A stretch of DNA of 64,000 nt. Source: Patescibacteria group bacterium (GTDB lineage: Bacteria; Patescibacteriota; Minisyncoccia; Phycocordibacterales; CAIZLB01). The notes under the pieces are model-generated. The model was not told the DNA's origin. It did not search any database and saw only the letters and a list, made by a program, of their open reading frames with translations. Below are positions 1-64,000 of this stretch, piece after piece (positions within the stretch are counted from its first letter, which is position 1; every line of letters starts with the position of its first letter). The position numbers and the translations under genes were made by a program. The stretch is from NCBI GenBank assembly GCA_040386515.1, contig JAZKFG010000002.1, positions 79,074 to 143,073 of the forward strand, in the 5' to 3' direction.

Positions 1-10
1 TAAAGATTAT

Positions 11-391
11 TTGTTGACAAAGGAATATCATGAGCGATGTAAGCAGGATACTGTGACAGTTCTATATTTCCATAATGTTGATTGTCCAGAATGTAGTAAG
101 CAGTCAATAATACTTGATAAACTTGTTGAGGAATACCCAGAGATTCGAGTGTATTACTTTGACCTAACTACAAATACACCAGCGCTTGATACACTGTCTT
201 CAATTTATAAAATACAACAAGCACCTGCGCTTGTCATAGATGATAAAGCTCATGTTGGATATCAAGATATTGATCAAGTTAAATCTTTTATTCCTGAAAT
301 AAAAGTTTGGGACAAAGAAAAACTTGCATCAAGTACTGCAGCAACAAGCACAGCTACAACATCAACAAAGAAAACAAAGATTAAAAATTAA
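11..391 (+). CDS. Thioredoxin-like protein with a CxxC (CPEC) motif and a low-complexity Ser/Thr/Ala tail. The reading frame is open to the window start, so the 5' end may be truncated or the gene may start at TTG.
   Basis: VLYFHNVDCPECSKQ...APALVIDD matches the thioredoxin-fold active-site layout; no in-frame stop upstream within the window. Confidence 0.45.
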   Translation: MLTKEYHERCKQDTVTVLYFHNVDCPECSKQSIILDKLVEEYPEIRVYYFDLTTNTPALDTLSSIYKIQQAPALVIDDKAHVGYQDIDQVKSFIPEIKVWDKEKLASSTAATSTATTSTKKTKIKN

Positions 392-400
392 TCAAACGCT

Positions 401-1138
401 ATGCATCCAATTACCCAAGCCATTGAACAGTTGACTGATATTTGTGCCAAGTATGGATTTGTACAATATACTGGTCCTGAGATTGAAACAGAATGGCATA
501 ATTTTGACGCACTTCGCGTTGAACCAAACCACCCAGCAAGAGATGCGCAGGATACGTTTTGGCTTGGAGATGAGTACACTGAGTCAGTGGAAGGAGTGGG
601 TACATATAAAATGCTCCCTCGAACGCATACATCAGGTGCGCAAATTCGTCGCATGATCGAAGGTGGAATTGATGCCAACAAAAAACCGCCATTTAAAATC
701 ATCTCTGCTGGGAAAGTTTTTAGAAATGAAGCAACGGACGCAACACATGAGGCAGAATTTTATCAGCTTGAAGGGTTGTGTGTAGGAAAAGATATTTCTA
801 TTGCTGATTTGAAAAATACAATTACTGATATATATAAAGAATTTTTCGGTCCTGAAACGCAGGTGCGATTTCGAGAAAGCTTTTTCCCATTCGTTAAGCC
901 GGGGCTTGAGATAGATATCTTTTGGAAAGATAAATGGCTTGAAGTATCTGGAGGGGGAATGGTACACCCGGAAGTTTTAGAGCATGGATTTTCTTCGCAT
1001 ATGTCAAAAGAGGAAATTGCAGGTTTAACAGGTTTTGCTTTTGGAATGGGAATAGATAGACTAGTTATGCTTAAGTATGGAATCGATGATATTAGAGATA
1101 TGTATTCTGGAGACCTTCGGTTTTCACGATGGTTCTAG
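401..1138 (+). CDS. pheS: Phenylalanine--tRNA ligase alpha subunit (short form lacking the N-terminal coiled coil)
   Basis: Class II aaRS motifs: FRNEATDATHEAEFYQLEG, FFPFVKPGLEIDIFW, GGGMVHPEVL. Confidence 0.85.
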   Translation: MHPITQAIEQLTDICAKYGFVQYTGPEIETEWHNFDALRVEPNHPARDAQDTFWLGDEYTESVEGVGTYKMLPRTHTSGAQIRRMIEGGIDANKKPPFKIISAGKVFRNEATDATHEAEFYQLEGLCVGKDISIADLKNTITDIYKEFFGPETQVRFRESFFPFVKPGLEIDIFWKDKWLEVSGGGMVHPEVLEHGFSSHMSKEEIAGLTGFAFGMGIDRLVMLKYGIDDIRDMYSGDLRFSRWF

Positions 1139-1164
1139 GGTGATATACTTGTAGAAACGTTTCT

Positions 1165-3648
1165 ATGCTCAAAAAAATTACCTTTTTCCTCCCTATAGTG
1201 CTTGCCATTACATTGTGGGGATTTTTTGATGCATACGAGAAAAAGAATTTTGAACCAAATCCAACGTATCCTTGTGTGAGTTATACACCGCATAATATAG
1301 ATCAAAAGGAAAGATATATTGAGTCAGAATTAAGAGCTGATATTTTAAAAATAAAAAGAATTTCTAATTGTATTCGAATATACAGCGTAACTAATGGTTT
1401 AGAAGTGGTACCAAAAATTGCTGAAGAATTAAAAATGGAAGTTATTATCGGTGCCTGGCTTGATAAATTTCCTGAAAAAAACAGAGCAGAATTAATAAAC
1501 GTTATCGCTCTTGCACAAACATACAAGAATATAAGATATGTCGTTGTTGGAAACGAAACAATTTTAATGCATAGAGTGAGACTTGAATATTTGATTGAAG
1601 CTCTTGTTGAAGTAAAAAAACATGTGTCCCAGCCTGTGACAACTGCTGACAATACTTTAAGTTGGGAGAATAATCCTATACTTTTTAAATATGTTGATTT
1701 TGTCGGACTGCATGAATTTCCATATTGGAGAGGGATAACACATACAGAATCTTTGGATGATCTCAAAGAAAAGTTTGAAACAATAATGAAGCTGACCAAT
1801 AAGGAGATAGTATTGCTTGAATTTGGATGGCCAAGCGATGGTATCATGGAACATGGTGCAGTACCTGGTTTAATCCAGCAGAGACAATATTTAAAAAATA
1901 CAATTGATTTCCTTGAATCAAATAATATACATTACAATATTATCGAAGGTATAGACGTGCCATCAAAGCTTAATACAACTGAGGGGCTGACTGGAATACA
2001 TTGGGGCCTTTTAACACAAAATGGGACGAACAAACATATTTTCACAGTATATAGTCTTCTTCAATTTATTCTTTTGTATGTGTTTTTATTTTCTATCATA
2101 TATCTGTATAACAAACCTATCCTTGTGCGCTTTAAGGATAAAATTAAAAGTACAGAATATATATTAATAATAGGTAGCACATGTGTTGCTGTACTTCTTG
2201 TAAAGTTTTACTTATTGTATTTAAGCGTAATGGTTATTTTTCAAATATGTTTTACACTACTTGCGATGTACGGATTTTTTGAATGTTTTCACAAATATAT
2301 ACAATTGCGATATGCAAAGCATGCGTTTATATTTGCTAGTACGTGTCCAATTAACACTACGTATAAGAACAGTTTAGTTTCAGTATTTGTTGCAGGGAAA
2401 AATGAATCCTCAAGCCAAGTAATTAAAACACTTGTAAGTATTTTGCAACAAACGCATGAGTTAATTGAAGTATTGTATATTGATAATAATTCAAAAAATA
2501 AAGATTCATTTAATGAGGTAAGTGAATATTTTTCTAAAAACCTTTTTCCTAAACTAAAGCTTTTCTACGAAGAACGAATTGTCGGCTTCAAGGCAGGTGC
2601 GTTAAATTATCTTTTAGAACAGGCGAATAAAGACTCTCAATTTGTGGCTGTTGTTGATGCCGATTATGTTGTGTATCCTAAGTGGATAGAAACAGCGCTT
2701 AAGTATGCAGATGATCGTACTGGATTTGTGCAGTTTCCTCAAGCATATAGACTATCTGAAGAATCATATAAGAGAAAACAAATTATTGAAATTGGATCTA
2801 CAGTTGAACAGCGATATGTATTTGATATCGTATACCCGATTCGGAGTCTGATAGGAAATGTGGTTCAGAATGGAACAATGGTAATGATTAGTCGCTCATG
2901 TTTAAACAATGGTTGGCCAACATATTCGATCTGCGAGGATGCGGCACTTGGCCTAGAGATGTCTGTCAAAGGTGCTACATCTGTATATGTACCAATTGTA
3001 ATGGGTCTTGGGAGTAATCTGCAAAATTTTACAAATTTGCGAAAGCAGAGAAATAGATGGGTATTTGGAGCAATGCAAATAATTCAAAGAGGCATTTTGC
3101 ATCCAAGGACACTTCTCAATAAAACCTTTTTATTATTCTGCATTGATTGGTTGGGATGGATAATGCATGGATTATATCCAATATTATTAATAAGCTCTTT
3201 GGGGTATGTATGCTTCTTATGGCTTGTGTATCTATATATTGTCGTGAACTGGGTAATGATAGTTGGATTTGTTTTTGTGATTATTTCTCTTGCACTTTTT
3301 ATTTTCACATACTTAAAAACTTATGCAAAAAATAAGCATAAGTTTTTAGAAATATATTCATTGCTTGCTATTGAATTTGGGCTTGTAAATACAATAACAA
3401 AATCAGTTCTTACTGCCTTAATACAATACAAAGCAATGTTTGTAACTACAAGGCAAAATATTGCATTTAAAACTTTTGATGTGTTAAGTATTGCAGTATC
3501 GGCTACTATTGTGTCGTTCGGAATATTTCTATATATTGTTTTAATTTTCCTCGGCATACCTGTTTCGGTAAAACTATTAGGTATTGCTCAACTATCTGTG
3601 GTGTTGTTTCCGCAATTTGCATACCTATGGCTTCGGTTTAAATACTAA
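1165..3648 (+). CDS. Membrane glucan synthase-like fusion: an N-terminal GH17-like glycoside hydrolase domain followed by TM helices and a processive GT2 (cellulose/curdlan synthase-like) domain
   Basis: The GH17 catalytic signatures VVGNET and EFGWPSDG are present. The GT2 part has VDADY (DxD), FVQFPQAY and QRNRW (QxxRW), with a multi-TM C-terminus. Confidence 0.6.
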   Translation: MLKKITFFLPIVLAITLWGFFDAYEKKNFEPNPTYPCVSYTPHNIDQKERYIESELRADILKIKRISNCIRIYSVTNGLEVVPKIAEELKMEVIIGAWLDKFPEKNRAELINVIALAQTYKNIRYVVVGNETILMHRVRLEYLIEALVEVKKHVSQPVTTADNTLSWENNPILFKYVDFVGLHEFPYWRGITHTESLDDLKEKFETIMKLTNKEIVLLEFGWPSDGIMEHGAVPGLIQQRQYLKNTIDFLESNNIHYNIIEGIDVPSKLNTTEGLTGIHWGLLTQNGTNKHIFTVYSLLQFILLYVFLFSIIYLYNKPILVRFKDKIKSTEYILIIGSTCVAVLLVKFYLLYLSVMVIFQICFTLLAMYGFFECFHKYIQLRYAKHAFIFASTCPINTTYKNSLVSVFVAGKNESSSQVIKTLVSILQQTHELIEVLYIDNNSKNKDSFNEVSEYFSKNLFPKLKLFYEERIVGFKAGALNYLLEQANKDSQFVAVVDADYVVYPKWIETALKYADDRTGFVQFPQAYRLSEESYKRKQIIEIGSTVEQRYVFDIVYPIRSLIGNVVQNGTMVMISRSCLNNGWPTYSICEDAALGLEMSVKGATSVYVPIVMGLGSNLQNFTNLRKQRNRWVFGAMQIIQRGILHPRTLLNKTFLLFCIDWLGWIMHGLYPILLISSLGYVCFLWLVYLYIVVNWVMIVGFVFVIISLALFIFTYLKTYAKNKHKFLEIYSLLAIEFGLVNTITKSVLTALIQYKAMFVTTRQNIAFKTFDVLSIAVSATIVSFGIFLYIVLIFLGIPVSVKLLGIAQLSVVLFPQFAYLWLRFKY

Positions 3649-3694
3649 CTGTTTACATATACCGCTCACCATATTTTTATGCTATATATAGCCT

Positions 3695-5734
3695 ATGATA
3701 GTATCCTATAACTGGTTGAAGTCATATATGACAAATCCTGAGGCAATGCCAAGTAAAGAAACGGTTGCCGATCTTTTTACTATGCGAGCTTTTGAGATTG
3801 AAAGTATAGAAGAAAAAAATGGCGATACTCTTTATGATCTTAAGGTTTTGCCAGATAGATCTCCATACGCATATGGTATTCGATATGTTGCACTTGAACT
3901 ATCTCTTTTTGTTCCAGAGCTTAATTTTAACCCATCGTTTTTATCATTTGCAAAAACAAATATTGAGGTTGATTCTGATGCATATGCAGTTTCTTCAAAA
4001 AGAGTACATAATGCTGCCCAAGAATTTTGTCCAGTATATACTTTGACTCTTATTGAAAATATTCACAATAATGCCTCACCGACAAATCATATTGAGGCAC
4101 TTCAGTCACTCAATCAACAGAGTAGGGGAACAATTGTTGATTTAACAAACCTTGTTATGTATGACACAGGGCAGCCTCTTCATGCATTTGACGCAGATAA
4201 GGTTGATGGCGAGATTCGAGTAGAAGTTCTAGATGTTGATACTGAAGTAAAAATACTTGGTGGTAAGAAAGTTGCATTGAAAAAAGGAATGTTAGTTATT
4301 GCTGATGATAAAGATGTTTTGGCTATCGCTGGTGTCAAGGGTTGTGTCAAGGCAGAGGTTACTGCGGAAACAAAAAACATTTATCTGGAGTCTGCTTTGT
4401 TCAACAGGGTAACTGTTCGGAAAACTTCTCGAGCGCTTGATATTATTAATGATTCTTCAAAACGATTTGAGCAAGGTGTGACTCGTGAGCGATCAATACT
4501 CGCAGTGGAGAGATTTAAACAAAAAGTATTGGAACTAATTCCCGAGGCCAATATTCATACAACAGAAACATCTGTTGATGTGCAAAGTATAATTTCGCAA
4601 AAGCACGCTGCTATTGAGGTAGATATTGAACAATGTGTAAAACTTATTGATGCACATGATACATCAATACAAGCAAAACTAATTGCATACATAGAAAACA
4701 CTCTGCCTAAAACTGGAGCTGACGTAGTTAAAAAAAGCGAAGGTAAGTATGTGATTACTGCACCAATGTATAGAACTGATTTGCAGATTGAAGCAGATGT
4801 TGTTGACGAGTTTATTCGTAACATTGGATATGAAGTTATTGTATATAAAAGAACTGATTTAGCATCGAATGTTGAACAGGAGAAAAGATATACGGTTCTT
4901 CACATGGTGAGAAAGTTTATTACAGAAAAAGGTTATACAGAGGTGTTACTTCATACGCTTGTGGATAGTAAAAAAAATGAAAAAGCAGTTCTTCTTGATA
5001 ATGCACTTACGTCAGAACGTGATGCTCTTCGTGCTGAGCTTGCGCCAGAGTTATTGCAGGCGATTGTAAAAAATTATCCTCATTTGGATACAGTTGAGAA
5101 AAAAGCTGTAGAGTTATTTGAAATTGGAATGGTAAACTACGTTGAACAAAAGGAGGGCAAGAAACAAGTGAAGCAAAAGCTACATCTTGCACTCGGAGTA
5201 GGTATGCCAAAATGGCCAAAGAAAACAGATGAGACTTCAACTCCAGCAAATATTTTAAAAGAACTAGCTATCTATCTGCAAATTGATGCAAATGCATTTG
5301 CAGAAGTTGCAGTATTCGAGAATAAAGATAAGAATGCTTTTGTTTCTGAGGCAGATATAACTAATCTAATAGATGATGTTGTATTGCCAAAACATACTGG
5401 AGAACAAAAAGAATACCTGTCACCAAATGCGCGAATCAAAACATTTCCATATAAAAAAGCATCTATATATCCAAGCATGAGTAGAGATATTGCATTCTTT
5501 GTGACGGGGGAGAGTAAAGAACATGTTGATGCAGAAATTCGAACTGTGGCAAAAAAATATGCACTGATTGAAACGGTAACATTGTTTGATGTCTTTACTA
5601 AAGAAGATAAAACTTCATATGGATATAGATTTGTATTTCAATCGTATGAAAAGACTTTAACTGAAGAAGAAGTGAAAACCATTATGGATGAGATTGGAAA
5701 ATTTGTGGATAATAAAGGATGGGTTATTAGATAA
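3695..5734 (+). CDS. pheT: Phenylalanine--tRNA ligase beta subunit
   Basis: MIVSYNWLKSYM N-terminus typical of PheT; B3/4 and B5-like regions and a C-terminal anticodon-binding-like domain. Confidence 0.85.
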   Translation: MIVSYNWLKSYMTNPEAMPSKETVADLFTMRAFEIESIEEKNGDTLYDLKVLPDRSPYAYGIRYVALELSLFVPELNFNPSFLSFAKTNIEVDSDAYAVSSKRVHNAAQEFCPVYTLTLIENIHNNASPTNHIEALQSLNQQSRGTIVDLTNLVMYDTGQPLHAFDADKVDGEIRVEVLDVDTEVKILGGKKVALKKGMLVIADDKDVLAIAGVKGCVKAEVTAETKNIYLESALFNRVTVRKTSRALDIINDSSKRFEQGVTRERSILAVERFKQKVLELIPEANIHTTETSVDVQSIISQKHAAIEVDIEQCVKLIDAHDTSIQAKLIAYIENTLPKTGADVVKKSEGKYVITAPMYRTDLQIEADVVDEFIRNIGYEVIVYKRTDLASNVEQEKRYTVLHMVRKFITEKGYTEVLLHTLVDSKKNEKAVLLDNALTSERDALRAELAPELLQAIVKNYPHLDTVEKKAVELFEIGMVNYVEQKEGKKQVKQKLHLALGVGMPKWPKKTDETSTPANILKELAIYLQIDANAFAEVAVFENKDKNAFVSEADITNLIDDVVLPKHTGEQKEYLSPNARIKTFPYKKASIYPSMSRDIAFFVTGESKEHVDAEIRTVAKKYALIETVTLFDVFTKEDKTSYGYRFVFQSYEKTLTEEEVKTIMDEIGKFVDNKGWVIR

Positions 5735-5765
5735 AGCATATATTAGCTGATACAATATACGCTAT

Positions 5766-5933
5766 ATGTCAAAAATAATGAGTACATTGGTTCTTCTGGT
5801 GGTTGTTGGGTTCACTGCATATTATAGTGGTACAGCAATTAAGGCTAATATGGCAGAGAAAAATCTAGCCAAGCCTGTTATTTTGGAGTCAGACACAGCT
5901 GCCACATCAACAGCCTCTTCTACATTAAATTAG
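5766..5933 (+). CDS. Small hypothetical membrane protein (55 aa), missed by the 60-aa ORF cutoff
   Basis: ATG..TAG open frame with one TM helix (MSKIMSTLVLLVVVGFTAYY) in the pheT-gyrB spacer. Confidence 0.25.
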   Translation: MSKIMSTLVLLVVVGFTAYYSGTAIKANMAEKNLAKPVILESDTAATSTASSTLN

Positions 5934-6005
5934 CTTAAACCATCCCACAAAACCCTCCAAAATCCATAGCACTCGCTATGGATTTTCTGATATACTTACT
6001 TCATT

Positions 6006-8111
6006 ATGGCAGAAAAAAAAGCAGCAAAATCAACGTATGATGCGAGTTCTATTCAGGTCCTAGAGGGTCTAGAACCGGTTAGAAAGCGACCAGGTATGTA
6101 CATTGGTACAACAGGACCAGACGGACTACACCACCTTATAAACGAGATTTTTGACAACTCACGAGATGAAGCCATGGGTGGTTTTGCTGATCGTGTTGAG
6201 GTTGCACTATTGCCAGGAGGTTACATGCGAGTGGTTGATAACGGACGAGGTATTCCAACTGGAATTCACCCAAAGACAAAAGTATCAGCTCTTGAGACCA
6301 CTATGACAGTGCTTCATGCTGGAGGAAAGTTCGGAGGAGAAGGGTATAAAGTATCAGGAGGACTTCATGGTGTAGGAGCATCTGTAGTAAACGCATTGTC
6401 AGTTCACACAATGGTTACAGTGCATCAAGATGGAGGAAAATTTTTCCAAGAATATGAAATAGGAAAGCCTAAAGCATCTGTTAAGAAAATCGGTACATCA
6501 AAAATTCATGGAACAATTACGATGTGGAAAGCGGATGATACTATTTTTAAGGATGGAATCAACTATGACTGGACAAAGATCATGTCTCACTTGCGACAGC
6601 AGGCATATCTTGTAAAAGGCCTAAAGATTCATGTGCTTGATTTGAGAGGATTGGAAATGTCAGACAAAGAAGTTTTGAAAATGACATCGGATGCTGTCTA
6701 TCTATATGATGAAGATTTGATTGCTCCATCAATGAGTTTCTTCTTTGAAGGAGGACTTCGATCGCTTGTTGCATTTTATAATCAGACACAAAAGGCGGTA
6801 CATAAAAATATTTTCTATGTTGAAAAAGATTATATATCAAACGACAAGGGGGCAGAGGGTGTGTCTGTCGCAGTTGAAGTTGCACTTCAGTATGTTGACG
6901 ATATAAGTTCACGACTCGTTCCTTTTGCGAACAATATTTACAACCCAGAACAAGGAACGCATATTACAGGATTCAAGACTGCGCTTACTCGTACGCTCAA
7001 CACATATGCAAAGAAAAATAACATTGTAAAAGATGATGAATCATTTACAGGAGACGATGTGCTTGAAGGTATATGCGCAGTAGTTTCTGTAAAGTTGCAA
7101 GAGATTCAGTTCGAGGGACAGACAAAAGCAAAGCTTGGATCTACAGAGGCACAATCTGCTGTGAGTTCAGTATTTGGCGAAGCTTTCTCTGCGTTTCTAG
7201 AAGAACATCCAGAGGATGCTAAATCTATCATTAACAAGGCTATTCTTGCGGTACGTGCACGTAAGGCTGCAAAAGCTGCTAAGGACTCTATTATGCGAAA
7301 GGGAGCGCTTGAAGGAATGACCCTTCCTGGAAAGCTTGCTGACTGTCAGAGTAGAAAAGCAGAGGAATCAGAGCTGTTTATTGTAGAGGGAGACTCAGCT
7401 GGTGGAACAGCAGTTATGGGGCGAGACAGAAAGACGCAGGCAGTGTTACCGCTTCGAGGTAAGATTTTGAACATCGAACGAGCTCGACTCGATAAGATTC
7501 TCGCTTCAGAGCAGGTGCGAAACCTTGTGATTGCGCTCGGAACTGCTATTGGAGACATATTTGATATTACTAAGCTTCGATACCATAAAATCATTATCGC
7601 AACCGATGCCGATGTTGACGGTGCCCATATTCGAACACTTATTCTGACCTTGTTGTACAGATACTTTAAGCCGCTTATTGAGGGAGGATTCGTATATATT
7701 GCGCAACCGCCGCTCTATAAGATTACGTATAATAAGACATTGAAATACGTATATTCTGATGACGAGAAAGCTTCATATATGAAGGAGCTTGGCTTTGGTG
7801 AGGAAGAAGCGGAAGTTATAAACGAAGATGGAGAAGAAGGCGAGCAACCTGCAGAAGAGGGGGAAGAAGAGGTGGAAAAAAATACGACAAAGAAGCGACC
7901 ATCTATACAGCGATATAAAGGTCTTGGAGAAATGAACGCTGAAGAGCTTGGAGAGACTACAATGGATGTAACAAAGCGAGTGCTCAAGCAAGTGCATATT
8001 CCTGATGCAGTTGAAGCAGACAGAGTGATTGACGTATTGATGGGTACTGACGTTGCGTCACGAAAAAGTTTCATTCAGACAAATGCTCGCACAGCTAGAT
8101 TGGATGTGTAA
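6006..8111 (+). CDS. gyrB: DNA gyrase subunit B
   Basis: GHKL ATPase N-terminus (LEGLEPVRKRPGMYIGTT), TOPRIM (EGDSAGG) and the C-terminal QRYKGLGEM motif. An acidic E-rich insertion sits near the C-terminus. No gyrA is adjacent. Confidence 0.9.
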   Translation: MAEKKAAKSTYDASSIQVLEGLEPVRKRPGMYIGTTGPDGLHHLINEIFDNSRDEAMGGFADRVEVALLPGGYMRVVDNGRGIPTGIHPKTKVSALETTMTVLHAGGKFGGEGYKVSGGLHGVGASVVNALSVHTMVTVHQDGGKFFQEYEIGKPKASVKKIGTSKIHGTITMWKADDTIFKDGINYDWTKIMSHLRQQAYLVKGLKIHVLDLRGLEMSDKEVLKMTSDAVYLYDEDLIAPSMSFFFEGGLRSLVAFYNQTQKAVHKNIFYVEKDYISNDKGAEGVSVAVEVALQYVDDISSRLVPFANNIYNPEQGTHITGFKTALTRTLNTYAKKNNIVKDDESFTGDDVLEGICAVVSVKLQEIQFEGQTKAKLGSTEAQSAVSSVFGEAFSAFLEEHPEDAKSIINKAILAVRARKAAKAAKDSIMRKGALEGMTLPGKLADCQSRKAEESELFIVEGDSAGGTAVMGRDRKTQAVLPLRGKILNIERARLDKILASEQVRNLVIALGTAIGDIFDITKLRYHKIIIATDADVDGAHIRTLILTLLYRYFKPLIEGGFVYIAQPPLYKITYNKTLKYVYSDDEKASYMKELGFGEEEAEVINEDGEEGEQPAEEGEEEVEKNTTKKRPSIQRYKGLGEMNAEELGETTMDVTKRVLKQVHIPDAVEADRVIDVLMGTDVASRKSFIQTNARTARLDV

Positions 8112-8122
8112 TAATATTTAGT

Positions 8123-10441
8123 ATGAGCTTAGGTAAAACTTGCGCAATACTCTTATTATTTTTTTGTGTAATTAGTAATATCCATACGCAGGCTGCAGAA
8201 TTTGTTCCAAAAGACATACGTCTTGTTAATCCTGCAACGAGTTTTAAAGCAGGAAGTGTGCAGGATATTGGCTTAGTGCGATCTGATATTAAAGGGCGAG
8301 CAAATCTTATATTCGATTATGGAGTTGCTCGAGTTATTACTGATGAGACTATTACTTCATATGAAATCATAAGCACAGAAACTTCTGCAAATACAAATCA
8401 GATTAAGTTTCCAGTCACTATTCCAAATACTATTCCTGAATATGCCACATCGACATATGTTATTTTTTTGAAATCTTATGCAATTCATCGGCCCGATACA
8501 CAAAACTTTTTTGTCACTAAGCCTTTTGTTATTGAGAGAAATGATTTGCCGTACATACATATTAAAAATATTAATCTTCTGCAAAGCAATAATACTCGTG
8601 CAGGACTTGAAGATGGTCCAATAATATATAACCCTGATTCAGCAGCATCTGAAGCCCAATCTATTAATACTTCTCTAGAAGTCTCATTTCAATCTGATCA
8701 AGAAACAATTTTAAAACCAGTTATTAAGTTTAACAAATTGAGATCAAATGCAAAGCTAGAAGATTTCACGCCTGCAGAAATAAGTGTAAGAAAGGGAATT
8801 ACAAATGTCACAATTCCTTTACCTGTATTTAATTATGAGCCGGGTGTGTATTTTGGGGAATTATTGTTACATAATAATCTACTGCCTGTAAAAGTTGAAT
8901 TTATATACATTATTGCTGGAGAAACAGCTTCTGTGGGATTAGTTACTGCAAGTCCGGAAGGCTTATTTACATTTAATATTTTTGGAACACCTGCCGATAT
9001 ACATAATACTACTGCCACAACTACGAAAGAGATTAAAACGTTTAAAACCACTTTCATGTTTAGGGGCAAGGAAGTATTTGCTACTACATCTGAAAGTATT
9101 GATTTTAATGCTGGGTCAACAACTATAGCGCTTCCTAAAAATGTTCAGAGTGTAGATTCTGTATGGGTTGAAGTAATTTCAAATACAACAAATAAAGTAT
9201 TATTCGCAGACACAAAGGGTATATCATTTTCTCGAGATACAGAGCCGAATCGATGGTATTTATATTACATATTAATACTTTGTATTATTATCGTCTGTGC
9301 CTTTAAGCAACATAAAACAAAATTTATTATAGCTCTACTATTATTATGTGCTCTCATTATTACTCAGAGAGTATACGGTGATATGTATAAGCCAGACGAG
9401 TTTATGACCACAAATAATGAATTTAGTGATCGTGTTTCTTTATATATAAATCAAAATATACAGCCACTTATTCAAACATGTGGAGAGCCTTTCAGTCTTT
9501 TATATGGTGTGTACTATACTGCTGCAGCAAGTGCATTTAACGGCAATACTGCTGGATTTTCTGTCCTAAGTGCAGGAGATGCAGATGCAAAACGTACTGA
9601 GGCAATAAGCGGAGACAAAATGTATGATATTAATAAAAGTCATGATAAGTGGTATCACATTTCTAACTGGTTTAAATATACAAGTCCAACGGTATTAACA
9701 ACTAATAAAACATTATATATAACCGTTGATTCAAACTCAGGAACTGCACGATATAAAATGCCTATTACTATTGGAGAGTGTTATGCCTGTACAAATGCAA
9801 CCAGTACGTCTAACATCCCTAATTTCCAAAAATTTAATAGAAATTATTATTATTCAACAAGTACGCAACAGCTGTATTATAGAAATATAAGCGATGGAGA
9901 TAGGCCATCAGAATGTAAAATAGATTTATGCACAAACACTGAATTTTCAGAAGAACAATATCCGGAAACACTGACGTGGTCACCACTTCCGGCAACTGGC
10001 TCTACTGATCCAGACAGATATGCATGTGTACCTGCAAAAGTTAATTGTGCCTGTGATAAGCGCAATATGGTATGTAAAAATGATACGACAGGGACAAGTA
10101 CTATTACTGTGAATGATACTGCTTGTAAATTCCAAGCTTTCTGTACTGCAACTGAAAACTCAATCAATGGTGGATGGGTAACCTTCGATGCCTATAATAA
10201 ATTGGGAAAAATCTCGTATAGCCAAAAAGGCAAAGGACTTCCACTTGTAACTGAAACCTCAACCACATCTACAAGTACACCCCAAAATGCCGCATTCGAC
10301 CAAAATGGAGGATACATGATGATTCAAATTCCTGTTGGAGGTAAAATTGTAACCAATACATTAACTGATAGTTTTGACGGATCAGTCTCTACAGCATCAT
10401 GTAAATTGATTGGTAACAGCACTACTACACCAGCACTTTAA
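8123..10441 (+). CDS. Large secreted/surface protein. It has a signal peptide, an internal TM segment followed by a basic patch (resembling a sorting-signal tail), and then a Cys-rich C-terminal domain.
   Basis: N-terminal signal peptide MSLGKTCAILLLFFCVISNIHTQA; mid-protein hydrophobic stretch LYYILILCIIIVCAFKQHKTK; C-terminal domain with multiple Cys. Confidence 0.5.
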   Translation: MSLGKTCAILLLFFCVISNIHTQAAEFVPKDIRLVNPATSFKAGSVQDIGLVRSDIKGRANLIFDYGVARVITDETITSYEIISTETSANTNQIKFPVTIPNTIPEYATSTYVIFLKSYAIHRPDTQNFFVTKPFVIERNDLPYIHIKNINLLQSNNTRAGLEDGPIIYNPDSAASEAQSINTSLEVSFQSDQETILKPVIKFNKLRSNAKLEDFTPAEISVRKGITNVTIPLPVFNYEPGVYFGELLLHNNLLPVKVEFIYIIAGETASVGLVTASPEGLFTFNIFGTPADIHNTTATTTKEIKTFKTTFMFRGKEVFATTSESIDFNAGSTTIALPKNVQSVDSVWVEVISNTTNKVLFADTKGISFSRDTEPNRWYLYYILILCIIIVCAFKQHKTKFIIALLLLCALIITQRVYGDMYKPDEFMTTNNEFSDRVSLYINQNIQPLIQTCGEPFSLLYGVYYTAAASAFNGNTAGFSVLSAGDADAKRTEAISGDKMYDINKSHDKWYHISNWFKYTSPTVLTTNKTLYITVDSNSGTARYKMPITIGECYACTNATSTSNIPNFQKFNRNYYYSTSTQQLYYRNISDGDRPSECKIDLCTNTEFSEEQYPETLTWSPLPATGSTDPDRYACVPAKVNCACDKRNMVCKNDTTGTSTITVNDTACKFQAFCTATENSINGGWVTFDAYNKLGKISYSQKGKGLPLVTETSTTSTSTPQNAAFDQNGGYMMIQIPVGGKIVTNTLTDSFDGSVSTASCKLIGNSTTTPAL

Positions 10442-10442
10442 A

Positions 10443-11762
10443 TTAGTTTACCTGAACGTATGTCTGGTACGTGTTGTCACTCTCATTTGATTCACTGATA
10501 TTATTTTGAGTATCAGTTACAAACATAATTCTATTACTTCCTCGACTTAGATTATAGCTATCGATTTCGTATTGAATAGTTGTCTCACTTCCTGATGATA
10601 ACCCAGATTCAGATCCTGGAACATAGTCTCGAGAATTTCCATTCGCATCAATTACTGAAATACGATTTGCCCAAGAGTTTGTGAAATAACTTCCATTATT
10701 TCTTACTTTGGCTCGAATAGCCAGTCTGTCGCCATAGTTTAAATAACTCTGTGCATAAAATGTACCATTTGTAATCTTTCCAGTTTCGAAAGAAATAATA
10801 TACAAGTTAGGCAGGTAAGAGTTATATGTAGTGTTGTTGTAATTACTGCAATATGTATTGTAGTTTGCACTATTTACATATCCAATTGATGAATAATAGG
10901 CACAGTTATAACTTACACCATTGGTATTATTGTTGTAATTATAATTAGTACCATAATTTGTATAAGGATTAGTATATGAGTTTGAATAATAATTATTCTG
11001 ATATACGTTTCTAAGTTCTGCAGAAAGTGTGTTATCACCCTCATTTGATTCGGCGATTTGATTATATGGATCTAGATTGATTCGTACAATCGGAGTTCCT
11101 TGTGAAAGATCAACGCCACTAAATCGTGCTTCGACAGTATATGTACTTTCTCCAGGAATACTATCAAGACTATTTAAAATCTTCACTCTATCTTCCGTAT
11201 CTATTGCAGGCATATCAACTCGTAGTGACCAAGGTCCTGTTGGAGTATCTTGTTCGTTTATAACAAGGAATCGAACTGAAATAGTATCTTGTGTATTAAA
11301 TGAATTAGCCGTCACATATTGTCCATTGGCATTAATGATTCCAATTGAAGAAAGACTTACGTGTAAGTTTTTTCTACCAGTCAGAACAGGGGCAGAAGGG
11401 TAATACGTGTATGAAGGAGTAGGTGAATATGTAACTGTTTTAGGTGCAGTTTGTGTCTTAGTTCCTGTCTTATTTGGAGTAGCCTCAAGAATAACTATAT
11501 CTCCTTTTGTTGTATATACACCATTTAGACCTGAATCAGTCACAGGAGCAGGGTTGGCTACCTGCTGAGGATATGTACTTGTAGCAGTAGTTGTTGCTAC
11601 GTTTGTTTGTCGGTCCGTTATAGCTACAGTGGCAGAGGCAAGCTGATTAATCCCTTTAGGTATAAGCTTAAATAGCGTCACACTTAAAAAGACTAGTATG
11701 CCGATTGCTATAGTTATAATGAGAAATCGAATGATTGTGCGTAATATTTCCATAATGCCCAT
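10443..11762 (-). CDS. Membrane-anchored surface protein, Asn/Tyr/Thr-rich, with two CARDB-like repeats
   Basis: N-terminal TM anchor; repeated E.NE.DN motifs (IAESNEGDNT, ISESNESDNT) typical of CARDB adhesion domains. Confidence 0.45.
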   Translation of the reverse strand: MGIMEILRTIIRFLIITIAIGILVFLSVTLFKLIPKGINQLASATVAITDRQTNVATTTATSTYPQQVANPAPVTDSGLNGVYTTKGDIVILEATPNKTGTKTQTAPKTVTYSPTPSYTYYPSAPVLTGRKNLHVSLSSIGIINANGQYVTANSFNTQDTISVRFLVINEQDTPTGPWSLRVDMPAIDTEDRVKILNSLDSIPGESTYTVEARFSGVDLSQGTPIVRINLDPYNQIAESNEGDNTLSAELRNVYQNNYYSNSYTNPYTNYGTNYNYNNNTNGVSYNCAYYSSIGYVNSANYNTYCSNYNNTTYNSYLPNLYIISFETGKITNGTFYAQSYLNYGDRLAIRAKVRNNGSYFTNSWANRISVIDANGNSRDYVPGSESGLSSGSETTIQYEIDSYNLSRGSNRIMFVTDTQNNISESNESDNTYQTYVQVN

Positions 11763-11820
11763 ACTATATACATATATTATGCAAATGTCAATAGGTAATC
11801 TATAGTATATTTAAGCTCAT

Positions 11821-12528
11821 ATGGCTCTTGATTTATTTACAAAAGAGGAGATTTGGATGGCAAAAAAGATTGCTAAATACGGTTTTATCCTATTAATTGC
11901 AACAGGTATTATTACCAGTCTAATCCGTGTCACTTTAGTGTATATAACTGATGGTCAAACAGGATTGCAAAACCTCATAAAAAAAGAAGCTAAGACTGAG
12001 CAAACAAATGCTCCTGAACAAAACCTAAAAGATACACTTCTGGTCAAAAAGGAAACTCAGGCACTCCCTACTCAAGTTGTTGCTGGAAAAGTTGAGGCGC
12101 CACTCTCTCTTGAGGTTCCGACTCTCGGCATAAAAACAGTAATTGAATCTCCTGAGACTACGAACGTGGACACTTTAGATAGTGCCCTCAGTAGATCTGC
12201 CGTGTACTATCAAGGTTCAGGAACACCAGGAAGTGGAAATATGCTTATTTTCGGTCACAGCACAGGATTTAAAATTGTACGTAATCAGGCCTATAAAGTA
12301 TTTAATAATCTGAAGCTTGCCAAAGTTGGTGCATACATTTATGTAAAAACTGCCAGCGGAACACATACGTATAAAGTTCGAGGCGTAAAGCATGTAAGTA
12401 AATATGACACATGGATTAATTTCCAAAGTAATACGTCTATGCTTACGCTTGCAACATGTGATAGTTTTGGAAAATCATCAGACCGATGGATTTTGGAGGC
12501 AGATTATGTTGGATTTACGGGGAATTAG
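11821..12528 (+). CDS. Sortase family transpeptidase
   Basis: N-terminal TM segment, conserved His (LIFGHST) and catalytic TLxTC (LTLATCD) followed by a conserved Arg (SSDRW). Confidence 0.7.
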   Translation: MALDLFTKEEIWMAKKIAKYGFILLIATGIITSLIRVTLVYITDGQTGLQNLIKKEAKTEQTNAPEQNLKDTLLVKKETQALPTQVVAGKVEAPLSLEVPTLGIKTVIESPETTNVDTLDSALSRSAVYYQGSGTPGSGNMLIFGHSTGFKIVRNQAYKVFNNLKLAKVGAYIYVKTASGTHTYKVRGVKHVSKYDTWINFQSNTSMLTLATCDSFGKSSDRWILEADYVGFTGN

Positions 12529-12549
12529 ATAGTGTGTTAGTATACAGAA

Positions 12550-14670
12550 ATGGCTCTACCAGAAAAGTACAAATCCCCATATGATGCAAGTCTAGTTGAG
12601 GAATCTATATATAAGAAAGAAACTGAATCAGGTTTTTTTACACCTGAAAATCTGGTCAAGGCTTATCCTTCAAGATATGAAAAAAGTGAGGCATGGACTA
12701 CGATTACACCCCCGCCAAACGCAAACGGGCATTTGCATGCAGGTCATGCCCTTGATGTAACGCTCAAAGATGTTATTGGGAGATTTCACCGTATGAATAA
12801 TAAGAGAGTGCTGATGATTCCAGGATCTGATCATGCTGGTTTTGAAACACAGGTAGTATATGAAAAGAAGCTGGAAAAAGAAGGGCGAAGCAGATTTGGT
12901 ATGGATAGAGATCTTTTGTATAAAGAGATTTATGATTTTACTATTGCAAACAAAGATACTGTAGCAGGGGAGGTAAAAAGAATTGGTGCATCATATGACT
13001 GGAGTCGAGATACATTTACCCTTGATGCAAAAGTTGTAACTGGCGTACAGGATACATTTATAAAAATGTATAATGACGGATTGATTTACCGAAGCAAGAG
13101 AGATGTGAACTGGTGTAGTAAGCATCAGACTTCTTTATCTGATTTAGAGACTACAAATAAAGAGATGACTGATACGTTTTATACATTTAAGATTGGTGAA
13201 TTTTTGATTGGTACATCACGACCTGAAACTAAGTTCGGGGATAAATATATTGTCGTACATCCTGAAGATGCTCGATACAGTAAGTATACTCAGGGCGATA
13301 CCTTTGAGGCTGAATGGATTCTTGGTCCAACAAAGTTTACTATCATAAAAGATGAATCAATTGATATGGAATTCGGAACTGGAGCCATGACTATTACTCC
13401 ATGGCACTCTGGAATTGATTTTCAAATTGCTAAAAAATATAATCTTGATATGGTTCAGGTTATTGATGAGAATGGAAAGCTTATGGATATTGCAGGTGAG
13501 CTAAAAGGACTTCGAGCAATCACAGAAGGGCGAAAGCGAACTGTTGAGATTCTTGAACAAAAAGGATTGCTTGTTGAGAAAAATGAAAAATACACGCACG
13601 TAGTGCCTGTATGTTACAAATGTGAAACTCCTATTGAGCCACAGCTTAAAGATCAATGGTTTGTTAAAATGGCTCCACTTGCCGAGAAGGCACTCGAAGC
13701 ATCAACGAAAGGTGAGATCGACTTCGTTACAGACCAGTTCAGAAAAACATATGAGTATTGGATGAGTAATCCTATAGACTGGAATATTTCACGACAAATT
13801 GTATGGGGTATTCGAATTCCGGCATGGTTTAAAAACAAGGGAACTGACACTGAAGAATATTATATCGGTCATGATAATCCAGGAGGAGAGTGGATTCAAG
13901 ATATTGATACATTTGATACATGGTTTTCATCTGGTCAGTGGCCAGTAGCTACGCTTGGTTTTGTTGGTGCTGATGATTTTAAAACATATTATCCAACACA
14001 GCTTATGGAGACAGGTCGGGATTTGATTTTTAAATGGGTACCACGAATGGTTATTTTCGGATTATATCTAACTGACTATAAACAAGTTCCATTTAAAGAT
14101 ATTTATCTTCACGGCATGGTATTGGATCCAAAAGGACAAAAAATGAGTAAATCAAAGGGTAATGTGATGAGTCCTATTGAACTTGCAGATGAGTTTGGAA
14201 TGGACGCACTCAGAATGGCTCTTGTTGTAGGTACTACTCCTGGCAGTGATCAGTCTATGTCTAAAGATAAAGTTAGAGCGTATAAGAAGTTTGTAAATAA
14301 GCTTTGGAATATTTCTCGATTTGTTTTGGAGAATACAGATAATGAAAATGAATGGGATAAGTCAATAATAGATAATGAATATATTAACAAACTGGAAAAT
14401 GTAAAAATGAATATTGGATTATATATTGAAAAATATCAATTACATCTTGCTTCTGAAGAACTATACCACTACGTATGGCATGAGTTTGCAGATGTTGTGA
14501 TCGAAGATGTTAAGAAAGATTTGACTGATGCAAACAAAGCAATGCTTCGATATATGCTCAAAGAAATTCTGACAATGGCGCATCCGTTTATGCCATTTGT
14601 AACAGAAGAGATTTGGAGCGATGTGAGAAATGATGGGGAGGTAGAGCTTCTTCTTGTTAAAGAATGGTAG
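12550..14670 (+). CDS. valS: Valine--tRNA ligase (short form without the C-terminal coiled coil)
   Basis: PPPNANGHLHAGHAL (HIGH), KMSKSKGNV (KMSKS) and WNISRQIVWGIRIPAW (the WCISRQ motif of ValRS). Confidence 0.75.
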   Translation: MALPEKYKSPYDASLVEESIYKKETESGFFTPENLVKAYPSRYEKSEAWTTITPPPNANGHLHAGHALDVTLKDVIGRFHRMNNKRVLMIPGSDHAGFETQVVYEKKLEKEGRSRFGMDRDLLYKEIYDFTIANKDTVAGEVKRIGASYDWSRDTFTLDAKVVTGVQDTFIKMYNDGLIYRSKRDVNWCSKHQTSLSDLETTNKEMTDTFYTFKIGEFLIGTSRPETKFGDKYIVVHPEDARYSKYTQGDTFEAEWILGPTKFTIIKDESIDMEFGTGAMTITPWHSGIDFQIAKKYNLDMVQVIDENGKLMDIAGELKGLRAITEGRKRTVEILEQKGLLVEKNEKYTHVVPVCYKCETPIEPQLKDQWFVKMAPLAEKALEASTKGEIDFVTDQFRKTYEYWMSNPIDWNISRQIVWGIRIPAWFKNKGTDTEEYYIGHDNPGGEWIQDIDTFDTWFSSGQWPVATLGFVGADDFKTYYPTQLMETGRDLIFKWVPRMVIFGLYLTDYKQVPFKDIYLHGMVLDPKGQKMSKSKGNVMSPIELADEFGMDALRMALVVGTTPGSDQSMSKDKVRAYKKFVNKLWNISRFVLENTDNENEWDKSIIDNEYINKLENVKMNIGLYIEKYQLHLASEELYHYVWHEFADVVIEDVKKDLTDANKAMLRYMLKEILTMAHPFMPFVTEEIWSDVRNDGEVELLLVKEW

Positions 14671-14696
14671 TTGTTGAAATATGCTATCATTAACCT

Positions 14697-15458
14697 ATGA
14701 ACAAAATAGTTGCTTTTGATCTCGACGGGACGCTCGCTGAAAGTAAACAAGCCATAACACACGAAGTGGCAACTATTCTTTATTCTCTATCACTCAAGAC
14801 AAAAGTTATTATTATCTCAGGCGGATCGTATGAACAATTCACAAAACAATTTGTTCCAGGAATAGTAAACGCTGCAAAAGTAAAAGGCAACACTCGAGGA
14901 CTTGAAAACGTTATTCTCATGCCAACAAATGGAAGCAAAAGATACGAGTATGATGTTGATATGCATATGTGGAAAGAAACACAAATGTATCCATTTAATG
15001 AAGAAATTAAAAAGAAAGTAATGCTTGAATTGAATTCAATTATTGCTGGAAATTTTGATGTACCCCGAAATCACTATGGAGAGTATATTGAAGATAGAGT
15101 GACGCAGATTACATTCTCAGCTCTAGGACAAACCGCACCACTTGAAGAAAAAAGTATATGGGACCCAACTCGATCAAAGAGATTGAAAATAAAAGAAGTT
15201 CTTGAGAAAGCAATTCCTGAAATACAAGCACATGTTGGAGGTATGACTTCTATTGATATTCTTCCAAAAAATTTTAACAAAGCTACAGGACTTCTTAGAT
15301 ATTTATCAGAAGAAAAATTATCAATACACGATATGCTATTTATTGGTGATGCAATTTTCGAAGGAGGGAATGATTACTCACCGCTTCAAGCCGGAATAGA
15401 AACTAAAAAAACATCAGGTCCAAAAGAAACAGTGGAGATCATGCAAACATTGCTTTAA
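14697..15458 (+). CDS. HAD-IIB hydrolase, eukaryote-type phosphomannomutase (PMM) family
   Basis: VAFDLDGTL HAD motif I; C-terminal FIGDAIFEGGNDYSP resembles the PMM motif F/GDKT..GGNDYEI. Confidence 0.6.
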   Translation: MNKIVAFDLDGTLAESKQAITHEVATILYSLSLKTKVIIISGGSYEQFTKQFVPGIVNAAKVKGNTRGLENVILMPTNGSKRYEYDVDMHMWKETQMYPFNEEIKKKVMLELNSIIAGNFDVPRNHYGEYIEDRVTQITFSALGQTAPLEEKSIWDPTRSKRLKIKEVLEKAIPEIQAHVGGMTSIDILPKNFNKATGLLRYLSEEKLSIHDMLFIGDAIFEGGNDYSPLQAGIETKKTSGPKETVEIMQTLL

Positions 15459-15487
15459 GTCGAATAATAAAGGTAAAATGAATACTA

Positions 15488-15847
15488 ATGACAGACATAC
15501 GGAAAGACATATACCAAGAAAGTCGACCATGGGGTAATTTCCGTCGATTTACTCTTAATAGTCCATCAACAGTTAAAATAATTGAAGTTTTGCCAGGGCA
15601 AAGTTTAAGTCTTCAAACTCACACAGCTCGAGGTGAATTTTGGCGTATACTTTCTGGAACTGGAACTGTCGAAATAGATGAAAAGCCAATACGTGCAAAA
15701 AAGGGCGATGAATTTTTTATTGAAACAGGAATGAAGCATAGAGCATTTACAGAAACTGATACATTGGAAATATTAGAAATCGCAGTAGGAGAGTTTGATG
15801 AAAATGACATAACTCGCTTTGAAGATAAATACGGAAGGACTAAGTAA
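15488..15847 (+). CDS. Cupin-family mannose-6-phosphate isomerase-like protein (COG0662 type)
   Basis: RPWGNF...SLQTHTARGEFWRILSGTGTVEI matches the cupin PMI/GMP C-terminal domain signature. Confidence 0.65.
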   Translation: MTDIRKDIYQESRPWGNFRRFTLNSPSTVKIIEVLPGQSLSLQTHTARGEFWRILSGTGTVEIDEKPIRAKKGDEFFIETGMKHRAFTETDTLEILEIAVGEFDENDITRFEDKYGRTK

Positions 15848-15861
15848 CATTTACACAAATC

Positions 15862-16968
15862 ATGTTTCAATTATCAAGAGTAGGGAATAAACCAGTATTA
15901 CAGCCTGATAAAAATATCTTTTGGGAAACAGAAGGTGTTTTTAATGCAGGTGTAACTGAGTTTGAGGGAAAGAATGGAAAAGAAATACTCATGCTCTATA
16001 GAGCAGTTGGGGAAAAGGATGCGTATGTATCACATTTTGGATTGGCCACAAGTAAAGATGGTATTACATTTGAAAGAGTAACAGATAAGCCAGTATTCGG
16101 TCCTTCAAAGCCGTATGACTTATGGGCAACTGAAGATCCTCGTATTACAAAAATAGAAGATGAATATTATATTACGTATGTTGCAGTGGCAGATAGAATT
16201 ATGGATCATGGTCGAAGTATTGAAAGAGAAATTCCTCTTGAAACTCGTACAGCCCTTTTGAAAACAAAAGACTTTTTAACATATGAACATTTAGGAATTA
16301 TTACACCTCCAGGTGCTGATGATAAGGATACTGTGTTATTTCCAAAAAAAATTCCATGCATTGATCCATCTGGAAATATGCGTATGCGATATGGAATGCT
16401 TCATCGACCGCATCGATGGTCAAAAGATTGGCTACATGGACCTTTTGCTGCTAAAGTTCCTATTGAACTTCCTTTTACAATTGATGATATGCCGCAAAAG
16501 CCAAGTGTATGGATTGCGTGGTCTGATGATTTAATTCATTGGGATATGCACACGCCTCTCATGAAGCCGGCACAAGTGAGTGCTGCTAAAAACGGTCCAG
16601 GTCTGCCACCAATTGAAACACCAGATGGATGGCTGGTTATTTATCATCATGTGACTGAAGATCCTTTAACAAAACGCCTTACCTATACTGCTCGAGCAGC
16701 ACTGTTTGAGCTTGAAAATCCTACAAAATATGTAGGAAAATTGGCATATAATATATTATCCCCTGAGGTATCCTTTGAAACGGAGCATGGAGCAGCTATT
16801 GTTTTCCCGACTGGAGGATTTGTAAAAGATGATATACTATATGTATATTATGGCTGCTCTGATACATATATAGCCTTGGCAACAGGGTCATTATCAGAGC
16901 TTATTGCAGAATTAAAAAAAGCTGGTCCTCCGGCTCCTGTAACAACTATTGCCCCTATTATCCGCTAA
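15862..16968 (+). CDS. Glycoside hydrolase family 130-like protein (beta-mannoside phosphorylase family)
   Basis: FNAGV..LYRAVGE..GLATSKDGITFERV..EDPRITKIEDEYYITY pattern typical of GH130. Confidence 0.6.
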   Translation: MFQLSRVGNKPVLQPDKNIFWETEGVFNAGVTEFEGKNGKEILMLYRAVGEKDAYVSHFGLATSKDGITFERVTDKPVFGPSKPYDLWATEDPRITKIEDEYYITYVAVADRIMDHGRSIEREIPLETRTALLKTKDFLTYEHLGIITPPGADDKDTVLFPKKIPCIDPSGNMRMRYGMLHRPHRWSKDWLHGPFAAKVPIELPFTIDDMPQKPSVWIAWSDDLIHWDMHTPLMKPAQVSAAKNGPGLPPIETPDGWLVIYHHVTEDPLTKRLTYTARAALFELENPTKYVGKLAYNILSPEVSFETEHGAAIVFPTGGFVKDDILYVYYGCSDTYIALATGSLSELIAELKKAGPPAPVTTIAPIIR

Positions 16969-16982
16969 TCAATACATCACAC

Positions 16983-19277
16983 ATGCCGCCACACCAACAA
17001 AAAACTAAAAATGATGCAATGTGGATTGTCTTCATGACAACTTTTCCACCTCGAGAATGTGGACTTGCAACATTTACAGCAGACTTGATAGATAGTTTTG
17101 ATAAGCTATTTTCTCCTCAAGAGGAAACTAAGGTTATTGCTATGGAGACTGAGTCTTCGGAAAATGCAGTAACTGGCGTTCCTGTTACAGACCCAAAAGT
17201 TATTTTTAGGATTTCTGAAAATAAAAAAGAAGATTATGTTGCTGCTGCGACGTATGTAAATAACTTGCCCCAAGTGAAAGTTGTCTCAATTCAACACGAG
17301 TTTGGCATTTACGGACAAAATGACGGAGAAAATGTTTTAGTTTTTTTAGAGGAAGTTAAAAAGCCGGTTGCAGTTACATTTCATACTGTGCTTCCTCGAC
17401 CATCGGAACATATTTTGCATATTGTGCAAGAGATTGGGAAAAAAGCAGAGCATATGATTGTTATGACTCAAAATTCTAAACTACTTCTTGAGACAGTCTA
17501 TGCAATTCCTTCAGAAAAAATTAAAGTTATTGCGCATGGTATTCATGCGTTGCCATACACTGAGTCACCAAGCATAAAGAAAATGCTGGACGCCAAGAAA
17601 ATGCCAAAGCTCGGAGAGCTTTCTGGAAAAAAAGTTATTTCTACATTTGGATTATTAAACAGAGGAAAGGGAATTGAGTTTGCAATCGATGCTTTGCCTG
17701 CAATCGTGAAAGAATTTCCTGAAACTCAATATCTTATTCTTGGAGCAACGCATCCAGTAGTATTTCGAAGAGAAGGGTCGGTATATTTAAATCAACTAAG
17801 ACAAAAAGCAGAAGCGCTCGGTGTACTTGAACATATTACATTTTACGATTCATATATAGAAACAAAGGATTTGCTGACATTTTTACAAGCGACTGATATA
17901 TATCTTTCACTTTCACAAAATCCTGATCAAGCAGTGTCAGGAACACTTACATATGCCCTTGGAGCAGGGAGAACAGTTGTATCAACGCCTTTTATGCAGG
18001 CTAAAGAAGTGATCACAGATGAGGTTGGTAGGCTTATTGAATTTAATGATAGCTCTACAATTGCCGATGCTGTAATTACGTTATTTAAAGATCAGAACGA
18101 TTTGAAAAATAAAAGTAAGGCGGCTTATTTTAGAACGAGAGGAATGGTTTGGCCAAATATTGCTCTTTCGTATATGCAAGAATTTATATCAGTATCGCCT
18201 GAACTTGCACTCAAAGAAAAAGCTTTGCCTCCATTAGACTTTTCGCACATTAAACATATGACGGATGATTTTGCCATGTTTCAGTTTGCAGTTTTTACTG
18301 AGCCTTCACCTGAGTCAGGATATACGCTTGATGACAATGCGAGGTCTCTTGTATGCATGGTCTGGGCAACTGATGAGCTTGGGAAACATGAAAGTGAAGT
18401 AAAATTGGCGGATACATATTTATCATTCCTAGAAACAGCTTCGCTTCCTGGAGGATTTGTAAATTATTATGACGTTGATCGAATAGAAAATCATGCAAAA
18501 AATTCTACAGAAAATCTTGAAGATTCAAATGCGCGAGCGCTTTGGGCAATTGCTGAAGTGTATGCAAGTTCAATAGGGGATGCAATAGAGGTACGGGCAT
18601 TCAATCTGTTCATGCATCAATTTGCGCATCATACTCGGGTGACATCACCGCGTGCTGCTGCATTCTATATCAAGGCTTTTTCTGTTTGGCTCTCTAAAGG
18701 GAAAGCAACTGAAGATGTGAAAGCACTTTTGATAGGACACATGACATATTATGCAGATTTTCTTATGTCTATTCTGCATGATAATGAGACATCAGATTGG
18801 ATTTGGTTTGAAAGTGCTATGACATATTCAAATGCAATTTTGCCTGAAGCGCTTTTCTTGGCATATACATGGACAAAATACGAACATTATCTCGCAGCTG
18901 CTAAACGAACTATGGATTTCTTAATACTACATTCATTCGACAATGATATGTGTGTGCCCATAGGACAAGCTGGATGGTTCAAGAGAGGTGGTGTAAAGCA
19001 ACCTTTTGATCAACAGCCGGAAGAAGTATCCGCACTCGTTCTCGGGCTGTACACTGCCTTTACCGTTTCAAAAGATGAAAAATATCAGACGTATATGAAC
19101 AGTGCCTTTGACTGGTTCCTTGGAAAGAATATTATTGGCCAAGTTATATATTCTCATGCTACGGGAGGGTGTTATGATGGGCTTGGAAATACCTATATAA
19201 ACCTTAATCAAGGGGCAGAATCAACCGTTTCATATCTTTTGGCTCGTCTTATAATGGAAAAATCGAAAAAAATATAA
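16983..19277 (+). CDS. Bifunctional-looking protein: an N-terminal GT4 glycosyltransferase (about 400 aa) fused to a C-terminal domain of unknown function (about 350 aa), possibly an alpha/alpha-toroid glycosidase-like fold
   Basis: GT4 hallmarks are present (the FPPRECGLATF start and an E-x7-E-like region around ALGAGRTVVSTPF). The C-terminal half has no recognisable motif. Confidence 0.5.
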   Translation: MPPHQQKTKNDAMWIVFMTTFPPRECGLATFTADLIDSFDKLFSPQEETKVIAMETESSENAVTGVPVTDPKVIFRISENKKEDYVAAATYVNNLPQVKVVSIQHEFGIYGQNDGENVLVFLEEVKKPVAVTFHTVLPRPSEHILHIVQEIGKKAEHMIVMTQNSKLLLETVYAIPSEKIKVIAHGIHALPYTESPSIKKMLDAKKMPKLGELSGKKVISTFGLLNRGKGIEFAIDALPAIVKEFPETQYLILGATHPVVFRREGSVYLNQLRQKAEALGVLEHITFYDSYIETKDLLTFLQATDIYLSLSQNPDQAVSGTLTYALGAGRTVVSTPFMQAKEVITDEVGRLIEFNDSSTIADAVITLFKDQNDLKNKSKAAYFRTRGMVWPNIALSYMQEFISVSPELALKEKALPPLDFSHIKHMTDDFAMFQFAVFTEPSPESGYTLDDNARSLVCMVWATDELGKHESEVKLADTYLSFLETASLPGGFVNYYDVDRIENHAKNSTENLEDSNARALWAIAEVYASSIGDAIEVRAFNLFMHQFAHHTRVTSPRAAAFYIKAFSVWLSKGKATEDVKALLIGHMTYYADFLMSILHDNETSDWIWFESAMTYSNAILPEALFLAYTWTKYEHYLAAAKRTMDFLILHSFDNDMCVPIGQAGWFKRGGVKQPFDQQPEEVSALVLGLYTAFTVSKDEKYQTYMNSAFDWFLGKNIIGQVIYSHATGGCYDGLGNTYINLNQGAESTVSYLLARLIMEKSKKI

Positions 19278-19296
19278 CCGTGCTATAATCCGGTGT

Positions 19297-20772
19297 ATGC
19301 TCCAATCAACCGCCCTCGACATACTCAAAACCGGCGCATCAGTTTTCCTTACCGGAGAACCTGGTTCAGGAAAAAGTTATACCATACGTCAGTATGTGGA
19401 TTTTTTGGCTGCAAATCATGTGTATGCATCGGTTACTGCTAGTACAGGTATTGCTGCTACGCATATTGGAGGAATGACTATTCACTCATGGGGAGGTATT
19501 GGCATTAAAGAATCTTTAAGTGTGTATGACATTGAAGCGCTTCATGAAAAGGAATATATTGTGAAGCGAATGCTTAAAGCTAAGGTTTTAATTATTGATG
19601 AGATTTCAATGTTGAGTGGAAATACATTTGATATGATTAATGCAGTTTGTAAAAGCGTTCGGCAAGTGCCTGACAAGCCATTCGGAGGATTGCAGGTAAT
19701 ATGTGTAGGAGACTTTTTTCAGCTTCCGCCTATTATTAAAAAAAATACAAACAGCCTTGAGCTCTTTGAAGATAATGGTTTTGTATTTTCTAGTTCTGCC
19801 TGGAGAGAGCTTAAACCATTGACATGCTACTTGACAGAACAGCATAGACAAAGCGATGCAGAGTTTATGAAAGCGCTTGCACAAATAAGAAACAATACCG
19901 TTGATGAAGAAACGCATAGTATTTTGCGCACCAGAGTTGTACGAGAGAAAACTGATTTGCCTGATGCTACAAAATTATATTCACACAACTCGCATGTTGA
20001 TACGGTAAATACACGAGAGATTGGCAAGCTTGATGGTAAAATAAAGATCTATGAAATGACTACTAAAGGGAAGGACACAATGACTGCAACACTTATTAAA
20101 AGCTGTTTGTCACCTGAAAAGCTTGAACTTAAAATCGGAGCTAAAGTTATGTTTACTAAAAACAATCCTGATAAAGGTTTTGTAAATGGTACGACAGGAA
20201 CTATTGTTGAATTCCATTTTGATATGCCGCGAGTTAAAGTGGCAAATGGCATGACTATAGATGTTGAGCCAATGGATTGGAGTATTATGGATCAAGGAAG
20301 GGTGTTGGCATCAATTACTCAAATTCCACTTCGGCTGGCATGGGCAATTACTATTCACAAAAGCCAAGGCATGAGTTTGGACGCGGCTATTATGGATCTT
20401 TCACAAGTGTTTGAATATGGGCAAGGTTATGTTGCGCTTTCACGTGTTCGGACACTGCAGGGATTGCATGTCATAGGATATAACGATAGAGCTCTTGAAG
20501 TTCACCCGCGAGTACAGGAAGAAGATCAGCTATTTAAAGAACAATCACAGGAAGCTGAGTTACGCATTTTCCAAATGGATAAAGGGGAGCTTAAAAGAAT
20601 TCAAGAAAGATATATTGGCTCTATTGCCGGAGCTCCTAAAAAAGAAGAAAAAGAGCCTAAGAAAACATCAGGATTCAAGGCTCGGGGTGGATGGAAAACT
20701 AAAAAGAAAAAGGAGGTAAATCTTGATGATGTGTATAAAGTTGAATATGAAGGGGATGGAGATGTTTGGTAA
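19297..20772 (+). CDS. RecD/PIF1-like superfamily 1 DNA helicase with a Lys-rich C-terminal tail
   Basis: Walker A LTGEPGSGKSY, Walker B VLIIDEISM, and the QLPPI and AITIHKSQGMSLD motifs of RecD/TraA/PIF1 helicases. Confidence 0.7.
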   Translation: MLQSTALDILKTGASVFLTGEPGSGKSYTIRQYVDFLAANHVYASVTASTGIAATHIGGMTIHSWGGIGIKESLSVYDIEALHEKEYIVKRMLKAKVLIIDEISMLSGNTFDMINAVCKSVRQVPDKPFGGLQVICVGDFFQLPPIIKKNTNSLELFEDNGFVFSSSAWRELKPLTCYLTEQHRQSDAEFMKALAQIRNNTVDEETHSILRTRVVREKTDLPDATKLYSHNSHVDTVNTREIGKLDGKIKIYEMTTKGKDTMTATLIKSCLSPEKLELKIGAKVMFTKNNPDKGFVNGTTGTIVEFHFDMPRVKVANGMTIDVEPMDWSIMDQGRVLASITQIPLRLAWAITIHKSQGMSLDAAIMDLSQVFEYGQGYVALSRVRTLQGLHVIGYNDRALEVHPRVQEEDQLFKEQSQEAELRIFQMDKGELKRIQERYIGSIAGAPKKEEKEPKKTSGFKARGGWKTKKKKEVNLDDVYKVEYEGDGDVW

Positions 20773-20817
20773 TTACTATGGACTTTTATTATAAAAAATA
20801 TTTGATATACTATATAT

Positions 20818-21117
20818 ATGACAGATCTAGAATTTAACGATAGCAATAACTTAATGCGAGGTTTTAAATCTCGAGCAATACTTGGTCAGCCGGAGACTCC
20901 AGGCATGATTAACTTTTTAATACGAAAAGGTATTGTTAAAAGTCAAAATCAAGCCTATTACATTCTTGTCGGAATAATGATTTTCTGTTTCGGTCTCGCA
21001 ATTGCACTCCCATTTATGTTTGGAACGGGGGGAACAACTATTTCTGCAGAGCAACAGAAAGCAATGGAAACTATGCAAACACAGGGTAATAATACACCAG
21101 CACCAGTACAGCAGTAA
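20818..21117 (+). CDS. Small membrane protein, member of a 3-paralog family in this window (see 62252 and 63074)
   Basis: Shares F(K/R)SR(A/V)ILG(Q/E)P..P.M...I.(R/K).G(I/V)VK(S/N) followed by one TM helix with ORFs 62252..62509 and 63074..63346. Confidence 0.5.
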   Translation: MTDLEFNDSNNLMRGFKSRAILGQPETPGMINFLIRKGIVKSQNQAYYILVGIMIFCFGLAIALPFMFGTGGTTISAEQQKAMETMQTQGNNTPAPVQQ

Positions 21118-21137
21118 TGCTGTTTTTTGTTATAGGG

Positions 21138-21569
21138 CTATCGTGTACACTTTAGAGTTTCTCGACTAAATGACATCGGTCCTTTTTGTCCTGTTGAGTC
21201 TATACAATAAAATTCTCCATCATTAAGTGCAGAGAATAATACCCATGTATCTATTGTTGCGAGGCATGTAATACCTGCTTCGTCTTGATTTGATGCATAT
21301 TCAAGAGGAGAATTGTTTATAATTCGTTTAGTAACAATATTGTCTGCAATTTTTCGCAAATCATCATTGCTGGTATTAATAAAACCGCCACCACAAAGCG
21401 AATCAGAAACAATGGTTCTATTGTTTTTTGTAAATGCATCAAAGTCTAGAAATACGTTTCGTATCTGATCATTCACTGTCAAAGTCTTGTAAGTTTTAAA
21501 ACGCATGCAAAAAAGAGTGATGCCTGCTATAACGAGTATGAGAAGAATAATTCTTAATGTTCGTTTCAT
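21138..21569 (-). CDS. Membrane-anchored hypothetical protein with a pilin-like C-terminal Cys loop
   Basis: N-terminal TM; FYCIDSTGQKG motif shared with both repeats of the 23393..24976 protein. Confidence 0.4.
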   Translation of the reverse strand: MKRTLRIILLILVIAGITLFCMRFKTYKTLTVNDQIRNVFLDFDAFTKNNRTIVSDSLCGGGFINTSNDDLRKIADNIVTKRIINNSPLEYASNQDEAGITCLATIDTWVLFSALNDGEFYCIDSTGQKGPMSFSRETLKCTR

Positions 21570-21583
21570 ATCTATATGATACC

Positions 21584-22096
21584 TTAGTTTTCATTTTTGA
21601 AAAATGTATTCAATCCAAATGAAAAAGCTATAACGAATAATATCCACGCAGAGGCATATGCAATCTTGGCCAATATGTCAGTTTGTACAAGCAGATTCAT
21701 GTGACCAAGTATAAAGTTCCAGTCATGAATAGCAGCTTCACCTCCAAGTAAGTTTAAATTCATTTTCAATGAATCGCCAATATAGACAGAAACGTATGCA
21801 ATATTTTCAGCTGCCCACATGGCAAGAATTGAGGCTGAGAACATATCTCTTCTTCTTAAGAAATAGCCTGCAAATACAAGCGGAACTAATATTTCAAATG
21901 CACTCCCACCGAGTGCTGTCATTACTTCACCTAGTATTGAGGTTGGTACTAATGCATGTCCTGCTTCGTGAATAATAAGATCAAGGGAATTTATAAAATG
22001 CCAATTACCGTTTAGTGTAGCTGGATTATATACGCAATTAAAGAAATATATTGTTGCCAGAATAAAGCCTAGGAGCTTGGGATAATTATTTTTCAT
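21584..22096 (-). CDS. Polytopic membrane protein with an HExxH motif, putative membrane zinc metalloprotease
   Basis: IIHEAGHALV embedded in a hydrophobic context, with 4-5 predicted TM helices. Confidence 0.35.
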   Translation of the reverse strand: MKNNYPKLLGFILATIYFFNCVYNPATLNGNWHFINSLDLIIHEAGHALVPTSILGEVMTALGGSAFEILVPLVFAGYFLRRRDMFSASILAMWAAENIAYVSVYIGDSLKMNLNLLGGEAAIHDWNFILGHMNLLVQTDILAKIAYASAWILFVIAFSFGLNTFFKNEN

Positions 22097-22121
22097 TTGT
22101 ATATGATTGTAACATTATAGT

Positions 22122-22778
22122 ATGATGAACCCAATGAAGTATATAATTATCGTTTTAATAGTTTTGATTGGTGGCGGCATATTTATGTATTCTGCTACAC
22201 GAGAAAAGGCACCTGCCGTACCTCAGAAAGAGTATAAGGTTGTGGCTTTTGGTGATTCTCTGACTGCTGGATTTAAAGTTGATCCTAAAGATAATTATCC
22301 GACAATACTCGAGCAAAGATTGAAAACAATAAATCCTAATATTACTATTGTGAATATGGGTGTGTCGGGGGATACCAGTGCTCAAGGGTTGGCACGAATA
22401 GATTCTGTCATCGCAGAAAAGCCAGATGTTGTCTTGCTGTGTCTTGGTGCGAATGATTTACTTCGATCACTTAGTCCATTTGAGGCAAAGAAAAATATAG
22501 AATCAATAATTGTGCAGCTTCAGGCAAAGGGAATAGTGGTTGTATTGCTTGGAGTAAAGACTTCTATTAATAATACTCCAGAATATAGAAAAGAATTTGA
22601 TGCAATATATCCTGACTTGGCTGAGAAATATAATTTGACACTAATTCCGTCTTTCTTGTCAGGCGTTGTACTTAATGGAAAATTAACAATTCCAGATCAT
22701 TTGCATCCAAATGCCGCGGGATATTTGAAAATCGTTGATGAAAATATATTTCCAGAGATAAAGAATATGTTTAAATAA
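22122..22778 (+). CDS. SGNH/GDSL hydrolase (TesA/arylesterase-like) with an N-terminal TM/signal segment
   Basis: GDS block VVAFGDSLTAG, a Gly block, GANDLL and DHLHPN (the DxxH catalytic block). Confidence 0.7.
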   Translation: MMNPMKYIIIVLIVLIGGGIFMYSATREKAPAVPQKEYKVVAFGDSLTAGFKVDPKDNYPTILEQRLKTINPNITIVNMGVSGDTSAQGLARIDSVIAEKPDVVLLCLGANDLLRSLSPFEAKKNIESIIVQLQAKGIVVVLLGVKTSINNTPEYRKEFDAIYPDLAEKYNLTLIPSFLSGVVLNGKLTIPDHLHPNAAGYLKIVDENIFPEIKNMFK

Positions 22779-22842
22779 AAAATGCACCCGGACGATAATT
22801 GTCGCGGGTACATTGAGTGAAACAGGTAGAGAATTGTATCTC

Positions 22843-23307
22843 TCAGATTGGCGTGCAAACGCCGTTTTTAAACATGACCCCTTGAGCATGTTCAGGAATG
22901 CAGGCTTCAAACCCATAGACAGTTGGGAAGGCACTCACGAATGGCTTATGACCTACAAGGATCAGAACGTCGCCTTCGTAGTGTTCGATTTTCATGACCA
23001 TAGCTCTGATGCTTCTGTTTTGATTCTCTGCAGAATCCCATAAGGCAGGTTCAGACTGTACTCCATTTGCGTGGAGTATTTCTTTAAGTATGAGTGCAGT
23101 ATCAACGGCCCGGGTTGCAGGTGATGAAATAATGTTGATCACATTTGAGCCATTAATATGAATTAAAATGGCTTGTCCAAGCAACTTTGCCTGCTTCCGT
23201 CCATCTTCGCTAATATGGGGATTTTGTTCCCCAACATGCACTGCTGCATTCGTAACAACGAATAATGTTAAATCAGCATTCATTTCCTTTATCCTCCAAA
23301 TGTACAA
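22843..23307 (-). CDS. Histidine-phosphatase-superfamily (SixA-like) protein, possibly degenerate; the true start is probably the internal Met (MNADLTL, at about 23283).
   Basis: Overall SixA-like layout (..EDGRKQAKLLG....ISSPATRAVDTA...VLILVGHKP), but the canonical RHG motif is not conserved. Confidence 0.3.
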   Translation of the reverse strand: MYIWRIKEMNADLTLFVVTNAAVHVGEQNPHISEDGRKQAKLLGQAILIHINGSNVINIISSPATRAVDTALILKEILHANGVQSEPALWDSAENQNRSIRAMVMKIEHYEGDVLILVGHKPFVSAFPTVYGFEACIPEHAQGVMFKNGVCTPI

Positions 23308-23392
23308 ACGTCCGACCGTTCATACTGTTTAAGTGCAACACTTCGTTCGGAAAGTGTGTATATACGGTATAATATTTACAAGATAAAGTCAA

Positions 23393-24976
23393 TTACTGAC
23401 ATTTAGTATCTGTTGGCAATCGCAAAGAAGTTTGTGTAAGCATACTTCCATTACTGTCAGAACAATAGTAATTTCCAGAAGTAGAAGACTTTGCACTAAC
23501 CATCCAAGATTTTCCCGTACTATTACATACAACGCCTGATACATTTGGAGTTAAATCAGATATAAGTGTACTTAATCCACCACTTGTTTTGTCAGTAAAT
23601 ATTCCTGCACTACATGATTGTGTTACTGCTCCGTAGCCATTGTTATTTGCATAAAACAATTCAGCCTGAGCTCTCATGTTTGAAAGGGTGGCTTGCACCG
23701 CAGCGTCTTGTCCTTTTGATCGAACTTCTGCATTGGCTTTTTCTGACGTTACTACATTACATAGGTCAGCATATCCTACAAACATATCAGCACACGTTAT
23801 AACATTTAAAGGAGTAAGTAATGAGATCGAGTTCGTATTTGGAATTATGCTAAATTTAAATGTATCAGTAGCTTTTGTTCCTACAACAGATGGAGTTTTT
23901 GATCGTATTGATTGTATTAATCCATTTTTAACTAGTACGGTAAAAAGAATCTTTTGATTACCATTAACTGCATTTGCTGCAGCATCAGCGCCAGCATACA
24001 TATTTCCATAAAGTCTCGAATTAAATATCATACTTGCTCCCATTGCAATATCGTAGGGTATTGATACTTCGAATGTTTGACTACCATCTGTACCTAGACT
24101 AATTGATCGAGCAGTAAAGTCTGATTTATATATTGCATCAAGCGTAAAATCAATTTTCTTAGTGTTTATTCCTTCGTATGCATTTAAATAATTTAATGTA
24201 TCTGGAATTGCTACATAATTATTTCTAACTTTATTGATTGTTGTCTGATTGAGTAATACCTCTCCGTCTTTTAAATACTTGAGCATTGAATCATTTACAA
24301 GCTTGTATGTAGTATTGCCTTTGGCAATTGTTTTTGCTGAAAATAAACCTCCTGCTCCTGACACACTTGAAGTGTAATCAACCTCATAGGTTGGACCAGA
24401 TTTTGGCATAAGATTAAATGTACCATCAGTAGTATATGTATTTGTCACGTCTGCAACCTTGGCAACTTTTGAACATTCCATAACTCCTTTCTTTGGAGCT
24501 GCTCCAACTACCAATGAATTTCCTGTACTATCTACGCAATGATATGATGCCGCATTTAATTTTGCAGATACTATAAATGTGTTTTTTGTTGATGCACATG
24601 TGACTACGGTTGAGTATTTCTTAGTGGCAGAAATCAATTTTCCAAGCCCTGTTGTTGTATCTGCAAACATTCCGGCAGTACAAGATTGTGTTGTTATTCC
24701 GTAACTATTGCTGTTGCTGTAGTATAGCTCAGCCTGTGCGCGCATATTTGAAAGACTTGACTGAATATTTACAGTTGTCATGTTAAAAACTGAAGCAGCA
24801 GTAGAAGGTCCGATTATTTTAATATCATGATGAGCTGTTAAAACTATGCTTGAGTTATTTGCTCGTGCATTTTCTATTGTTGCTTTTGCAGCATCGATAA
24901 GTATTTGTTCATTTGTTGCAGCGCTTGTGTTAATTGATAATGTAAGGAGTAAAAGTGCACATGTTATTTTTTTCAT
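23393..24976 (-). CDS. Secreted protein with two tandem pilin-like globular domains (internal duplication)
   Basis: Signal peptide MKKITCALLLLTLS (ATG at 24976; the ORF track extends to a GTG at 25009). The repeats are LSNMRAQAELYYSNSNSYG..TQSCTAG and LSNMRAQAELFYANNNGYG..TQSCSAG, each ending in Y(H/Y)C.DS.G. Confidence 0.5.
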   Translation of the reverse strand: MKKITCALLLLTLSINTSAATNEQILIDAAKATIENARANNSSIVLTAHHDIKIIGPSTAASVFNMTTVNIQSSLSNMRAQAELYYSNSNSYGITTQSCTAGMFADTTTGLGKLISATKKYSTVVTCASTKNTFIVSAKLNAASYHCVDSTGNSLVVGAAPKKGVMECSKVAKVADVTNTYTTDGTFNLMPKSGPTYEVDYTSSVSGAGGLFSAKTIAKGNTTYKLVNDSMLKYLKDGEVLLNQTTINKVRNNYVAIPDTLNYLNAYEGINTKKIDFTLDAIYKSDFTARSISLGTDGSQTFEVSIPYDIAMGASMIFNSRLYGNMYAGADAAANAVNGNQKILFTVLVKNGLIQSIRSKTPSVVGTKATDTFKFSIIPNTNSISLLTPLNVITCADMFVGYADLCNVVTSEKANAEVRSKGQDAAVQATLSNMRAQAELFYANNNGYGAVTQSCSAGIFTDKTSGGLSTLISDLTPNVSGVVCNSTGKSWMVSAKSSTSGNYYCSDSNGSMLTQTSLRLPTDTKCQ

Positions 24977-25008
24977 ATGTACTTCATAATAGCATGAATT
25001 AAAAAACA

Positions 25009-25046
25009 CCTTGCGCAGTGACCTCTTGGAAGAGGTGTGCGCAAGG
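25009..25046 (-). terminator. Nested inverted repeat (CCTTGCGCA..CCTCTT/AAGAGG..TGCGCAAGG) followed on the minus strand by a T-run. Putative intrinsic terminator of the GC-rich gene and left boundary of the GC island.
   Basis: Seen directly: the 9-bp arms are perfect reverse complements and the inner 6-bp arms as well; TGTTTTTTAATT follows on the minus strand. Confidence 0.5.
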
Positions 25047-25066
25047 CGATGGGGAAGTCGAGTTGT

Positions 25067-25690
25067 TTACTTGGCGGGTGTTGGTGCGGTAGGTTCGGCT
25101 ACCGGTGGAATGGTGGGTTGCATCGGCGCTTCAATGATGTCGGGATCTTTGGCAGGTTCCGTTTTATCCGGAGCGAGAGGATTGACCAATCGGCCAGGGG
25201 TCTCCTTGGGGACCGGAATTTCCACCATGCCGGGAGGGGTGTATCCTTTGGCGGACCAAGCGGTTCCAACTCCGCTGCTGGTTTCAGCAACTGGGTAGTT
25301 TTCACTACTGACGTAGTCGTAGTAGTACTCCCCGACGAATGGTGTAAACTGAATGTTTCCATCGTGGTCCACAGTCTTTACGAGCTTACTCGTCCCCGGA
25401 GGGAGGGATGTGTTCTCTCCTGTCACTTGGTCCATGGAGACCAAATACTCAATGCCGCCCTCGGCAACCAGGATTTGGTTTTTATCGGACTCGTACTGGC
25501 TGGTGAGCTTGCCCTCCATCAGGACGGTAACGACGGCTGGCTGTGTGGCAATGGTCTTGTTCTTCCCCTTGATCTGCAGTGATCCTGGTGCAACAAGTTG
25601 CACCAGGAGAACGACGATGAGGATAGTGATGAGGAGTTTGTTCACGGAGAATTTCGTCGCCGGAACTTCGTCTTCTGGAGTGTGAGGCAT
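25067..25690 (-). CDS. Membrane-anchored, Pro-rich hypothetical protein encoded by a GC-rich (about 55%) island. The ORF track extends to 25801, but the AT-rich 5' extension is probably not coding.
   Basis: ATG at 25690 (MPHTPEDEV..) is followed by the TM helix LLITILIVVLLVQLV and a Pro/Thr-rich C-terminus. The composition jump coincides with the gene boundaries. Confidence 0.45.
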   Translation of the reverse strand: MPHTPEDEVPATKFSVNKLLITILIVVLLVQLVAPGSLQIKGKNKTIATQPAVVTVLMEGKLTSQYESDKNQILVAEGGIEYLVSMDQVTGENTSLPPGTSKLVKTVDHDGNIQFTPFVGEYYYDYVSSENYPVAETSSGVGTAWSAKGYTPPGMVEIPVPKETPGRLVNPLAPDKTEPAKDPDIIEAPMQPTIPPVAEPTAPTPAK

Positions 25691-25744
25691 ATTAGCGGGT
25701 GGTGTTGGGTGGGTGAAACAGCTCGAGTTTAGGTGGCTGCATCT

Positions 25745-25788
25745 CTCAAAATATCTATATATACTAAGAGATGCAGCCAATTTTGTGT
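25745..25788. promoter_or_regulatory. Perfect 12-bp inverted repeat (GGCTGCATCTCT / AGAGATGCAGCC) with a 20-nt AT-rich loop, lying between the LamG-pilin gene and the GC-island gene
   Basis: Seen directly in sequence; no clear T-run on the minus strand, so it is either a terminator or an operator-like site. Confidence 0.4.
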
Positions 25789-25838
25789 GAAAGAACTGCA
25801 TGTATTATACACTTTTTTAGTGCAAAAGTCAATGATAC

Positions 25839-26615
25839 TTATTTCATCAAACTACTCTCCATTGCATATAAATCATGCACACCTGAGGCTGTTAAATCCT
25901 TTCCAAAAATACGAACATTATCAATATATCCAGTATATCCCCATTCATCAGCTGACCCTCCTGAAACAGTCTTTTTCATACCAATTATTAATGGCTGTGT
26001 TGATGTAATGGGTGCAGTGCCGCCTGTTCCTGATGAAAAAATCTTACCATCAAGATATGTTTTACTTACTGTCCCGTCAAATACTCGAGCAACATGATGC
26101 CAAACTCCAACTGTTGGAGTGAAGGATCCTGTAAATGTTATCCCATACGAAACGTCGTAGGCAACATCCTGACTTTTATTAATTGCAACATTGTATGTCT
26201 TATCCCATGCCTCTGATTTAAACCAAAATGAAATCGAATACTTACTTCCTAAGTCTAAGAAGTTTGAATCAGGAACTCGTACATAATCATTTACACCATC
26301 AAATCGTATAGAATATCCTGTCCCGTCTGGAGTATCAGTTGACCAACCGTATGGAGAGGCAATATTTGTTAGTGTTCCCGTATTGTTATTACCTGATAAA
26401 TCTCTGGTTGTTAATCCTGTTCCTTCATTAAAATCCCACATTGCTAAAGCTTGATCTCCTGCAACATGATACATGTTTGCTTCAAATTGCAATCCAGCCG
26501 CAACTCGACTTTTTTCTCTGGCTGCACTTAAAGACACTAAAGCTATACTAGCCAAAAGACTAATTATTGAAATAACTACAAGGAGTTCTATAAGTGTAAA
26601 TCCTTTCCGACGCAT
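25839..26615 (-). CDS. Type IV pilin-like protein with a C-terminal LamG/concanavalin-like lectin domain
   Basis: Prepilin leader MRRKG|FTLIELLVVISIISLL (G-F cleavage site with Glu at +5); LamG_3-like blocks WHHVARVFDG..TYLDGK and GYIDNVRIF. Confidence 0.7.
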   Translation of the reverse strand: MRRKGFTLIELLVVISIISLLASIALVSLSAAREKSRVAAGLQFEANMYHVAGDQALAMWDFNEGTGLTTRDLSGNNNTGTLTNIASPYGWSTDTPDGTGYSIRFDGVNDYVRVPDSNFLDLGSKYSISFWFKSEAWDKTYNVAINKSQDVAYDVSYGITFTGSFTPTVGVWHHVARVFDGTVSKTYLDGKIFSSGTGGTAPITSTQPLIIGMKKTVSGGSADEWGYTGYIDNVRIFGKDLTASGVHDLYAMESSLMK

Positions 26616-26633
26616 GTATATAGTATATCATTA

Positions 26634-27086
26634 TTACTTCAATTCTTGAGCGAGTCCGATAAGAAGTCCTTCTGGACCTCGAATATAACAAAGACGATAT
26701 GAATTCTCATATTGCACTACTTCATCAACTATTTCTGCTCCATGTTTTTTAAGTCTCTCAAGTACCTCATCAATATCACTTACAGTAAACATAGCTCTTA
26801 AATATCCAAGAGAATTAACCGGTGCATTGCGATGATCGGCAATTATTTTTGGAACAATAAATCGTGAGAGTTCAAGCCTACTGTGACCATCAGGAGTAAT
26901 CATCATTGCAATTTCAACTTGTTGATTGCCGAGTCCTGTAACTTTTCCTGCCCATTCTCCCTCAATCATTGCTCGTCCTTCAAGAGTGAGACCAAGTTCA
27001 ATAAAAAAGGAAATAACTTCGTCGAGAGATTCTACGACGATGCCGATGTTGTCCATTCTTAGTAATGTAGATTTTTGTGAGTTCAT
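26634..27086 (-). CDS. VOC/glyoxalase-family protein
   Basis: Paired beta-alpha-beta-beta-beta modules with IGIVVESLDEVISFF..GLTLEG typical of glyoxalase I-like proteins. Confidence 0.55.
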   Translation of the reverse strand: MNSQKSTLLRMDNIGIVVESLDEVISFFIELGLTLEGRAMIEGEWAGKVTGLGNQQVEIAMMITPDGHSRLELSRFIVPKIIADHRNAPVNSLGYLRAMFTVSDIDEVLERLKKHGAEIVDEVVQYENSYRLCYIRGPEGLLIGLAQELK

Positions 27087-27098
27087 ATATAAAATATC

Positions 27099-27365
27099 TT
27101 AAGATTTAATTTTTGCAATGACTATACTAATAATTAAAGGAAGTACGATTAAAGAAAGATTTGTAGCTCTAGAAAAATCATTAGTCAAAATAAATATAGT
27201 TGCTATTACTATGCAGATAATTAGTGCATAAAAAACAATCCAACCCTCCTTTGAAACTGGGATAAAAAATCCTTTATAACCTCCTTGAACTAAAGATTTA
27301 ATTCCATCAGGAAGCGTCTTAAAACTTTGAGTGTTACTAACTTTTCTAAACCAGATTTTATTCAT
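27099..27365 (-). CDS. Small hypothetical membrane protein (2 TM)
   Basis: ORF with two hydrophobic helices; no homolog recognised. Confidence 0.3.
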   Translation of the reverse strand: MNKIWFRKVSNTQSFKTLPDGIKSLVQGGYKGFFIPVSKEGWIVFYALIICIVIATIFILTNDFSRATNLSLIVLPLIISIVIAKIKS

Positions 27366-27450
27366 ACTTTCAGTATATCAGCTACCTTATTAAAGTTACA
27401 GTGTCTATAGCTTTTCAACTCTCCGCCGCATACAAAGCAGTTTGCATGCT

Positions 27451-27486
27451 TAGGGAAAAGGAAAACAGTCCCGACAAAAGTCGAGA
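27451..27486 (-). terminator. Intrinsic terminator downstream of tRNA-Glu
   Basis: On the minus strand: GTCTCGAC-TTTT-GTCGGGAC hairpin followed by TGTTTTCCTTTTCC. Confidence 0.5.
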
Positions 27487-27499
27487 CCGTTCCTATTTG

Positions 27500-27571
27500 T
27501 GACCCCACGGAGAGTCGAACTCCGGTTAACAGATTGAAAACCTGCTGTCCTAACCATTAGACGATGGGGCC
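27500..27571 (-). tRNA. tRNA-Glu (anticodon UUC)
   Basis: Reverse complement folds as a cloverleaf: acceptor GGCCCCA/TGGGGTC, D-arm TCGTCTAATGGTTAGGAC (near-identical to E. coli tRNA-Glu), anticodon loop TTTTCAA with U33 and TTC at positions 34-36, T-arm GGAGTTCGACTCTCC. CCA is not encoded. Confidence 0.8.
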
Positions 27572-27618
27572 GTCTTGTTGCATTCAAATATACCAGATTT
27601 TAGGATTTTATCAAGCAA

Positions 27619-27642
27619 TATAAAAACCCTACCGAAGTAGGG
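27619..27642 (-). terminator. Intrinsic terminator downstream of secG
   Basis: On the minus strand: CCCTAC-TTCG-GTAGGG stem-loop followed by TTTTTA. Confidence 0.5.
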
Positions 27643-27659
27643 TATTTACATATTGTCTA

Positions 27660-27890
27660 TTAACCTAGTAGGTCAAGAATAACAGAAGCGACGAATAGTA
27701 TTGCAACTACTATAGTTCCAGTAAAAATAGCTTTTTCAGCACCTCTTCGTGTATGCCATGTAGATACGGCACCACCTCCGAAACTTCCTCCTGCGTCAGC
27801 ATCTGTTGGCTGTAGAAGAATAAGGATTACGAGGATTACTGCAAGAGTGATCTGTATAAATGGAAGGATATGTAGGATAGTTTGTAACAT
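27660..27890 (-). CDS. secG: Preprotein translocase subunit SecG
   Basis: 76 aa, two TM helices separated by a Gly-rich loop (DADAGGSFGGGAVSTWHTRRG), which is the SecG architecture. Confidence 0.6.
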   Translation of the reverse strand: MLQTILHILPFIQITLAVILVILILLQPTDADAGGSFGGGAVSTWHTRRGAEKAIFTGTIVVAILFVASVILDLLG

Positions 27891-27931
27891 GGTTTGTAGT
27901 ATACACTAAATGCTTCATTTTGGGTAGGGGG

Positions 27932-28348
27932 CTACTTTTGTTCAAAATATGTCGCCAATATTCGAGAAATGTCATCAAGAGTCTGATATGTTTCAATTTT
28001 AAAATAAGAATTCCCAGAAACCATAGCTGATAATCTTTTACCTTCAGTCTCTCTGTATAAGCAAAGTACGGGTTTCCCGAGAGCTTCTGATTGTCCAAGC
28101 TCATATCCTACTCCAAGACTTGGAGTAGTTACTTCTGCAACAATCAAATCTGCTTCTTTAACCCAATCCATATCTCGGACAAAGATCTCTGTGTCAGTTC
28201 TTTGAACTTCGCCAAAACTTCCAAGATCTTTATTTCCAATATGTTCTGTTAATACTGTGGCATATTTTTGCAATTCAGCAATCATGCCAAAGTACAATTC
28301 CTGATCATCTCGTCCTCCTCGTATTGATCCTGCAAAATATATTTTCAT
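27932..28348 (-). CDS. Nucleoside 2-deoxyribosyltransferase / DNPH1 (Rcl)-like N-glycosidase
   Basis: MKIYFAGSIRGGRDD N-terminus and the overall length match the DNPH1 family. Confidence 0.55.
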   Translation of the reverse strand: MKIYFAGSIRGGRDDQELYFGMIAELQKYATVLTEHIGNKDLGSFGEVQRTDTEIFVRDMDWVKEADLIVAEVTTPSLGVGYELGQSEALGKPVLCLYRETEGKRLSAMVSGNSYFKIETYQTLDDISRILATYFEQK

Positions 28349-28412
28349 AAGGGAACTATATCATGCGCTTAATAAAACAAAAACCGATGTAGTAACACCG
28401 GTTTTTGTTTTA

Positions 28413-30215
28413 TTATTTTCCTTTCTTCATCATATCTCGATCAGTCTTTGTCAGACCCTGCTTTCGAAGTCGAACATTCATAGGTGTAACCTCTAGGTAT
28501 TCATCATCTTGCATAACTTCAAGACCTCGTTCGATTGTGATTTCATACGGCGGTACAAGCATAATCATTTCGTCAGTACCAGAAGCTCGCATGTTTGTAA
28601 GTTGCTTAGCTTTAGTTGGGTTAACTTCCATTTCTTCTCCTTTAGATGTGTTTCCAACAACCATACCAGCATATACTTCTGTACTTGGGGCAATATATAG
28701 AACACCTCGAGTCTGTAGGTTTCCAAGAGCAAATGTAAGAGCCTTTCCAGTTTCCATAGAAACCATAGAACCAACTTCTCGCTTCTCAATAACTCCTACA
28801 TGAGGTCGGAATTCGATAAATCGTGAAGATAGAATTCCTTCTCCTTTAGTATCAATTGTAAATTGTCCTCTGTATCCAAGCAGACCTCGTGTTGGCATTT
28901 CAAATACAAGTCGTGTGATTCCATTTCGTTCATTCATCTGAGTCATAAGACCTTTTCGTTTTCCAAGTTTTTCAATAACAGCACCTGAAAATTCTGAAGG
29001 TACATCAACAACCACTTCTTCAAATGGTTCTGATTTTACCCCATCAATATCTTTCATAATTACTTCCGGGTTTGAAACCTGCATTTCAAAACCTTCTCGT
29101 CGCATCTGCTCTAGAAGAACGGCGATGTGAAGTTCTCCTCGTCCGTATACTTTAAATGTATCTCCTGAAGCTGTATCAAAATCAACTTTAAGTCCTACGT
29201 TCACTTCAAGTTCTTTTTCTAGTCTATCTCGAATCTGTCGTGATGTAACATATTTACCTTCTCGTCCTGCGAAAGGTGAGTTGTTAACCAAGAAGTTAAG
29301 AGCAATAGTTGGCTCGTCAACTCCAATAGATGTAAGAAGCTCGATTGATGGATCAGAAGTAATAGTTTCTCCGATAAAGATATCAGTAAGACCGGCAAGC
29401 ATTACAATGTCTCCAACCTCTGCATGCTCTGATTCGATTCGTGACTGTCCTTCAAATGTAAACAATTTAATAATCTTTCCAGTTCGTGGAGCTTTGTCTT
29501 TATTTAAAATATGAACAGTCTGTCCAACTTTAGCTGATCCGTTCCAAACTCGGCAAAGTGCCAACCGTCCTACGAAGTTGTCGTATGCAAGGTTGAATGG
29601 CTGAGCTACGAATACATCATCAGATCGCATTGGCGTTGCTGCAGGAATATGATTTAAAATCATATCAAATAGAGGATCAAGGTTTACAAATTCTTCTTCC
29701 AAAGTTGTTTTTGCAACAGCACTTCGTCCGATTGCATATACAACAGGGAAGTCGAGCTGATCATCTCCAGCGCCAAGCTCAATAAACAATTCTAGGATTT
29801 CATCATGAACTCGTTTTGGATCAGCAGCTGGCTTGTCCAATTTGTTCATAATAATAATAGGCTTAAGTCCAAGCTCAAGTGACTTCTTAAGTACGAATCG
29901 AGTCTGAGGCATAGGTCCTTCCTGTGCATCAACAAGCAAAAGCACAGTATCAATAGAACGAAGTACTCGCTCTACCTCTGAACCGAAGTCGGCGTGACCT
30001 GGTGTGTCTACAATGTTAATCTTGTGCTCCTTATATATAAGAGAGGCGTTTTTAGCGTAAATAGTAATTCCTCGCTCCTGTTCAATAGAGTTAGAGTCCA
30101 TACTTCCGGCGTCTGCTTTGATGGCTCCTGTGTATTTAAGCATGGCGTCAACGAGAGTTGTCTTACCGTGGTCCACATGGGCAATAATAGCGATATTTCT
30201 TATGTCTGTTTTCAT
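28413..30215 (-). CDS. typA: Translational GTPase TypA/BipA
   Basis: IAIIAHVDHGKTTLVD, DTPGHADF, NKLD G-motifs; EF-G-like domains; 600 aa. Confidence 0.9.
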   Translation of the reverse strand: MKTDIRNIAIIAHVDHGKTTLVDAMLKYTGAIKADAGSMDSNSIEQERGITIYAKNASLIYKEHKINIVDTPGHADFGSEVERVLRSIDTVLLLVDAQEGPMPQTRFVLKKSLELGLKPIIIMNKLDKPAADPKRVHDEILELFIELGAGDDQLDFPVVYAIGRSAVAKTTLEEEFVNLDPLFDMILNHIPAATPMRSDDVFVAQPFNLAYDNFVGRLALCRVWNGSAKVGQTVHILNKDKAPRTGKIIKLFTFEGQSRIESEHAEVGDIVMLAGLTDIFIGETITSDPSIELLTSIGVDEPTIALNFLVNNSPFAGREGKYVTSRQIRDRLEKELEVNVGLKVDFDTASGDTFKVYGRGELHIAVLLEQMRREGFEMQVSNPEVIMKDIDGVKSEPFEEVVVDVPSEFSGAVIEKLGKRKGLMTQMNERNGITRLVFEMPTRGLLGYRGQFTIDTKGEGILSSRFIEFRPHVGVIEKREVGSMVSMETGKALTFALGNLQTRGVLYIAPSTEVYAGMVVGNTSKGEEMEVNPTKAKQLTNMRASGTDEMIMLVPPYEITIERGLEVMQDDEYLEVTPMNVRLRKQGLTKTDRDMMKKGK

Positions 30216-30323
30216 CGTATGATGATGACATAAATTTTGAGTTGGTGCAAGGTTGAAGAGTGGTCTAATATAAGGTAGGGCAGGTATTTGCCTTTATGTA
30301 GGGCTTATGCTATATTTTGCCCT

Positions 30324-30632
30324 ATGTTAAACATACGACTACAACGCGTTGGACGAAAGAACGATGCCTCATACAGACTAGTTGCAATCAACTCAAAGTA
30401 CGCTGCCCGAAGTGGTAAGGCTATTGAGATTCTTGGAGCTGTTGATTTTCGAAAAACAAAGATCGAAAAGGAGTCATTTAAAGCAGATAAAATAACTGCA
30501 TATATGAAAACAGGTGCTCAGCTTTCACCAACAGTTCACAACCTACTTATTTCAGTAGGTATTATTGAAGGAAAAAAGATCAACGTGCTATCACGAAAGA
30601 GTCCTATTAAAAAGAAAGAAGAGGCAAAGTAA
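30324..30632 (+). CDS. rpsP: 30S ribosomal protein S16
   Basis: MLNIRLQRVGRKNDASYRLVA matches the bS16 N-terminus. The ORF track's upstream Met (30288) is probably not used. Confidence 0.8.
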   Translation: MLNIRLQRVGRKNDASYRLVAINSKYAARSGKAIEILGAVDFRKTKIEKESFKADKITAYMKTGAQLSPTVHNLLISVGIIEGKKINVLSRKSPIKKKEEAK

Positions 30633-30652
30633 TAAATTTACAAAAATAAAAA

Positions 30653-30688
30653 AGCGGCAGTCCATCACTAATGCCGTTTTTTATTTTT
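30653..30688 (+). terminator. Intrinsic terminator after rpsP, embedded in a longer A/T palindrome
   Basis: GCGGCA-loop-TGCCG stem followed by TTTTTTATTTTT; flanking TTTACAAAAATAAAAAA / TTTTTTATTTTTGTAAA mirror arms. Confidence 0.55.
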
Positions 30689-30773
30689 GTAAATTTTTAA
30701 GACAAAGACATCTGAAAGGATGTTTTTTATTTTTATAAATTTCACTACATGTTGTATTAGTCACAGGTATGTA

Positions 30774-30782
30774 TGCTATAAT
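30774..30782 (+). promoter_or_regulatory. Extended -10 promoter (TGcTATAAT) upstream of the KH-domain gene
   Basis: TGCTATAAT lies 40 nt upstream of the ATG at 30822. A second small hairpin+T-run (ACATC-TGAAAG-GATGTTTTTT) precedes it. Confidence 0.35.
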
Positions 30783-30821
30783 TTTGACATATCAATCAAT
30801 AAACAAAATCAGTAATCAATT

Positions 30822-31088
30822 ATGACATCATCACAAGAAGCAGACGTACAATTTCTAACATTTATTATAAAATCTCTTGCAGAAAACCAAGATGCAATTA
30901 AGATTTCAAGAACTGTAGATGAAATGGGAGTTCTTCTAAGTCTTGAAGTTGATAGAGCAGATATGGGAAAAGTAATTGGACGAGATGGATCAACTGCAAA
31001 AGCAATTCGAACATTGCTACGAGTTTTTGGAATGAAAAATAATTCACGAGTCAATCTTAAGATTAACGAACCTGCAGCAACAGAGTAG
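30822..31088 (+). CDS. KH-domain RNA-binding protein (KhpA/YlqC family)
   Basis: Conserved partner of rpsP; the GxxG KH motif is within VIGRDGSTAKAIRTLL. Confidence 0.7.
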   Translation: MTSSQEADVQFLTFIIKSLAENQDAIKISRTVDEMGVLLSLEVDRADMGKVIGRDGSTAKAIRTLLRVFGMKNNSRVNLKINEPAATE

Positions 31089-31224
31089 TTATCCACAAGA
31101 TTTGTATGCATTAAACTCTTGCATACAGCAAAAAGAAATCATATACTAATATATGTTCTTTGCGAACCTAAAGCTCCGATCCGAAAGGGTCGGTGTTTTC
31201 GTTTCTATTAATGTCCTCTAAACT

Positions 31225-32319
31225 GTGCTATATTCAAGACTAATGTTCAGAAAACTCATACACACACTAAAGCGAAAGACAGTAGGAAAGGGAGATTTAG
31301 GTATCGGTATAGATTTAGGTACTGCTAATACGCTTGTATATATAGAAGGGAAAGGAATCGTTCTTGATGAGCCATCTGTGGTTGCAGTTAATCAAAAAAC
31401 AAGTCAGGTAGTAGCTGTAGGTAATCAGGCTAAGATTATGCTTGGAAAAACACCAGGACATATTCTTGCTATTCGTCCGCTTGTAGAAGGAGTTATTTCT
31501 GACTTTGAAGTAACAGAAGAGATGCTCGCATACGTAATACGAAAGACTGCAGAAGTTTTAAAAGTATCTTCTATTCCAACTGTTGTGATTGGAGTTCCGT
31601 ATGGAGTTACAAACGTAGAGCGAAGAGCTGTGCGTGATGCTGCTCGAAATGCAGGAGCGCGAGTTGTATATATTATAGAAGAGCCAATGGCTGCTGCTAT
31701 TGGAATCGGACTTCCTGTTCATGAGGCAAAGGGAAGTATGATTATTGATATCGGTGGAGGTACAACTGACATTGCAATTATTTCTCTTGGAGGAATTGTA
31801 AAAGGGAAAAATTTAAAAATAGCCGGAGATAGATTTAATACAGATATTATTTCATATATTAGAAATGAATATAAATTGCTTGTAGGAGAAAAAAGTGCAG
31901 AGCAGGTAAAGATTGCACTTTCAACTGTTTCTCCTGCACATCCAGAAATCACACATCCGATTCGCGGACGTGATCTTGTTACAGGATTGCCAAAAGAAAT
32001 TATTCTAACTGACAGTGATATTCATGACGCCATTCATTTATCGGCTGATTCTTTGTTTGAAGCTGTAAAAGAAGTGCTTGAATCAGCACCACCTGAAATT
32101 GTGTCTGATATTATGGTGCATGGTATATGGCTGACAGGTGGCGGCGCACTTATTAAAAATCTAGCAGAATCATTAACAGAATATACAGGTATTCCTGTGT
32201 ATGTTGCTGAAGATCCACTAACTGCAGTTGCTCGAGGGGCAGGTATTATTGCTCAAAATACAAATCTTTACGAAGACTTAATCATTGAAAACGAAGATGA
32301 GCTACCAATCAGGAGATAA
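31225..32319 (+). CDS. mreB: Rod shape-determining actin homolog MreB
   Basis: IGIDLGTANTLVY phosphate-1 motif, DIGGGTTD phosphate-2, actin-fold length. Confidence 0.85.
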   Translation: MLYSRLMFRKLIHTLKRKTVGKGDLGIGIDLGTANTLVYIEGKGIVLDEPSVVAVNQKTSQVVAVGNQAKIMLGKTPGHILAIRPLVEGVISDFEVTEEMLAYVIRKTAEVLKVSSIPTVVIGVPYGVTNVERRAVRDAARNAGARVVYIIEEPMAAAIGIGLPVHEAKGSMIIDIGGGTTDIAIISLGGIVKGKNLKIAGDRFNTDIISYIRNEYKLLVGEKSAEQVKIALSTVSPAHPEITHPIRGRDLVTGLPKEIILTDSDIHDAIHLSADSLFEAVKEVLESAPPEIVSDIMVHGIWLTGGGALIKNLAESLTEYTGIPVYVAEDPLTAVARGAGIIAQNTNLYEDLIIENEDELPIRR

Positions 32320-33226
32320 AAAAAATATATTAGGACATCGACTTTCAAATCGATATCTTTCAAGTGATGCATTCACAAGTTCTGCAGGTAAAACTGGAGG
32401 CAGAAGTATTTCTCGTTTAGGTTCATTATTTTCAAGACAAAAGCATAATCGAAGATTTTCAGGAACAGGACAAAAAGTTGGCTTGTTTGAGTTGAAAAAT
32501 ATTTTCATAAAGCTATGCGTTGTGGCTGCGTGCATTGCAGTTCTTGCGTACACGATTCCATTTACACGGTATAAAATACATGCGATATTTGCAAAATACG
32601 CTGACGTATATAACACAGTTGATGTTACTGAAGCAGATGATGTATTAGGTGTTGATGAAAAATATGTCTCTCCAGTGCTTACCAGTACGGATAGATTTTT
32701 GGTAAATGTTGATGATATGTCAATGTTGGCAAATGGTTCATATGTGTATGCATCGCCTATGAATACCCTTGTTGGAATATTTGAGCTTGCAACATCTTCT
32801 ACTCCACAAGTAGTTTTGTTTTCTGAAGTTGGATTTAAAAATAATCTTTTTCTTAAGGATTCTGCTAATACAATCCCATTTGATGCTGCTGCAACGAATA
32901 CAACTATTTTAAATGCTGGAGACACGGCATCAACTACAACAACTACTGTAAACAGTACAACAAGTGAAGTAGTGCAGATCGCGCATGTAAATGGATATTC
33001 TTCTATTATTTTCGAAGGACTTGGATACGGACAAATGTTAGCTAAAGTTCCACCACAAGTTGAAATTCCTGTAGGAACAATATTGTATGCGAGAACACAA
33101 TCAGGACTTAAACCTGCAGGAAGAGTGAGCTATATTGAAACCGATACAGGCTCTACATTTACAAACGTGTATGCGCAAATATTAACAGCTCCATATGCAA
33201 TATATAAGGTAAAGTTGACTGAGTAG
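32285..33226 (+). CDS. mreC: Probable rod shape-determining protein MreC (bitopic, beta-rich periplasmic domain)
   Basis: Position immediately after mreB and before PBP2; single TM; a C-terminal IPVGTILYARTQSG..GRVSYIE block resembling the MreC core. Confidence 0.45.
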   Translation: MKTKMSYQSGDKKNILGHRLSNRYLSSDAFTSSAGKTGGRSISRLGSLFSRQKHNRRFSGTGQKVGLFELKNIFIKLCVVAACIAVLAYTIPFTRYKIHAIFAKYADVYNTVDVTEADDVLGVDEKYVSPVLTSTDRFLVNVDDMSMLANGSYVYASPMNTLVGIFELATSSTPQVVLFSEVGFKNNLFLKDSANTIPFDAAATNTTILNAGDTASTTTTTVNSTTSEVVQIAHVNGYSSIIFEGLGYGQMLAKVPPQVEIPVGTILYARTQSGLKPAGRVSYIETDTGSTFTNVYAQILTAPYAIYKVKLTE

Positions 33227-33239
33227 GTATAATGTATAT

Positions 33240-35027
33240 ATGAAGCATAAAAAATACACTGAAATAGCTCCTGAAGATGTGCTTCTTGATCAAGCAAACC
33301 TTCCTGCATTTGATAAAACTCAGTTGCAGGGTCGTATTGTGCAATCTGTTGGCGGAGGAGTGCTGCAATTCATTTCTTTCGGAGTGATGTGTGTTATTGG
33401 TGTATTTATGTATTCAGCATATAAAACGCAAGTGGTGCAAGGGGCTTCATTTGCTGAGAAGGCTGAAAATAATAGATTTGAATCAATTCCAATATTTGCG
33501 CCTCGTGGTGCAATATATGATAGGAATAATATTCCTCTTGCCTGGAATACAGGAGATGAATCAGGAAGTATTGCAAATAGATTTTATACCCAAGAAGGAG
33601 GATTTGGAAATCTTTTGGGATATATCAAATTTCCGCGAAAAGATAAAAAAGGTTTTTATATAACTAAAGATACAATTCCTGTCGGAGGAGTGGAGGAATA
33701 TTATAATGATATTCTTGCTGGTAGGCCTGGATCATTATATATAGAAACAAATGCAACAGGGGATGTAGTGTCAGAAACCAAGGCAGATTTTCCGCTTAAG
33801 GGGAAAGATTTACATTTAACGCTTGATAGTGATATTCAGAAAAATTTATATGCCTCAATAAAAAAAGCCTCGCAAGAAAGTGGATACGTTGGCGGAGTAG
33901 GAATGGTTGTGGACGTTCGCGATGGTTCGATACTATCTGCTGTAACGTATCCAGATTTTGATGCAAATGTAATGACGAGCGCAACTGATACAGCTACAAT
34001 ACAAGGGTATCTTTCAAATAAAAGCAGTGTATTCCTGCATAGATATACAAGTGGTTTGTATGCACCAGGATCTATTGTAAAACCTGTATTTGCATATGCT
34101 GCTCTTAAAGAGCATATAGTAACTCCAGAAGAAAAAATATTAAGTACAGGAAAATTAGTTGTGCCAAATCCATATCAAAAAGATGCATTCACAGTCTTTC
34201 GAGACTGGAAAGCTCATGGATATACAAATGTGCGTGAAGCGATAGCAGTGTCTTCTGACGTTTACTTTTACACAGTGGGTGGAGGAGTTCCTGGAAAAGC
34301 AGGGCTCGGCATTAGTAAGCTTAGAGATTATGCAAAAGCCTTTGGTCTAGGAGAAACATTTGAAGGAACTTTTTTCTCATCTAAACAATCAGTTATTCCT
34401 GATCCTGAATGGAAAGCGCGAGTATTTGATGGTGACGAGTGGCGTCTTGGAAATACATATCACTCATCAATTGGTCAGTATGGATTTTCTATTACTCCTG
34501 TTCAGGTATTGGCTATGACAACATTGCTTGCAAATGAAGGAAAATCACTGCCAGTATTTAAATTAACTAAAGAAGAACCGACGCGGCAAATACCTGTTAA
34601 TTCGAATATGGTCGACGGAGGTGGTGCTATATATAATGAAATCCATGAAGGAATGCGATTAACTGTTACAGCTGGAACTGCACAGATTTTAAATATTGGT
34701 GATTTAAAAATTGCAGGAAAAACAGGAACAGCACAAACAGGAGTGGCTAACTCGCACATCAACTCGTGGTTTGTAGGATTTTGGCCATATACAAATCCAA
34801 AATATGCGGTTGCATATTTGCTTGAGAAGGCACCATCAAGTGCAACTAAAGGAGCAGCCTTTTATCTTCGAGATATGTTTGAATCATGTAAATCTTACGG
34901 CTGTGATTTAAGTGTTGCAAAAGAAAATCGTCGAACTGATGGTTCAACAGATTCAACTGAAACAGTGGGTATTGATAACTTAACGAGTACAGAAGATGTA
35001 CCTGCAGAATTGTATGAAAATAGATGA
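33240..35027 (+). CDS. mrdA: Penicillin-binding protein 2 (elongasome transpeptidase)
   Basis: N-terminal TM; SxxK (GSIVKP), SxD/N (SSD) and KTG (KTGTAQ) active-site triad; synteny with mreBC. Confidence 0.8.
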   Translation: MKHKKYTEIAPEDVLLDQANLPAFDKTQLQGRIVQSVGGGVLQFISFGVMCVIGVFMYSAYKTQVVQGASFAEKAENNRFESIPIFAPRGAIYDRNNIPLAWNTGDESGSIANRFYTQEGGFGNLLGYIKFPRKDKKGFYITKDTIPVGGVEEYYNDILAGRPGSLYIETNATGDVVSETKADFPLKGKDLHLTLDSDIQKNLYASIKKASQESGYVGGVGMVVDVRDGSILSAVTYPDFDANVMTSATDTATIQGYLSNKSSVFLHRYTSGLYAPGSIVKPVFAYAALKEHIVTPEEKILSTGKLVVPNPYQKDAFTVFRDWKAHGYTNVREAIAVSSDVYFYTVGGGVPGKAGLGISKLRDYAKAFGLGETFEGTFFSSKQSVIPDPEWKARVFDGDEWRLGNTYHSSIGQYGFSITPVQVLAMTTLLANEGKSLPVFKLTKEEPTRQIPVNSNMVDGGGAIYNEIHEGMRLTVTAGTAQILNIGDLKIAGKTGTAQTGVANSHINSWFVGFWPYTNPKYAVAYLLEKAPSSATKGAAFYLRDMFESCKSYGCDLSVAKENRRTDGSTDSTETVGIDNLTSTEDVPAELYENR

Positions 35028-36234
35028 TTTTAAAAAAATAAAATTACCTGATGCACCGGGTGTATATCTCTTTAAAAAAGGGGATGATATTTTGTATATC
35101 GGTAAAGCTACTTTTTTGACTGATAGAGTTAAAAGTTATTTTTCAGCTGATCTTATTAAGACACGCGGCATGTTATTGGTTGACATGGTGGCCAAAGCTG
35201 AGACTATTGAATATCAAGAAACTGGATCTGTACTTGAAGCATTGTTACTCGAAACTGAACTGATAAAACAGCACAAGCCGCATTATAATACAAAAGAAAA
35301 AGACGATAAAAGTTATTCATATGTTGTGATCACTAAAGAAGAGTATCCGACTATTTACATGCTTCGTGGGAGAAATCTTGAGCGACAAGATAAAAATCAT
35401 TACAGTCATATGTTTGGTCCATTTACATCCGGCGTACAATTGCGAGAGGCACTCCATATTATTCGAAAAATATTTCCATATAAAGATGAAAAATGTGTAG
35501 CAAACTCCGGCAAAATGTGTTTCAACGCCAGTATTGGATTGTGTCCTGGAGTTTGTGTAGGAAAAATTTCTGCAGCTGAGTATAAAAAAGAAGTAAAAAA
35601 GATTGTGCTGTTTTTAGGTGGAAAAACAAAACAGGTAACTGCATTGTTAAAGAAAGAGATGAATGCGCATGCTAAGGCGCTACATTTTGAAAAAGCTGAA
35701 GTGATTAAAAAACAAATATATGCCCTTGAGCATATTCGCGATGTTTCGCTTATCAAACAGGAAAGTATAAAGCCGAAAGTTGAGGGTAAGACAGGTGAGA
35801 CTCGAATAGAAGCATATGATATTGCCCATATGCAGGGGACAAATATGGTAGGAGTTATGGTTGTGATGATTGATGGCGAACTCACACCAAGCGAATATAA
35901 AAAATTTATTATTAAAAGCGTAAAAAGTTCTAACGATCCTGCAGCGCTTCGTGAAGTATTGCTTCGAAGATTTGGACATCCAGAATGGGGAATGCCAAAC
36001 ATTGTTGTAGTTGATGGAAATGATGTGCAAAAAAATGTTGCTCGAGAAATTGTTACTGATACAAGTATTCGTATACTTTCAGTTGTAAAGGATAATCGAC
36101 ACAAAGCTAAAGATATTTTAGGCGAGCTTCCAAAAACCGCATCGCCTGAGGAAATATATAAGATTAATGCTGAGGCTCATAGATTCGCTATTGCATATTT
36201 TAGAAGAAAGCAAAGAAAAAATGCATTGCTCTAG
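34996..36234 (+). CDS. uvrC: Excinuclease ABC subunit C, short form (GIY-YIG + Cys cluster + UVR domain + RNase H-like endonuclease domain, no C-terminal HhH). The start is probably MKIDDF at 35018.
   Basis: GVYLFKKGDDILYIGKA (GIY-YIG), CFNASIGLCPGVCVG, the UVR helix LHFEKAEVIKKQIYALE, and IEAYDIAHMQGT. Confidence 0.6.
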   Translation: MYLQNCMKIDDFKKIKLPDAPGVYLFKKGDDILYIGKATFLTDRVKSYFSADLIKTRGMLLVDMVAKAETIEYQETGSVLEALLLETELIKQHKPHYNTKEKDDKSYSYVVITKEEYPTIYMLRGRNLERQDKNHYSHMFGPFTSGVQLREALHIIRKIFPYKDEKCVANSGKMCFNASIGLCPGVCVGKISAAEYKKEVKKIVLFLGGKTKQVTALLKKEMNAHAKALHFEKAEVIKKQIYALEHIRDVSLIKQESIKPKVEGKTGETRIEAYDIAHMQGTNMVGVMVVMIDGELTPSEYKKFIIKSVKSSNDPAALREVLLRRFGHPEWGMPNIVVVDGNDVQKNVAREIVTDTSIRILSVVKDNRHKAKDILGELPKTASPEEIYKINAEAHRFAIAYFRRKQRKNALL

Positions 36235-36266
36235 TTTTTTCCGTGATATACTTATATATATAAATT

Positions 36267-37232
36267 ATGAGTATGAGATTTTTGCACATCAAACGAGCAT
36301 ATGTTGTTGATGCTACCTATACCTACGAGGTGGAGCGTGATCTTATGTCTAATAGTGCTCTTCTTGATTCAGTTTATGGAGTAAGTTTACATGATGTGTG
36401 TGCGATTACAGAAAATGGAGAGTGGCTAGTGCAGGGAAAGAAAATTGATCCAACAATTTTTTTGAAGTCATACGCAATAGTATTCGTATATATTCATAGC
36501 CCAAATAATGCATATGACAGGGCACAACTTATGTGCAAAGCCTATGCAGAAAAGCATGTTATGGTATATAAGGCAACTGATGCTATTGCGCACCATGCGG
36601 AACGACTAGCATCACTTATAGAGACATATAAGCTTGAAGCTAAAATCCCTCATCAAATACATGTTGATTTAACAGATCATAATCAGAACTTTACACCGTC
36701 TGAGATAATAGCAGGGAAGCATATTAGAAATGTATTTTTGCCGGTGCATGTAATCCCGTCACTGTATCGTCTGCATGTACCGGATATGCATAAAAAATTA
36801 TTGGCAAATAATCACGCTGAGCTATCGGAGCATATTGATTCTCTTCGACATGCAAATGATCACATTACGTTGAGATCGCAAATTACCGGCGAATCAATAT
36901 TCATCGCGGCGATTCCAGGCCTCAGAGAAAAAAAAATATATATTACTATGCCACTGATTTCAAAGACTATGGGTCCAGAAACTTTTTTTATCCCCGCACA
37001 ACTGAAAGAAAATCAAAAAAAGGAACTGCACAATGTGGTATTTGATATTTCTCATATTTTATTTCCAACAACAGGTGCAGTTTTTGCCCTTCAAGCACAT
37101 CCAAAAAGGGGGGTTTTTGTGCAAGCAACAGCGCCGCTTTATTTTTTTATGTTGCATAATCATAATTTTCTACAGGAGATTTCAGAAACCCATGGAATAC
37201 CTTTGAAAAATTTGTTTGAGAGTATGATTTAG
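36267..37232 (+). CDS. Hypothetical protein (321 aa, His-rich, no recognisable domain)
   Basis: Long ORF with gene-like composition; no motif recognised. Confidence 0.35.
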   Translation: MSMRFLHIKRAYVVDATYTYEVERDLMSNSALLDSVYGVSLHDVCAITENGEWLVQGKKIDPTIFLKSYAIVFVYIHSPNNAYDRAQLMCKAYAEKHVMVYKATDAIAHHAERLASLIETYKLEAKIPHQIHVDLTDHNQNFTPSEIIAGKHIRNVFLPVHVIPSLYRLHVPDMHKKLLANNHAELSEHIDSLRHANDHITLRSQITGESIFIAAIPGLREKKIYITMPLISKTMGPETFFIPAQLKENQKKELHNVVFDISHILFPTTGAVFALQAHPKRGVFVQATAPLYFFMLHNHNFLQEISETHGIPLKNLFESMI

Positions 37233-37256
37233 CGTATAATAATATACATATTAATT

Positions 37257-39770
37257 ATGAAGAAGAGATCTCTACTTATCATTTTAATTTCGGCCCTTAC
37301 TGTATTTTTTTCAAGTGCAAGCATTTTCGCTGCAGCTCCAAGTAAAGCTTTAGGATTTCAAGGTCAGTTGTTTAGCAATGGCACACCGCTCAGCAGTAGT
37401 GTAAACGCAACATTTACATTTTACAACTCTTTAAGTGGTGGCTCTACAACTGGCTCTCCAATCTCAAAAACAATTACAGTTGCTAACGGATATTTCGGTA
37501 CTCAATTCACAGAAGCAGACACTACAGGAGTAAACTTTGATCAGGATTTATATATTCAGGTAAACATCAACGGAACTGATTTGTCTCCACGAACAGCAAT
37601 CAACGCTGCACCAACTGCATTAAAAGCCTTTGGAACATTTTCATATGCAAGTGCACCAACTGTAGGTCCTGTGGGAAGTCTTTACTTCAATACTGTTGAC
37701 GGCAAATTATATACATCAAATGGAACAGCATGGTCATCAGCATCATCTGTATGGTCTACAAATGGAACATTTGCATATTACAATGCTGGAAGTGTTGGAA
37801 TTGGAACAACTACTGCTGCAAGTTCAACAACTGCACTAACCATTGATTTAGGTTTAAACCAGACACAAGGAATTCATATTACAGGTACAAAAGATAAATT
37901 TATTTTCCTTGAAAGACTCGGTTCAGGGGGAAGGGGTTTAGTAATTGGGCAACAAAATGGAGGACAGATGTATGGAGGAAATGCATCAGTTATTCGTTCT
38001 GCAGGAACTTTAGATGAAGTGATTGAAATTTCTCCTGGAAGAGATCTGTCTTTGAACAAAGGTTCTGTTCAGATTGCTCCTTTTGGAGGACTTGTATCGA
38101 TCGGTAATGCTTCACCTGCGTATAAACTCGATATTGCAAGTTCTTCTTCTGCAAATGCTGTAGACATGCTTAGATTCCAAAACACTGCAAATGCAGCTGC
38201 AAATACTGGAGCAAGCATATTATTTACAGCAAATAGAAGTGGGGAAACTGCAACAGATGTAGCACGATTGTCTGGAGCAATTACAGATATTACTGCAGGT
38301 GCATATAAAGGTGCTTTAATTTTCTCTACTGCAAATAATGCGGCTCCAGCTGAAAGAATGCGACTTGATAGTAACGGATTCTTAGGTATTGGTACAACTG
38401 CACCAACTGCACGTTTTGATATTAACGATGGAGGAATTGGTATGATCATTGGTGCCGATAACAATGGAAACCAAACTCGAACAAACAATACAACAAAGGT
38501 TGGACGAATTGCTTCTCCTCACTATACAAACAATGAAGAACCAATGGCTATGATTTTCAGTAGTTCTGGAACGTCAACAAGTATAGTGTCATTCGGAGGT
38601 GGTTCTGCAGTTATGAATGCTGCAACAGAAATTAGATTCTTTACTGCGGCAGATACTATAACTACTGGTGGAACTTCACGAATGGTAATTGATACAAATG
38701 GAAATGTTGGTATTGGTACTACAACTCCGACAACAGGATCAAGACTTGATATCTGGGGGAATATGCAGGTAGGAACATCGTCGCTCCCAGCATTCTTTGT
38801 TGATTCGTCAACATCACGAATAGGTGTAGGAACAACTACACCAGGACGAACTCTTACTGTCGCAGGACTGGGAATGCAGATATATAGATCAGGAGGCGGT
38901 GTACCACATATTGAAATAATTCAAGGAGGAGCAGCAGCAGATTTAAGAAACTGGAGACTTAACGGAGAGATAGACGGATCATTTAACATATATCCAATGA
39001 CTGATGCTAACTCAAACTTAAGACCGCTTCGATATACGCATGATGGGCGACTGCAAATAACAAACTCAACTATGTCTAACGTCGATGCACGACTCTATGT
39101 AGATAGTAATAGTGTTGCATCTACCTCAGCTGTATTTATGAATGGATTTGTTGGTATTGGAACAACAACTCCAACTGCAAACTTAACTGCGTCAGGAACA
39201 ATTAGATTTTCTTCACTTGTAGGTGGTGGGGCAAACCTAGTGGTAGATTCACTTGGAAATGTAACAGTTTCTTCTGATGAGCGATTGAAGGATATAAAAG
39301 GAATGTTTACAACAGGTCTTGATAAAATCCTTGCACTTAATCCGATTTCATATAAATGGAAACCAGAAACTGGATATGATACTACTAACACATACGCAGG
39401 ATTTAGTGCACAAAATGTTCAATCTGCCATTCCAGAAGCAGTGGGAACTGACAACCGAGGATTCCTAACGCTTGCCGACAGACCAATACTAGCTGCACTT
39501 GTGAATGCTGTAAAAGAGCTTGCTGTAAAAATTGGAAATATGTCAAACAAAGTGCAGACAAAAGAACTTTGTCTTGATGATGTATGTATCACAAAAGATC
39601 AGTTGAGAACAATTTTGCAGCAGCAAAATAATATAAACATTAATACGATTAATGTTGTAACTCCACCGCCAACAACTTCTACAACAACTGTTGAAATTAC
39701 TCCTGCGCCAGCTCCAACACCAGAGCTTGTTGCGCCGGTTGAGCCAGCAACTCCTCCTGCAACTGAATAG
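37257..39770 (+). CDS. Secreted fibre-like protein: Gly/Thr/Ala-rich with repeated (V/L)GIGTT(T/A)P motifs and a C-terminal peptidase-S74-type intramolecular chaperone (autoproteolytic) domain, followed by a Pro/Thr tail
   Basis: Signal peptide MKKRSLLIILISALTVFFSSASIFAAAP. There are four or more MRLDSNGFLGIGTTAPTARFDI-type repeats. The C-terminal block is SSDERLKDIKG..LNPISYKWKPE..AGFSAQNVQSAIPEAV. Confidence 0.6.
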   Translation: MKKRSLLIILISALTVFFSSASIFAAAPSKALGFQGQLFSNGTPLSSSVNATFTFYNSLSGGSTTGSPISKTITVANGYFGTQFTEADTTGVNFDQDLYIQVNINGTDLSPRTAINAAPTALKAFGTFSYASAPTVGPVGSLYFNTVDGKLYTSNGTAWSSASSVWSTNGTFAYYNAGSVGIGTTTAASSTTALTIDLGLNQTQGIHITGTKDKFIFLERLGSGGRGLVIGQQNGGQMYGGNASVIRSAGTLDEVIEISPGRDLSLNKGSVQIAPFGGLVSIGNASPAYKLDIASSSSANAVDMLRFQNTANAAANTGASILFTANRSGETATDVARLSGAITDITAGAYKGALIFSTANNAAPAERMRLDSNGFLGIGTTAPTARFDINDGGIGMIIGADNNGNQTRTNNTTKVGRIASPHYTNNEEPMAMIFSSSGTSTSIVSFGGGSAVMNAATEIRFFTAADTITTGGTSRMVIDTNGNVGIGTTTPTTGSRLDIWGNMQVGTSSLPAFFVDSSTSRIGVGTTTPGRTLTVAGLGMQIYRSGGGVPHIEIIQGGAAADLRNWRLNGEIDGSFNIYPMTDANSNLRPLRYTHDGRLQITNSTMSNVDARLYVDSNSVASTSAVFMNGFVGIGTTTPTANLTASGTIRFSSLVGGGANLVVDSLGNVTVSSDERLKDIKGMFTTGLDKILALNPISYKWKPETGYDTTNTYAGFSAQNVQSAIPEAVGTDNRGFLTLADRPILAALVNAVKELAVKIGNMSNKVQTKELCLDDVCITKDQLRTILQQQNNININTINVVTPPPTTSTTTVEITPAPAPTPELVAPVEPATPPATE

Positions 39771-39797
39771 ATTCTTATTACGTGGTAATATTATTAT

Positions 39798-40646
39798 ATG
39801 AGTTTCCATTCATTTCCGCGTCTCAATAATAAAAAAGGATTTACACTTATTGAACTCCTTGTAGTTATTTCTATTATTTCACTACTTTCATCAATTGTAT
39901 TCACTTCATTATCGAGTGCACGAGTTAGAGCTGCAAAAGTTGCAGGAATGGAATTTGCCTCACGAATGGATAGAACTATTGGATTGAACACTGCAGTGGA
40001 TATTGATTTTGATGAGGGAACTGGAACAAAAGTTGTAAATAAATCAGATGGAAACCAAGCAACCGCAGTAGGCGGTCCTACATGGTCAACTGATACGCCA
40101 ACAGGAATTGGCTATTCAATGGCATTTTCAGGTACTCAAAACATAAATGTATATGCAACAGGTGATGGAATGAATGCAACTAATGATGGAAGGGCTTTTA
40201 CATATGCCGCATGGTATGAACCAAGAGTAGTGAATCCGGCAACAGGGATTTATATATTAAACAGATCAGGATATCACTCAGGAATAACGCACTCAGCATC
40301 TGGAAGACTTGGCTGTACACAGTGGTTTACCGATATAACAAACATCAATATACAATATACAACGAACGTCGATGCGGGAAGATGGTATCATGTTGCGTGC
40401 ACAGTCGACAGTCTTAAAAAAACTATTACATTATATGTTAACGGTAATGCTGTTAATAAAGCAACATACACGACAGGTAAGATTTTATATGATTATTCAG
40501 CAGTTCCATATACAATAGGAGCATTTAGTTCTACGTATGCAGCAGATGGAAATATTGACCAAGTACGAGTATTTACACAATCTCTCGTTGCTCAACAAGT
40601 TAAGGATTTATACGATGCTACAAAGGCACAATTTGCCCTAAAGTAG
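39798..40646 (+). CDS. Type IV pilin-like protein with a C-terminal LamG/lectin-like domain (paralog of 25839..26615)
   Basis: KG|FTLIELLVVISIISLL prepilin motif; RWYHVACTVD..LYVNGN and GNIDQVRVF LamG blocks. Confidence 0.65.
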   Translation: MSFHSFPRLNNKKGFTLIELLVVISIISLLSSIVFTSLSSARVRAAKVAGMEFASRMDRTIGLNTAVDIDFDEGTGTKVVNKSDGNQATAVGGPTWSTDTPTGIGYSMAFSGTQNINVYATGDGMNATNDGRAFTYAAWYEPRVVNPATGIYILNRSGYHSGITHSASGRLGCTQWFTDITNINIQYTTNVDAGRWYHVACTVDSLKKTITLYVNGNAVNKATYTTGKILYDYSAVPYTIGAFSSTYAADGNIDQVRVFTQSLVAQQVKDLYDATKAQFALK

Positions 40647-40683
40647 AATAGAAAAAACCAATATTCATGCTATAATCCGTAGT

Positions 40684-41238
40684 ATGACTTACAATTTCAA
40701 CACATTCCAGACATCAGTAAAGGCAATTGAAGCATGGCTTCACAATGAATTTTCAAATATACGCACAGGGCGAGCAAGTATTTCATTTCTTGACCAAGTG
40801 CGCGTTGAAGCATATGGAGAAATGTCTCCACTTGCAAACGTAGCCTCAGTTGGTATCGAGGATGCAAAAACAATTAAAATCTCACCATGGGATGCGTCGC
40901 TTATTCGAGCGATTGAAAAGGGTATAGCAGCAGCTGATCTTGGTATTTCAACAGCTGTTGATTCAAATGGTATTCGAGTAATATTTCCTGATCTAACAGG
41001 AGAGAGACGACAACAGCTTGCAAAGCAGGCTAAGGCAAAGCTTGAAGAAGCTAAAGTACAGCTTCGATTAGTGCGAAGTGATGTAAATGATGACATGAGC
41101 AATAAAAAGAAAGATGGGGAAATGACAGAGGATGAAGTTTCTCGAGGAAAAAAGGATTTAGATGCGCATATGGCTACAGCATCAGCAGGATTAGATACAA
41201 TATTTAGCAAAAAAGAACAAGAAATCTTAACCCAATAA
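40684..41238 (+). CDS. frr: Ribosome recycling factor
   Basis: 184 aa; RTGRASISFLDQVRVEAYG and IPDLTGERRQQL blocks. Confidence 0.85.
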   Translation: MTYNFNTFQTSVKAIEAWLHNEFSNIRTGRASISFLDQVRVEAYGEMSPLANVASVGIEDAKTIKISPWDASLIRAIEKGIAAADLGISTAVDSNGIRVIFPDLTGERRQQLAKQAKAKLEEAKVQLRLVRSDVNDDMSNKKKDGEMTEDEVSRGKKDLDAHMATASAGLDTIFSKKEQEILTQ

Positions 41239-41239
41239 T

Positions 41240-42292
41240 ATGATCACTACAATTTTATTTTTACTCGTTCTTTCAATACTTGTATTCGTACACGAGTTAG
41301 GTCATTTTCTTTTTGCAAAATTGTTTAAGATTCGTGTTGATGAGTTTGCAATTGGATTTCCTCCTCGAATATTTGGTAAAAAATATGGTGAGACGACATA
41401 CGCAGTAAACCTATTGCCACTTGGTGGATATGTAAAAATTCACGGAGAAAATCCTGAAGATGTAACTGATACAAAAGATAAAAGAAATTTTCAAAATGTA
41501 TCGTGGTGGAAGCAGGTAATTGTGCTTGTAGCTGGCGTTACATTTAACATTATATTCGCATGGTTGCTACTTTCATTGTCGCTCATGATTGGAACTACAA
41601 AGGCTTCAACAGAAGGTATTCCTGCGGAATATATTAAAGGAACACAGTCAGTTGTTATTCAGGCAGTATTCGTTGACACACCAGCTGCTGTTGCAGGATT
41701 GCTTCCAGGAGAAATTATTCGTTCAGTACAAAATACGCCTGTTACTTCTGCACAAGATGTTCAAAATATTATACATGCTGCTACCGGAACTGTGGTTGTT
41801 GAAACTGAAAAAGCTGGTGAGAAGGTTACTCATACAATTACTCCACAAAATGCAGCTATCGGTGTGTCTCTTGCTGAAGTCGCTTCTATTCGAATGCCAC
41901 TATTGCCAGCGCTTTCATATGGAGCACAAGGAACATACAATCTTACACAACAGCTAGGTACTGGAGTGTTTCAATTCTTTGGAAAACTATTTGTGGGAAA
42001 TGCTTCATGGAATGAAGTGTCAGGTCCAGTAGGTATTGCAAAAGTTGTAGGTGGAGCAGGAAGAGAGGGTGTTACGTCACTTCTCTTTGTTGCTGCGCTC
42101 ATCTCTATATCACTTGCTATTATGAATATTCTACCGTTTCCAGCGCTTGATGGAGGGCGAGTTGTGGTTGCATTAATTGAGGGTGTTATTCGAAAACGAC
42201 TGAATGCAAAAATTGTAAATGCAGTGAACACGGTTGGATTTGTCCTTCTTATTACTCTTATGATAATCGTAACATTTAAAGATATATTTTAA
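41240..42292 (+). CDS. rseP: RIP zinc metalloprotease RseP (site-2 protease, M50) with a PDZ domain
   Basis: HELGHFLFAKLF in TM1, internal PDZ, and the C-terminal LDGG motif (NILPFPALDGGRVV). Confidence 0.8.
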   Translation: MITTILFLLVLSILVFVHELGHFLFAKLFKIRVDEFAIGFPPRIFGKKYGETTYAVNLLPLGGYVKIHGENPEDVTDTKDKRNFQNVSWWKQVIVLVAGVTFNIIFAWLLLSLSLMIGTTKASTEGIPAEYIKGTQSVVIQAVFVDTPAAVAGLLPGEIIRSVQNTPVTSAQDVQNIIHAATGTVVVETEKAGEKVTHTITPQNAAIGVSLAEVASIRMPLLPALSYGAQGTYNLTQQLGTGVFQFFGKLFVGNASWNEVSGPVGIAKVVGGAGREGVTSLLFVAALISISLAIMNILPFPALDGGRVVVALIEGVIRKRLNAKIVNAVNTVGFVLLITLMIIVTFKDIF

Positions 42293-42308
42293 TTCTATGT
42301 AGCTGCTT

Positions 42309-43703
42309 ATGAATGAATACTCAAAAGATTTAAAATCAAAACTAGAACAAGTCGAAGACTATGTGGTGCATCAGGATACTCCTCGAATGACCAATGTTTT
42401 TTCTGATGATTCTGGATTTCGATCTTCAAAGTCTGTATTCACATTCAAAAACTTTTTGTGGATTATAGGTATCGCTGTGATTGGAGTATCTGTTGTTGCA
42501 TTTTTTACACAGGCAGTGCTCTTGGTAATTGATAATGCAAAGTCAAAATACGGCAGCAATCAGCAAAATCCAAATCTTATCGCAGGAAATACGCAAAATG
42601 CTAGTGGCACATCTCAGAGTATGTACATTAGAACTGACTTGGATCATCCTGTTTTTGAACCAGCAGTTGTTGCACCAGCAACGACTACGGCGACAACTAC
42701 AACAGGTACATCAACACCACTTCTGACAGATGTATCAGTACGACAGATTCCGAAGTCTATTGAGCTTGGAATTCCAGGCGTAACACGTATTGGATATGAT
42801 GATACGGTAGGAGACAAGGTTCTTACAGATAATATTAATAAATACAGCAACAATACTCTAGTGCTTGGTGCTGCACGTGATGTTCAGGCAGGTGGGCAAA
42901 ATCAAACAATTGGAGGGGGTGATGATGCTGGTCCTGCTACAGACAGATATGAAGAACTGCCAAAAGCAGTACAACCTGTTTTAAGTTCAAAAGCATATCT
43001 TATTGCCGATCTTCATTCAGGGGAAATTATTTTAGAAAAAAATGGTGACACAATTTATCCTCTCGCTTCAGTAAGTAAGTTGATGACAGCCCTTGTTGCA
43101 AGAGAAAAAATGAATATGCAGGACATTGCTATTGTGTCACGTGATGCATCGGGTGCGTATGGTGCGCAAGGATCACTGGCTCTTGGTGAAAAGATTCGAC
43201 TTCGAGATTTATTGTTCCCACTACTTATGGAATCAAGTAATGACGCAGCAGAAGTGTTTGCAGATCAATACGGTCATGCACGATTTATGGAAGAGATGAA
43301 TAAAAAAGCTGTATCACTTGGTATGTATGATACGTATTATGGTGATCCGAGTGGTCTAGATCCTCAAAACACATCAAATCCAAAAGATATGCTCACGCTT
43401 GCTCGATACATTGTTGAAAATGATCCCGAAATATTTGATATTACACGAGTAAAACAATTTTCTATAAAAGGGCATACATGGAATAATGCAAACAGACTTT
43501 TGCCTGTTGTGGGATTTGCTGGAGGAAAAAATGGATTTATTGATCAAGCGCTACAGACAACTGTTTCGCTATTTGACATACCGCTTGCAAAAGGAGGAGT
43601 AAGAACTGTAGTAATAGTCGTTCTTAAGAGTAATGCTAAAGATGCTGATGTGGCAAAACTAATAAACTATCTTAAAAAGTTTGTTGAGTATCGGGTTGAG
43701 TAG
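42309..43703 (+). CDS. D-alanyl-D-alanine carboxypeptidase (S11, PBP5/DacA-like) with an N-terminal TM and a disordered linker
   Basis: SxxK ASVSKLMT, SxN ESSNDAA and KTG-like GGKNGF motifs. Confidence 0.7.
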   Translation: MNEYSKDLKSKLEQVEDYVVHQDTPRMTNVFSDDSGFRSSKSVFTFKNFLWIIGIAVIGVSVVAFFTQAVLLVIDNAKSKYGSNQQNPNLIAGNTQNASGTSQSMYIRTDLDHPVFEPAVVAPATTTATTTTGTSTPLLTDVSVRQIPKSIELGIPGVTRIGYDDTVGDKVLTDNINKYSNNTLVLGAARDVQAGGQNQTIGGGDDAGPATDRYEELPKAVQPVLSSKAYLIADLHSGEIILEKNGDTIYPLASVSKLMTALVAREKMNMQDIAIVSRDASGAYGAQGSLALGEKIRLRDLLFPLLMESSNDAAEVFADQYGHARFMEEMNKKAVSLGMYDTYYGDPSGLDPQNTSNPKDMLTLARYIVENDPEIFDITRVKQFSIKGHTWNNANRLLPVVGFAGGKNGFIDQALQTTVSLFDIPLAKGGVRTVVIVVLKSNAKDADVAKLINYLKKFVEYRVE

Positions 43704-44301
43704 CTGGAACTAGAATTGGCGCAGCTACTGGTAATATTACTTTTCCTGCAATAAGTTTAGCTATACTTACTTTACATCCCCCAAGGCAATAGCCAATTCG
43801 CATAGTAGCTGCATTTTCAAGATCTGCTAAAAGATCTTCATTTATTGTAAGTTTGTATTTTTTTACTACATTTTGCTGTTCGTTGAAAACAGTTTTTAGA
43901 AATACTCTCTTTGATGGAAACCCACTCGCAGTGTAGGCTAGAACAAATAAATCGATAGGAGTTGCAGGATCAAGTTTTGATTTAAGGGAAATTGTCACAT
44001 CATCACCAAGTACAACAGTTTTATCTATTGCTTGTGCAGTCTGAGTTGTCACAGGCAAAGCATTTTTCTGATAAATAATATCTTCTATAACAGTAGTTGT
44101 AGCAGTTGATGGAAATGTTCCAAGTGTCTGTGATTGGGCTGCTTCATTAGCTGCTTGTTGTTGCAGAAGATATTGATAAAAATCATCAGTTGCCCCAATA
44201 GACGTAGTCTGTGCATGGGCAAAGTGAGGTATAACTGCAGATACTCCAAAAAGAGCAGTATATATAAGGATAGATTTGATTCGTTTCTCTAAAATATTCA
44301 T
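43672..44301 (-). CDS. Secreted hypothetical protein
   Basis: Signal peptide (ILIYTALFGVSAVIPHFAHAQ) after the internal Met MNILEKR; no domain recognised. Confidence 0.4.
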   Translation of the reverse strand: MNILEKRIKSILIYTALFGVSAVIPHFAHAQTTSIGATDDFYQYLLQQQAANEAAQSQTLGTFPSTATTTVIEDIIYQKNALPVTTQTAQAIDKTVVLGDDVTISLKSKLDPATPIDLFVLAYTASGFPSKRVFLKTVFNEQQNVVKKYKLTINEDLLADLENAATMRIGYCLGGCKVSIAKLIAGKVILPVAAPILVPATQPDTQQTF

Positions 44302-44387
44302 AGTATAAGTATACGGCATGATCATTAAATTCGCTACAAATAAACTTCATTCATAAGAGGTCTAAGTCATGGTACAATGTACCTATT

Positions 44388-46166
44388 ATGAATGACGACA
44401 AAAGAGTGACATATTTCGGTTTGACCGATGCCAGAAATCAAGAGAGAAAATTTGGTATTTATGACGAGGATAGACTTCGTCATATGTATGCTATTGGTAA
44501 GACTGGTATGGGTAAATCAACTTTGCTCGAAAACATGGCCATTCAAGATATTCAAAATGGCCAAGGTTTGGCATTTCTCGATCCTCATGGAAAAACAGTT
44601 GAGCTTCTTCTTGAGCATGTTCCAAAGCATCGTATTAAAGATGTTATTTATATTGCACCATTTGATCTTGAGCATCCTATTGCCTTTAACGTGCTTGAAG
44701 ATGTGGGCGATCCAGATCCAGTTCGACGTCAGCTTATCGTTTCAGGCTTGATGAGTACATTTAAAAAGCTGTGGCAAGATCAGTGGAGTGCTCGAATGGA
44801 ATACATATTGAACTATGCACTTCTCGCACTTTTGGAAATTCCTGATGCAACACTTCTTGATGTGAACCGTATGCTTTCTGATAAGCAGTTCAGAAACAAT
44901 GTTGTTCGTCAGCTTAAAGAGCCAACTGTGAAAATGTATTGGGAAAAAGAATTTGCAGCCTATACTGATAAAGTTGTTGCTGAAGCCATGCCTGCTATTC
45001 AAAACAAAGTAGGGCAATTTATTTCAAATAGTTTGATTCGAAATATTATCGGACAAACAAAATCTTCTTTTGATATTCGAGAAATCATGGATCAGCGAAA
45101 GATTTTGCTTATCAATCTTTCAATCGGACGAATCGGTGAAGATGCGGTAAACCTTTTAGGGTCATTGTTTGTGACAAAGATTTATCTTGCTGCCATGTCG
45201 CGTGCTTCTATACCAGATCGGGAAATGAAGCATTTGCCAAACTTCTATTTATACGTGGATGAGTTTCAGAACTTTACCAACGATTCATTTGCCCAAATTC
45301 TTGCCCAGGCCAGAAAGTATAAGCTGAGTTTGATTGTAGCGCACCAGTATGTAAAGCAAATGACAGAAGTTGTGCATGATGCAATTTTCGGTAACGTAGG
45401 AACTATGATTACATTTCGAGTAGGTGCGGATGATGGTGAATCTCTTGAAAAAGAATTTCAGCCAACATTCGTTGTAGAGGATTTCGTAAACCTTGGACGT
45501 TTTCAGATGTATTTAAAGCTTATGATAAATGGAGTAACATCTGGAGCTTTTTCTGCAAAGGGAATGGGTCCATGGCCATCTCCAACTGAATCATATGTTG
45601 ATGAAATTCTTGCCTCATCACGTGAGCAATATACACATCCACGAAAAGAGGTAGAAGATCATATATTACAGTGGACTCTTGGTGGTGCCTCGGGTACAGC
45701 TGCAGGAGGTGCTCCTAAGCCTGTTTCTAGTGATAATGAGAATATGCAAGGTCCAGTTGCAGCGAATACCAATAATGCCCCAAGAGAACCTCGACAGCAA
45801 TCATCACAACCAATGCAGGGACCTCGAGATAATAGAGGTGGTGAGAGAGGTGTAGATAATCGTTCTCAGTCGTCACGACCATCACAACCTCAATCTCCAA
45901 GACAGCCTGAACGAAGTCGAGATGGTAATAGAGACGAGAGAGCACCAGTTCGAGAACGAGAGCAACAGCCTCGTAGAGACATGCAACAGAATTCAGCACA
46001 CAACTCTGCACCAAAAGTTCATAATCCATTTGCAACGGCCTTTAAAGCAGTGCTTGAAAAACCGGTCGAAGAAAAAAAAGATGCATCAACTGAATCGTCT
46101 TCGTCTCAGCAGAAGAGAGACATAGACCCTGACGTTTTGAAAAGCATGCTTGGTCTTCAAGAATAA
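44388..46166 (+). CDS. VirD4/TraG/TraD-like P-loop ATPase (type IV coupling protein family) with a long disordered Q/R/S/P-rich C-terminal tail. No TM segments and no other T4SS genes nearby.
   Basis: Walker A GKTGMGKST, Walker B LYVDEFQNF, the AHQY sensor motif, and an ILLINLSIG block typical of TraG-D_C. Confidence 0.5.
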   Translation: MNDDKRVTYFGLTDARNQERKFGIYDEDRLRHMYAIGKTGMGKSTLLENMAIQDIQNGQGLAFLDPHGKTVELLLEHVPKHRIKDVIYIAPFDLEHPIAFNVLEDVGDPDPVRRQLIVSGLMSTFKKLWQDQWSARMEYILNYALLALLEIPDATLLDVNRMLSDKQFRNNVVRQLKEPTVKMYWEKEFAAYTDKVVAEAMPAIQNKVGQFISNSLIRNIIGQTKSSFDIREIMDQRKILLINLSIGRIGEDAVNLLGSLFVTKIYLAAMSRASIPDREMKHLPNFYLYVDEFQNFTNDSFAQILAQARKYKLSLIVAHQYVKQMTEVVHDAIFGNVGTMITFRVGADDGESLEKEFQPTFVVEDFVNLGRFQMYLKLMINGVTSGAFSAKGMGPWPSPTESYVDEILASSREQYTHPRKEVEDHILQWTLGGASGTAAGGAPKPVSSDNENMQGPVAANTNNAPREPRQQSSQPMQGPRDNRGGERGVDNRSQSSRPSQPQSPRQPERSRDGNRDERAPVREREQQPRRDMQQNSAHNSAPKVHNPFATAFKAVLEKPVEEKKDASTESSSSQQKRDIDPDVLKSMLGLQE

Positions 46167-46169
46167 CTT

Positions 46170-46943
46170 ATGAAGTACTCAATCATTATTCCAACCTACA
46201 AGCGACCAGATAAGCTTATACGCGCGGTTCAATCTGTTTTTGCCCAAAAGATTAAGTCTTTTGAAATCATTATCGCAAATGATAGTCCTGGATATTCGTA
46301 TGCAGCATTTGAAACATATTGCATAGGATTGACGGATGATCAAAAAGATCAAATCGTCTACATTCAAAACCTGCAAAATAGTGGATCAAATTTCTCAAAG
46401 AATGCTGCCTTAGGACAAGTGTCAAAGTCTACTGATTATGTGATGTTTTTGGACGATGATGATTGGCTTTCATCGAACGCGCTTGTTGATATAGACGGTT
46501 ACTTGAAACGAAACATGGTTGCATGGCTTGTAACCAATCGGGTTTTGAAAGATGGAAAAAGCCTGACGTTTTCCCCTAAAGAAAAAATACATTATTTTTG
46601 GGATTATTTAATAACCAAAAGGGTAAAAGGGGATGCAACGCATATTATTAAGAGGGCATATGCAACACGATATTCATTTTCTAAAAATGCCAAGAATACA
46701 GAGGAGTGGTTTTACTTTATTCAATTGCCTGTGGATGCCATTTATAAGCCGTATAACACGACGGAAAGCGAAGGATACGATCAAGACGGGATAACGACAA
46801 ACTTACAAATGATATATGCCGATAATACAAAACTGCTAATGAGAGAAGCTCGAGGATTTAAAATGCACATATATCTTATCATACGATATGTATACGGTAT
46901 GCTAAAAAAACAAAAATCAACTGGCAATAATGCTCAGGGTTAA
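46170..46943 (+). CDS. Family 2 glycosyltransferase
   Basis: IIIPTYKRPDKL N-terminus and the DDDD (DxD) motif. Confidence 0.7.
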   Translation: MKYSIIIPTYKRPDKLIRAVQSVFAQKIKSFEIIIANDSPGYSYAAFETYCIGLTDDQKDQIVYIQNLQNSGSNFSKNAALGQVSKSTDYVMFLDDDDWLSSNALVDIDGYLKRNMVAWLVTNRVLKDGKSLTFSPKEKIHYFWDYLITKRVKGDATHIIKRAYATRYSFSKNAKNTEEWFYFIQLPVDAIYKPYNTTESEGYDQDGITTNLQMIYADNTKLLMREARGFKMHIYLIIRYVYGMLKKQKSTGNNAQG

Positions 46944-47023
46944 TTCGTTTAAGGATTTTGAAGTGTCGCGGGACATCAATGTATACAAAGGAACGCAAAT
47001 TAATGTATACTGTTTTAAACACT

Positions 47024-47779
47024 ATGAAAATATTCGTCATCAACCTACGAAGAAGAATGGACAGAAGAATCAGCATGGAAACACAGCTTAATCGGGAAAA
47101 GCTGCCTTTTGAGATTATTCCGGCACTCGAACTTAAAGATATTCAGAAAAGCGACGTGAGTGGTGTATTCAACAAAGGAACCATGTATCAGCCAAACGAA
47201 ATCGCGTGTTCAGCCTCTCATCGATTGATATACGCGCGCATGATTAAGGACAACATTCCAAAGGCTATGATATTCGAGGATGACGTGGTTATGCCTGTTG
47301 ATTTTAGTAATATTGTTGAAGCGTTGGATAATCATACGTATGATGACATTGATTGGCTTCAAGTAGATTATCCCAGCGTTGGATTTGGCTTTATACGACA
47401 ATGGACGAAGGTATACGTAGGGTTTTTTGAATTCAAAATAACCTATATGCTCAAGTTCTTCGTTAAGTTTCCGATTGTGGTTGCAGTATCGCTATACGAG
47501 CAGTTTCTGCTCTGGTTTGTTGGACAAACTTTTCAGTCACGCATTCCAACGGTAGTTCGGTTTTACCGTGACGTGTATTTTGCGAGTTGTTATATAGTGA
47601 CACTAAGCGCAGCAAAGAAGTTGCTTGCAGCCCAGACACCGCTTATGTACACGGCAGACAAGCTCCCAAACATGCTTAAAAAAGAAGGGTTTAAAATGCG
47701 GATTTGCATCCCTCGATTTACGTATCAAGACAATCAGTCGTTCGGCTCAGACCTAACTCCTGTTATTCCTCGTAAGTAA
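47024..47779 (+). CDS. Family 25 glycosyltransferase (LPS/LOS beta-1,4-galactosyltransferase-like), paralog 1
   Basis: MKIFVINLRRRMDRR start characteristic of GT25; about 65% identical to 49616..50362. Confidence 0.6.
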   Translation: MKIFVINLRRRMDRRISMETQLNREKLPFEIIPALELKDIQKSDVSGVFNKGTMYQPNEIACSASHRLIYARMIKDNIPKAMIFEDDVVMPVDFSNIVEALDNHTYDDIDWLQVDYPSVGFGFIRQWTKVYVGFFEFKITYMLKFFVKFPIVVAVSLYEQFLLWFVGQTFQSRIPTVVRFYRDVYFASCYIVTLSAAKKLLAAQTPLMYTADKLPNMLKKEGFKMRICIPRFTYQDNQSFGSDLTPVIPRK

Positions 47780-47781
47780 TA

Positions 47782-48588
47782 TTAGATAACGTTTGAATAA
47801 TCTTTTTCATCGTATATATATCGAAGTCCGAATCCAATATCAAATGACTGGTATCCAAGTTCTGCATAGTGTTTTGCCAAGATCTTGCTTGTCGGTCCTG
47901 TTGAAATTGCAAGCACGACTTTTTTGTCGGCAAGGTTTGAAAGGACGTTGTCAACAGTTGCTATTATATTATGAAGTTTGTCGAAAGAATTTTCCTTTGG
48001 CGTGTCAACGTAGGTTGCTGAGGCAAAGGGTATGGTCGTTTTACGTATCTCTGCATTCGCATCCTCATTCGTTACGAATACCACATGCTTGTCCTGTAAA
48101 AATTCGTTAAAAAACCGGAGCATGAGGTTTCTATAATAAAAGAAGTGCGCATCCGCGTACGCGGCGTCTTTGTTGAACATCTTTCTAAATTCAACCTTAA
48201 GGGGGAGCCAACAAGAAAGCTTGCCGTCTGTCTTCGAAAGTTCCTGATTAGTGTAATTTACAAAAACTGGGATGCTTAGGATATAGGGTGACTCAAGAGT
48301 GTATTCCTTAATAATTTTCCGAAGACCAAGCTCAAGCTCCTTTTCGTGCGGCTGGTAGTGAATGTCTCGACCGTGAAGTAGGCCTATTTCTCCATCCCCG
48401 ATACGGATGATTGATTTGCCTTTTGCTATTTGATCAAAAAGCTCGTGCTCGGAATAAAAGCGCGCGGAATTAGGGTAGGTTTTTTGGGGATAAGCCATTG
48501 CATAGGCGAGTACAAAAGAAGGATACCGTAAAAGGTAGTTTTTGAAAAAATTAACGATTCTCTTAAGGAATGCGATTTTAGAATCCAT
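47782..48588 (-). CDS. DUF1792-like (GT-D type) putative glycosyltransferase, paralog 1
   Basis: Conserved IIRIGDGEIGLLHGRDIHYQ block (DxE-like metal motif); paralog of 51930..52724. Confidence 0.4.
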   Translation of the reverse strand: MDSKIAFLKRIVNFFKNYLLRYPSFVLAYAMAYPQKTYPNSARFYSEHELFDQIAKGKSIIRIGDGEIGLLHGRDIHYQPHEKELELGLRKIIKEYTLESPYILSIPVFVNYTNQELSKTDGKLSCWLPLKVEFRKMFNKDAAYADAHFFYYRNLMLRFFNEFLQDKHVVFVTNEDANAEIRKTTIPFASATYVDTPKENSFDKLHNIIATVDNVLSNLADKKVVLAISTGPTSKILAKHYAELGYQSFDIGFGLRYIYDEKDYSNVI

Positions 48589-48620
48589 GCCAGTAGTATA
48601 GCGTATTTATAAAGTTGTGT

Positions 48621-48668
48621 ATCCTAGATTTTCAGTATATTTCGGATTCTAATATGAAGAGGTTTTAA
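48621..48668. repeat. Conserved ~45-nt intergenic motif (copy 1), CTAGATTTT.A..ATATTTCGGATTCTAATATGAAG.GG.TTT; the second copy is at 53621..53670
   Basis: Near-identical strings seen at both sites, each 35-80 nt upstream of a minus-strand gene start (DUF1792-like and FkbM respectively); likely a shared promoter/operator. Confidence 0.35.
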
Positions 48669-48731
48669 GTTGAAACTCTATATGTTGATACGACTTTTCT
48701 ATGTTATAATAAGAAAATAAATATACCGATT

Positions 48732-49619
48732 ATGACCCTATTCATCAAGAACTTCTTTAAAAAACACTTTTTCTACCTCTACAAGGCTATTCGAAGTGTC
48801 TTATTTCCAATATATAAACTGTATCAAAAGCTGTCATTAAAGAAATTTACTGAAACAGTATTATTTGATTTTAACTATGCCGATATTGGCTTTAAAATTT
48901 TTCTAAATCCGAAGAACGGATTTATCGATAAGGAGATTTTTTGGAAGGGTGTGTATGAAGAAGATTTTCTGGATTTTTTAAAGCAAGAGATTCACTCTGA
49001 AGATGTATATATTGATATCGGAGCAAATATTGGCCAGCACGCATTGTTTGTATCGCGTATTGTAAAGCGAGGACTTGTATATGCTTTTGAACCGAATCCT
49101 GCCATATATGATCAGTTTACTAAAAGCATAGAGGCAAATGGCATTAAAAATATTCAGCAATATAATATTGGCCTAGGTGCAGAAAAATCAGAGCAAAAGC
49201 TATTTTTGAATACTGAAAATATAGGAGGCTCATCACAGCTGCAGTACAAAGATGCAATGAGTGAAATCACAATGCATATTGAAAAAGGTGATGATATCTT
49301 AGGTCCTATTTGCAGCAAAGTTGATTTTATAAAAATAGATGTAGAAGGTTTTGAATATGAGGCACTTGTTGGTTTGACTGAAACTATTAAAAAATATAAG
49401 CCAAAAATGCTTATTGAGTTTACTCCTGTTTTCTATAATAAAAAGAATTCACAAGATGCTCAGCATATTTTGGATTTTCTTCTTGCACACGGATATAGTT
49501 TTAGAGACTTGGAAGCAGCACATAGTTCGACTGTATATAAGACAAAAGAGGAAATGACAGCATGGCTGACTTCAATGACAAAAGATCAAACAAATATATT
49601 TTGTTTTAATGCAATATGA
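48732..49619 (+). CDS. FkbM-family SAM-dependent methyltransferase, paralog 1
   Basis: DIGANIGQHALF..VYAFEPNP motif set of MT FkbM. Confidence 0.65.
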   Translation: MTLFIKNFFKKHFFYLYKAIRSVLFPIYKLYQKLSLKKFTETVLFDFNYADIGFKIFLNPKNGFIDKEIFWKGVYEEDFLDFLKQEIHSEDVYIDIGANIGQHALFVSRIVKRGLVYAFEPNPAIYDQFTKSIEANGIKNIQQYNIGLGAEKSEQKLFLNTENIGGSSQLQYKDAMSEITMHIEKGDDILGPICSKVDFIKIDVEGFEYEALVGLTETIKKYKPKMLIEFTPVFYNKKNSQDAQHILDFLLAHGYSFRDLEAAHSSTVYKTKEEMTAWLTSMTKDQTNIFCFNAI

Positions 49620-50362
49620 AAATCTTTGTAATTAATTTAAAAAGTAGAACTGACCGAAGAAGCAACATGGAAAATCAGTTGCGAAGGGAAAAGTTGGCAT
49701 ATGAAATCGTAGAGGCAACTGAACCGAGTGATATTCCTCGAGGTGAAATACACGACGTATACAGTAGAGGGAGCATGTACCAGCCTAATGAAATCGCATG
49801 TTCTGCCTCACATAGATCTATATATGCTCGTATGATGCGCGAGAATATTGAAAAGGCTATGATTTTCGAAGATAATGTGGTGATTCCCGTTAACTTCAGT
49901 AAAGTATTTGAAGCATTGGACAAGAGAAAATATAATGATATTGATTGGCTTCAAATAGATTATCCAAGTTCAGGCTTTGGATTTATTCGACAATGGCTTA
50001 AAACATATGGTGACTTTTTTGATTTGAAAATAAAGTATATTGCTAAGTTTTTTATAATATTCCCTGCAGTTGTAGTACTTGCATTGTACGAGCAAATTCT
50101 CCTGTGGTTTGTCGCTAATACTGTTCAATCAAGAGTTCCAACAGTTGTTCGATTCTATAGAGATGTGTACTCAGCAAGCTGCTATATAGTTACTAAGCAA
50201 GCCGCAGAGAAATTATATAAGGCACAAACTCCACTCACATATACTGCAGACAAATTGCCGAACACGCTAAAGAAAGATGGTTTTGTTATTCGAATTTGTA
50301 TACCTCGATTTGTATATCAGAATAATGAAGCATTTGGATCAAACCTTGCGCCAAGAGATTAG
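49616..50362 (+). CDS. Family 25 glycosyltransferase, paralog 2 (ATGA overlap with the upstream gene)
   Basis: MKIFVINLKSRTDRR; collinear similarity with 47024..47779. Confidence 0.6.
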   Translation: MKIFVINLKSRTDRRSNMENQLRREKLAYEIVEATEPSDIPRGEIHDVYSRGSMYQPNEIACSASHRSIYARMMRENIEKAMIFEDNVVIPVNFSKVFEALDKRKYNDIDWLQIDYPSSGFGFIRQWLKTYGDFFDLKIKYIAKFFIIFPAVVVLALYEQILLWFVANTVQSRVPTVVRFYRDVYSASCYIVTKQAAEKLYKAQTPLTYTADKLPNTLKKDGFVIRICIPRFVYQNNEAFGSNLAPRD

Positions 50363-51129
50363 TACGTAATATTGTTCTTTATTTTCTCTTTCAGCTTCTT
50401 TGGAAGAGTCTTTAATATGATGGCTTTAATCTGAAGATAGAAGGGGATTTTATACAGAGCTTTTTTATACCATGGAATCCATGAGCTATTTCCAAGATGA
50501 TATGAATATGTATCGTCGTTAAAATCTTCCGGATTCAGCGGGTAAAAATATTCCTGAGGAAATATGTGAATATTATTTTTTGCATAAAAGTCTGCATCAG
50601 CTGCAATTTCTGCATTTAACAAATCAGACAAGATTTTGTTAATGATAATATACTCCATCGGCTTATCTTTTTGTGTTTCAAATGCAGCATAAAACTGTAT
50701 AATCTTTTGCATAATAGAGCTACCCATTGCAGTACCTACATATTGAAAGCCAAAGTATGTCGTAACTTCATGGAAATATGCAGTAAAGAATGCATATTGT
50801 AAAAAACTTTCAGGAATATCCCTAATAAGCACTTGATCGGTGTCAAAATAAAATCCTCCATATCTATATAGTATATGAACCCTAAGTACATCTGACGCGA
50901 AAGCCCATTTCTTATCTGCAATGGCTCTATGATAATAATCTGGCAAATCAAATTCTTCTGCATCTTTTTCATTCCACTCACGTATCTCAAATCCTTTGCC
51001 ATGAGTTTTCCAGCCTTCTAATACACTATCAAAAGATTTTGGTTTATCATTTGGTCCAAGCCATATATAATGTATAATTTTTGGAATCATAAAATATGCG
51101 CAAATTAATTTCTTCGAAGAATTGCCCAC
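50359..51129 (-). CDS. GT32-type glycosyltransferase (Gly_transf_sug, DXD), paralog 1
   Basis: IPKIIHYIWLG N-terminal signature; an FDTDQ DxD-like motif. Confidence 0.6.
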   Translation of the reverse strand: MGNSSKKLICAYFMIPKIIHYIWLGPNDKPKSFDSVLEGWKTHGKGFEIREWNEKDAEEFDLPDYYHRAIADKKWAFASDVLRVHILYRYGGFYFDTDQVLIRDIPESFLQYAFFTAYFHEVTTYFGFQYVGTAMGSSIMQKIIQFYAAFETQKDKPMEYIIINKILSDLLNAEIAADADFYAKNNIHIFPQEYFYPLNPEDFNDDTYSYHLGNSSWIPWYKKALYKIPFYLQIKAIILKTLPKKLKEKIKNNITY

Positions 51130-51920
51130 TCTTGATTTTGTATTCCTCGCTCTCGCAATAGGGTATATACATGCTGTGGATTCGATATATTTCGAAGGAA
51201 TGAAAAATCTATAGGGTTGGCCATTTTAAATTGAACAATTTCAATACTATGAGTATCCTTAAAATAAGAATTAACAGCTTCTTTGCAACCAGGCACTAAT
51301 TCATCATGCAATTCGATAATACCATATGCAATTTTTGAAAATAGATTTTTGTCTGCTATATCAAGTATTGTTTTTTCAGCACCTTCGCAATCACAAATAA
51401 GCAATGTGTTATCTTTGATTTCGGGAACAATATTAGTATTGTTTGCTTCACTCTGTATTGAAAGGGGATTTGTTAAACCATTAAGTGTATACATTTCCTG
51501 TGTAAGCTTTCGTCCTTGCTCATCCATTTCAAATGCTGAGATAGAAGCATTGGGAAATATTCTTCCAAAACCAGTTGTGTAATATCCTTCAGCACTTCCG
51601 ATATCGAGTATGTGTTGAATGTTAAGCTTTTTAACTTCCTCTACGTACGGAATAAGTACTGCCTCATAGTAACCAGCAAGCTTATGTACAAATGAAGAAC
51701 CAACAGCTGACGTAACATATTTTAATCCTTTAAACGGACCTTCAATAACCACATAGCCGCTTTGTGCAAGGAGCTGCGTTGTATATTGTTCAATCACTGC
51801 ATTATCGTTGTTGTTGAAAAGCGGAGCACCGTGCTTAATATATGCAGCTCGAACTTTGTCGAAAGCTTTTTTAGGTAAAATTGAATGTAATATGTTTTTT
51901 ATTGTTGTTCGTGCGTTCAT
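51105..51920 (-). CDS. Class I SAM-dependent methyltransferase
   Basis: ILDIGSAEGYYT (motif I) and the acidic FEMDE (motif II). Confidence 0.5.
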   Translation of the reverse strand: MNARTTIKNILHSILPKKAFDKVRAAYIKHGAPLFNNNDNAVIEQYTTQLLAQSGYVVIEGPFKGLKYVTSAVGSSFVHKLAGYYEAVLIPYVEEVKKLNIQHILDIGSAEGYYTTGFGRIFPNASISAFEMDEQGRKLTQEMYTLNGLTNPLSIQSEANNTNIVPEIKDNTLLICDCEGAEKTILDIADKNLFSKIAYGIIELHDELVPGCKEAVNSYFKDTHSIEIVQFKMANPIDFSFLRNISNPQHVYTLLRERGIQNQEWAILRRN

Positions 51921-51929
51921 ATATGTGTT

Positions 51930-52724
51930 TTAAATAACGTCTGAATAATCTTTTTGATCATATAAATATCTAAGACCAAATCCTATGTCAAATGACTGAT
52001 ACCCAAGATCTGCGTAATGCTTAGCTAAAATCTTGCTTGTTGGGCCAGTTGATATGGCAAGCACTACATTTTTATCAGCATATGTCTTAAGAGTCTCGTC
52101 AACACTGACTATTATATCATGAAGTTTAGCAAAAGAATTTTCCTTTGGAGTGTGTACATAGTGAGCAGAAGCAAAGGGAATTGAAGTAGATTTGATTTGA
52201 GTATTAGTCTCTTCATTTGAAATAAAGACTACATGCTTGTTTTGCAAGAACTGGGCAAAGAACTTAAGCATAAGCTCTCTGTAATAAAAATAGTGAGCGT
52301 CCGCATATGAAGCGGTTTTATTGAACATTCTTCTGAATTCAACTTTGAGTGGAAGCCAACATGAAATCTTTCCATTTGTTGTTGAAAGTTCCTGATTAGT
52401 AAAATTTACAAAAACAGGAATACTCAATATATATGGTGAGGTAGGGGAATAGTTTTTTATAATATCTTTTAATCCTTGCTCAAGTTCAGGTGAATGTACT
52501 TGATAGTGAATATCTCTACCGTGCAATAATCCTATTTCACCATCTCCAATTCGTATAATTGATTTGCCTTCTGTTATTGCTGCAAAAAACTCTTGCTCAG
52601 TATAAAAGCGCGCCTTATTTTTATAATTCTTTTGAAAATATCCAAGTGCATATAAAAGTACAAAAAAAGGATCCTTGAGAAAATGGTGTTTGAAGAATTT
52701 AATAACTTTTTTTATGAATGCCAT
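51930..52724 (-). CDS. DUF1792-like (GT-D type) putative glycosyltransferase, paralog 2
   Basis: IIRIGDGEIGLLHGRDIHYQ is identical to the block in 47782..48588. Confidence 0.4.
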   Translation of the reverse strand: MAFIKKVIKFFKHHFLKDPFFVLLYALGYFQKNYKNKARFYTEQEFFAAITEGKSIIRIGDGEIGLLHGRDIHYQVHSPELEQGLKDIIKNYSPTSPYILSIPVFVNFTNQELSTTNGKISCWLPLKVEFRRMFNKTASYADAHYFYYRELMLKFFAQFLQNKHVVFISNEETNTQIKSTSIPFASAHYVHTPKENSFAKLHDIIVSVDETLKTYADKNVVLAISTGPTSKILAKHYADLGYQSFDIGFGLRYLYDQKDYSDVI

Positions 52725-52727
52725 ATA

Positions 52728-53591
52728 CTATAGACAGAGAATATTTGTTTGAATTGGTGTAGATTCTAGAAATGCTTGAATAGTGTCTTTAGTGATTTCT
52801 TTTTTATTTTGATCAATATCATATATTCGATATCCAAGATCGAGTATGAATGTCAATAACTCCTCGCTGCTAATATTCATTTTCTTATAGAAAAGAGGTG
52901 TAAATTCTATAAGCATTTTTGGATGATATGTTGCAATATTTTTTTTCATGCCTTGCAGCGCATAATACTCATAGCCCTCAACATCCATTTTCATAAAATC
53001 AATTCGATCTGATTCATTCCAGAAATCATCAAACACTTTCACTTCTGCTCGCTCTACTGAAGTGGCCTCGTCTCGCTTGTCGAAGGTTGTTCTTCCGATG
53101 TTGAGGTTGTCCAAGTATATTTCCTTTACTTCATTCTTATTTGATAGACCAAAGTTGCACACGGTAACATTGGTAAAATTATTTGCCTGAATACTTTGAT
53201 TGATTTGATTCACAAGTTTTGGCAATGGCTCAAAAGAATATACTTTTCCTTTTTTTGCTATGGCTGCCATACACATAGAGTGTTGCCCAATATTTGCGCC
53301 TATATCTAAACACTTACTATTTTCTTGAACATGTTCTTTTAATATTTCTAATATCTCAGGCTCCCATATGCCATTATTGTAAATGTCTTTATCGATAAGT
53401 CCATTCTCAGGATCAATCATTATCTTGTATGAAATATCTTTGTAGGTAACATCCTTAAGAGTCGGCTTTGTAAAATGCACAAGATTGATATTTTCTTTCT
53501 TATTGAGAAAAATATATTGTCCGTATTTGTATGCTTTGTACACAGCAATATAGAGCGAATGAGGAAGATACTTTTTTAGTGTTGAATTCAT
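52728..53591 (-). CDS. FkbM-family methyltransferase, paralog 2
   Basis: CLDIGANIGQHSM..VYSFEPLP. Confidence 0.65.
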   Translation of the reverse strand: MNSTLKKYLPHSLYIAVYKAYKYGQYIFLNKKENINLVHFTKPTLKDVTYKDISYKIMIDPENGLIDKDIYNNGIWEPEILEILKEHVQENSKCLDIGANIGQHSMCMAAIAKKGKVYSFEPLPKLVNQINQSIQANNFTNVTVCNFGLSNKNEVKEIYLDNLNIGRTTFDKRDEATSVERAEVKVFDDFWNESDRIDFMKMDVEGYEYYALQGMKKNIATYHPKMLIEFTPLFYKKMNISSEELLTFILDLGYRIYDIDQNKKEITKDTIQAFLESTPIQTNILCL

Positions 53592-53620
53592 GACTACATA
53601 ATAGCGTATATATATCCTTA

Positions 53621-53670
53621 ATCCTACCTAGATTTTTAACATATTTCGGATTCTAATATGAAGCGGCTTT
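53621..53670. repeat. Conserved ~45-nt intergenic motif (copy 2)
   Basis: See copy 1 at 48621..48668. Confidence 0.35.
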
Positions 53671-53894
53671 CGGAGTTTTACTTCTCCAATACTGATAAAA
53701 TATGAGGCGCAAATCATAAGTAGGGCAATGCATACCGATATGACTGAGATCTTTCCAAACTTTTCAAATAATCCTGTTGGTATCTGTATTTTCCTTAATG
53801 GCATTTGAAAAATAATGGAAGACTAGAACTGAGCAGGCGGCAAAAAAACTGAGTAAATCGAGTATCGGAAAATAAGTCTTCTTCATAAATGTGT

Positions 53895-55169
53895 TTATAC
53901 TGCCTTAAGTTTTTCTTTGTGTGTTAGTAGTAAATATACCCCAATTGCTCCTACAATAAAGTTTTTCGCAAGTACTGCTATAACTATTCCGAGAATTCCT
54001 AGCTTAAACGTATATACAAAAAGAATATAGAGAAGAATTTGAATAACAGGATCGCCAATATGGTAGAGATAGTTTTTACCCAAATGTTCCTGTGCCAAGA
54101 ATATATACCATACGATTGAAACAGGAGTTAAAATTACTACAGCAAAAAATAGTCTAGATAAAGAGATGGCCTCCATGTATTTTGGGAATAAGTAGCTAAA
54201 GATGAGTGGGGCAGAGAAATAATATACAGCTGTTAATATAGTCATTGCAAAGGTTGATGCAAGCAGAATATATGTAAATTTTTTCTTAAAAGCTCTATTT
54301 CCAATATCGGTATGTACAAAGCGTGGAAGGTAAATATTTGAAATCTGGGAAATGAATCGCTGTGCTTCGGTAGGTATTGTGGTTGCAATCCAATATGAAG
54401 CAAGCGCTGCTGAACCAAAGAATTGAAACAAAATAAGCTTGTCTGCCTGCGTACCAAGAGCAAAGACTATGCCCATTAAACTATAATGTATTGAATTTTT
54501 GAGCAATTCTTTATCGATTGTTGGTTGAGTTGAAGTGTCTTCCAGCTTTTTGTGCAATGAATATATATAGAGCAATTGAATAATTCCAATAATCGTAATA
54601 TTTGAAAAAAGCAAAATATATGAATTTGTAAGCTTTAAAGCAAAAACAAAAAATACAATGCATACAAGGGATGCAACTTTATTTACAATTAAAAACTTTG
54701 AAGAAGATTTGAAATCTTCGCGACCCTGCAAAAACGATGTATACAGACCAGATAACTCAAGAATAGGCATCGAAACTGCAAGAATGGTAAACCCCCAAAA
54801 TAATTCACTATTTCCATTCGCAAAATAGTATGCACCAATTCCAAGACTGGTAAAAACACCGATCAAAGAAAACCAACCCTTATATATAAATGCTCGCTTT
54901 AAAGAATTGAAGCCTTTAGCAATAGATATGGTTAATGCAGAGGTTATACCTGAAAGCATAAGGCTTCCAAGTACTCCATACCAAGAAAAGATATATCTAT
55001 ATACACCTGTTTCATGCTCGTTGATGTTATTGGCAATAATATATGTCACCGCAAGTGTGCACGCAATAGAGATAATATATGCAGAAATATTATAAAAAGA
55101 ATTCTTTATAAGAAACTGCAAATCTATTTTCAAAAACTTATTATTAATATGTGTAATTATTTTTTTCAT
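53895..55169 (-). CDS. Wzx-like oligosaccharide flippase (MOP/PST superfamily)
   Basis: 424 aa, about 12 TM helices, with a charged loop pattern typical of polysaccharide transport (PST) proteins. Confidence 0.65.
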   Translation of the reverse strand: MKKIITHINNKFLKIDLQFLIKNSFYNISAYIISIACTLAVTYIIANNINEHETGVYRYIFSWYGVLGSLMLSGITSALTISIAKGFNSLKRAFIYKGWFSLIGVFTSLGIGAYYFANGNSELFWGFTILAVSMPILELSGLYTSFLQGREDFKSSSKFLIVNKVASLVCIVFFVFALKLTNSYILLFSNITIIGIIQLLYIYSLHKKLEDTSTQPTIDKELLKNSIHYSLMGIVFALGTQADKLILFQFFGSAALASYWIATTIPTEAQRFISQISNIYLPRFVHTDIGNRAFKKKFTYILLASTFAMTILTAVYYFSAPLIFSYLFPKYMEAISLSRLFFAVVILTPVSIVWYIFLAQEHLGKNYLYHIGDPVIQILLYILFVYTFKLGILGIVIAVLAKNFIVGAIGVYLLLTHKEKLKAV

Positions 55170-55822
55170 TTTCCTAAAACAAATTTAATAGCATTCATTA
55201 CGCCAATTCTTCGAGCAAATTTTCTAAGTCTTCGAAAGGGTACCCAGCTTTCCGCCCATAAATTATCCGCGTAGGCATTCTTAAGTTTTTCAGGTGTTCT
55301 TTTTTCTCCGTCAGAACATGGATTGAAGTATGAACTATCATAAATCTTAACGCCTGCAGGTTTTTTATCTTTAAATATTTTGGTAACAATAATAGGGGAT
55401 GTTTCTTCGCGAGTTTGGGATTTGGTTGGATTATTATAATGAGCAAGAATATCTTGTATAAAAGAATCGTGTGCCGCAGCTCCGATTACTCCGCATCCGA
55501 TGTACCCATCTGGCGTATATCCAAAGAATGTTGTATGCAAAAGCTTGTCATCAAAATTCTTCAAGACCAATGTGTCTGTGTCTAAGTATATTCCACCTTC
55601 TTTTTCTAGAACCCAAAATCTAATATAATCAGATACGAATGCCCACAATTTTTGGTCATACATAGCCTTAACATATGCATTGTCCATAGGGCTATTTGTT
55701 TCATCCCATCGAATGATTTCGAAATCAGGCAGTTTTTCTTTCCAACTAGCAAGACACTTTTTGGCCATTTCAGGAAGCTCTTTTCCACCAACCCATACAT
55801 AGTGAATCTTTTTTGGAATCAT
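55166..55822 (-). CDS. GT32-type glycosyltransferase, paralog 2
   Basis: MIPKKIHYVWVGG..IYLDTDT (DxD). Confidence 0.6.
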   Translation of the reverse strand: MIPKKIHYVWVGGKELPEMAKKCLASWKEKLPDFEIIRWDETNSPMDNAYVKAMYDQKLWAFVSDYIRFWVLEKEGGIYLDTDTLVLKNFDDKLLHTTFFGYTPDGYIGCGVIGAAAHDSFIQDILAHYNNPTKSQTREETSPIIVTKIFKDKKPAGVKIYDSSYFNPCSDGEKRTPEKLKNAYADNLWAESWVPFRRLRKFARRIGVMNAIKFVLGK

Positions 55823-55847
55823 ACTTATCTATGCTACCATAGTCTGT

Positions 55848-58100
55848 ATGAACACAAAACATACACCTGATCCAACAATAGTTAAAGCCTTGCGCGTTTC
55901 AATTATTACTTCCATTTGTATCGCCTTGTGCACACCTCTTATTGTTACGTTGACGCTCTATTTTCCATATATTACAGGTAAGGCATATTTTATGAGAAGC
56001 TTTATCTTGCTCGCTGCAGTTCTGTATACAATGCTTGCTACAATTGATAAAACATATCGTCCAAGAAAATCCGTACTTATGTATTCTGTACTCGGATTTA
56101 TGGCGGTGCTTGCTATATCATGCTTTAACAGTGTAAATCCAATTAAAAGCTTTTGGAGTAACTTCGAGAGAATGGAAGGATTAGTTACTCTATTATATAT
56201 GGGTGCTTTGTTTATAATCAGTGCATCAGTTATCAAGAAGAGAGAATGGACTTGGGTAATGAATGCCTCACTTGCTATATCGGTTGCAGTGGGAATGATG
56301 GGTCTACAGGATTTTGCCAAAGCAGCTCCTGGAGATGTTGTTCGATTGTCTGGAACTCTTGGAAACTCTTCATATCTTGGAGTATATGCACTTATTCATA
56401 TTTTCTTGGCATTGCTTGGACTGCTTATGATTTACAGAGGGAAGAGAGAGGAAGAGCTTTTAAAATCAGGTAATCATGATGCTGCCACACGACTAGACCA
56501 GACTTCATACATATATATGGCCATATATGCTGTCTTGGCTATTTTCAATACATATATAATGTTTAATACAGGTACTCGAGGATCTTTTGTGGGACTTGTA
56601 ATAGGGTTACTTGTAACATCTGGATTTTTGGCCATAAAGGAGAGAAATAAAATATTGCGTTTTGGATCAATGGGTGTACTTGCTGCAGTATTCTTATTTG
56701 TAGTTATTCTTGGAACTTTTAAGAATAGTGATTATGTCGCGGCATCACCAATGCTTTCTCGATTCGGTGCGCTTATTACAACTGATATAAAAGGAGTATT
56801 GGCAACACAAGGGGCTGCACGTACAACGCTATGGCGTATGGCATATCAAGGTGTAAAAGAAAAACCAATGCTAGGATGGGGACAGGATACCTTTGGGTAT
56901 GTATTTGCTAAACACTATGATCCAGCAATGTATCAGCAAGAGCAATGGTTTGATAGATCACATAATGTGTTTATGGATTGGCTTATCTCAGCTGGAGTAT
57001 TGGGACTTATTGGGTATTTGCTTTTGTTTGTGACAGCCATAATTTGCTTATTCTCGTCACGAGCACGATTAACTGTAATTGAAAAATCAATTTTGATGGG
57101 ATTGCTTGCGGCGTACTTTATTCACAATCTTTTTGTATTTGATAACTTGTCAACGTACGTATTATTCTTCGTATTGCTTGGATATATTCATGATAGATAT
57201 ACGCATGATCGAGTAGTATCTGCATCAGAATCAAAGAATGGAGTTGATATGGGTACTCTTATGATTGCAGCAGGATTCTTTGCAGTTCTATGTGCATCAT
57301 ATATTGGCTACAAGACTATATATCAGCCATATGCACAAAATGCAGCATTGATTGATGCGCTACGAATGGCTAATGATCAATCGCAAGTTACAAAGGAAAT
57401 GCTTCCACGAATGAAAAAAGTTCCTATGGACGTAGCCTATGAAGATTTTGTAAAAGTATTTTCATTAGGACATACAGGTGAAGTTGAAGGATATGAGCAG
57501 CTGATGAATGTTGCTCTAGGTGCAGCAACATCAGAGACTGTGTCAGAAGAAACTAAAATTAAATTTATTGAGCTATTCCAAAATCGAATTGTGTACCATC
57601 AGGAACATAATGCAGCTGATCCTCGTTTTGCATTCTTTGCCTCAAACTTCTACTCTAAAGTAGATGCTCTTGATCCTGCTATTGCATACGCAAAGCTTGC
57701 ATACGATCTGTCTCCACAAAAACAATCATTTGCATATTCGCTTGCTGTGCTTGAATACAGAAAGGGAAATATTGCTACTGCTCTACAAATTGTAAAGAAA
57801 GCATATGAAGATGCACCACTGAATTCGGATGCATTCTCTTATTACGTATCGACTCTACTTGAAGAAGCTAAGACTGCAAAGGGAACATCATACGATGCAG
57901 TTAAGCTCGGAGGTATTGCACAGGTACTTGCTGATGGGTATACAAAATACAATCAAACATTGGTTATTGACCAAAGATTCTGGGATGTATTTATGACAAC
58001 AGGACATGAGAAGTCTGCAAAGCTTCTTGCTAATCGATTGGCTGAACTTATTCCTGAGAAAAAGGCTGAATTTGCTACATTTACGACTGTGAAGAAATAG
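55848..58100 (+). CDS. Wzy_C-family membrane protein (O-antigen ligase / polymerase / O-oligosaccharyltransferase superfamily) fused to a C-terminal TPR-like soluble domain
   Basis: About 12 TM helices with a large loop containing RSHNVFMDWLISAGVLGLIGY (the H-N..L..G..G signature of Wzy_C). The C-terminal 330 aa are helical-repeat (TPR-like). Confidence 0.55.
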   Translation: MNTKHTPDPTIVKALRVSIITSICIALCTPLIVTLTLYFPYITGKAYFMRSFILLAAVLYTMLATIDKTYRPRKSVLMYSVLGFMAVLAISCFNSVNPIKSFWSNFERMEGLVTLLYMGALFIISASVIKKREWTWVMNASLAISVAVGMMGLQDFAKAAPGDVVRLSGTLGNSSYLGVYALIHIFLALLGLLMIYRGKREEELLKSGNHDAATRLDQTSYIYMAIYAVLAIFNTYIMFNTGTRGSFVGLVIGLLVTSGFLAIKERNKILRFGSMGVLAAVFLFVVILGTFKNSDYVAASPMLSRFGALITTDIKGVLATQGAARTTLWRMAYQGVKEKPMLGWGQDTFGYVFAKHYDPAMYQQEQWFDRSHNVFMDWLISAGVLGLIGYLLLFVTAIICLFSSRARLTVIEKSILMGLLAAYFIHNLFVFDNLSTYVLFFVLLGYIHDRYTHDRVVSASESKNGVDMGTLMIAAGFFAVLCASYIGYKTIYQPYAQNAALIDALRMANDQSQVTKEMLPRMKKVPMDVAYEDFVKVFSLGHTGEVEGYEQLMNVALGAATSETVSEETKIKFIELFQNRIVYHQEHNAADPRFAFFASNFYSKVDALDPAIAYAKLAYDLSPQKQSFAYSLAVLEYRKGNIATALQIVKKAYEDAPLNSDAFSYYVSTLLEEAKTAKGTSYDAVKLGGIAQVLADGYTKYNQTLVIDQRFWDVFMTTGHEKSAKLLANRLAELIPEKKAEFATFTTVKK

Positions 58101-58175
58101 TGAAGTTTGCTTGACATATCTGTATCATGTGGTAGACATAAAGTATGCCGACATCTGGTGTGATTCTGATCCAGT

Positions 58176-59420
58176 GTGGATCTTGATACACGCCTAAACT
58201 CTGAAACCACGAACCTAATAAACCTCATGAAAACGTTAAAAAACTTGGTGATGTATTTCATTGCCTGGGCACTATTGACTGTGCCTACTTTCGCCCTTGA
58301 TACATTCGAGGGAATGATTACATTCAGCCGCACATTGACTATGAAGTCTGCGGTCGAATTGCTGGTACCTGACTACAATGTTGTGTGCCCTAGTCGAGTT
58401 CATCCTCGCGGCATTCGGCATACGGTGGATACTTCCTACTATATCGAAGGTTTCTTCAGACGCGGAAAAGGAGAATTCGTTCTCCGAGAAGTATGGCCAA
58501 CGAAGACTATAGAAGAGGGGAGGTTGAAGGCGTCCGGTAAGGTGAAAGAAATTTCTCCTACACCCGATCCTGTGACACCTCCTATTACTCCTCCTCTGGC
58601 TGAACAACCTAAACCTCTTCCACCTGTGACTCCTCCGATTGCTGCTGCTCCTGCACCAGTAATTGATTCTCCTGCCTCTGAAATTTCTGAAAACGTTATC
58701 GACATGTTTACGTCTTTCTCTGCACCTCCGCCTACTGCCTCTTTCGAGACGGTATTCGCACAAACCACTTTTCCGTCTACAACGACGACCATTGGTTCGT
58801 TCGAAAACTTTAACTTCACAGAGCCGGTAGATGAGGGAGTTGCTCTTGATGGAAAGATTGTCTTTGAGGACAACATTGATTTGTCCAAGACAATTAAAGG
58901 TGATGGTCCTGTCATACAGAATTCTCAACCTGGGAATGCATTTTCTACAACTGATACGCAACCTGCAAAACCCTCCCCTCAAGAAGGTCCAATGATTTTT
59001 CCTTCAAAAAATGATCGGAGAAGCATTGCTGAAAGTAATGCGGCGAAAATTGATGCAGTAAGTTCTACGACTAGTGAAGAAACTGGAGCCGCTGTGGTTA
59101 AAAAACATTTGACTGCAGATCAGTTCGTGATGATTATTGTCGGATGTGTTGCACTCGCAGCGTACTTGTTGTATCTCCTGTGGCATAAACGTGTCTGGAG
59201 AAAAATTTTTTCAAAAGACGAACTGGGTATTGGTGTTGAAAGTAAATTACCTACAGTGAATACTTTTCCTATTGCTGCACCTGCACCATCACCAGGTAAA
59301 ACAATTTTGCCTCCAGAGAAAAAACCTCTGCCGGAAAGAAAGCCTGTTGACGCTCAAGCATCGCACTCAAGGGAACACTTGCTAAGTACCTTCGGTGTCC
59401 AAGTTGATGACGAATCATGA
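58176..59420 (+). CDS. Pro-rich surface protein with a signal peptide and a C-terminal TM anchor
   Basis: VTPPITPP/VTPPIAAAPAP repeats; C-terminal FVMIIVGCVALAAYLLYLLWHKR TM. Confidence 0.45.
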   Translation: MDLDTRLNSETTNLINLMKTLKNLVMYFIAWALLTVPTFALDTFEGMITFSRTLTMKSAVELLVPDYNVVCPSRVHPRGIRHTVDTSYYIEGFFRRGKGEFVLREVWPTKTIEEGRLKASGKVKEISPTPDPVTPPITPPLAEQPKPLPPVTPPIAAAPAPVIDSPASEISENVIDMFTSFSAPPPTASFETVFAQTTFPSTTTTIGSFENFNFTEPVDEGVALDGKIVFEDNIDLSKTIKGDGPVIQNSQPGNAFSTTDTQPAKPSPQEGPMIFPSKNDRRSIAESNAAKIDAVSSTTSEETGAAVVKKHLTADQFVMIIVGCVALAAYLLYLLWHKRVWRKIFSKDELGIGVESKLPTVNTFPIAAPAPSPGKTILPPEKKPLPERKPVDAQASHSREHLLSTFGVQVDDES

Positions 59421-59460
59421 TCAGTTGCTACAGAATAAAAAACTGTCAGCAAAAAATTTC

Positions 59461-59505
59461 AGTCCGCACTCCTCCTAGTTGGGGAGGCGGACTTTTTCTT
59501 TTTCC
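59461..59505 (+). terminator. Intrinsic terminator
   Basis: AGTCCGCACTCCTCC-TAGTT-GGGGAGGCGGACT stem-loop followed by TTTTTCTTTTTCC. Confidence 0.6.
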
Positions 59506-59626
59506 AATTTTCATACAAACACAAAGAAAATATTTTTTTATTTTATATTTTTACAGAAAAAATTTAGAAAAAAATAAAAATAATTTTAAAAAATAATTAT
59601 CCACAATTTATTTTCGTAAAAAAAGT

Positions 59627-59655
59627 TTGCATGCAAAAAAAATATGCGCGATAAT
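59627..59655 (+). promoter_or_regulatory. Candidate sigma70-like promoter (TTGCAT -17 nt- GATAAT) within a 230-bp very AT-rich spacer
   Basis: Hexamers read directly; poly-A tracts throughout 59510..59740. Confidence 0.25.
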
Positions 59656-59740
59656 ATAAGTACGTGTTGAGAAAAATATTTGTCGAATATTTTAATCACG
59701 CACGCAATAGTTCTTTATAAAAATATTTTCAAAAAAAATT

Positions 59741-59875
59741 ATGGCAGTAAAAAAAGCAGCTAAGAAAACTACTAAGAAAGCAGCTCCTAAAAAAGCAGCT
59801 AAGAAAGTAGTTAAGAAAGCAGTTAAGAAAGCGGCTCCTAAAAAAGCAGCTAAGAAAACTACAAAAAAGAAATAG
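59741..59875 (+). CDS. Small (44 aa) Lys/Ala-repeat protein, histone H1/Hc1-like low-complexity DNA-binding-type peptide
   Basis: MAVKKAAKKTTKKAAPKKAAKKVVKKAVKKAAPKKAAKKTTKKK, with a TAG stop at 59873. Confidence 0.35.
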   Translation: MAVKKAAKKTTKKAAPKKAAKKVVKKAVKKAAPKKAAKKTTKKK

Positions 59876-59962
59876 TCTTACCACTATTCCACTTGCAAAA
59901 CACGCAATGTCCCAAAAAGACAGAGCGTGTTTTGCTTTTGGATATATGGTATATATATACCT

Positions 59963-62239
59963 ATGAATTTACTTAATATATTCGGATCACCGATAAAGAA
60001 ATATCAGAAAATAGCCCTAGAAATCAACGATCTTGAGAAAAACCTTACAGATCTTAGTGATGAGGCGCTTAAAGAGAAGTCGTTAGAGCTCAAGGGTAAG
60101 CTTGCCAATGCAAGTAAAGAATTGCTCGCAGAGAATTTACCTATGGCGTTTGCTCTTGTTCGTGAGTCTGCTAAAAGAACACTTAATCAGCGACACTATG
60201 ATGTGCAGCTTGTTGGAGGTATGATTTTGCATGATGGAAATGTAGCAGAAATGAAAACAGGAGAAGGAAAGACACAGATGGCAACTCTCCCTACATATCT
60301 TAACGCTCTGACAGGTCTTGGTGTGCATGTGGTTACAGTGAACGATTATCTTTCGCGGCGAGATGCAGCATGGATGGGACAGATTTATTATGCACTTGGA
60401 TTAACAACTTCAGTTATTACTCAGGATCAAGCATATATGTATGATCCAACTCACGTGAGTGCGGAAACAGAAAAGACAGAAGATGAACTTGGAAGCTTTA
60501 AAGTTGGATATGAATTTTTGCGTCCTTGTACAAAGCGAGAAGCATATGAAGCAGACATAACATATGGAACTAACAGTGCATTTGGATTCGATTATCTATT
60601 TGATAACATCAGTGCTCATAAAAACGACCTGCGACAGAGACTTCCTAACTATGCAATTATCGACGAAGCTGACTCTATTCTTATTGACGAGGCACGTACA
60701 CCTCTTATTGTCTCTCAACCTGCAGCAGAATCAGATGAAATGTATAAGACATTTGCAAAACTAGTTAGAGGAATGAAAAGAGATGAGCATTATACAGTTG
60801 ATGAAAAATTTAGAAATACATTTATTACAGATGAAGGTATTACATTTGCAGAAAAAAGCTTAAATGTATCAGATATGTATTCTCCAGAGCATATTCAGCT
60901 TGTACATCACTTGGAGACTGCTATTAAGGCACTTGCACTCTATCAGAAAGAAGTTGACTACATTATTAAGGATAATGAAGTTATTATCGTTGATGTTTCA
61001 ACTGGACGAATTCAACCAGGACGACGATGGTCAGAAGGAATTCATCAGGCAATTGAAGCAAAGGAAGGTGTGAAAATTCAGCGAGAAAGTAAAACAGCTG
61101 CGTCTATTACATATCAAAACTTCTTTAGACTATATCCAAAGCTTGCAGGTATGACAGGAACAGGACTTACAAGTAGAGAAGAGTTTGTGAAAGTGTATGG
61201 GCTGGACGTACTTGAAGTTCCAACTCATAAGCCTATTGCACGAAAGGATTTACATGATCTTATATATATGACAGAGCTTGGCAAATTTAAAGCCATAGCA
61301 AAGAAAATTAAAGAGCTGAGTGCAAAAGGTCAGCCTGTACTTGTTGGTACAGTTTCTATTGAAAAAAATGAATTGCTTTCAAAGTATTTGAAAATTGCAG
61401 GTGTTCAGCATACACTTTTGAACGCTAAGCCTGAGTTTGCAGAGAAAGAGGGAACAACTGTTGCACAAGCTGGAAAAAAAGGTGCTGTAACTATTGCTAC
61501 AAACATGGCAGGACGAGGAGTTGATATTAAGCTTGGAGGTATTCCATCAACTCAAGAAGAGGCAGATGAGATTCGGTCTCTTGGTGGCTTGTACGTGATT
61601 GGTACAGAGCGTCACGAAGCACGACGAATCGATAATCAGCTTAGAGGGCGATCAGGACGACAGGGAGATCCTGGAGAGACTCAGTTCTATGTATCGCTTG
61701 AAGATAATCTTATGAGAATATTTGCCAACAGTGCCGTTAAAGGACTTATGGCGCGAATGAATCTCCCTGAAGATGAAGCTATTCAGCATCCAATGGTGTC
61801 TCGAGCACTCGAATCCGCACAAAAGAAAATTGAAGGTTTTCATTTTGATAGTCGAAAACAAGTTCTAGAATACGACGATGTACTTAATCAGCAACGACAG
61901 GGAATATATAGACGACGAAGAGCTGTTCTTGTTGCAGAAGGTGAAGAATTAAAAACAATTATAGATGAAATATTAACTCGAAAAGGTTTTGTGCCGAAAG
62001 AAGGTTATGTGCAAGATGAGACATTTTATAGAACTGCACAAACTCTCTGGCTACAAATTGTAGACTATTTCTGGATGAATCATTTGGATGCTATGGATCA
62101 TTTAAGGCAGAGTGTAGGGCTACGAGGAATTGGACAGCGAGATCCTCTGGTTGAATATAAGAGAGAGGGACTTGTTATGTTTAAGGATCTTGAGCAGAAA
62201 GTTGAGAATGAATTTGTTACTGCCCTCGGAAGAATATAG
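59963..62239 (+). CDS. secA: Preprotein translocase ATPase SecA (short form without the C-terminal zinc-binding tail)
   Basis: MKTGEGKT Walker A, DEADSILIDEARTPLI, the IRA/helical wing, GRSGRQGDPG. The start is taken at MNLLNIF rather than the upstream Met of the ORF track. Confidence 0.9.
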   Translation: MNLLNIFGSPIKKYQKIALEINDLEKNLTDLSDEALKEKSLELKGKLANASKELLAENLPMAFALVRESAKRTLNQRHYDVQLVGGMILHDGNVAEMKTGEGKTQMATLPTYLNALTGLGVHVVTVNDYLSRRDAAWMGQIYYALGLTTSVITQDQAYMYDPTHVSAETEKTEDELGSFKVGYEFLRPCTKREAYEADITYGTNSAFGFDYLFDNISAHKNDLRQRLPNYAIIDEADSILIDEARTPLIVSQPAAESDEMYKTFAKLVRGMKRDEHYTVDEKFRNTFITDEGITFAEKSLNVSDMYSPEHIQLVHHLETAIKALALYQKEVDYIIKDNEVIIVDVSTGRIQPGRRWSEGIHQAIEAKEGVKIQRESKTAASITYQNFFRLYPKLAGMTGTGLTSREEFVKVYGLDVLEVPTHKPIARKDLHDLIYMTELGKFKAIAKKIKELSAKGQPVLVGTVSIEKNELLSKYLKIAGVQHTLLNAKPEFAEKEGTTVAQAGKKGAVTIATNMAGRGVDIKLGGIPSTQEEADEIRSLGGLYVIGTERHEARRIDNQLRGRSGRQGDPGETQFYVSLEDNLMRIFANSAVKGLMARMNLPEDEAIQHPMVSRALESAQKKIEGFHFDSRKQVLEYDDVLNQQRQGIYRRRRAVLVAEGEELKTIIDEILTRKGFVPKEGYVQDETFYRTAQTLWLQIVDYFWMNHLDAMDHLRQSVGLRGIGQRDPLVEYKREGLVMFKDLEQKVENEFVTALGRI

Positions 62240-62251
62240 TATACTATATGC

Positions 62252-62509
62252 ATGTCAGAACTAGAGTTAGGAACGTCAAATACCCTTCCAAATCAATTTA
62301 GATCTCGAGTAATTTTAGGTGAATTAAAACATCCTAAGATGCTGGATTTGATTTTGAAAACAGGAATTGTAAAAAATGAAGCAGGAGCCGTAAGGGTCTT
62401 GCTTTTTGGTGCTTTACTTATATTTGCTGCATCAGTTTTTGTTTTTGTATATGCATTTTCAAGCCCTGATTCAGCTACTCCAGAAGAATTATCTAAGCTT
62501 CCTTTTTAA
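62252..62509 (+). CDS. Small membrane protein, pilin-associated family (paralog 2)
   Basis: MSELELGTSNTLPNQFRSRVILGE..GIVKNE followed by a TM helix; immediately upstream of a pilin gene. Confidence 0.5.
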   Translation: MSELELGTSNTLPNQFRSRVILGELKHPKMLDLILKTGIVKNEAGAVRVLLFGALLIFAASVFVFVYAFSSPDSATPEELSKLPF

Positions 62510-62520
62510 AAATAACATAT

Positions 62521-63027
62521 ATGAAATTCAATTCATCGCATAATAAAGGATTTACGCTCATAGAACTTCTTGTTGTGGTTGCTATCATAAGTTTGTTAAG
62601 TTCTATTGTTCTTGCCAGCTTAAAATCAGCAAAGGATAGAGCTGATGTTGCTAAAATCGTAACGGAAGCAAGACAGTTCAAGCAAGCGATGGAAACATAT
62701 AGAGCAAATAACAATTCATATCCGCCAATAACTTCTTCAGCCACATATCTGTATGATTTAAACGATGCTTCTTATCCTGGGGGAACTGTATTCAGAAATG
62801 CTTTATTGCCGTACATAGATATTAATAAAATATCTTTCTTGAAAAAACCAGGTTCTTTCATTCTTCAAGAGTATTATAATGGAGCCACATGTGCAGGGCA
62901 GAATCCTCCTCCAGGTGGGTATATGATTATATTTGCTGAGCCAAAATTGACTACGCAATTTAAAAAATGGCAGTATTCAGACGGAACTCTTGATACAGAT
63001 GGTAGATTTTGTTTTGTAAATGAATAA
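62521..63027 (+). CDS. Type IV pilin / pseudopilin (prepilin-type N-terminal methylation domain)
   Basis: MKFNSSHNKG|FTLIELLVVVAIISLLSSIVLASL with Glu at +5; C-terminal Cys pair (TCAG...RFCF). Confidence 0.75.
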   Translation: MKFNSSHNKGFTLIELLVVVAIISLLSSIVLASLKSAKDRADVAKIVTEARQFKQAMETYRANNNSYPPITSSATYLYDLNDASYPGGTVFRNALLPYIDINKISFLKKPGSFILQEYYNGATCAGQNPPPGGYMIIFAEPKLTTQFKKWQYSDGTLDTDGRFCFVNE

Positions 63028-63073
63028 ACTGCTTGTTGTTGGTCTCTAGGTGCTGGTGTAGTATAATTTAAGC

Positions 63074-63346
63074 ATGTCAGAACTAGAGTTAGGAACATCA
63101 AATACACTCCCAAATCAATTTAGATCTCGAGTAATTTTAGGAGAACCTAAGTCACCAAAAATTCTTGAAATTATTTTAAAAACTGGTGTTGTTAAATCTG
63201 AAAAAGGAGCACTTGTGATTTTGTGTTTATTCGCTGTATTGGTGATTGGTGCCACATGTACAATTCTTGCAAAAACATATTCAACTGAAACACCTCCTAA
63301 GTTAGATCTAGAAGCACTTAAAAATAATCCTGTAATGCCTAAATAG
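63074..63346 (+). CDS. Small membrane protein, pilin-associated family (paralog 3)
   Basis: The first 24 aa are identical to 62252..62509 and the 5' DNA is nearly identical over about 70 nt; TM helix; precedes a pilin gene. Confidence 0.5.
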   Translation: MSELELGTSNTLPNQFRSRVILGEPKSPKILEIILKTGVVKSEKGALVILCLFAVLVIGATCTILAKTYSTETPPKLDLEALKNNPVMPK

Positions 63347-63347
63347 T

Positions 63348-63836
63348 ATGTCTAAGAAAAAACATTACAAAAAAGGATTTACACTCATAGAGCTTCTGGT
63401 AGTGGTAGCAATTATTGGATTGTTGAGTTCTATCGTTTTGGCAAGTCTAAAAACTGCAAAAGATAAGGCCACTGCTTCAAAAATTGTACAAGAAACTCAG
63501 CAATATAAACGAGCTATGGAAACATTTAGAACTAATAACGGGTTCTATCCTGGTCCTCAGGCTGTAGGTGTATATGCCATAATGCCTGATGCTGCAATTG
63601 CTGCTGCTTTAGCACCATACATAGATATCAATAAAATGTTGATATTTAAAACAGAGTCATATCAATTATCGCCTTTATATGTGCCAAATGTGTATACATG
63701 CGCGGGTGTTAATGCTCCTGATGGAGGATATATGATATTGATAACAAACCCTGTACTTAAAAATGAGCTCAAGCAATGGTATGCAAATGGCACAGTATAC
63801 AGTAACGGTGAGAGATTTTGTTTTATTAATGATTAA
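63348..63836 (+). CDS. Type IV pilin / pseudopilin
   Basis: MSKKKHYKKG|FTLIELLVVVAIIGLLSSIVLASL; C-terminal YTCAG...RFCFIND. Confidence 0.75.
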   Translation: MSKKKHYKKGFTLIELLVVVAIIGLLSSIVLASLKTAKDKATASKIVQETQQYKRAMETFRTNNGFYPGPQAVGVYAIMPDAAIAAALAPYIDINKMLIFKTESYQLSPLYVPNVYTCAGVNAPDGGYMILITNPVLKNELKQWYANGTVYSNGERFCFIND

Positions 63837-63846
63837 TACTCTTATA

Positions 63847-64000
63847 TGACTTTACGAACATCTTACAATAAAGGATTTACACTCATAGAACTTCTGGTTG
63901 TGATTTCTATTATCAGTCTTTTAAGTTCAATAGTGTTGGCCAGCCTTCAATCTGCTAAAAACAGAGCACAAGCAACAAAAGTTGTCTCAGAGGTTAGACA
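63847..64000 (+). CDS. Type IV pilin-like protein, 3' truncated by the window end
   Basis: MTLRTSYNKG|FTLIELLVVISIISLLSSIVLASLQSAKNRAQATK. Confidence 0.6.

Follow-up and report, generated by a model that had tools for sequence, protein, structure and literature searches.

A gene whose product resembles a phage tail fibre, lying among housekeeping genes on the chromosome of a Patescibacteria bacterium, raises the question of whether it is a leftover of a phage or a fibre that serves the cell itself. According to the abstracts of two papers (PMC11623550, PMC12206443), it is largely unknown by what means ultrasmall episymbiotic Patescibacteria recognize and attach to their hosts, and the work done so far points to type IV pili and a small number of lectin-like adhesins. 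We analyzed a 64-kb stretch of DNA around the gene (hereafter “the window”), which contains one copy of it. We consider it probable that the gene encodes a surface fibre of the mosaic adhesive trimer (MAT) type, which would be exported, trimeric, self-cleaving at S673 and adhesive, possibly to a host cell; this view draws on sequence comparison, structure models and the analogy with characterized fibres.

The fibre gene occupies positions 37257..39770 of the window (+ strand) and encodes 837 aa, and the next ORF downstream (39798..40646, +) encodes 282 aa, exactly as an earlier sequence-only reading of this DNA had placed them. That reading described a phage-tail-fibre-like secreted protein with an S74 chaperone domain, and our results support both parts of the description. 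The S74 call in itself is routine, and the NCBI name of the protein is already “tail fiber domain-containing protein.” A predicted Sec-type signal peptide covers residues 1-25 (MKKRSLLIILISALTVFFSSASIFA|AAP; 37257..37331, +), with cleavage predicted around IFA|A. It is the sole hydrophobic segment of the 837-aa protein, in agreement with the signal peptide proposed earlier: the Kyte-Doolittle window maximum falls at residues 5-20, and the same scan over the whole length found no second hydrophobic segment. Its KKR n-region and IFA|A site are conserved in the paralogues, across which the junction keeps the form (I/V)(F/S)AA|(S/A)P.

Directly after the signal peptide comes a conserved N-terminal module of roughly 145 aa (residues 26-170; 37332..37766, +), a candidate cell-proximal anchor. 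It consists of an FN3/Ig-like beta-sandwich (about residues 32-115) and a “SAPTVGxxGSLYFNT..LY.S.G..W” element, and the AF2 monomer model of the domain is an all-beta sandwich with pLDDT 82. The family profile of this N-domain matches the N-termini of fibres from B. svalbardensis and Bacteriovoracaceae (Bdellovibrionota, cultured isolates included). When a family of 124 N-domain sequences was aligned by hhalign to 13 Bdellovibrionota N-termini, which came from S74 fibres of Bdellovibrio species and not from the 21 HD100 MATs themselves, the probability was 98.9% (E 3.7e-17); a shallow profile built from Patescibacteria only, set against Bdellovibrionota-only N-termini, gave 26% (E 7e-4). By the deeper of these two profile comparisons, the N-domain is homologous to the opening domain of Bdellovibrionota S74 fibres, which has an extra Cys-containing stretch of about 40 aa in Bdellovibrionota. 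A word-indexed search for homologues of this domain returned one fragment, and an exhaustive HMMER search returned 19,006 cluster representatives, for a minority of which the lineage was read. An S74 region is present in 37 of 60 long representatives and the rest have non-S74 termini, a split like that among MATs.

Behind the N-domain extends a variable mosaic shaft (residues 171-630; 37767..39146, +) with GxGTTxP repeats of the “capping-loop” type, predicted to form a trimeric beta-helix. The sequence-only reading had described multiple copies of MR(L/I)D..G.(L/V)GIGTT.P. Repeats of the GxGTTxP type are indeed present in multiple copies, but the literal pattern is found at one place (residue 368) and a loosened form of it at two (367 and 475). 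The core G[IV]G[TN][TAS] has five copies (residues 181, 377, 485, 523 and 633) against 0.08 expected, a number reached in none of 20,000 shuffles, and a degenerate sixth copy of the repeat lies near residue 279. At the DNA level, a 35-nt motif recurs in the gene at irregular spacing, with no tandem array. In phmmer searches the shaft matches the solved beta-helices of Bdellovibrio MATs (8oml, 8on4 of Bd1334, and 8ond of Bd2133; E 1.6e-6 to 4.7e-5), the alignments falling on ERMRxDxxGxxGxGxxxPT repeats, and PHROG tail-fibre families match the protein as well.

The shaft is also where the protein differs most from its paralogues in related genomes, which keep the N-module (70-78% identity) and the S74 block (82-86%) and have the shaft replaced. 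Residues 161-360 resemble P0002, the closest orthologue (70-88%), residues 481-640 resemble P0003 (58-88%), and the best match of residues 401-480 is a Bacteriovoracia fibre (45-48%); judged from these identities, the shaft is a three-part chimera. Its last turns (residues 631-672; 39147..39272, +), which end at the predicted scissile bond S672|S673, are conserved: they share 64-90% identity with the paralogues and 68% with Methylocystis proteins. Since these approximately 40 residues before the cleavage site are conserved rather than variable, binding specificity would have to sit in the middle of the shaft and not at its tip. Fibre genes also appear to be multi-copy in relatives: P0002, P0006 and P0009 each list a longest contig of 235,694 bp, apparently three copies on one contig, and P0004 and P0005 each list one of 43,119 bp, apparently two. 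We considered a diversity-generating retroelement and rejected it: the DNA around the gene has neither a long template/variable repeat pair nor a tandem array, and none of the scanned ORFs encodes a reverse transcriptase.

The C-terminal part begins with a Peptidase S74/ICA domain that includes a long helix (residues 673-768; 39273..39560, +) and starts with the catalytic motif S673-D-E-R-L-K678. The Pfam search that had been suggested as a check places PF13884 (Peptidase_S74) at residues 673-729 with E 1.7e-13 and 51.1 bits, above the cutoff of 22. S673, D674 and K678 are invariant across 37 aligned homologues, forming an SDxxxK motif with a Ser-Lys dyad at five-residue spacing. The AF2 monomer model of the core has a pLDDT of about 95, and the best Foldseek match of the C-terminal model is the ICA domain of MyRF (7dc3; E 2.4e-6, probability 1.00, TM-score 0.63 on the target), with weak matches to the phage chaperones 3gw6 and 3gud ranking next. 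On the profile match and the model, this is a genuine S74 intramolecular chaperone domain with the ICA fold. Cleavage between S672 and S673 is predicted from Bd3182, which is cut at its own catalytic serine.

Two further elements follow the chaperone. The first is a conserved C-x4-C beta-hairpin (C772, C777) with a short helix (ELCLDDVCITKDQLRTIL; residues 769-790; 39561..39626, +), which AF2 models as strands 770-773 and 776-779 and helix 780-790; the hairpin motif is common to fibres of Patescibacteria, Methylocystis, Rhodospirillales and Bacteriovoracia. The second is a Pro/Thr-rich low-complexity tail (residues 791-837 with the stop codon; 39627..39770, +). Pro and Thr each make up 22% of the last 50 residues, and the final Glu recurs in 10 of the 11 closest proteins. 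The Cys hairpin and the long tail both sit on the fragment that is supposedly discarded after cleavage, which we count against the MAT-fibre model.

In its sequence matches and order of parts, the closest known system is the S74 subgroup of the Bdellovibrio MAT fibres, a relationship that the earlier reading had missed. MATs were defined by Caulton et al. (2024, PMC10769870), who demonstrated S74 self-cleavage of Bd3182 at the catalytic serine. The Patescibacteria protein and the Bd3182 type share the order of signal peptide, conserved beta-rich N-domain (about 130 aa in MATs, all of which have it), GxGxxxP capping-loop shaft and S74 domain with SDxxxK. The shaft matches solved MAT structures, and the N-domain has homologues in Bdellovibrionota fibres, in a comparison that covered S74 fibres of Bdellovibrio species. 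Both systems are chromosomal and mosaic. Bdellovibrio MATs are also multi-copy, as the fibre genes of the relatives appear to be; the window has a single copy. There are also differences. The Patescibacteria fibre is conserved at both ends and variable in the middle, whereas Bdellovibrio MATs vary at the tip, and the Patescibacteria proteins add the Pro/Thr-rich tail after the hairpin. To our knowledge, Patescibacteria lack an outer membrane, unlike Bdellovibrio; this, too, was counted against the MAT-fibre model. Patescibacteria are absent from the list of other MAT-bearing organisms in the MAT paper (PMC10769870).

Other known systems resemble the protein in part. Phage tailspikes and fibres (the K1F endosialidase 3gw6, the GA-1 neck appendage 3gud and the distal subunits of Klebsiella/Enterobacter long tail fibres) have in common with it the S74 module and the last beta-helix turns, with 27-31% identity over residues ~585-765. 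They differ in that the Patescibacteria protein has a predicted Sec signal peptide, an N-domain of cellular type where they have a virion-attachment domain, and a non-phage location. The MyRF ICA domain is a self-cleaving trimerization module with the same Ser-Lys chemistry (PMC10769870), and as MyRF is a eukaryotic membrane-bound transcription factor, the likeness is limited to that module. YadA-like trimeric autotransporter adhesins are likewise long trimeric surface fibres (predicted in our case) with a repetitive shaft, and YadA_head repeats occur in one Saccharibacteria paralogue. Their orientation is the opposite, however: the candidate anchor of the Patescibacteria fibre is N-terminal and its C-terminal module is predicted to be cleaved off. 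Pfam finds S74 only, the protein has no C-terminal hydrophobic or beta-barrel region, and a trimeric autotransporter was rejected for want of a barrel anchor.

A MAT-type fibre of this kind would work as follows. The precursor would be exported through Sec by means of its signal peptide (residues 1-25). Three chains would assemble from the C-terminus, with the S74/ICA domain (673-768) serving as the template for an intertwined beta-helical shaft, and the Ser673-Lys678 dyad would then cut S672|S673, releasing a 165-residue chaperone fragment and leaving a mature fibre of ~647 residues with residues 631-672 as its C-terminal tip. The conserved N-terminal beta-sandwich module (26-170) may retain the fibre on the cell surface via a common envelope component, and the recombining shaft (171-630) may carry the binding specificity. 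The mature fibre would serve in adhesion, with the surface of the episymbiont's host cell as the most plausible target. From the parts described above we infer export, trimerization, self-cleavage, surface retention by the N-domain and a role in binding a ligand or host. The essential adhesins in a Saccharibacteria Tn-seq study were of other types (VCBS, dockerin and FN3), which we count against the model.

The alternative that survives best accepts a secreted trimeric fibre and assigns it another task: an envelope- or S-layer-associated structure, an adhesin for matrix, biofilm or particles, or a decoy that titrates phages. The N-domain family, with its 19,006 representatives, occurs in many lineages, some of which must be neither symbionts nor predators. 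Close S74 relatives occur in Methylocystis and Rhodospirillales, which are known as free-living bacteria, and the predicted mature tip is conserved rather than diversified. The combination of shaft mosaicism and a multi-copy repertoire is, on the other hand, a signature of receptor-binding proteins under diversifying pressure, and the Bdellovibrio MATs, as the only characterized relatives, bind glycans on the surface of prey (PMC10769870). We regard a fibre with some other task as a serious but clearly less probable reading than a host-recognition fibre.

A further alternative concerns the gene downstream. The 282-aa product is a type-IV (pseudo)pilin with a C-terminal LamG/ConA-like lectin domain, as determined by Pfam (N_methyl at residues 10-35, Laminin_G_3 at 128-269) and by an NCBIfam prepilin domain. 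The fibre and this LamG-pilin could form one attachment device, in which the fibre would sit on or work with a type IV pilus and the LamG protein would be its tip or a minor pilin. Both genes are read from the same strand, and the 27-nt gap between them contains no terminator-like site; one paralogue, P0010 (locus L006), is encoded immediately after a prepilin peptidase gene; the MAT paper raises the possibility of an interplay with type IV pili (PMC10769870); and type IV pili are needed for host association in Saccharibacteria, according to the literature. Against this, the window contains five prepilin genes, because of which a pilin neighbour would be expected by chance about once in six by our estimate, and one of them is a second LamG-pilin (25839-26615) without an adjoining fibre gene. 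Nor were the two genes found together in the other loci compared: none of the six related fibre loci (L001-L006) has a LamG-pilin relative, and none of 80 pilin-bearing metagenomic loci has the N-domain or S74 block, these loci being almost only generic prepilin-helix matches that include no orthologue of the LamG-pilin. The cooperation between fibre and LamG-pilin suggested from the sequence is thus not supported here, and we consider a shared device unlikely.

The chromosomal setting bears on the remaining alternative, that of phage origin. The fibre gene lies between uvrC and frr on the core chromosome, and the surrounding genes are housekeeping genes (mreB, PBP2, uvrC, frr, rseP and a D-Ala-D-Ala carboxypeptidase). 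The neighbours named in the earlier reading were right as to the LamG-pilin and then frr downstream and uvrC upstream, except that uvrC is separated from the fibre gene by a 321-aa ORF (36267-37232). This ORF lacks a signal peptide and matches no family, so nothing ties it to the fibre. Among 43 ORFs scanned across the 64 kb (with Pfam, and eight of them with NCBIfam), there were no phage structural or morphogenesis, integrase or lysis genes, in line with the earlier view that this is not a prophage. In the six related loci the fibre gene follows rpoBC, precedes rpsB-tsf, or follows a prepilin peptidase gene. By alignment, only the C-terminal fifth of the protein is similar to phages: 124 phage records match it at about residues 585-765 with 27-31% identity, and none aligns to residues 1-490. 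No relatives of the N-domain were found in GenBank phages or IMG/VR at the sensitivity used, and its structure matches in BFVD were weak generic sandwiches only (best E 1e-3, TM-score at most 0.5). The virion-attachment N-terminal domain common to phage fibres was not found in the protein in comparisons with phage records, IMG/VR and BFVD.

That the gene is a prophage remnant or a recently captured tail fibre gene without cellular function is thus highly improbable, for although PHROG tail-fibre families and the phage records match the protein and S74 is a domain typical of phage tailspikes and fibres, the window lacks phage genes, the GC content of the gene equals that of its flanks, the ORF is intact with a predicted Sec signal peptide, the N-domain is absent from the phage collections as searched, and the paralogues occupy several different housekeeping contexts. 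We know of no virion proteins with a Sec signal peptide. The earlier word “domesticated” implies a direction from phage to cell that our data do not show, given a very large N-domain family without relatives in the phage and viral collections searched. As a predicted secreted fibre of the type with which predatory Bdellovibrio grips its prey, the protein is a candidate for host recognition and not a prophage remnant.

Beyond the MAT-type fibre proposed for this gene, we tentatively put forward a broader idea: Patescibacteria episymbionts may carry a recombining repertoire of MAT-type fibres, with one anchor, one chaperone and varied shaft cassettes, that decides which host can be attached to, and may exchange cassettes across phyla with predatory Bdellovibrionota. 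The cue for such exchange is the segment of residues 401-480, closest to a Bacteriovoracia fibre. Fibre genes are easy to find in MAGs by their conserved N-domain and S74 modules, so that repertoires could be correlated with host associations. A family of fibres predicted to be exported and self-processing, with swappable shafts and a similarity to phage receptor-binding proteins, is a concrete and testable candidate for host recognition, and would link CPR episymbiosis mechanistically to Bdellovibrio predation. If the repertoire idea is true, the set of fibres that an uncultured CPR bacterium carries could be read as a code for its host range, and predators and episymbionts would share one ancient toolkit for recognizing other bacteria.

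The fibre gene occupies window positions 37257-39770 (+, 837 aa) and is followed at 39798-40646 (+, 282 aa) by a LamG-pilin gene, exactly where a sequence-only reading had placed both ORFs. The signal peptide it had proposed is also predicted here (residues 1-25), with a KKR n-region, a 20-residue hydrophobic core and an IFA/AAP end. This N-terminal core is the sole hydrophobic segment along the 837 aa, and inspection of the whole protein sequence found no membrane, LPXTG or lipid anchor. An identical protein is named [quoted passage not shown] by NCBI, on a 292-kb contig. Multiple fibre-type repeats are present, although the literal motif occurs only once: five copies of the motif core, G[IV]G[TN][TAS], stand against 0.08 expected (a count reached in 0/20,000 shuffles), with a degenerate sixth copy at about residue 279. 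At the DNA level, a 35-nt repeat element recurs at irregular spacing, and no tandem array of it exists in the fibre gene.

The proposed C-terminal S74 chaperone domain was recovered by Pfam as Peptidase_S74 at residues 673-729 (E 1.7e-13, 51.1 bits, cutoff 22). S673, D674 and K678 are invariant across 37 aligned homologues, forming the SDxxxK motif named in the Bdellovibrio study as catalytic for S74 (PMC10769870). In an AF2 monomer model of residues 625-797, the S74 core (pLDDT about 95) is followed by a long helix, a C772-x4-C777 beta-hairpin and a short helix. The only significant solved match in Foldseek is the intramolecular chaperone auto-cleaving (ICA) domain of MyRF (7dc3, E 2.4e-6, probability 1.00), with weak matches to the intramolecular chaperones of phages K1F and GA-1 next. 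Because sequence, motif and fold agree, the S74/ICA assignment is supported. About 40 residues preceding the predicted cleavage site are conserved among relatives. Past the S74 helix (residues 769-837, window 39561-39770), a C-x4-9-C hairpin and a TK(D/E)Q(L/F) helix are conserved in the homologous fibre proteins P0002-P0013; relatives from Methylocystis, Rhodospirillales and Bacteriovoracia have the Cys hairpin too. Next comes a 40-60-aa tail rich in Pro, Thr and Glu, with a terminal Glu in 10/11 of the closest proteins. The Cys hairpin and Pro/Thr-rich tail are located on the C-terminal fragment that is expected to be discarded.

An exhaustive HMMER search with a Patescibacteria profile of the N-domain (residues 26-170) returned 19,006 cluster representatives with E<=1e-3, of which 935 reach E<=1e-10 and 37 reach E<=1e-30. 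The domain lies within the first 60 residues in 121 of 124 clear members, and the MAGs whose loci carry this module are labelled Patescibacteria or Candidatus Saccharibacteria. The family profile also matches fibre N-termini from Bacteriovoracaceae MAGs and the isolate Bdellovibrio svalbardensis. In profile-profile comparison with 13 Bdellovibrionota N-termini (comparators other than proteins of B. bacteriovorus HD100), a shallow Patescibacteria-only alignment gave 26% and E 7e-4, and the 124-sequence family alignment, which excludes all 13 aligned Bdellovibrionota proteins, gave 98.9% and E 3.7e-17 over 103 columns.

This architecture resembles the superfamily of mosaic adhesive trimers (MATs) defined by Caulton et al. 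2024, in which a signal peptide and a beta-rich domain (~130 aa) common to the members precede a long trimeric fibre that bears capping loops, ending in an S74 chaperone/protease (13/21 HD100 members) or another adhesive tip (PMC10769870). Among long N-domain representatives, 37/60 also contain an S74 region and the remainder do not, the same split as in MATs. A phmmer search against PDB sequences matched the shaft to 8oml, 8on4 and 8ond (E 1.6e-6 to 4.7e-5), alignments that rest on ERMRxDxxGxxGxGxxxPT repeats; these structures show the fibre tips of two Bdellovibrio bacteriovorus proteins, Bd1334 and Bd2133 (PMC10769870). Experiments on MATs demonstrated surface display, self-cleavage of Bd3182 at the catalytic Ser and glycan binding by Bd2439 (PMC10769870).

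Relatives of the window protein, 607 to 1399 aa long, keep the N-module and S74 block (82-86%) and have entirely different shaft sequences. Shaft residues 161-360 best match P0002 (70-88%; P0003 only 20-30%), residues 481-640 best match P0003 (58-88%; P0002 only 20-35%), and residues 401-480 best match a Bacteriovoracia fibre at 45-48%, above any Patescibacteria paralogue. That last cassette, PHYTNNEEPMAMIF...AATEIRFFTAADT (window 38457-38696), is closest to a fibre from a Bacteriovoracia MAG and is found again in many unlabelled metagenomic fibres; such sequence matches suggest a widely exchanged module.

The window itself holds a single fibre copy. The longest contig recorded is 235,694 bp for each of P0002, P0006 and P0009 and 43,119 bp for both P0004 and P0005; we take the first three to share one contig and the other two another. 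Among related fibre loci in other genomes, L003 (CAZVIP010000001.1, a Candidatus Saccharibacteria MAG) encodes at 10001-14446 a 1481-aa paralogue with the same N-domain and S74 block, whose shaft contains a Hint/intein-splicing-like module (residues ~249-375) and YadA_head repeats. The L001 paralogue (JAZKJG010000001.1, 10001 to beyond 20483) exceeds 3,400 aa and carries ~40-aa repeats of the form STTEWA...GLTYNSSTGA. In L001, L002 and L005, the paralogue lies directly 3' of rpoB-rpoC, with a small 150-166-aa ORF without family match in between.

The adjacent pilin (N_methyl and Laminin_G_3 in Pfam) had been suggested to cooperate with the fibre. Only 27 nt separate the two genes, with no terminator-like site in the gap, so co-transcription is possible. 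A weak second hint comes from L006 (2131-5246), where P0010 starts 62 nt 3' of a gene for a prepilin peptidase (Peptidase_A24); no further case of a fibre gene adjoining a type-IV-pilus gene was seen. However, the 64-kb window contains five prepilin-type genes (25839-26615, -; 39798-40646, 62521-63027, 63348-63836 and 63873-end, all +), and the second LamG-pilin, at 25839-26615, has no fibre beside it. Fibre paralogues elsewhere sit after rpoBC, before rpsB-tsf (L004) or after the prepilin peptidase, a LamG-pilin relative is absent from all six loci (L001-L006), and 0/80 pilin-bearing metagenomic loci contain a fibre gene. These results leave a specific partnership unsupported, though they do not disprove it. 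No orthologue of the 39798-40646 pilin was recovered. Both pilins with C-terminal LamG/ConA-like lectin domains are isolated genes outside any pilus operon, and their mutual identity is 34%.

A prophage reading is excluded, since phage similarity misses the N-terminus, a signal peptide is present and the setting is chromosomal; the ancient exchange of the S74 module may have run in either direction. In 50,697 GenBank phage records, 124 match the fibre protein (27-31% identity, ~residues 490/585-765), through the distal subunits of long tail fibres from Klebsiella and Enterobacter phages, and none covers the N-terminal 490 residues. The N-domain has no relatives in IMG/VR at pattern-scan sensitivity and only weak generic sandwich matches in BFVD. 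As the earlier reading had stated for phage structural genes in the flanks, none of the 43 ORFs scanned over 64 kb has a phage morphogenesis, integrase or lysis function. The genes identified serve housekeeping or the envelope and include gyrB, pheT, leuS, typA, mreB, PBP2, a short uvrC, frr, rseP, D-Ala-D-Ala carboxypeptidase, secA, a VirD4-like ATPase and a glycan-synthesis cluster, and GC content is uniform.

UvrC (34996-36234, +) is short, at 412 aa, with GIY-YIG, UVR and RNase H-like domains and the C-terminal HhH not matched; its start overlaps the PBP2 gene end by 32 nt. The VirD4/TrwB-like type IV secretion coupling ATPase (44388-46166, +) stands amid housekeeping and glycosyltransferase genes, with no other recognisable T4SS gene among its scanned neighbours. 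A surface-glycan cluster (46170-58100), some 6 kb downstream from the fibre gene, encodes GT2, GT25, a GT-D fold protein, an FkbM methyltransferase, a Polysacc_synt flippase, a 750-aa Wzy_C/O-antigen-ligase-like protein and further 250-290-aa ORFs. Large ORFs without Pfam or NCBIfam match lie at 8123-10441 (+, 772 aa), 23393-25009 (-, 538 aa), 58176-59420 (+, 414 aa), 32285-33226 (+, 313 aa, at the mreC position in the mreB-PBP2 interval) and 36267-37232 (+, 321 aa); the last, directly upstream of the fibre gene, looks cytoplasmic.

By analogy with the MAT/S74 family, the precursor would be exported by Sec, and its C-terminal ICA domain would trimerise and template the beta-helical shaft. Ser673/Lys678 would then cut the S672-S673 bond, freeing residues 673-837, and the mature fibre, roughly 647 residues long, would be held on the cell by the conserved N-domain, with the variable shaft as the putative target-binding part. 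Its most plausible role is adhesion to host cells, given the Bdellovibrio precedent, the receptor-binding-protein-like diversification and Patescibacteria episymbiosis, a lifestyle reported for cultivated members (PMC11623550, PMC12206443).

MAT-like proteins have been noted in other predators, Omnitrophica and the FCB group, with Patescibacteria not among them (PMC10769870). Searches of open-access papers and bioRxiv found no mention of “mosaic adhesive trimer” in Patescibacteria, and nothing relevant on S74/tail-fibre proteins of Patescibacteria or Saccharibacteria; Patescibacteria papers checked there are silent on fibres of this type. Calling the S74 domain is routine, and NCBI's annotation already has it, but the link to MAT fibres and the mosaic repertoire offer a candidate for host recognition by episymbionts that can be tested.

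Follow-up and report, generated by a model that had tools for sequence, protein, structure and literature searches.

The 64-kb stretch of DNA analyzed here (the window) comes from a Patescibacteria (CPR) genome and carries a real 12-kb surface-sugar gene cluster. Domain calls recovered all 12 genes listed for this block in a preliminary description, each where it had been placed. On the left, the glycan island is flanked by a conserved gene for a homologue of VirD4/TraG-like coupling proteins (44388 to 46166, + strand; Pfam TrwB_AAD_bind and T4SS-DNA_transf). The same gene borders the cassette of a related locus, L003, and lies 17 bp to ∼1.1 kb 5' of the Wzy_C-TPR gene described below, with no intervening cassette, in L030, L031, L036, L055, and L076.

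Gene content of the glycan cassette

The cassette begins with a gene for a soluble GT2 glycosyltransferase of 257 aa (46170 to 46943, +; PF00535, 1.7e-17), which shares 47% identity with the gene that opens the L003 cassette. It is followed by GT25 glycosyltransferase copy a (46958 to 47779, +; PF01755, 2.1e-26), whose real start, judged by homology, is probably instead an ATG at position 47024; copy a of a GT-D glycosyltransferase (47782 to 48588, −; PF08759, formerly DUF1792, 2.1e-14); FkbM-family methyltransferase copy a (48732 to 49619, +; PF05050, 1.7e-22; TIGR01444, 2.7e-30); GT25 copy b (49616 to 50362, +; PF01755, 3.5e-25); and GT32 glycosyltransferase copy a, which matches in the DXD sugar-binding region (50359 to 51129, −; PF04488, 1.3e-09). 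The next gene (51105 to 51920, −) probably encodes a third methyltransferase. It is FkbM-like by TIGR01444 (2.1e-07; 31.5 bits, below the family cutoff of 37.7), gave no match in a Pfam search, and has orthologues in the cassettes of L003, L009, and L013 (53 to 58% identity). Beyond it lie GT-D copy b (51930 to 52724, −; PF08759, 1.1e-15), FkbM copy b (52728 to 53591, −; PF05050, 1.6e-22), a Wzx-type flippase of 424 aa (53895 to 55169, −; PF01943, 9.9e-11), and GT32 copy b (55166 to 55822, −; PF04488, 1.1e-13), which overlaps the start of wzx by 4 nt; in L003, the orthologue of GT32 copy b and Wzx form a single fused protein of 627 aa.

The three methyltransferases proposed earlier are plausible. 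The flippase and the domain calls of the 12 genes also support the earlier view of a Wzx-type locus, and the 46170-55822 block is very probably a cassette for a lipid-linked glycan. We found no gene for an initiating phosphoglycosyltransferase in the window, nor is one common in related cassettes.

The preliminary description had each enzyme class occurring twice at about 60 to 65% identity and attributed this to an old segmental duplication, neither of which agrees with our alignments. By blastp, copies a and b were 68% identical for GT25 (69% at the nucleotide level), 72% for GT-D, 37% for FkbM, and 29% for GT32, and comparison of the block at the DNA level revealed no collinear duplicated segment: similarity was confined to the two GT25 genes, the two GT-D genes, and a single noncoding element of 44 nt lying upstream. 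This element, 5' of GT-D copy a (48623 to 48666, −), matches positions 53627 to 53670, 5' of FkbM copy b, with 88.6% identity over 44 nt, compared to ∼70% for the duplicated coding regions, and is a candidate promoter or 5' leader. The GC content is 0.41 and 0.36 for GT25 copies a and b and 0.405 and 0.326 for GT-D copies a and b, and both GT-D copies are ∼57% identical to one orthologue in L003 and L013. FkbM copies a and b are 57% and 39% identical to FkbM1 and FkbM2 of L003, respectively, and GT32 copy a is 56% identical to a GT32 gene of L003. In place of a segmental event, the GT25 and GT-D pairs originated inside this lineage by single-gene duplications or acquisitions, and the FkbM and GT32 pairs are ancient paralogues with separate orthologues in relatives.

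Architecture and conserved residues of the Wzy_C-TPR protein

The last gene of the cluster, at 55848, lies outside the variable cassette and is divergently transcribed. Its product of 750 aa matches Wzy_C (PF04932; 67.9 bits, cutoff of 31.7) over aa 231 to 391. The transferase domain (aa 1 to 460; 55848 to 57227, +) has a 12-TM WaaL fold with a large outside loop (aa 291 to 373) in which R305, R325, P340, G343, G345, E365, D369, R370, and H372 are invariant, as is R244. A 13th transmembrane helix (aa 468 to 490; 57249 to 57317, +), seen by hydropathy and as helix 468-513 in the AF2 model, precedes the TPR domain (aa ∼491 to 750; 57318 to 58100, +). A single-sequence Pfam search of this domain gave no match, and its earlier assignment as TPR was nonetheless borne out by phmmer against a consensus TPR protein in the PDB (1.5e-11), by a family profile against the TPR domain of OGT (2.8e-18), and by the AF2 model, in which helix pairs are stacked from ∼aa 490 to 750. 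Across 67 homologues, the K+R density was 0.255 in predicted cytoplasmic loops and 0.078 in short outside loops. Because of this positive-inside analysis, we place the TPR domain outside the cell, where TM13 would carry it.

Comparison of the catalytic His/Arg positions, as suggested earlier, aligned the invariant R244, R325, and H372 with R215, R288, and H338 of E. coli WaaL, in a weak hhalign match (E of 0.072) that leaves the equivalence of residues to motif register and fold. The WaaL residues are essential and are conserved in PglL (PMC3643930), and the His is required by all Wzy_C O-oligosaccharyltransferases (O-OTases) (PMC9829042). The spacing R325-P340-G343-G345 (+15, +18, +20) equals that of R298-P313-G316-G318 in PglL. 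PglL has this GxG and WaaL does not (PMC3643930), the E. coli enzyme having the Pro at +15 only. Pfam searches gave no match to PglL_A, Wzy_C_2, or O-antigen_lig, even at an E value of ≤10, and PglL_A (PF15864) was likewise absent from 13 members of the Wzy_C-TPR family; the proposed membership in the PglL family is not supported. The solved Wzy_C proteins, WaaL included, gave no match at the sequence level.

Inheritance of the transferase gene and turnover of the cassette

More than 1,860 homologues share the ∼750-aa architecture, nearly all of them in Patescibacteria/Parcubacteria MAGs, and in GTDB species genomes we confirmed 554 stretches that match. The conserved right-hand neighbor is secA (59927 to 62239, +; Pfam SecA domains), found downstream on the same strand in 48 of the 51 related loci whose sequence extends ≥7 kb past the gene (median gap of 1.6 kb); MurB is encoded between the two genes in 25 loci. 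This neighborhood may be a conserved envelope-biogenesis region rather than a sign of functional coupling with SecA. Over 861 locus pairs, Wzy_C-TPR identity tracked that of SecA (r = 0.84), which gene content upstream (Jaccard) did not (r = 0.27 against SecA); the partial r between Wzy_C-TPR identity and Jaccard was 0.11. For Wzx, identity went more with the content of the cassette (r = 0.47) than with SecA (r = 0.36). L001, the closest relative of the window by SecA (89%), shares no cassette gene with it; L003, L009, and L013 (SecA, 73 to 77%) share 7 to 10. The Wzy_C-TPR gene thus belongs to the vertically inherited core of Paceibacteria-type Patescibacteria; the cassette is horizontally exchangeable and of low GC content (0.349, and 0.336 for 48732 to 55822, versus 0.375 in the remaining window and 0.378 in the 55848 gene).

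In 44 related loci, the gene immediately upstream of the Wzy_C-TPR gene, in divergent orientation, encodes a Wzx family member. In nine species, the slot is occupied by a Wzm plus Wzt (with Wzt_C) ABC exporter and no Wzx was found at the locus; the Wzm/Wzt pathway does not need a polymerase. Since the transferase gene tracks the species tree while cassette and Wzx are swapped, and since orthologues also stand beside an exporter whose pathway has no polymerase step, we conclude that the protein is probably a ligase or an OTase and not a polymerase. The ABC pathway is also the partner of the O-OTases WsaB and WsfB (PMC2943079).

Proposed function and comparison with known systems

We propose that the cassette enzymes, seven glycosyltransferases plus two or three methyltransferases, would build a methylated hetero-oligosaccharide on a polyprenyl-diphosphate carrier at the cytoplasmic face, and that Wzx would flip it to the outer side of the membrane. 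The Wzy_C-TPR protein, largely indifferent to glycan structure, would then release the flipped glycan from its lipid carrier and attach it en bloc to an acceptor at the membrane's outer face by means of the conserved Arg/Arg/His site in its outside loop. The 13th helix would set the 260-aa TPR domain outside the cell, beside the catalytic loop, where its most likely role would be to recruit protein acceptors. The protein would accordingly be an O-OTase for Sec-exported surface proteins, like WsfB/WsaB and more loosely PglL. We give this full reading an even chance, and we judge a protein acceptor, our best guess, to be about as likely as not when taken by itself.

The Pfam Wzy_C family has polymerases among its members, and the protein could polymerize Wzx-flipped repeat units, with the TPR domain as chain-length regulator or export scaffold and another enzyme, such as an LCP protein, attaching the product. 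Neither the window nor most Wzx-type cassettes have another Wzy_C-like polytopic protein next to Wzx; candidates for a second polytopic protein, a possible polymerase, are few in 83 loci and absent from most cassettes. A polymerase or dual role may therefore apply in such cassettes. Because polysaccharide-export scaffolds also carry TPR domains, this domain alone is no proof of a protein substrate. However, divergence of the protein tracks SecA and not cassette content, Wzx behaving otherwise; close relatives retain proteins 66 to 69% identical despite almost wholly different cassettes, as seen for L010 and L014 compared with L015; the nine Wzm/Wzt loci have no Wzx; some genomes, such as that of L076, have no cassette adjoining the gene; and no Wzz/PCP-type gene was recognized in the window, nor did one figure among the 25 most frequent Pfam families when 133 representative upstream ORFs of related loci were surveyed. 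We consider a polymerase very unlikely.

CPR bacteria are known to have little lipid biosynthesis, which would speak against a TacL- or WaaL-like ligase that would transfer the glycan onto a membrane glycolipid anchor, yielding a lipoglycan or LTA-like polymer, with the TPR domain as a scaffold or partner-binding module. This alternative, which we regard as unlikely, draws on the absence of PglL_A from the family, on WaaL, a lipid A-core ligase, being the sole solved structural relative, and on TacL of the monoderm S. pneumoniae, which ligates chains flipped by the Wzx-type TacF to a glycolipid (PMC5727136); core-gene status and glycan promiscuity suit any ligase equally. Yet neither WaaL (∼400 to 420 aa; 403 aa in the 7tpj chain) nor TacL (397 aa) possesses a TPR domain or an additional helix (PMC5727136), the GxG spacing is of the PglL type (PMC3643930), and a Wzy_C plus TPR architecture has been reported for protein O-OTases (PMC2943079). 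As for an enzyme dedicated to type IV pilins, encoded 4 to 6 kb downstream, PglL homologues adjoin pilins in 21/31 cases (PMC3643930), and pilin O-glycosylation in Saccharibacteria is predicted, not shown (PMC11623550). The window does hold the pilins described earlier, four pilin-like genes with two right after secA, and L001 has the same arrangement. But the 83 related loci (1.34 Mb) contain 2 pilin-like ORFs, neither adjoining the Wzy_C-TPR gene, whose conserved neighbor is secA, and the window pilins terminate with -VNE and -IND, lacking the Ser that TfpO/PilO use at the C terminus. A pilin-dedicated enzyme is very unlikely, and pilins as the main acceptor are quite unlikely. Of the O-OTase role put forward earlier, the ligase/O-OTase behavior stands, through species-tree inheritance and Wzm/Wzt pairing, and the PglL family and pilin specificity are not supported. 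A speculative glycoprotein substrate is the clade-specific type I membrane protein encoded next to the transferase (58176 to 59420, +), with a signal peptide, an ∼80-aa domain, a Pro/Ser/Thr/Ala-rich stalk, a single TM helix, and a tail. It had no match in Pfam or NCBIfam, and N-terminal domains of its type occur at this position only in L001, L003, L008, L009, and L013.

Among known systems, WaaL shares the invariant Arg/Arg/His equivalents and is species conserved next to varying glycan genes, the classical contrast being a conserved WaaL and variable Wzx/Wzy. The window protein differs in its ∼330 extra residues (TM13 plus TPR), its PglL-type GxG, and its lack of a sequence-level match; moreover, its lineage is monoderm, and no lipid A-core pathway genes were found in the window. 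TacL, the S. pneumoniae LTA ligase, is also a Wzy_C ligase of a Gram-positive envelope acting after a Wzx-like flippase, but it has no TPR domain and serves a glycolipid acceptor with one conserved polymer instead of swapped cassettes (PMC5727136). PglL of the general O-glycosylation systems of Neisseria, Acinetobacter, and Burkholderia resembles the window protein in its Wzy_C domain, its Arg/Arg/His residues, and the P-x2-G-x-G spacing after the second Arg (PMC3643930), as well as in relaxed glycan specificity, en bloc transfer from Und-PP, a reported TPR motif, and a location outside the LPS core locus (PMC3643930, PMC9829042, PMC2943079). It differs from the window protein, which lacks PglL_A and conserved pilin adjacency and has a 13th helix, a far larger TPR domain, and a monoderm CPR host.

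By analogy, the closest counterpart appears to be WsfB, the Gram-positive S-layer O-OTase, likened here by description and not by sequence; both WsfB and PglL are described as belonging to Wzy_C and carrying a TPR motif at the C terminus (PMC2943079). The slg clusters of Paenibacillus alvei (WsfB) and Geobacillus stearothermophilus (WsaB) differ from the window in using an ABC exporter instead of Wzx, in their S-layer gene and WbaP-type initiating enzyme, neither seen nearby here, and in having the transferase as a plain cluster member instead of a secA-linked core gene beside which cassettes are swapped. Like the window, they belong to a monoderm envelope, are low in GC and strain specific, and combine lipid-linked assembly with O-methylation; their Wzm/Wzt export recurs in the nine related CPR loci. 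Terminal transfer in these clusters is by a Wzy_C protein with a C-terminal TPR (WsfB) or beside a TPR protein (WsaA/WsaB), and co-secretional transfer has been proposed (PMC2943079).

Gene content of the glycan locus and its paralogue pairs

We checked the gene content of the locus by six-frame ORF analysis and scans with Pfam and NCBIfam, and the genes given in the preliminary description were recovered at their coordinates. The glycan cassette (46170 to 55822) begins with a GT2 gene (46170, + strand) and contains two copies, a and b, of the GT25 (46958 and 49616, both +), GT-D/DUF1792 (PF08759; 47782 and 51930, both −), FkbM methyltransferase (48732, +, and 52728, −), and GT32 (50359 and 55166, both −) genes, all assigned by Pfam/NCBIfam, together with a gene for a 271-aa protein (51105, −) that gave only a sub-threshold match to the FkbM family. 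The 53895 product (−) is a polytopic protein of the Polysacc_synt/MOP family encoded within a glycan cluster, and was assigned to Wzx (PF01943, 9.9e-11); a Wzx family member at one of the related loci, L027, scores 4.7e-29 with the same profile. Next to the cassette, 55848 (55848 to 58100, +) encodes a 750-aa protein recognized by Pfam Wzy_C, which shows 100% identity to an NCBI protein from a MAG with the label "Patescibacteria group bacterium." The window also encodes a sortase, PheRS, GyrB, LeuRS, MreB, PBP2, RRF, SecA, and four N_methyl pilin-like proteins, and the neighbouring genes place it in a Patescibacteria (CPR) genome.

The GC content was 0.349 in the cassette, 0.336 in its core (48732 to 55822), 0.375 in the flanks, and 0.378 in the Wzy_C-TPR gene. 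Phase-variable repeats are a feature of GT25 LOS enzymes; none were found in the GT genes of the window, which have only two 8-nt homopolymers, and scans for promoters and terminators gave no excess over shuffled sequence. GT32b overlaps the Wzx gene by 4 nt (55166 to 55169), and its start codon lies 25 bp from that of the divergent Wzy_C-TPR gene. In the related locus L003 (8083 to 9966), the GT32b and Wzx orthologues form one fused 627-aa protein, a Rosetta-stone case which suggests that GT32b works at the membrane alongside the flippase. More glycan-related genes, located far from the locus (1165 to 3648 and 14697 to 19277), encode an 827-aa GT2 with a long N-terminal extension, a PMM-like HAD phosphatase, a GH130 mannoside phosphorylase, and a 764-aa GT4.

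We then compared the paralogue pairs, each of which had been described as about 60 to 65% identical. By blastp, the identities were 68% for GT25, 72% for GT-D, 37% for FkbM, and 29% for GT32, so that the earlier figure was wrong for two of the four pairs (FkbM and GT32). Comparison with L003, which has a similar cassette and a SecA 73% identical to that of the window, revealed a separate orthologue for each of FkbM a, FkbM b, GT32 a, and GT32 b, showing that these two pairs are ancient. The GT-D copies are equidistant (∼57%) from a single orthologue in L003/L013, as are the GT25 copies (27 to 32%) from a single GT25 gene, and these pairs thus arose within the window's lineage. Similarity at the DNA level was confined to the GT25 and GT-D pairs and to one 44-nt upstream element, and the copies differ in GC content (0.41 for GT25a and GT-Da, 0.36 for GT25b, and 0.33 for GT-Db). 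The absence of a collinear block and the differing GC of the copies rule out a simple segmental duplication, and the old duplication proposed initially is thus not retained.

GT25a and GT-Da are neighbours in convergent orientation (46958 to 48588) and are 68 to 72% identical to their partners. The DNA similarity between GT25a and GT25b reaches ∼50 nt beyond the ATG on its upstream side, where copy b is preceded by the 3′ end of FkbM a, suggesting an FkbM-GT25 junction, possibly one in a related genome, as the source of the module. The GC difference hints that, rather than a segmental duplication in situ, a close relative may have donated a small module. The two copies of the 44-nt element (− strand; 48623 to 48666 and 53627 to 53670) are 88.6% identical, far more conserved than the duplicated coding DNA (∼70%), and precede GT-D copy a and FkbM copy b, respectively, at 35 to 80 nt from the start codon; the minus-strand cassette operons may share this element as a promoter or leader.

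Domains, fold, and conserved residues of the Wzy_C-TPR protein

The 55848 protein matches Pfam Wzy_C (PF04932) at aa 231 to 391 with 67.9 bits, against a cutoff of 31.7, and the profile was matched by all 13 homologues tested (best E value, 1.4e-20). Its public annotation is "O-antigen ligase family protein," and none of the NCBIfam models for ligases, polymerases, or OTases matched the transmembrane (TM) domain. The fused TPR domain was confirmed: as a single sequence, this part had no Pfam match, and it was recognized by phmmer against the PDB (a consensus TPR protein at 1.5e-11), by a family profile against the OGT TPR domain (2.8e-18), and by repeat helices visible in an AF2 model. This model, built on an alignment of 67 homologues (pLDDT, 92.4; pTM, 0.90), has 12 TM helices in aa 9 to 452 and a large loop at aa 291 to 373, corresponding to a WaaL-like fold with a large extracytoplasmic loop ahead of TM10, and a further hydrophobic helix (aa 468 to 490) that runs on into the repeat domain. 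Across the family, the K+R density was 0.255 in the predicted cytoplasmic loops versus 0.078 in the short outside loops, which argues for an inside N terminus, 13 TM helices, and an outside TPR domain. The predicted topology thus places the TPR domain on the catalytic loop's side of the membrane.

Residues R244, R325, P340, G343, G345, E365, D369, R370, H372, H426, and D432 are invariant (R244, R325, and H372 across 67 sequences). A profile of the TM domain found no match among PDB sequences at an E value of ≤10, and the residue mapping therefore leaned on a weak hhalign comparison with Escherichia coli K-12 WaaL (overall E value, 0.072), which placed R244, R325, and H372 on R215, R288, and H338, a register supported by motifs and fold only. 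These three WaaL residues are essential and are conserved in PglL as R224, R298, and H349 (PMC3643930). According to the same study, P313 is kept in both WaaL and PglL, and the residues found in PglL and not in WaaL are G316 and G318, which follow it, as well as H400/E404/P406 and Q178/N180. In 55848, P340, G343, and G345 stand at +15, +18, and +20 from the Arg, the same spacing as P313, G316, and G318 of PglL, and in E. coli WaaL the +15 Pro is present and the GxG is absent; H426 is 54 residues past H372, compared with 51 in PglL, by spacing and not by alignment. The P-G-G spacing, which is not an alignment, is suggestive of a PglL-like site. Membership in the PglL family itself was not supported: PglL_A (PF15864), the HMM that separates PglL from WaaL (PMC3643930), matched neither 55848 at an E value of ≤0.01 nor 13 family members at ≤10.

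Conservation and exchange across related loci

The ∼750-aa Wzy_C-TPR architecture has more than 1,860 database relatives, with at least 554 matching stretches confirmed in GTDB species genomes, and the records with matches carry labels such as Nomura-, Yonath-, Lloyd-, Taylor-, Zambryski-, and Vogelbacteria, among others. We compared 83 loci with up to 10 kb of flank per side. secA was located downstream on the same strand, after a gap of 353 to 6,105 bp, in 48 of the 51 loci with at least 7 kb of downstream sequence, and murB (UDP-N-acetylenolpyruvoylglucosamine reductase) lay between the two genes in 25/83 loci (including L042, L054, L069, L085, and L086); the window has no murB at that position. 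Wzx was directly upstream of and divergent from the Wzy_C-TPR gene in 44 loci, nine species have Wzm and Wzt (ABC_tran with Wzt_C) beside the orthologue and no Wzx, and a VirD4-like gene directly borders the Wzy_C-TPR gene, without an intervening cassette, in several species.

Across 861 pairs of loci, the identity of the Wzy_C-TPR protein followed that of SecA (r = 0.84), the sharing of upstream gene families did so only loosely (r = 0.27), and cassette sharing had a partial correlation of 0.11 with Wzy_C-TPR identity. Wzx identity correlated with cassette sharing at r = 0.47 versus 0.36 with SecA identity, fewer than half of the Wzx pairs being detectable by BLAST. L015 has a SecA 89 to 91% identical to those of L010 and L014, yet has 1 of ∼20 upstream families in common with either. 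L001, the window's nearest relative (SecA, 89%; Wzy_C-TPR, 68%), has no cassette gene in common with it, and L003, L009, and L013 (SecA, 73 to 77%) have 7 to 10. Common cassette families are GT1/GT4, GT2, many methyltransferases, epimerases/dehydratases, aminotransferases, GT10/GT11 fucosyltransferases, and NeuB; an initiating phosphoglycosyltransferase was not among the common families. The cassettes are unusually rich in methyltransferases, which belong to several families; GT11 fucosyltransferases occur in 13 cassettes, and ∼10 encode NeuB with a CMP-sugar cytidylyltransferase for nonulosonic acid synthesis. L044, L082, L086, and L061 are among the loci that illustrate these contents.

The pilin link suggested by the preliminary description had no contextual support outside the window and L001, the only loci with pilins after secA. 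PglL genes often adjoin a pilin or another target gene. The 83 related loci (1.34 Mb) contain two pilin-like ORFs, neither of which adjoins the Wzy_C-TPR gene, and the window pilins end in FVNE and FIND, without a C-terminal Ser. Elsewhere in the window, the gene for an 837-aa Peptidase_S74 (endosialidase intramolecular chaperone) protein immediately precedes that for a pilin bearing a LamG/ConA-like lectin domain (37257 to 40646), and a second LamG-pilin lies at 25839 to 26615; these proteins look like sugar-binding adhesins of a pilus tip or fibre.

Between the Wzy_C-TPR gene and secA, 58176 (58176 to 59420, +) encodes a 414-aa protein whose translation probably starts at M18. It has a probable signal peptide, a conserved ∼80-aa domain containing the motif CP..VHP, a stalk rich in Pro, Ser, Thr, and Ala, a single TM helix, and a Pro-rich tail, and the gene's GC content (0.447) is the highest of the locus genes measured. 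Proteins of this type occupy the same position in six loci of the window's clade (the window, L001, L003, L008, L009, and L013), and their stalks are wholly different, some being Pro-rich and that of L003 a coiled coil. Their restriction to this clade rules them out as the conserved partner of the Wzy_C-TPR protein, so they do not explain the family-wide TPR domain; that 58176 is a mucin-like glycoprotein substrate is speculation. Just upstream of secA, a 44-aa Lys/Ala-rich ORF (59741 to 59875, +; MAVKKAAKKTTKKAAPKKAAKK...) with a 12-nt/51-nt tandem repeat may encode a small histone H1-like basic protein, and in L001 the corresponding site is occupied by a 37-aa gene.

Function of 55848 and comparison with known systems

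Here the transferase is conserved and tracks the species tree, and the flippase and GT genes beside it are swapped, which is the classical signature of a ligase (WaaL, PglL), not of Wzy. A Wzy polymerase would be expected to co-vary with its cassette and to be required solely in pathways that use Wzx, expectations that are contradicted by the correlations with SecA (r = 0.84) and with the cassette (partial r = 0.11), the nine Wzm/Wzt loci devoid of Wzx, and the orthologues without an adjacent cassette; the Wzm/Wzt pairing further implies that a polymerase is not needed in those genomes. For Wzx-type cassettes, the protein may, less probably, be a polymerase or have a dual role. Candidates for a separate cassette-encoded polymerase (unassigned proteins with at least seven TM helices) were few and scattered, with none in most cassettes of the related loci, and a 407-aa unknown protein of L001 was discarded as soluble. 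WaaL sensu stricto, which is encoded with LPS core (waa) genes and acts on lipid A-core, is not supported either, as the scanned ORFs of the 64-kb window include no lipid A or core genes and the neighbourhood of 55848 consists of the glycan cassette, secA, a VirD4-like gene, and pilins, nor is a pilin-specific O-OTase of the TfpO/PilO type, whose gene directly follows that of the pilin and which uses a C-terminal Ser, as the nearest pilin lies 4.4 kb downstream, past secA, and lacks a C-terminal Ser. A Wzy_C domain and a required, conserved His are common to all known O-OTase families (PMC9829042). Vertical inheritance beside a swapped cassette, pairing with ABC exporters, the parallel with slg clusters, and the Wzy_C domain and His of O-OTases together make it quite probable that 55848 is a terminal en bloc transferase.

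Since the TPR domain faces outward in the predicted topology, secreted proteins are the likeliest acceptor class, a choice for which we see about equal grounds for confidence and doubt. A serious rival is a glycolipid ligase, for which TacL (PMC5727136) is a precedent; a preprint also proposes that the WaaL of Aggregatibacter acts on both lipid and protein (bioRxiv 10.1101/2022.10.31.514599). The neighbourhood of secA fits a cosecretional model and, as murB is also present, may equally be a conserved neighbourhood of envelope biogenesis. A bolder proposal, which we hold only tentatively and consider somewhat improbable, is that the secA-linked Wzy_C-TPR protein is a general protein O-OTase of Paceibacteria, with the adjacent swapped cassette supplying the glycan as surface identity. 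Surface proteins exported by Sec (pilins, S-layer proteins, and mucin-like proteins such as 58176 are possibilities) would then be glycosylated while emerging from the membrane, with the glycan of whichever cassette adjoins the gene; the cassette would thus be a serotype-like hypervariable locus, exchanged between lineages and setting the surface identity of these ultra-small episymbionts.

If this general O-OTase proposal is true, the locus would be the first protein glycosylation system defined in the Candidate Phyla Radiation, with a glycan-promiscuous enzyme that has a built-in acceptor-binding TPR domain; relaxed glycan specificity and acceptor recognition of its own would be of possible glycoengineering interest. 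Should 55848 instead prove to polymerize glycans or to ligate them to a glycolipid, only an ordinary, well-mapped polysaccharide locus would be left. One conserved, high-confidence enzyme is found in hundreds of species at a fixed chromosomal site beside a hypervariable glycan island, which provides a concrete gene for testing the composition of the episymbiont cell surface and a marker site from which glycan "serotype" diversity can be read in metagenomes. Surface glycoconjugates of CPR/Patescibacteria are essentially uncharacterized in searchable papers: we found nothing relevant on O-antigen ligase or Wzy_C in Patescibacteria, Parcubacteria, Saccharibacteria, or CPR, nor on a Wzy_C-TPR family or locus in CPR, and in Saccharibacteria pilin glycosylation is predicted only, glycosylation processes being described as unexplored (PMC11623550).

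The S-layer glycosylation (slg) clusters of Gram-positive bacteria end in a Wzy_C O-OTase and have low GC, methyl capping, and a proposed cosecretional transfer; WsfB has a C-terminal TPR motif, and WsaB adjoins the TPR protein WsaA (PMC2943079). Like the WsfB/WsaB type, 55848 combines Wzy_C with a C-terminal TPR domain beside a low-GC cluster in a monoderm, the architectures being compared by description, and the ABC exporter of slg clusters has its counterpart in the Wzm/Wzt adjoining nine orthologous loci; no S-layer gene was identified in the window. A lipid-linked glycan cassette with a Wzy_C ligase or OTase is an already known kind of system. What is new, to our knowledge, is the CPR-wide core status of the Wzy_C-TPR gene, its constant location next to secA together with an exchangeable island, and the architecture joining a WaaL fold, TM13, and a large external TPR domain.

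Follow-up and report, generated by a model that had tools for sequence, protein, structure and literature searches.

The 64,000-nucleotide stretch of a Patescibacteria genome analysed here (the window) encodes members of a previously undescribed family of membrane proteins that are about 90 residues long and are found almost only in Patescibacteria. The gene for the small protein usually lies directly before a type IV pilin gene, and the protein is for this reason probably a missing helper in making the pili with which these bacteria attach to hosts. An even chance is given to the more specific proposal that it is a CPR-specific pilin accessory factor, which is co-expressed with major-type pilins and acts at the cytoplasmic face of the membrane. 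A literature search found no description of the small-protein family.

Organization of the pilin cassettes

The open reading frames read from the sequence after secA follow the order of an 85-aa small protein, a 168-aa pilin, a 90-aa small protein, a 162-aa pilin and a pilin that is cut by the end of the window. They match the two consecutive units of a small protein and a G/FTLIE prepilin that were described in the first-pass annotation. A further copy of the small gene is located some distance upstream, and the features are as follows.

20806..20811, + strand: -10-like hexamer TATACT, with its end 6 nt upstream of the stand-alone paralog's ATG (sequence inspection)
20818..21117, + strand: stand-alone small paralog, 99 aa (family HMM E=8e-31)
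62240..62245, + strand: -10-like hexamer TATACT, with its end 6 nt upstream of the small1 ATG (direct sequence inspection)
62252..62509, + strand: small membrane protein copy 1 (small1), 85 aa (family HMM E=2e-27)
62521..63027, + strand: type IV prepilin 1, 168 aa, leader MKFNSSHNKG/FTLIE (PF07963 and TIGR02532, above cut-off)
63062..63067, + strand: -10-like hexamer TATAAT, with its end 6 nt upstream of the small2 ATG (sequence inspection)
63074..63346, + strand: small membrane protein copy 2 (small2), 90 aa (family HMM E=2e-24)
63348..63836, + strand: type IV prepilin 2, 162 aa, leader MSKKKHYKKG/FTLIE (PF07963 and TIGR02532)
63846..64000, + strand: type IV prepilin 3, 5′ part only in the window (PF07963 and TIGR02532; locus L001 overlaps the window end)

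Prepilin 1 starts 11 nt past the stop of small1, and prepilin 2 starts 1 nt past the stop of small2, a protein identical to P0001 (NCBI V4576_00765). The small–pilin units form a tandem direct repeat with a spacing of 822-827 bp (a cassette of ~825 bp) and 66-72% DNA identity. Over the first 72 nt of small1 and small2, 68 of 72 positions are identical and all four differences are synonymous. The third pilin does run off the window, as had been noted, with its start at 63846 rather than 63847. Its full length, taken from the 1.6-kb locus L001, is 173 aa with the leader MTLRTSYNKG/, and there is no small gene upstream of it. Beyond the window, prepilin 3 is followed by a fourth small paralog (89 aa, L001 1024..1293), which has no pilin downstream, and then by a 107-aa TM protein; the family in this genome is thus larger than the three members first proposed. 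The stand-alone paralog was found alone where it had been placed (identical to P0002, V4576_00540), with a helicase-like ORF before it, no pilin downstream and the next gene on the opposite strand. Two larger pilins in the window, at 25839..26615 and 39798..40646 (the latter with a LamG domain), are not accompanied by a small gene. No T4P machinery gene adjoins the cassettes in the window, and neither pilD nor any other machinery gene was found in the examined part of the window.

The three window pilins score 35.5-37.9 bits against PF07963 and TIGR02532 (cut-offs 21.2 and 16.3) and possess a class III signal peptide consisting of a short basic leader ending in Gly, the FTLIE sequence and a hydrophobic alpha1-N helix. 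Against the PDB, the partner-pilin profile (A9) matches Geobacter PilA-N (4.5e-16), Thermus PilA (4e-15), Neisseria PilE (6e-14) and GspG (3e-13). The partner pilins are 160-225 aa long with short basic leaders, and their best PDB matches are major pilins; judged by these profile matches, the downstream genes are major-type type IV prepilins.

The TATACT hexamer at 62240..62245 is probably the promoter of a leaderless small1-pilin1 transcript, as read from its sequence and position, and a generic sigma-70 promoter and terminator scan of 61900-64000 did not call this box and found nothing above shuffled expectation. The hexamer at 20806..20811 is preceded by TGA and is hence extended -10-like. 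Most family members, including those at other loci, have a -10-like box 6-7 nt before the ATG, and none was found before the paired pilins. A strict leaderless-type box is present at 5 of 48 window genes, compared with a background of 1%, and no SD-like sequences are visible upstream of the window genes.

A family of small membrane proteins under purifying selection

A family HMM search at E<=1e-3 recovered 542 cluster representatives at 50% identity, so the small ORFs are conserved well outside this genome. Members are ~65–130 aa long and, in sources that name the organism, occur almost only in Patescibacteria, where they are found in Saccharibacteria, Parcubacteria, Taylorbacteria and unclassified Patescibacteria MAGs. 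The working definition of the family is the pattern MS[DE]ϕ[EQ]F ... [KR]SRxϕϕGxPxTPxM..L.KxGϕVK.E..A leading straight into a single TM helix, in a protein of 65-130 aa. All three small proteins of the window fit this definition and carry all of the nearly invariant residues; their alignment has 18 invariant columns, which bears out the shared motif reported earlier. A 2667-aa protein with 13 matching stretches (P0011) was considered as a fusion and rejected as a chance match to a eukaryote-like tandem repeat.

In small1 the N-domain spans residues 1-47 and is followed by a TM helix at ~48-70 and a short outer tail. Each of the three window proteins has one hydrophobic segment (the best 19-residue window of small1 starts at residue 49), in agreement with the single TM helix first described, and exactly one TM is present in 294 of 295 sampled family members. 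The sampled members have 3.4 lysines and arginines on the N-terminal side of the TM and 1.4 on its C-terminal side, which indicates an N-in topology. The N-terminus is acidic (MS[DE]ϕ[EQ]F[ED]E), and a basic cytoplasmic motif, [KR]SRx[ILV][LF]GxPxTPxM..L.KxG[IV]VK[NDST]EKQA, runs directly into the TM helix, with a net charge of +4.5 over columns 13-47. Strong conservation is seen at F6, S17, R18, G22, P27, G37, K40, E42 and A45, of which S17, R18, K40 and A45 are near-invariant residues of the motif. Information content in the family alignment is highest in columns 1-49 and lowest in columns 65-95; the TM and tail evolve fast, and the outer tail (median 36 aa) is variable and unconserved. The cytoplasmic part of ~47 residues is the conserved, functional module of the family. 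AlphaFold2 models of small1, built with 11 and then 44 sequences, contain helices at 29-37 and 43-70, that is, a short helix and the TM helix only, with low confidence in the N-domain (pLDDT ~55-60).

Between small1 and small2 the N-domain has a dN of 0.14 and a dS of 0.67, and dN/dS among the paralog N-domains is 0.1-0.25; for the orthologs at loci L011 and L031, dN/dS is 0.11 over the whole length. Because of the low N-domain ratios, the small ORFs are real protein-coding genes under purifying selection and not untranslated leaders, a concern that had been raised with their discovery.

The failure of the first-pass annotation to recognise the family is mirrored by the databases. Pfam gave no match for either cassette copy and no recurring one among 77 family members, and NCBIfam gave no match for the window small proteins. 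Sequence searches of the PDB with the full-length and N-domain profiles returned only unrelated proteins (best E 0.009 and 0.33), and the matches to a Tet4 variant, FliF, Flattop and a Sel1-repeat fragment ‘KGVVKNEKQA’ were set aside as chance-level. Foldseek returned 0 matches against the PDB with the low-confidence AlphaFold2 model. In these searches no similarity to any T4P component was found in sequence or structure. By-eye readings of the motif as MshEN/T2SSE_N-like, PilZ-like, clamp-binding or ribbon-helix-helix were supported by no search and are treated as speculation.

Pairing with pilin genes across loci

A survey of gene context found a GFTLIE prepilin directly downstream of the small gene, with its start -11 to +17 nt from the small-gene stop, in 20 of 32 distinct loci, which extends the co-occurrence first seen in the window to other genomes. 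Together with the conservation outside this genome, it goes against the refuting condition set in the first-pass annotation. These context statistics cover 32 members rather than hundreds, and a narrower alignment gave 5 genome and 12 metagenome loci. The pairs span at least 14 different flanking contexts, with neighbors as varied as secA, DUF4015/uvrA, tRNA/rbfA, Fur, AspRS and AdoMet decarboxylase; adjacency to secA is limited to two closely related genomes, and no regulator gene is consistently near the family loci. In loci of the Saccharibacteria type, the two genes stand by themselves as an island flanked by genes on the opposite strand, and the cassette has been duplicated as a unit both in the window and in Saccharibacteria MAGs (L007, L010). 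The remaining 12 of 32 members have no adjacent pilin and lie in housekeeping neighborhoods. The pairing itself is therefore upheld, whereas the word ‘dedicated’ in the original proposal of a dedicated pilin partner is not, since ~40% of members are not beside a pilin.

One locus, with the arrangement tRNA-small-[X]-rbfA, illustrates how the two genes can part. X is a full pilin in L014, is reduced to an N-terminally truncated remnant in L031 and is absent from L011, and the small gene is intact in all three. The small gene is under purifying selection where the neighboring pilin has been lost, and its persistence with or without a pilin implies a function independent of the adjacent pilin gene. 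Across loci, similarity between small N-domains correlates with similarity between partner pilins (Mantel r=0.41, p=5e-4), a signal that could just reflect shared species phylogeny. Co-evolution of the tail with the globular domain of the pilin was rejected, as the partial correlation was not significant after controlling for the N-domain. One individual tail/pilin case is suggestive, with values of 51% for s4 versus the small protein of L004 and 38% for p3 versus the pilin of L004.

Proposed function and alternative explanations

In the proposed accessory role, the small gene would head its own leaderless transcript, and the small protein and the major-type prepilin would be made together by translational coupling, as the spacing of -11 to +17 nt suggests. 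The small protein would be tethered in the membrane beside the freshly inserted, likewise N-in prepilin, and would use its conserved cytoplasmic module to contact an invariant partner on the inner side of the membrane. Candidate partners are the basic prepilin leader, the junction between leader and alpha1-N, the prepilin peptidase, and the PilM/PilC/PilB platform. Such contact would favour the processing or stabilisation of major-type pilins, or their transfer to the assembly machine. Co-transcription, translational coupling, any physical interaction and the affected stage of pilus biogenesis are all inferred, and the small protein may act as a chaperone, assembly factor or anchor, the roles originally suggested for it.

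A more ambitious form of the accessory-factor proposal, which we regard as possible and on balance doubtful, would make the family a lineage-defining component of T4P biogenesis. The small protein would be a stoichiometric ‘pilin escort’, with the acidic N-terminus and the basic motif gripping the basic prepilin leader and the leader/alpha1-N junction. The escort would control processing by the prepilin peptidase or delivery of the major pilin to the PilC/PilM platform, and the many pilins without a linked small gene would be served in trans by stand-alone paralogs. To our knowledge, no characterised T4P system has a dedicated factor for a delivery or processing escort step.

The gene pairing could also arise by hitch-hiking, if the small protein were a general membrane protein unrelated to pili and fast-shuffled pilin genes settled behind its strong leaderless promoter and a re-initiating ribosome. 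CPR pilin genes are gained, lost and shuffled quickly, here in a genome with little Shine-Dalgarno usage, and such settling is consistent with -10 boxes that precede the small ATG and not the paired pilins, with tiny or overlapping spacers, and with the lack of visible SD-like sequences. It would also account for stand-alone members in housekeeping contexts, for a pilin that comes and goes behind one same small gene, and for N-domain conservation that is equal in linked and unlinked copies. However, leaderless-type promoters are common enough elsewhere in the window that pilins could have settled just as well at many other places, and still a pilin follows 20 of the 32 family members. Maintenance of the pair as an isolated unit in so many contexts is a classic signature of functional coupling, and a single class of pilin is found at the small-gene loci; hitch-hiking is considered unlikely. 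A regulator of pilin supply, which is given a rather low probability, would sense the pilin pool in the membrane through helix-helix contacts, its module sequestering or releasing a cytoplasmic factor or binding nucleic acid, a logic analogous to the PilA-PilS feedback of Pseudomonas. The conserved part is indeed cytoplasmic and basic, its succession of a strand-like FKSRxIL, a helix, a G turn and a second helix loosely resembles a ribbon-helix-helix, and the small gene precedes the pilin gene, with the two products stoichiometric and with stand-alone copies that would suit regulation in trans. This reading is drawn from pattern alone; the N-domain profile finds no DNA-binding or other PDB fold and there is no Pfam match, the second helix continues into the TM helix with little room to reach DNA, and a regulator gene is not consistently nearby.

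Two further explanations take the small ORF to be something other than an accessory protein. It could be a degenerate or minimal pilin, cut by the prepilin peptidase at KxG/[IV]VKxE to yield a Flp-like mini-pilin of ~45 aa, or a pseudo-substrate that modulates PilD. G37 (89%) and E42 (84%) have the spacing of the prepilin G-1 and E+5 and are followed by a hydrophobic helix, the topology equals that of a prepilin, and one JGI record names a member ‘Flp pilus assembly protein protease CpaA’, a weak pointer. Position +3 is nonetheless K40, which is 95% conserved, the hydrophobic run starts at about +10 and not at +1, and conservation is strongest in the ‘leader’ and weakest in the ‘mature’ part, opposite to the pattern in pilins. 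The small proteins also match neither PF07963 nor TIGR02532, and since hhalign against the partner pilins gave a probability of 4.7% with TM-on-TM overlap only, a degenerate pilin was rejected and the explanation as a whole is very improbable. Scarcely credible is a non-functional product, be it an untranslated leader, a uORF whose translation is what matters, or an arrest peptide of the SecM/MifM type controlling pilin translation. The position directly upstream of the pilin, the tight spacing and the 94% identity of the 5′ 72 nt of small1 and small2 are what such an element would predict. Against it are amino-acid conservation over >500 clusters in the face of synonymous divergence, with the low N-domain dN/dS reported above, the conservation of stand-alone copies, and the weak conservation of the C-terminal region past the TM, where an arrest motif is required to lie. 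There is likewise no Rfam match, the only Rfam hit in the window being a tRNA away from the small genes.

Significance for Patescibacteria biology

Type IV pili are among the few systems experimentally shown to underlie episymbiosis in Patescibacteria (TM7x; PMC11623550, PMC9894109), and pilins belong to the most strongly CPR-enriched protein families (PMC6744442). The small proteins constitute a large orphan family (>500 clusters) that conserved gene pairing links to one process. The hypothesis of a pilin helper is cheaply testable, since the operon has two genes, the motif is short and clearly delimited, and there are genetically tractable Saccharibacteria, provided that they have a homologue. 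If required for piliation, the small protein would represent a new lineage-specific step of T4P biogenesis and offer a handle on how large, fast-evolving pilin repertoires are managed. If it is not required, the arrangement would still show leaderless promoters and coupled translation organising CPR pilin cassettes.

Comparison with known systems

Several characterised systems share part of the organization seen here. The SecM-secA, MifM-yidC2 and VemP-secDF2 pairs resemble the small–pilin pair in that a membrane-targeted small ORF lies directly upstream of a gene for an exported or membrane protein and is linked to it in translation. SecM, MifM and VemP act through a conserved C-terminal arrest sequence, whereas the C-terminus is the least conserved part of the small family and the conserved module precedes the TM, which places the family outside the arrest peptides. 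With type IV and Flp prepilins, the small family has in common an N-in orientation, a charged N-terminus, a Gly followed by a Glu five residues on, and a hydrophobic helix; it differs from them in TM spacing, the +3 Lys, the reversed conservation and the lack of profile similarity, all of which speak against homology or processing.

PilN and PilO of T4P and T2SS systems are, like the small family, bitopic and N-in, and PilN docks onto PilM through a short conserved cytoplasmic N-terminal peptide. This docking offers a model for the way in which a conserved cytoplasmic motif anchored in the membrane might act. PilN and PilO have a periplasmic coiled-coil and ferredoxin-like domain of ~100-150 aa, whereas the tail of the small family is short and unconserved, and they are encoded in pilMNO machinery operons, whereas small-family genes adjoin pilins. 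Pfam PilN and PilO are absent among the matches listed for 77 family members, and no pilM is adjacent to small-family loci; the family is thus separate from PilN/PilO.

The closest parallel is with the TfpY/TfpX/TfpZ (FimB-like) proteins of Pseudomonadota, which are also membrane proteins encoded beside a major pilin gene and travel with it, and whose biochemical function is likewise not known. TfpY/FimB proteins are pilin-adjacent accessory membrane proteins required for efficient pilus assembly (Qaderi et al. 2025, PMC11841053), and Pseudomonas TfpY, needed for optimal assembly, seems to touch the pilin but not to become part of the filament (PMC11841053). The published description of TfpY sets the small family apart. 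TfpY-like proteins, at 235-245 aa, combine three N-terminal TM helices with a beta-rich globular domain in the periplasm, whereas members of the small family are 65-130 aa long with one TM and no globular outer domain. The TfpY-like gene lies downstream of the pilin and the small-family gene upstream, and conservation is mainly in the TM helices of the former but in the cytoplasmic N-domain of the latter. As accessory membrane proteins that accompany their pilin genes, TfpY-type proteins are nevertheless the best functional analogy for the small family.

Organization of the pilin array

The small genes considered here encode single-TM membrane proteins and often lie directly ahead of a type IV pilin gene.

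Features of the window
59927..62239, +, secA (ORF call; GTG at the mechanical start)
62252..62509, +, small ORF copy 1 (85 aa)
62521..63027, +, prepilin 1 (168 aa)
63074..63346, +, small ORF copy 2 (90 aa)
63348..63836, +, prepilin 2 (162 aa)
from 63846 past the window end, +, prepilin 3
20818..21117, +, small paralog 3 (99 aa), after a helicase-like ORF; next gene on the other strand

The first-pass annotation of this region as tandem cassettes of a small protein plus a prepilin is confirmed by the ORFs, by the pilin models and by the units themselves, which form a tandem direct repeat with a spacing of 822-827 bp and DNA identity of 66-72%. All three window pilins have leaders ending in G|FTLIE and exceed the PF07963 and TIGR02532 cut-offs. 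The third does run off the window as described, its start being 63846 rather than 63847. How the array goes on is seen in L001, a 1.6-kb metagenome contig that overlaps the end of the window; there, pilin 3 is 173 aa in full and is followed by a fourth small paralog (89 aa; NCBI V4576_00780; L001 1024..1293). The gene behind this paralog encodes no pilin but a conserved 107-aa protein, with a coiled-coil at its N-terminus and a single TM (paralog and this gene, L001 1024..1634); the protein also closes the secA-small-pilin locus of the related genome GCA_040384045.1 (L002 10815..11138). At the upstream end, the conserved N-terminal sequence of SecA (MNLLNIFGSPIKKY) starts 12 codons past the GTG, in L002 as in the window, and the true secA start is therefore probably ~59963 rather than 59927.

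Coding status and expression signals

The small ORFs are real genes. The three window small proteins share 18 invariant alignment columns, and the four differences between copies 1 and 2 in the first 24 codons are all synonymous. By the Nei-Gojobori method, dN/dS over the N-terminal 46 codons was 0.1-0.25 across five comparisons of paralogs or orthologs, and it was 0.11 over the full length (dS 0.7) between orthologs of two related populations (L011 and L031). The TM and tail are much less constrained, with dN/dS of 0.4 to ~2 between paralogs; identity among the window paralogs is 72-85% in the N-domain (the conserved part ahead of the TM) versus only 24-42% in the TM and tail. An Rfam search of the cassette region matched no family. 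The 5′ ends of copies 1 and 2 (62252..62323 and 63074..63145) are identical at 68 of 72 nt, whereas identity over the whole repeat is ~72%. This end may have undergone gene conversion or, as the start of a leaderless mRNA, may be under nucleotide-level constraint.

In all three window small copies a TATACT/TATAAT hexamer ends 6 nt before the ATG, with no Shine-Dalgarno-like sequence upstream, and a -10-like box stands 4-7 nt before the ATG of most family members at other loci. No such box precedes the paired pilins. This placement is as expected for leaderless transcripts and is not unique to the family: among 48 other window genes (long ORFs), a strict box precedes the start of 5 (versus 1% background) and a loose box that of 14 (versus 11%), which suggests that leaderless transcription is widespread in this Patescibacterium. 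Examples with a TATAAT/TATACT box 6-7 nt before the start and no Shine-Dalgarno-like sequence include 19297, 25839-26615 (-), 33240, 40684 and 47782-48588 (-). The small gene would thus head the transcription unit, and the pilin may be translated by coupling or re-initiation.

A family of Patescibacteria

A word-indexed search returned only 10 close relatives of the small protein; searching 1.84 billion cluster representatives exhaustively with the HMM returned 542 at E<=1e-3 and 81 at E<=1e-10. The family initially described as having three members, already exceeded by the paralog in L001, is therefore far larger, and its Saccharibacteria-type subfamily by itself comprises 272 clusters at 90% identity. 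Lengths among the HMM matches listed were 64-132 aa, the sole exception being the second-best match (P0011, 2667 aa), a spurious eukaryote-like tandem repeat containing 'FLRSRFCLG' whose high score comes only from weak matches repeated many times (13 stretches reported); false positives of this type are worth filtering from automated family builds. Source labels, where given, are 'hypothetical protein' of Patescibacteria, Parcubacteria, Taylorbacteria and Saccharibacteria MAGs. One protein (P0286; L038/L039) carries the NCBI label 'Melioribacteraceae bacterium'; its contig, with a small-pilin island and HisKA/Big_13 neighbours, resembles Saccharibacteria-type loci in gene content and is on that basis probably mis-binned.

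A profile built from 219 sequences non-redundant at 70% identity reads M-S-[DEN]-[VIL]-[EQ]-F-[ED]-E ... [FIY]-[KR]-S-R-x-[ILV]-[LF]-G-x-P-x-T-P-x-M-[VI]-x-[FL]-L-x-K-x-G-[IVL]-[VA]-K-[NDST]-E-K-Q-A and passes at once into the TM, past which conservation collapses. Conservation is highest at S17 (98%), P27 (96%), K40 and A45 (95% each), R18 (93%), G22 (92%) and F6 (91%). Exactly one TM was found in 294 of 295 members. A cytoplasmic N-terminus is predicted from the mean K+R count, which is 3.4 over the 15 residues ahead of the TM versus 1.4 after it. Net charge is -2.9 (acidic) over columns 1-12 and +4.5 (basic) over columns 13-47. Saccharibacteria-type members (alignment A7: L009 3212..3517, L016, L021, P0045, P0172, P0126) share an outer tail motif, D..G..YT.EEYIELVK.G.DPL, that is absent from the window copies and may form a small structured outer element.

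Pfam and NCBIfam gave no match to the window copies, Pfam gave nothing recurrent across 77 family members, and PDB sequence searches with full-length and N-domain profiles gave chance-level matches only. AF2 with 44 sequences modelled a short helix (29-37) and a long helix (43-70) running into the membrane. Over the N-terminal 40 residues pLDDT was 46-61, a low score that is compatible with, and not evidence for, a motif folding only on a partner; with that region so modelled, Foldseek found no match in the PDB. Comparison with partner-pilin profiles, in which the small protein was considered as a cryptic pilin, gave 4.7% with TM-on-TM overlap only, and the idea was rejected. No description of the family was found in the literature on CPR/Saccharibacteria pili and CPR-enriched families. 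The family is real, previously undescribed and almost confined to Patescibacteria.

Linkage to pilin genes

Loci came from GTDB genomes, from JGI metagenomes and from look-ups of exact proteins; the family HMM and a prepilin motif were run over them. For 20 of 32 distinct evaluable members, the gene directly downstream on the same strand is a G[F]TLIE prepilin, and the interval from small stop to pilin start runs from an overlap of 11 nt to a spacer of 17 nt (typically 0-4 nt). Genes flanking the pair vary widely and include secA (window, L002), DUF4015 and uvrA (L004), a tRNA and rbfA-infB (L013/L014), and genes for Fur (L035), AspRS (L037), AdoMet decarboxylase (L038) and a peptidoglycan-binding protein (L032). 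The pair stands by itself in Saccharibacteria-type loci, as a two-gene island with opposite-strand genes on either side, and the unit is repeated, as in the window, in two Saccharibacteria MAGs (L007, L010). Survival of the pair through so much rearrangement, across classes of the superphylum, speaks strongly on comparative grounds for a functional link between small gene and pilin. The pilin partnership first proposed from the window stands up to the comparison suggested with it, co-occurrence with pilins elsewhere.

Partner pilins form one class of 160-225 aa with short basic leaders, and the best PDB matches of their profile are mostly major pilins (Geobacter PilA-N, Thermus PilA, Neisseria PilE) and the major pseudopilin GspG. 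No small gene precedes the larger window pilins at 25839..26615 and 39798..40646 (the latter with a LamG domain). At 37257..40646, an 837-aa Peptidase_S74 (endosialidase intramolecular chaperone) protein is followed at once by the 282-aa LamG/concanavalin-like prepilin, and the two could be an adhesin or tip-pilin module.

The remaining 12 of the 32 members (~40%) have no pilin directly behind them.

Members without a pilin directly behind
window 20818..21117, +
L001 1024..1293, fourth paralog of the window genome; 107-aa TM protein behind
L007 2104..2400, third family gene, directly after the first pilin
L010 2577..2867, third family gene, directly after the first pilin
L011 and L012, convergent rbfA-infB directly behind
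L031, N-truncated pilin remnant, then rbfA-infB
L017, short 1.3-kb contig
L019, adjoins rpmE-prfA
L023, gatA-like neighbourhood
L028 3001..3543, two in tandem (91 and 78 aa) between divergent dnaE and RNase HII; Taylorbacteria MAG

One locus in closely related populations (L014 2998..3925, L031 3001..3709, L011 2898..3197) has the order tRNA-small-X-rbfA(-infB), where X is a 208-aa pilin (L013/L014), a 133-aa pilin remnant without the N-terminal helix (L031) or nothing (L011/L012). Pilin turnover at this fixed site is rapid. The small gene is intact in all three states, which shows that the small protein has no strict need of its neighbour; loss of a pilin may be the origin of stand-alone copies, and these may work in trans.

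Proposed role

In the genome the family is coupled with type IV pilins of the major type, and its role in pili is hypothetical. The preferred reading, given about an even chance, is that the small protein assists major-type pilins as an accessory factor produced alongside them. It would sit N-in in the membrane next to a prepilin that has just been inserted, and its invariant cytoplasmic module would bind a partner, likewise invariant, on the inner face of the membrane. Candidates for this partner are the basic prepilin leader or leader/alpha1-N junction, the prepilin peptidase, or the PilM/PilC/PilB platform. The conservation pattern supports this reading: a constant cytoplasmic module beside a free-running TM and tail suits a constant binding target better than the variable head of the pilin. 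N-domain similarity tracks partner-pilin similarity (Mantel r=0.41, p=5e-4), and the fast-evolving TM and tail show no further co-variation with the globular domain of the pilin. The accessory hypothesis is sharp and testable.

Pilin turnover beside an intact, box-bearing small gene would also suit mobile pilin genes that exploit the leaderless promoter of a membrane protein unrelated to pili, a reading considered unlikely. A membrane-tethered regulator of pilin supply, for which a cytoplasmic module would serve but in which Pfam finds no recurrent domain, is slightly more doubtful. That the protein is a PilD-processed mini-pilin or pseudo-substrate would accord with its N-in topology, which prepilins share, but its profile meets those of pilins only in the TM, and this is very improbable. 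Position ahead of the pilin would fit a non-functional or arrest-type leader ORF, which the constrained N-terminal codons and the copies lacking a pilin make scarcely credible.

Comparison with known systems

In PilN, a membrane-tethered cytoplasmic peptide docks on PilM. The likeness of the small protein to PilN, as a membrane-tethered cytoplasmic module, would be a mechanistic analogy only, as the defining periplasmic domain and operon context of PilN are absent from the family. Among known systems the nearest in kind is the TfpY/TfpX/TfpZ (FimB-like) group of pilin accessory proteins in Pseudomonadota, encoded beside the major pilin and needed for optimal assembly, whose members probably contact the pilin and are not part of the filament (PMC11841053). 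TfpY-like proteins are ~240 aa long, with three TM helices, a periplasmic globular domain and a gene downstream of the pilin (PMC11841053). The small-protein family has none of these features and is therefore not a member of that group, its entirely different architecture being that of a single-TM protein with a conserved N-domain, encoded ahead of the pilin.
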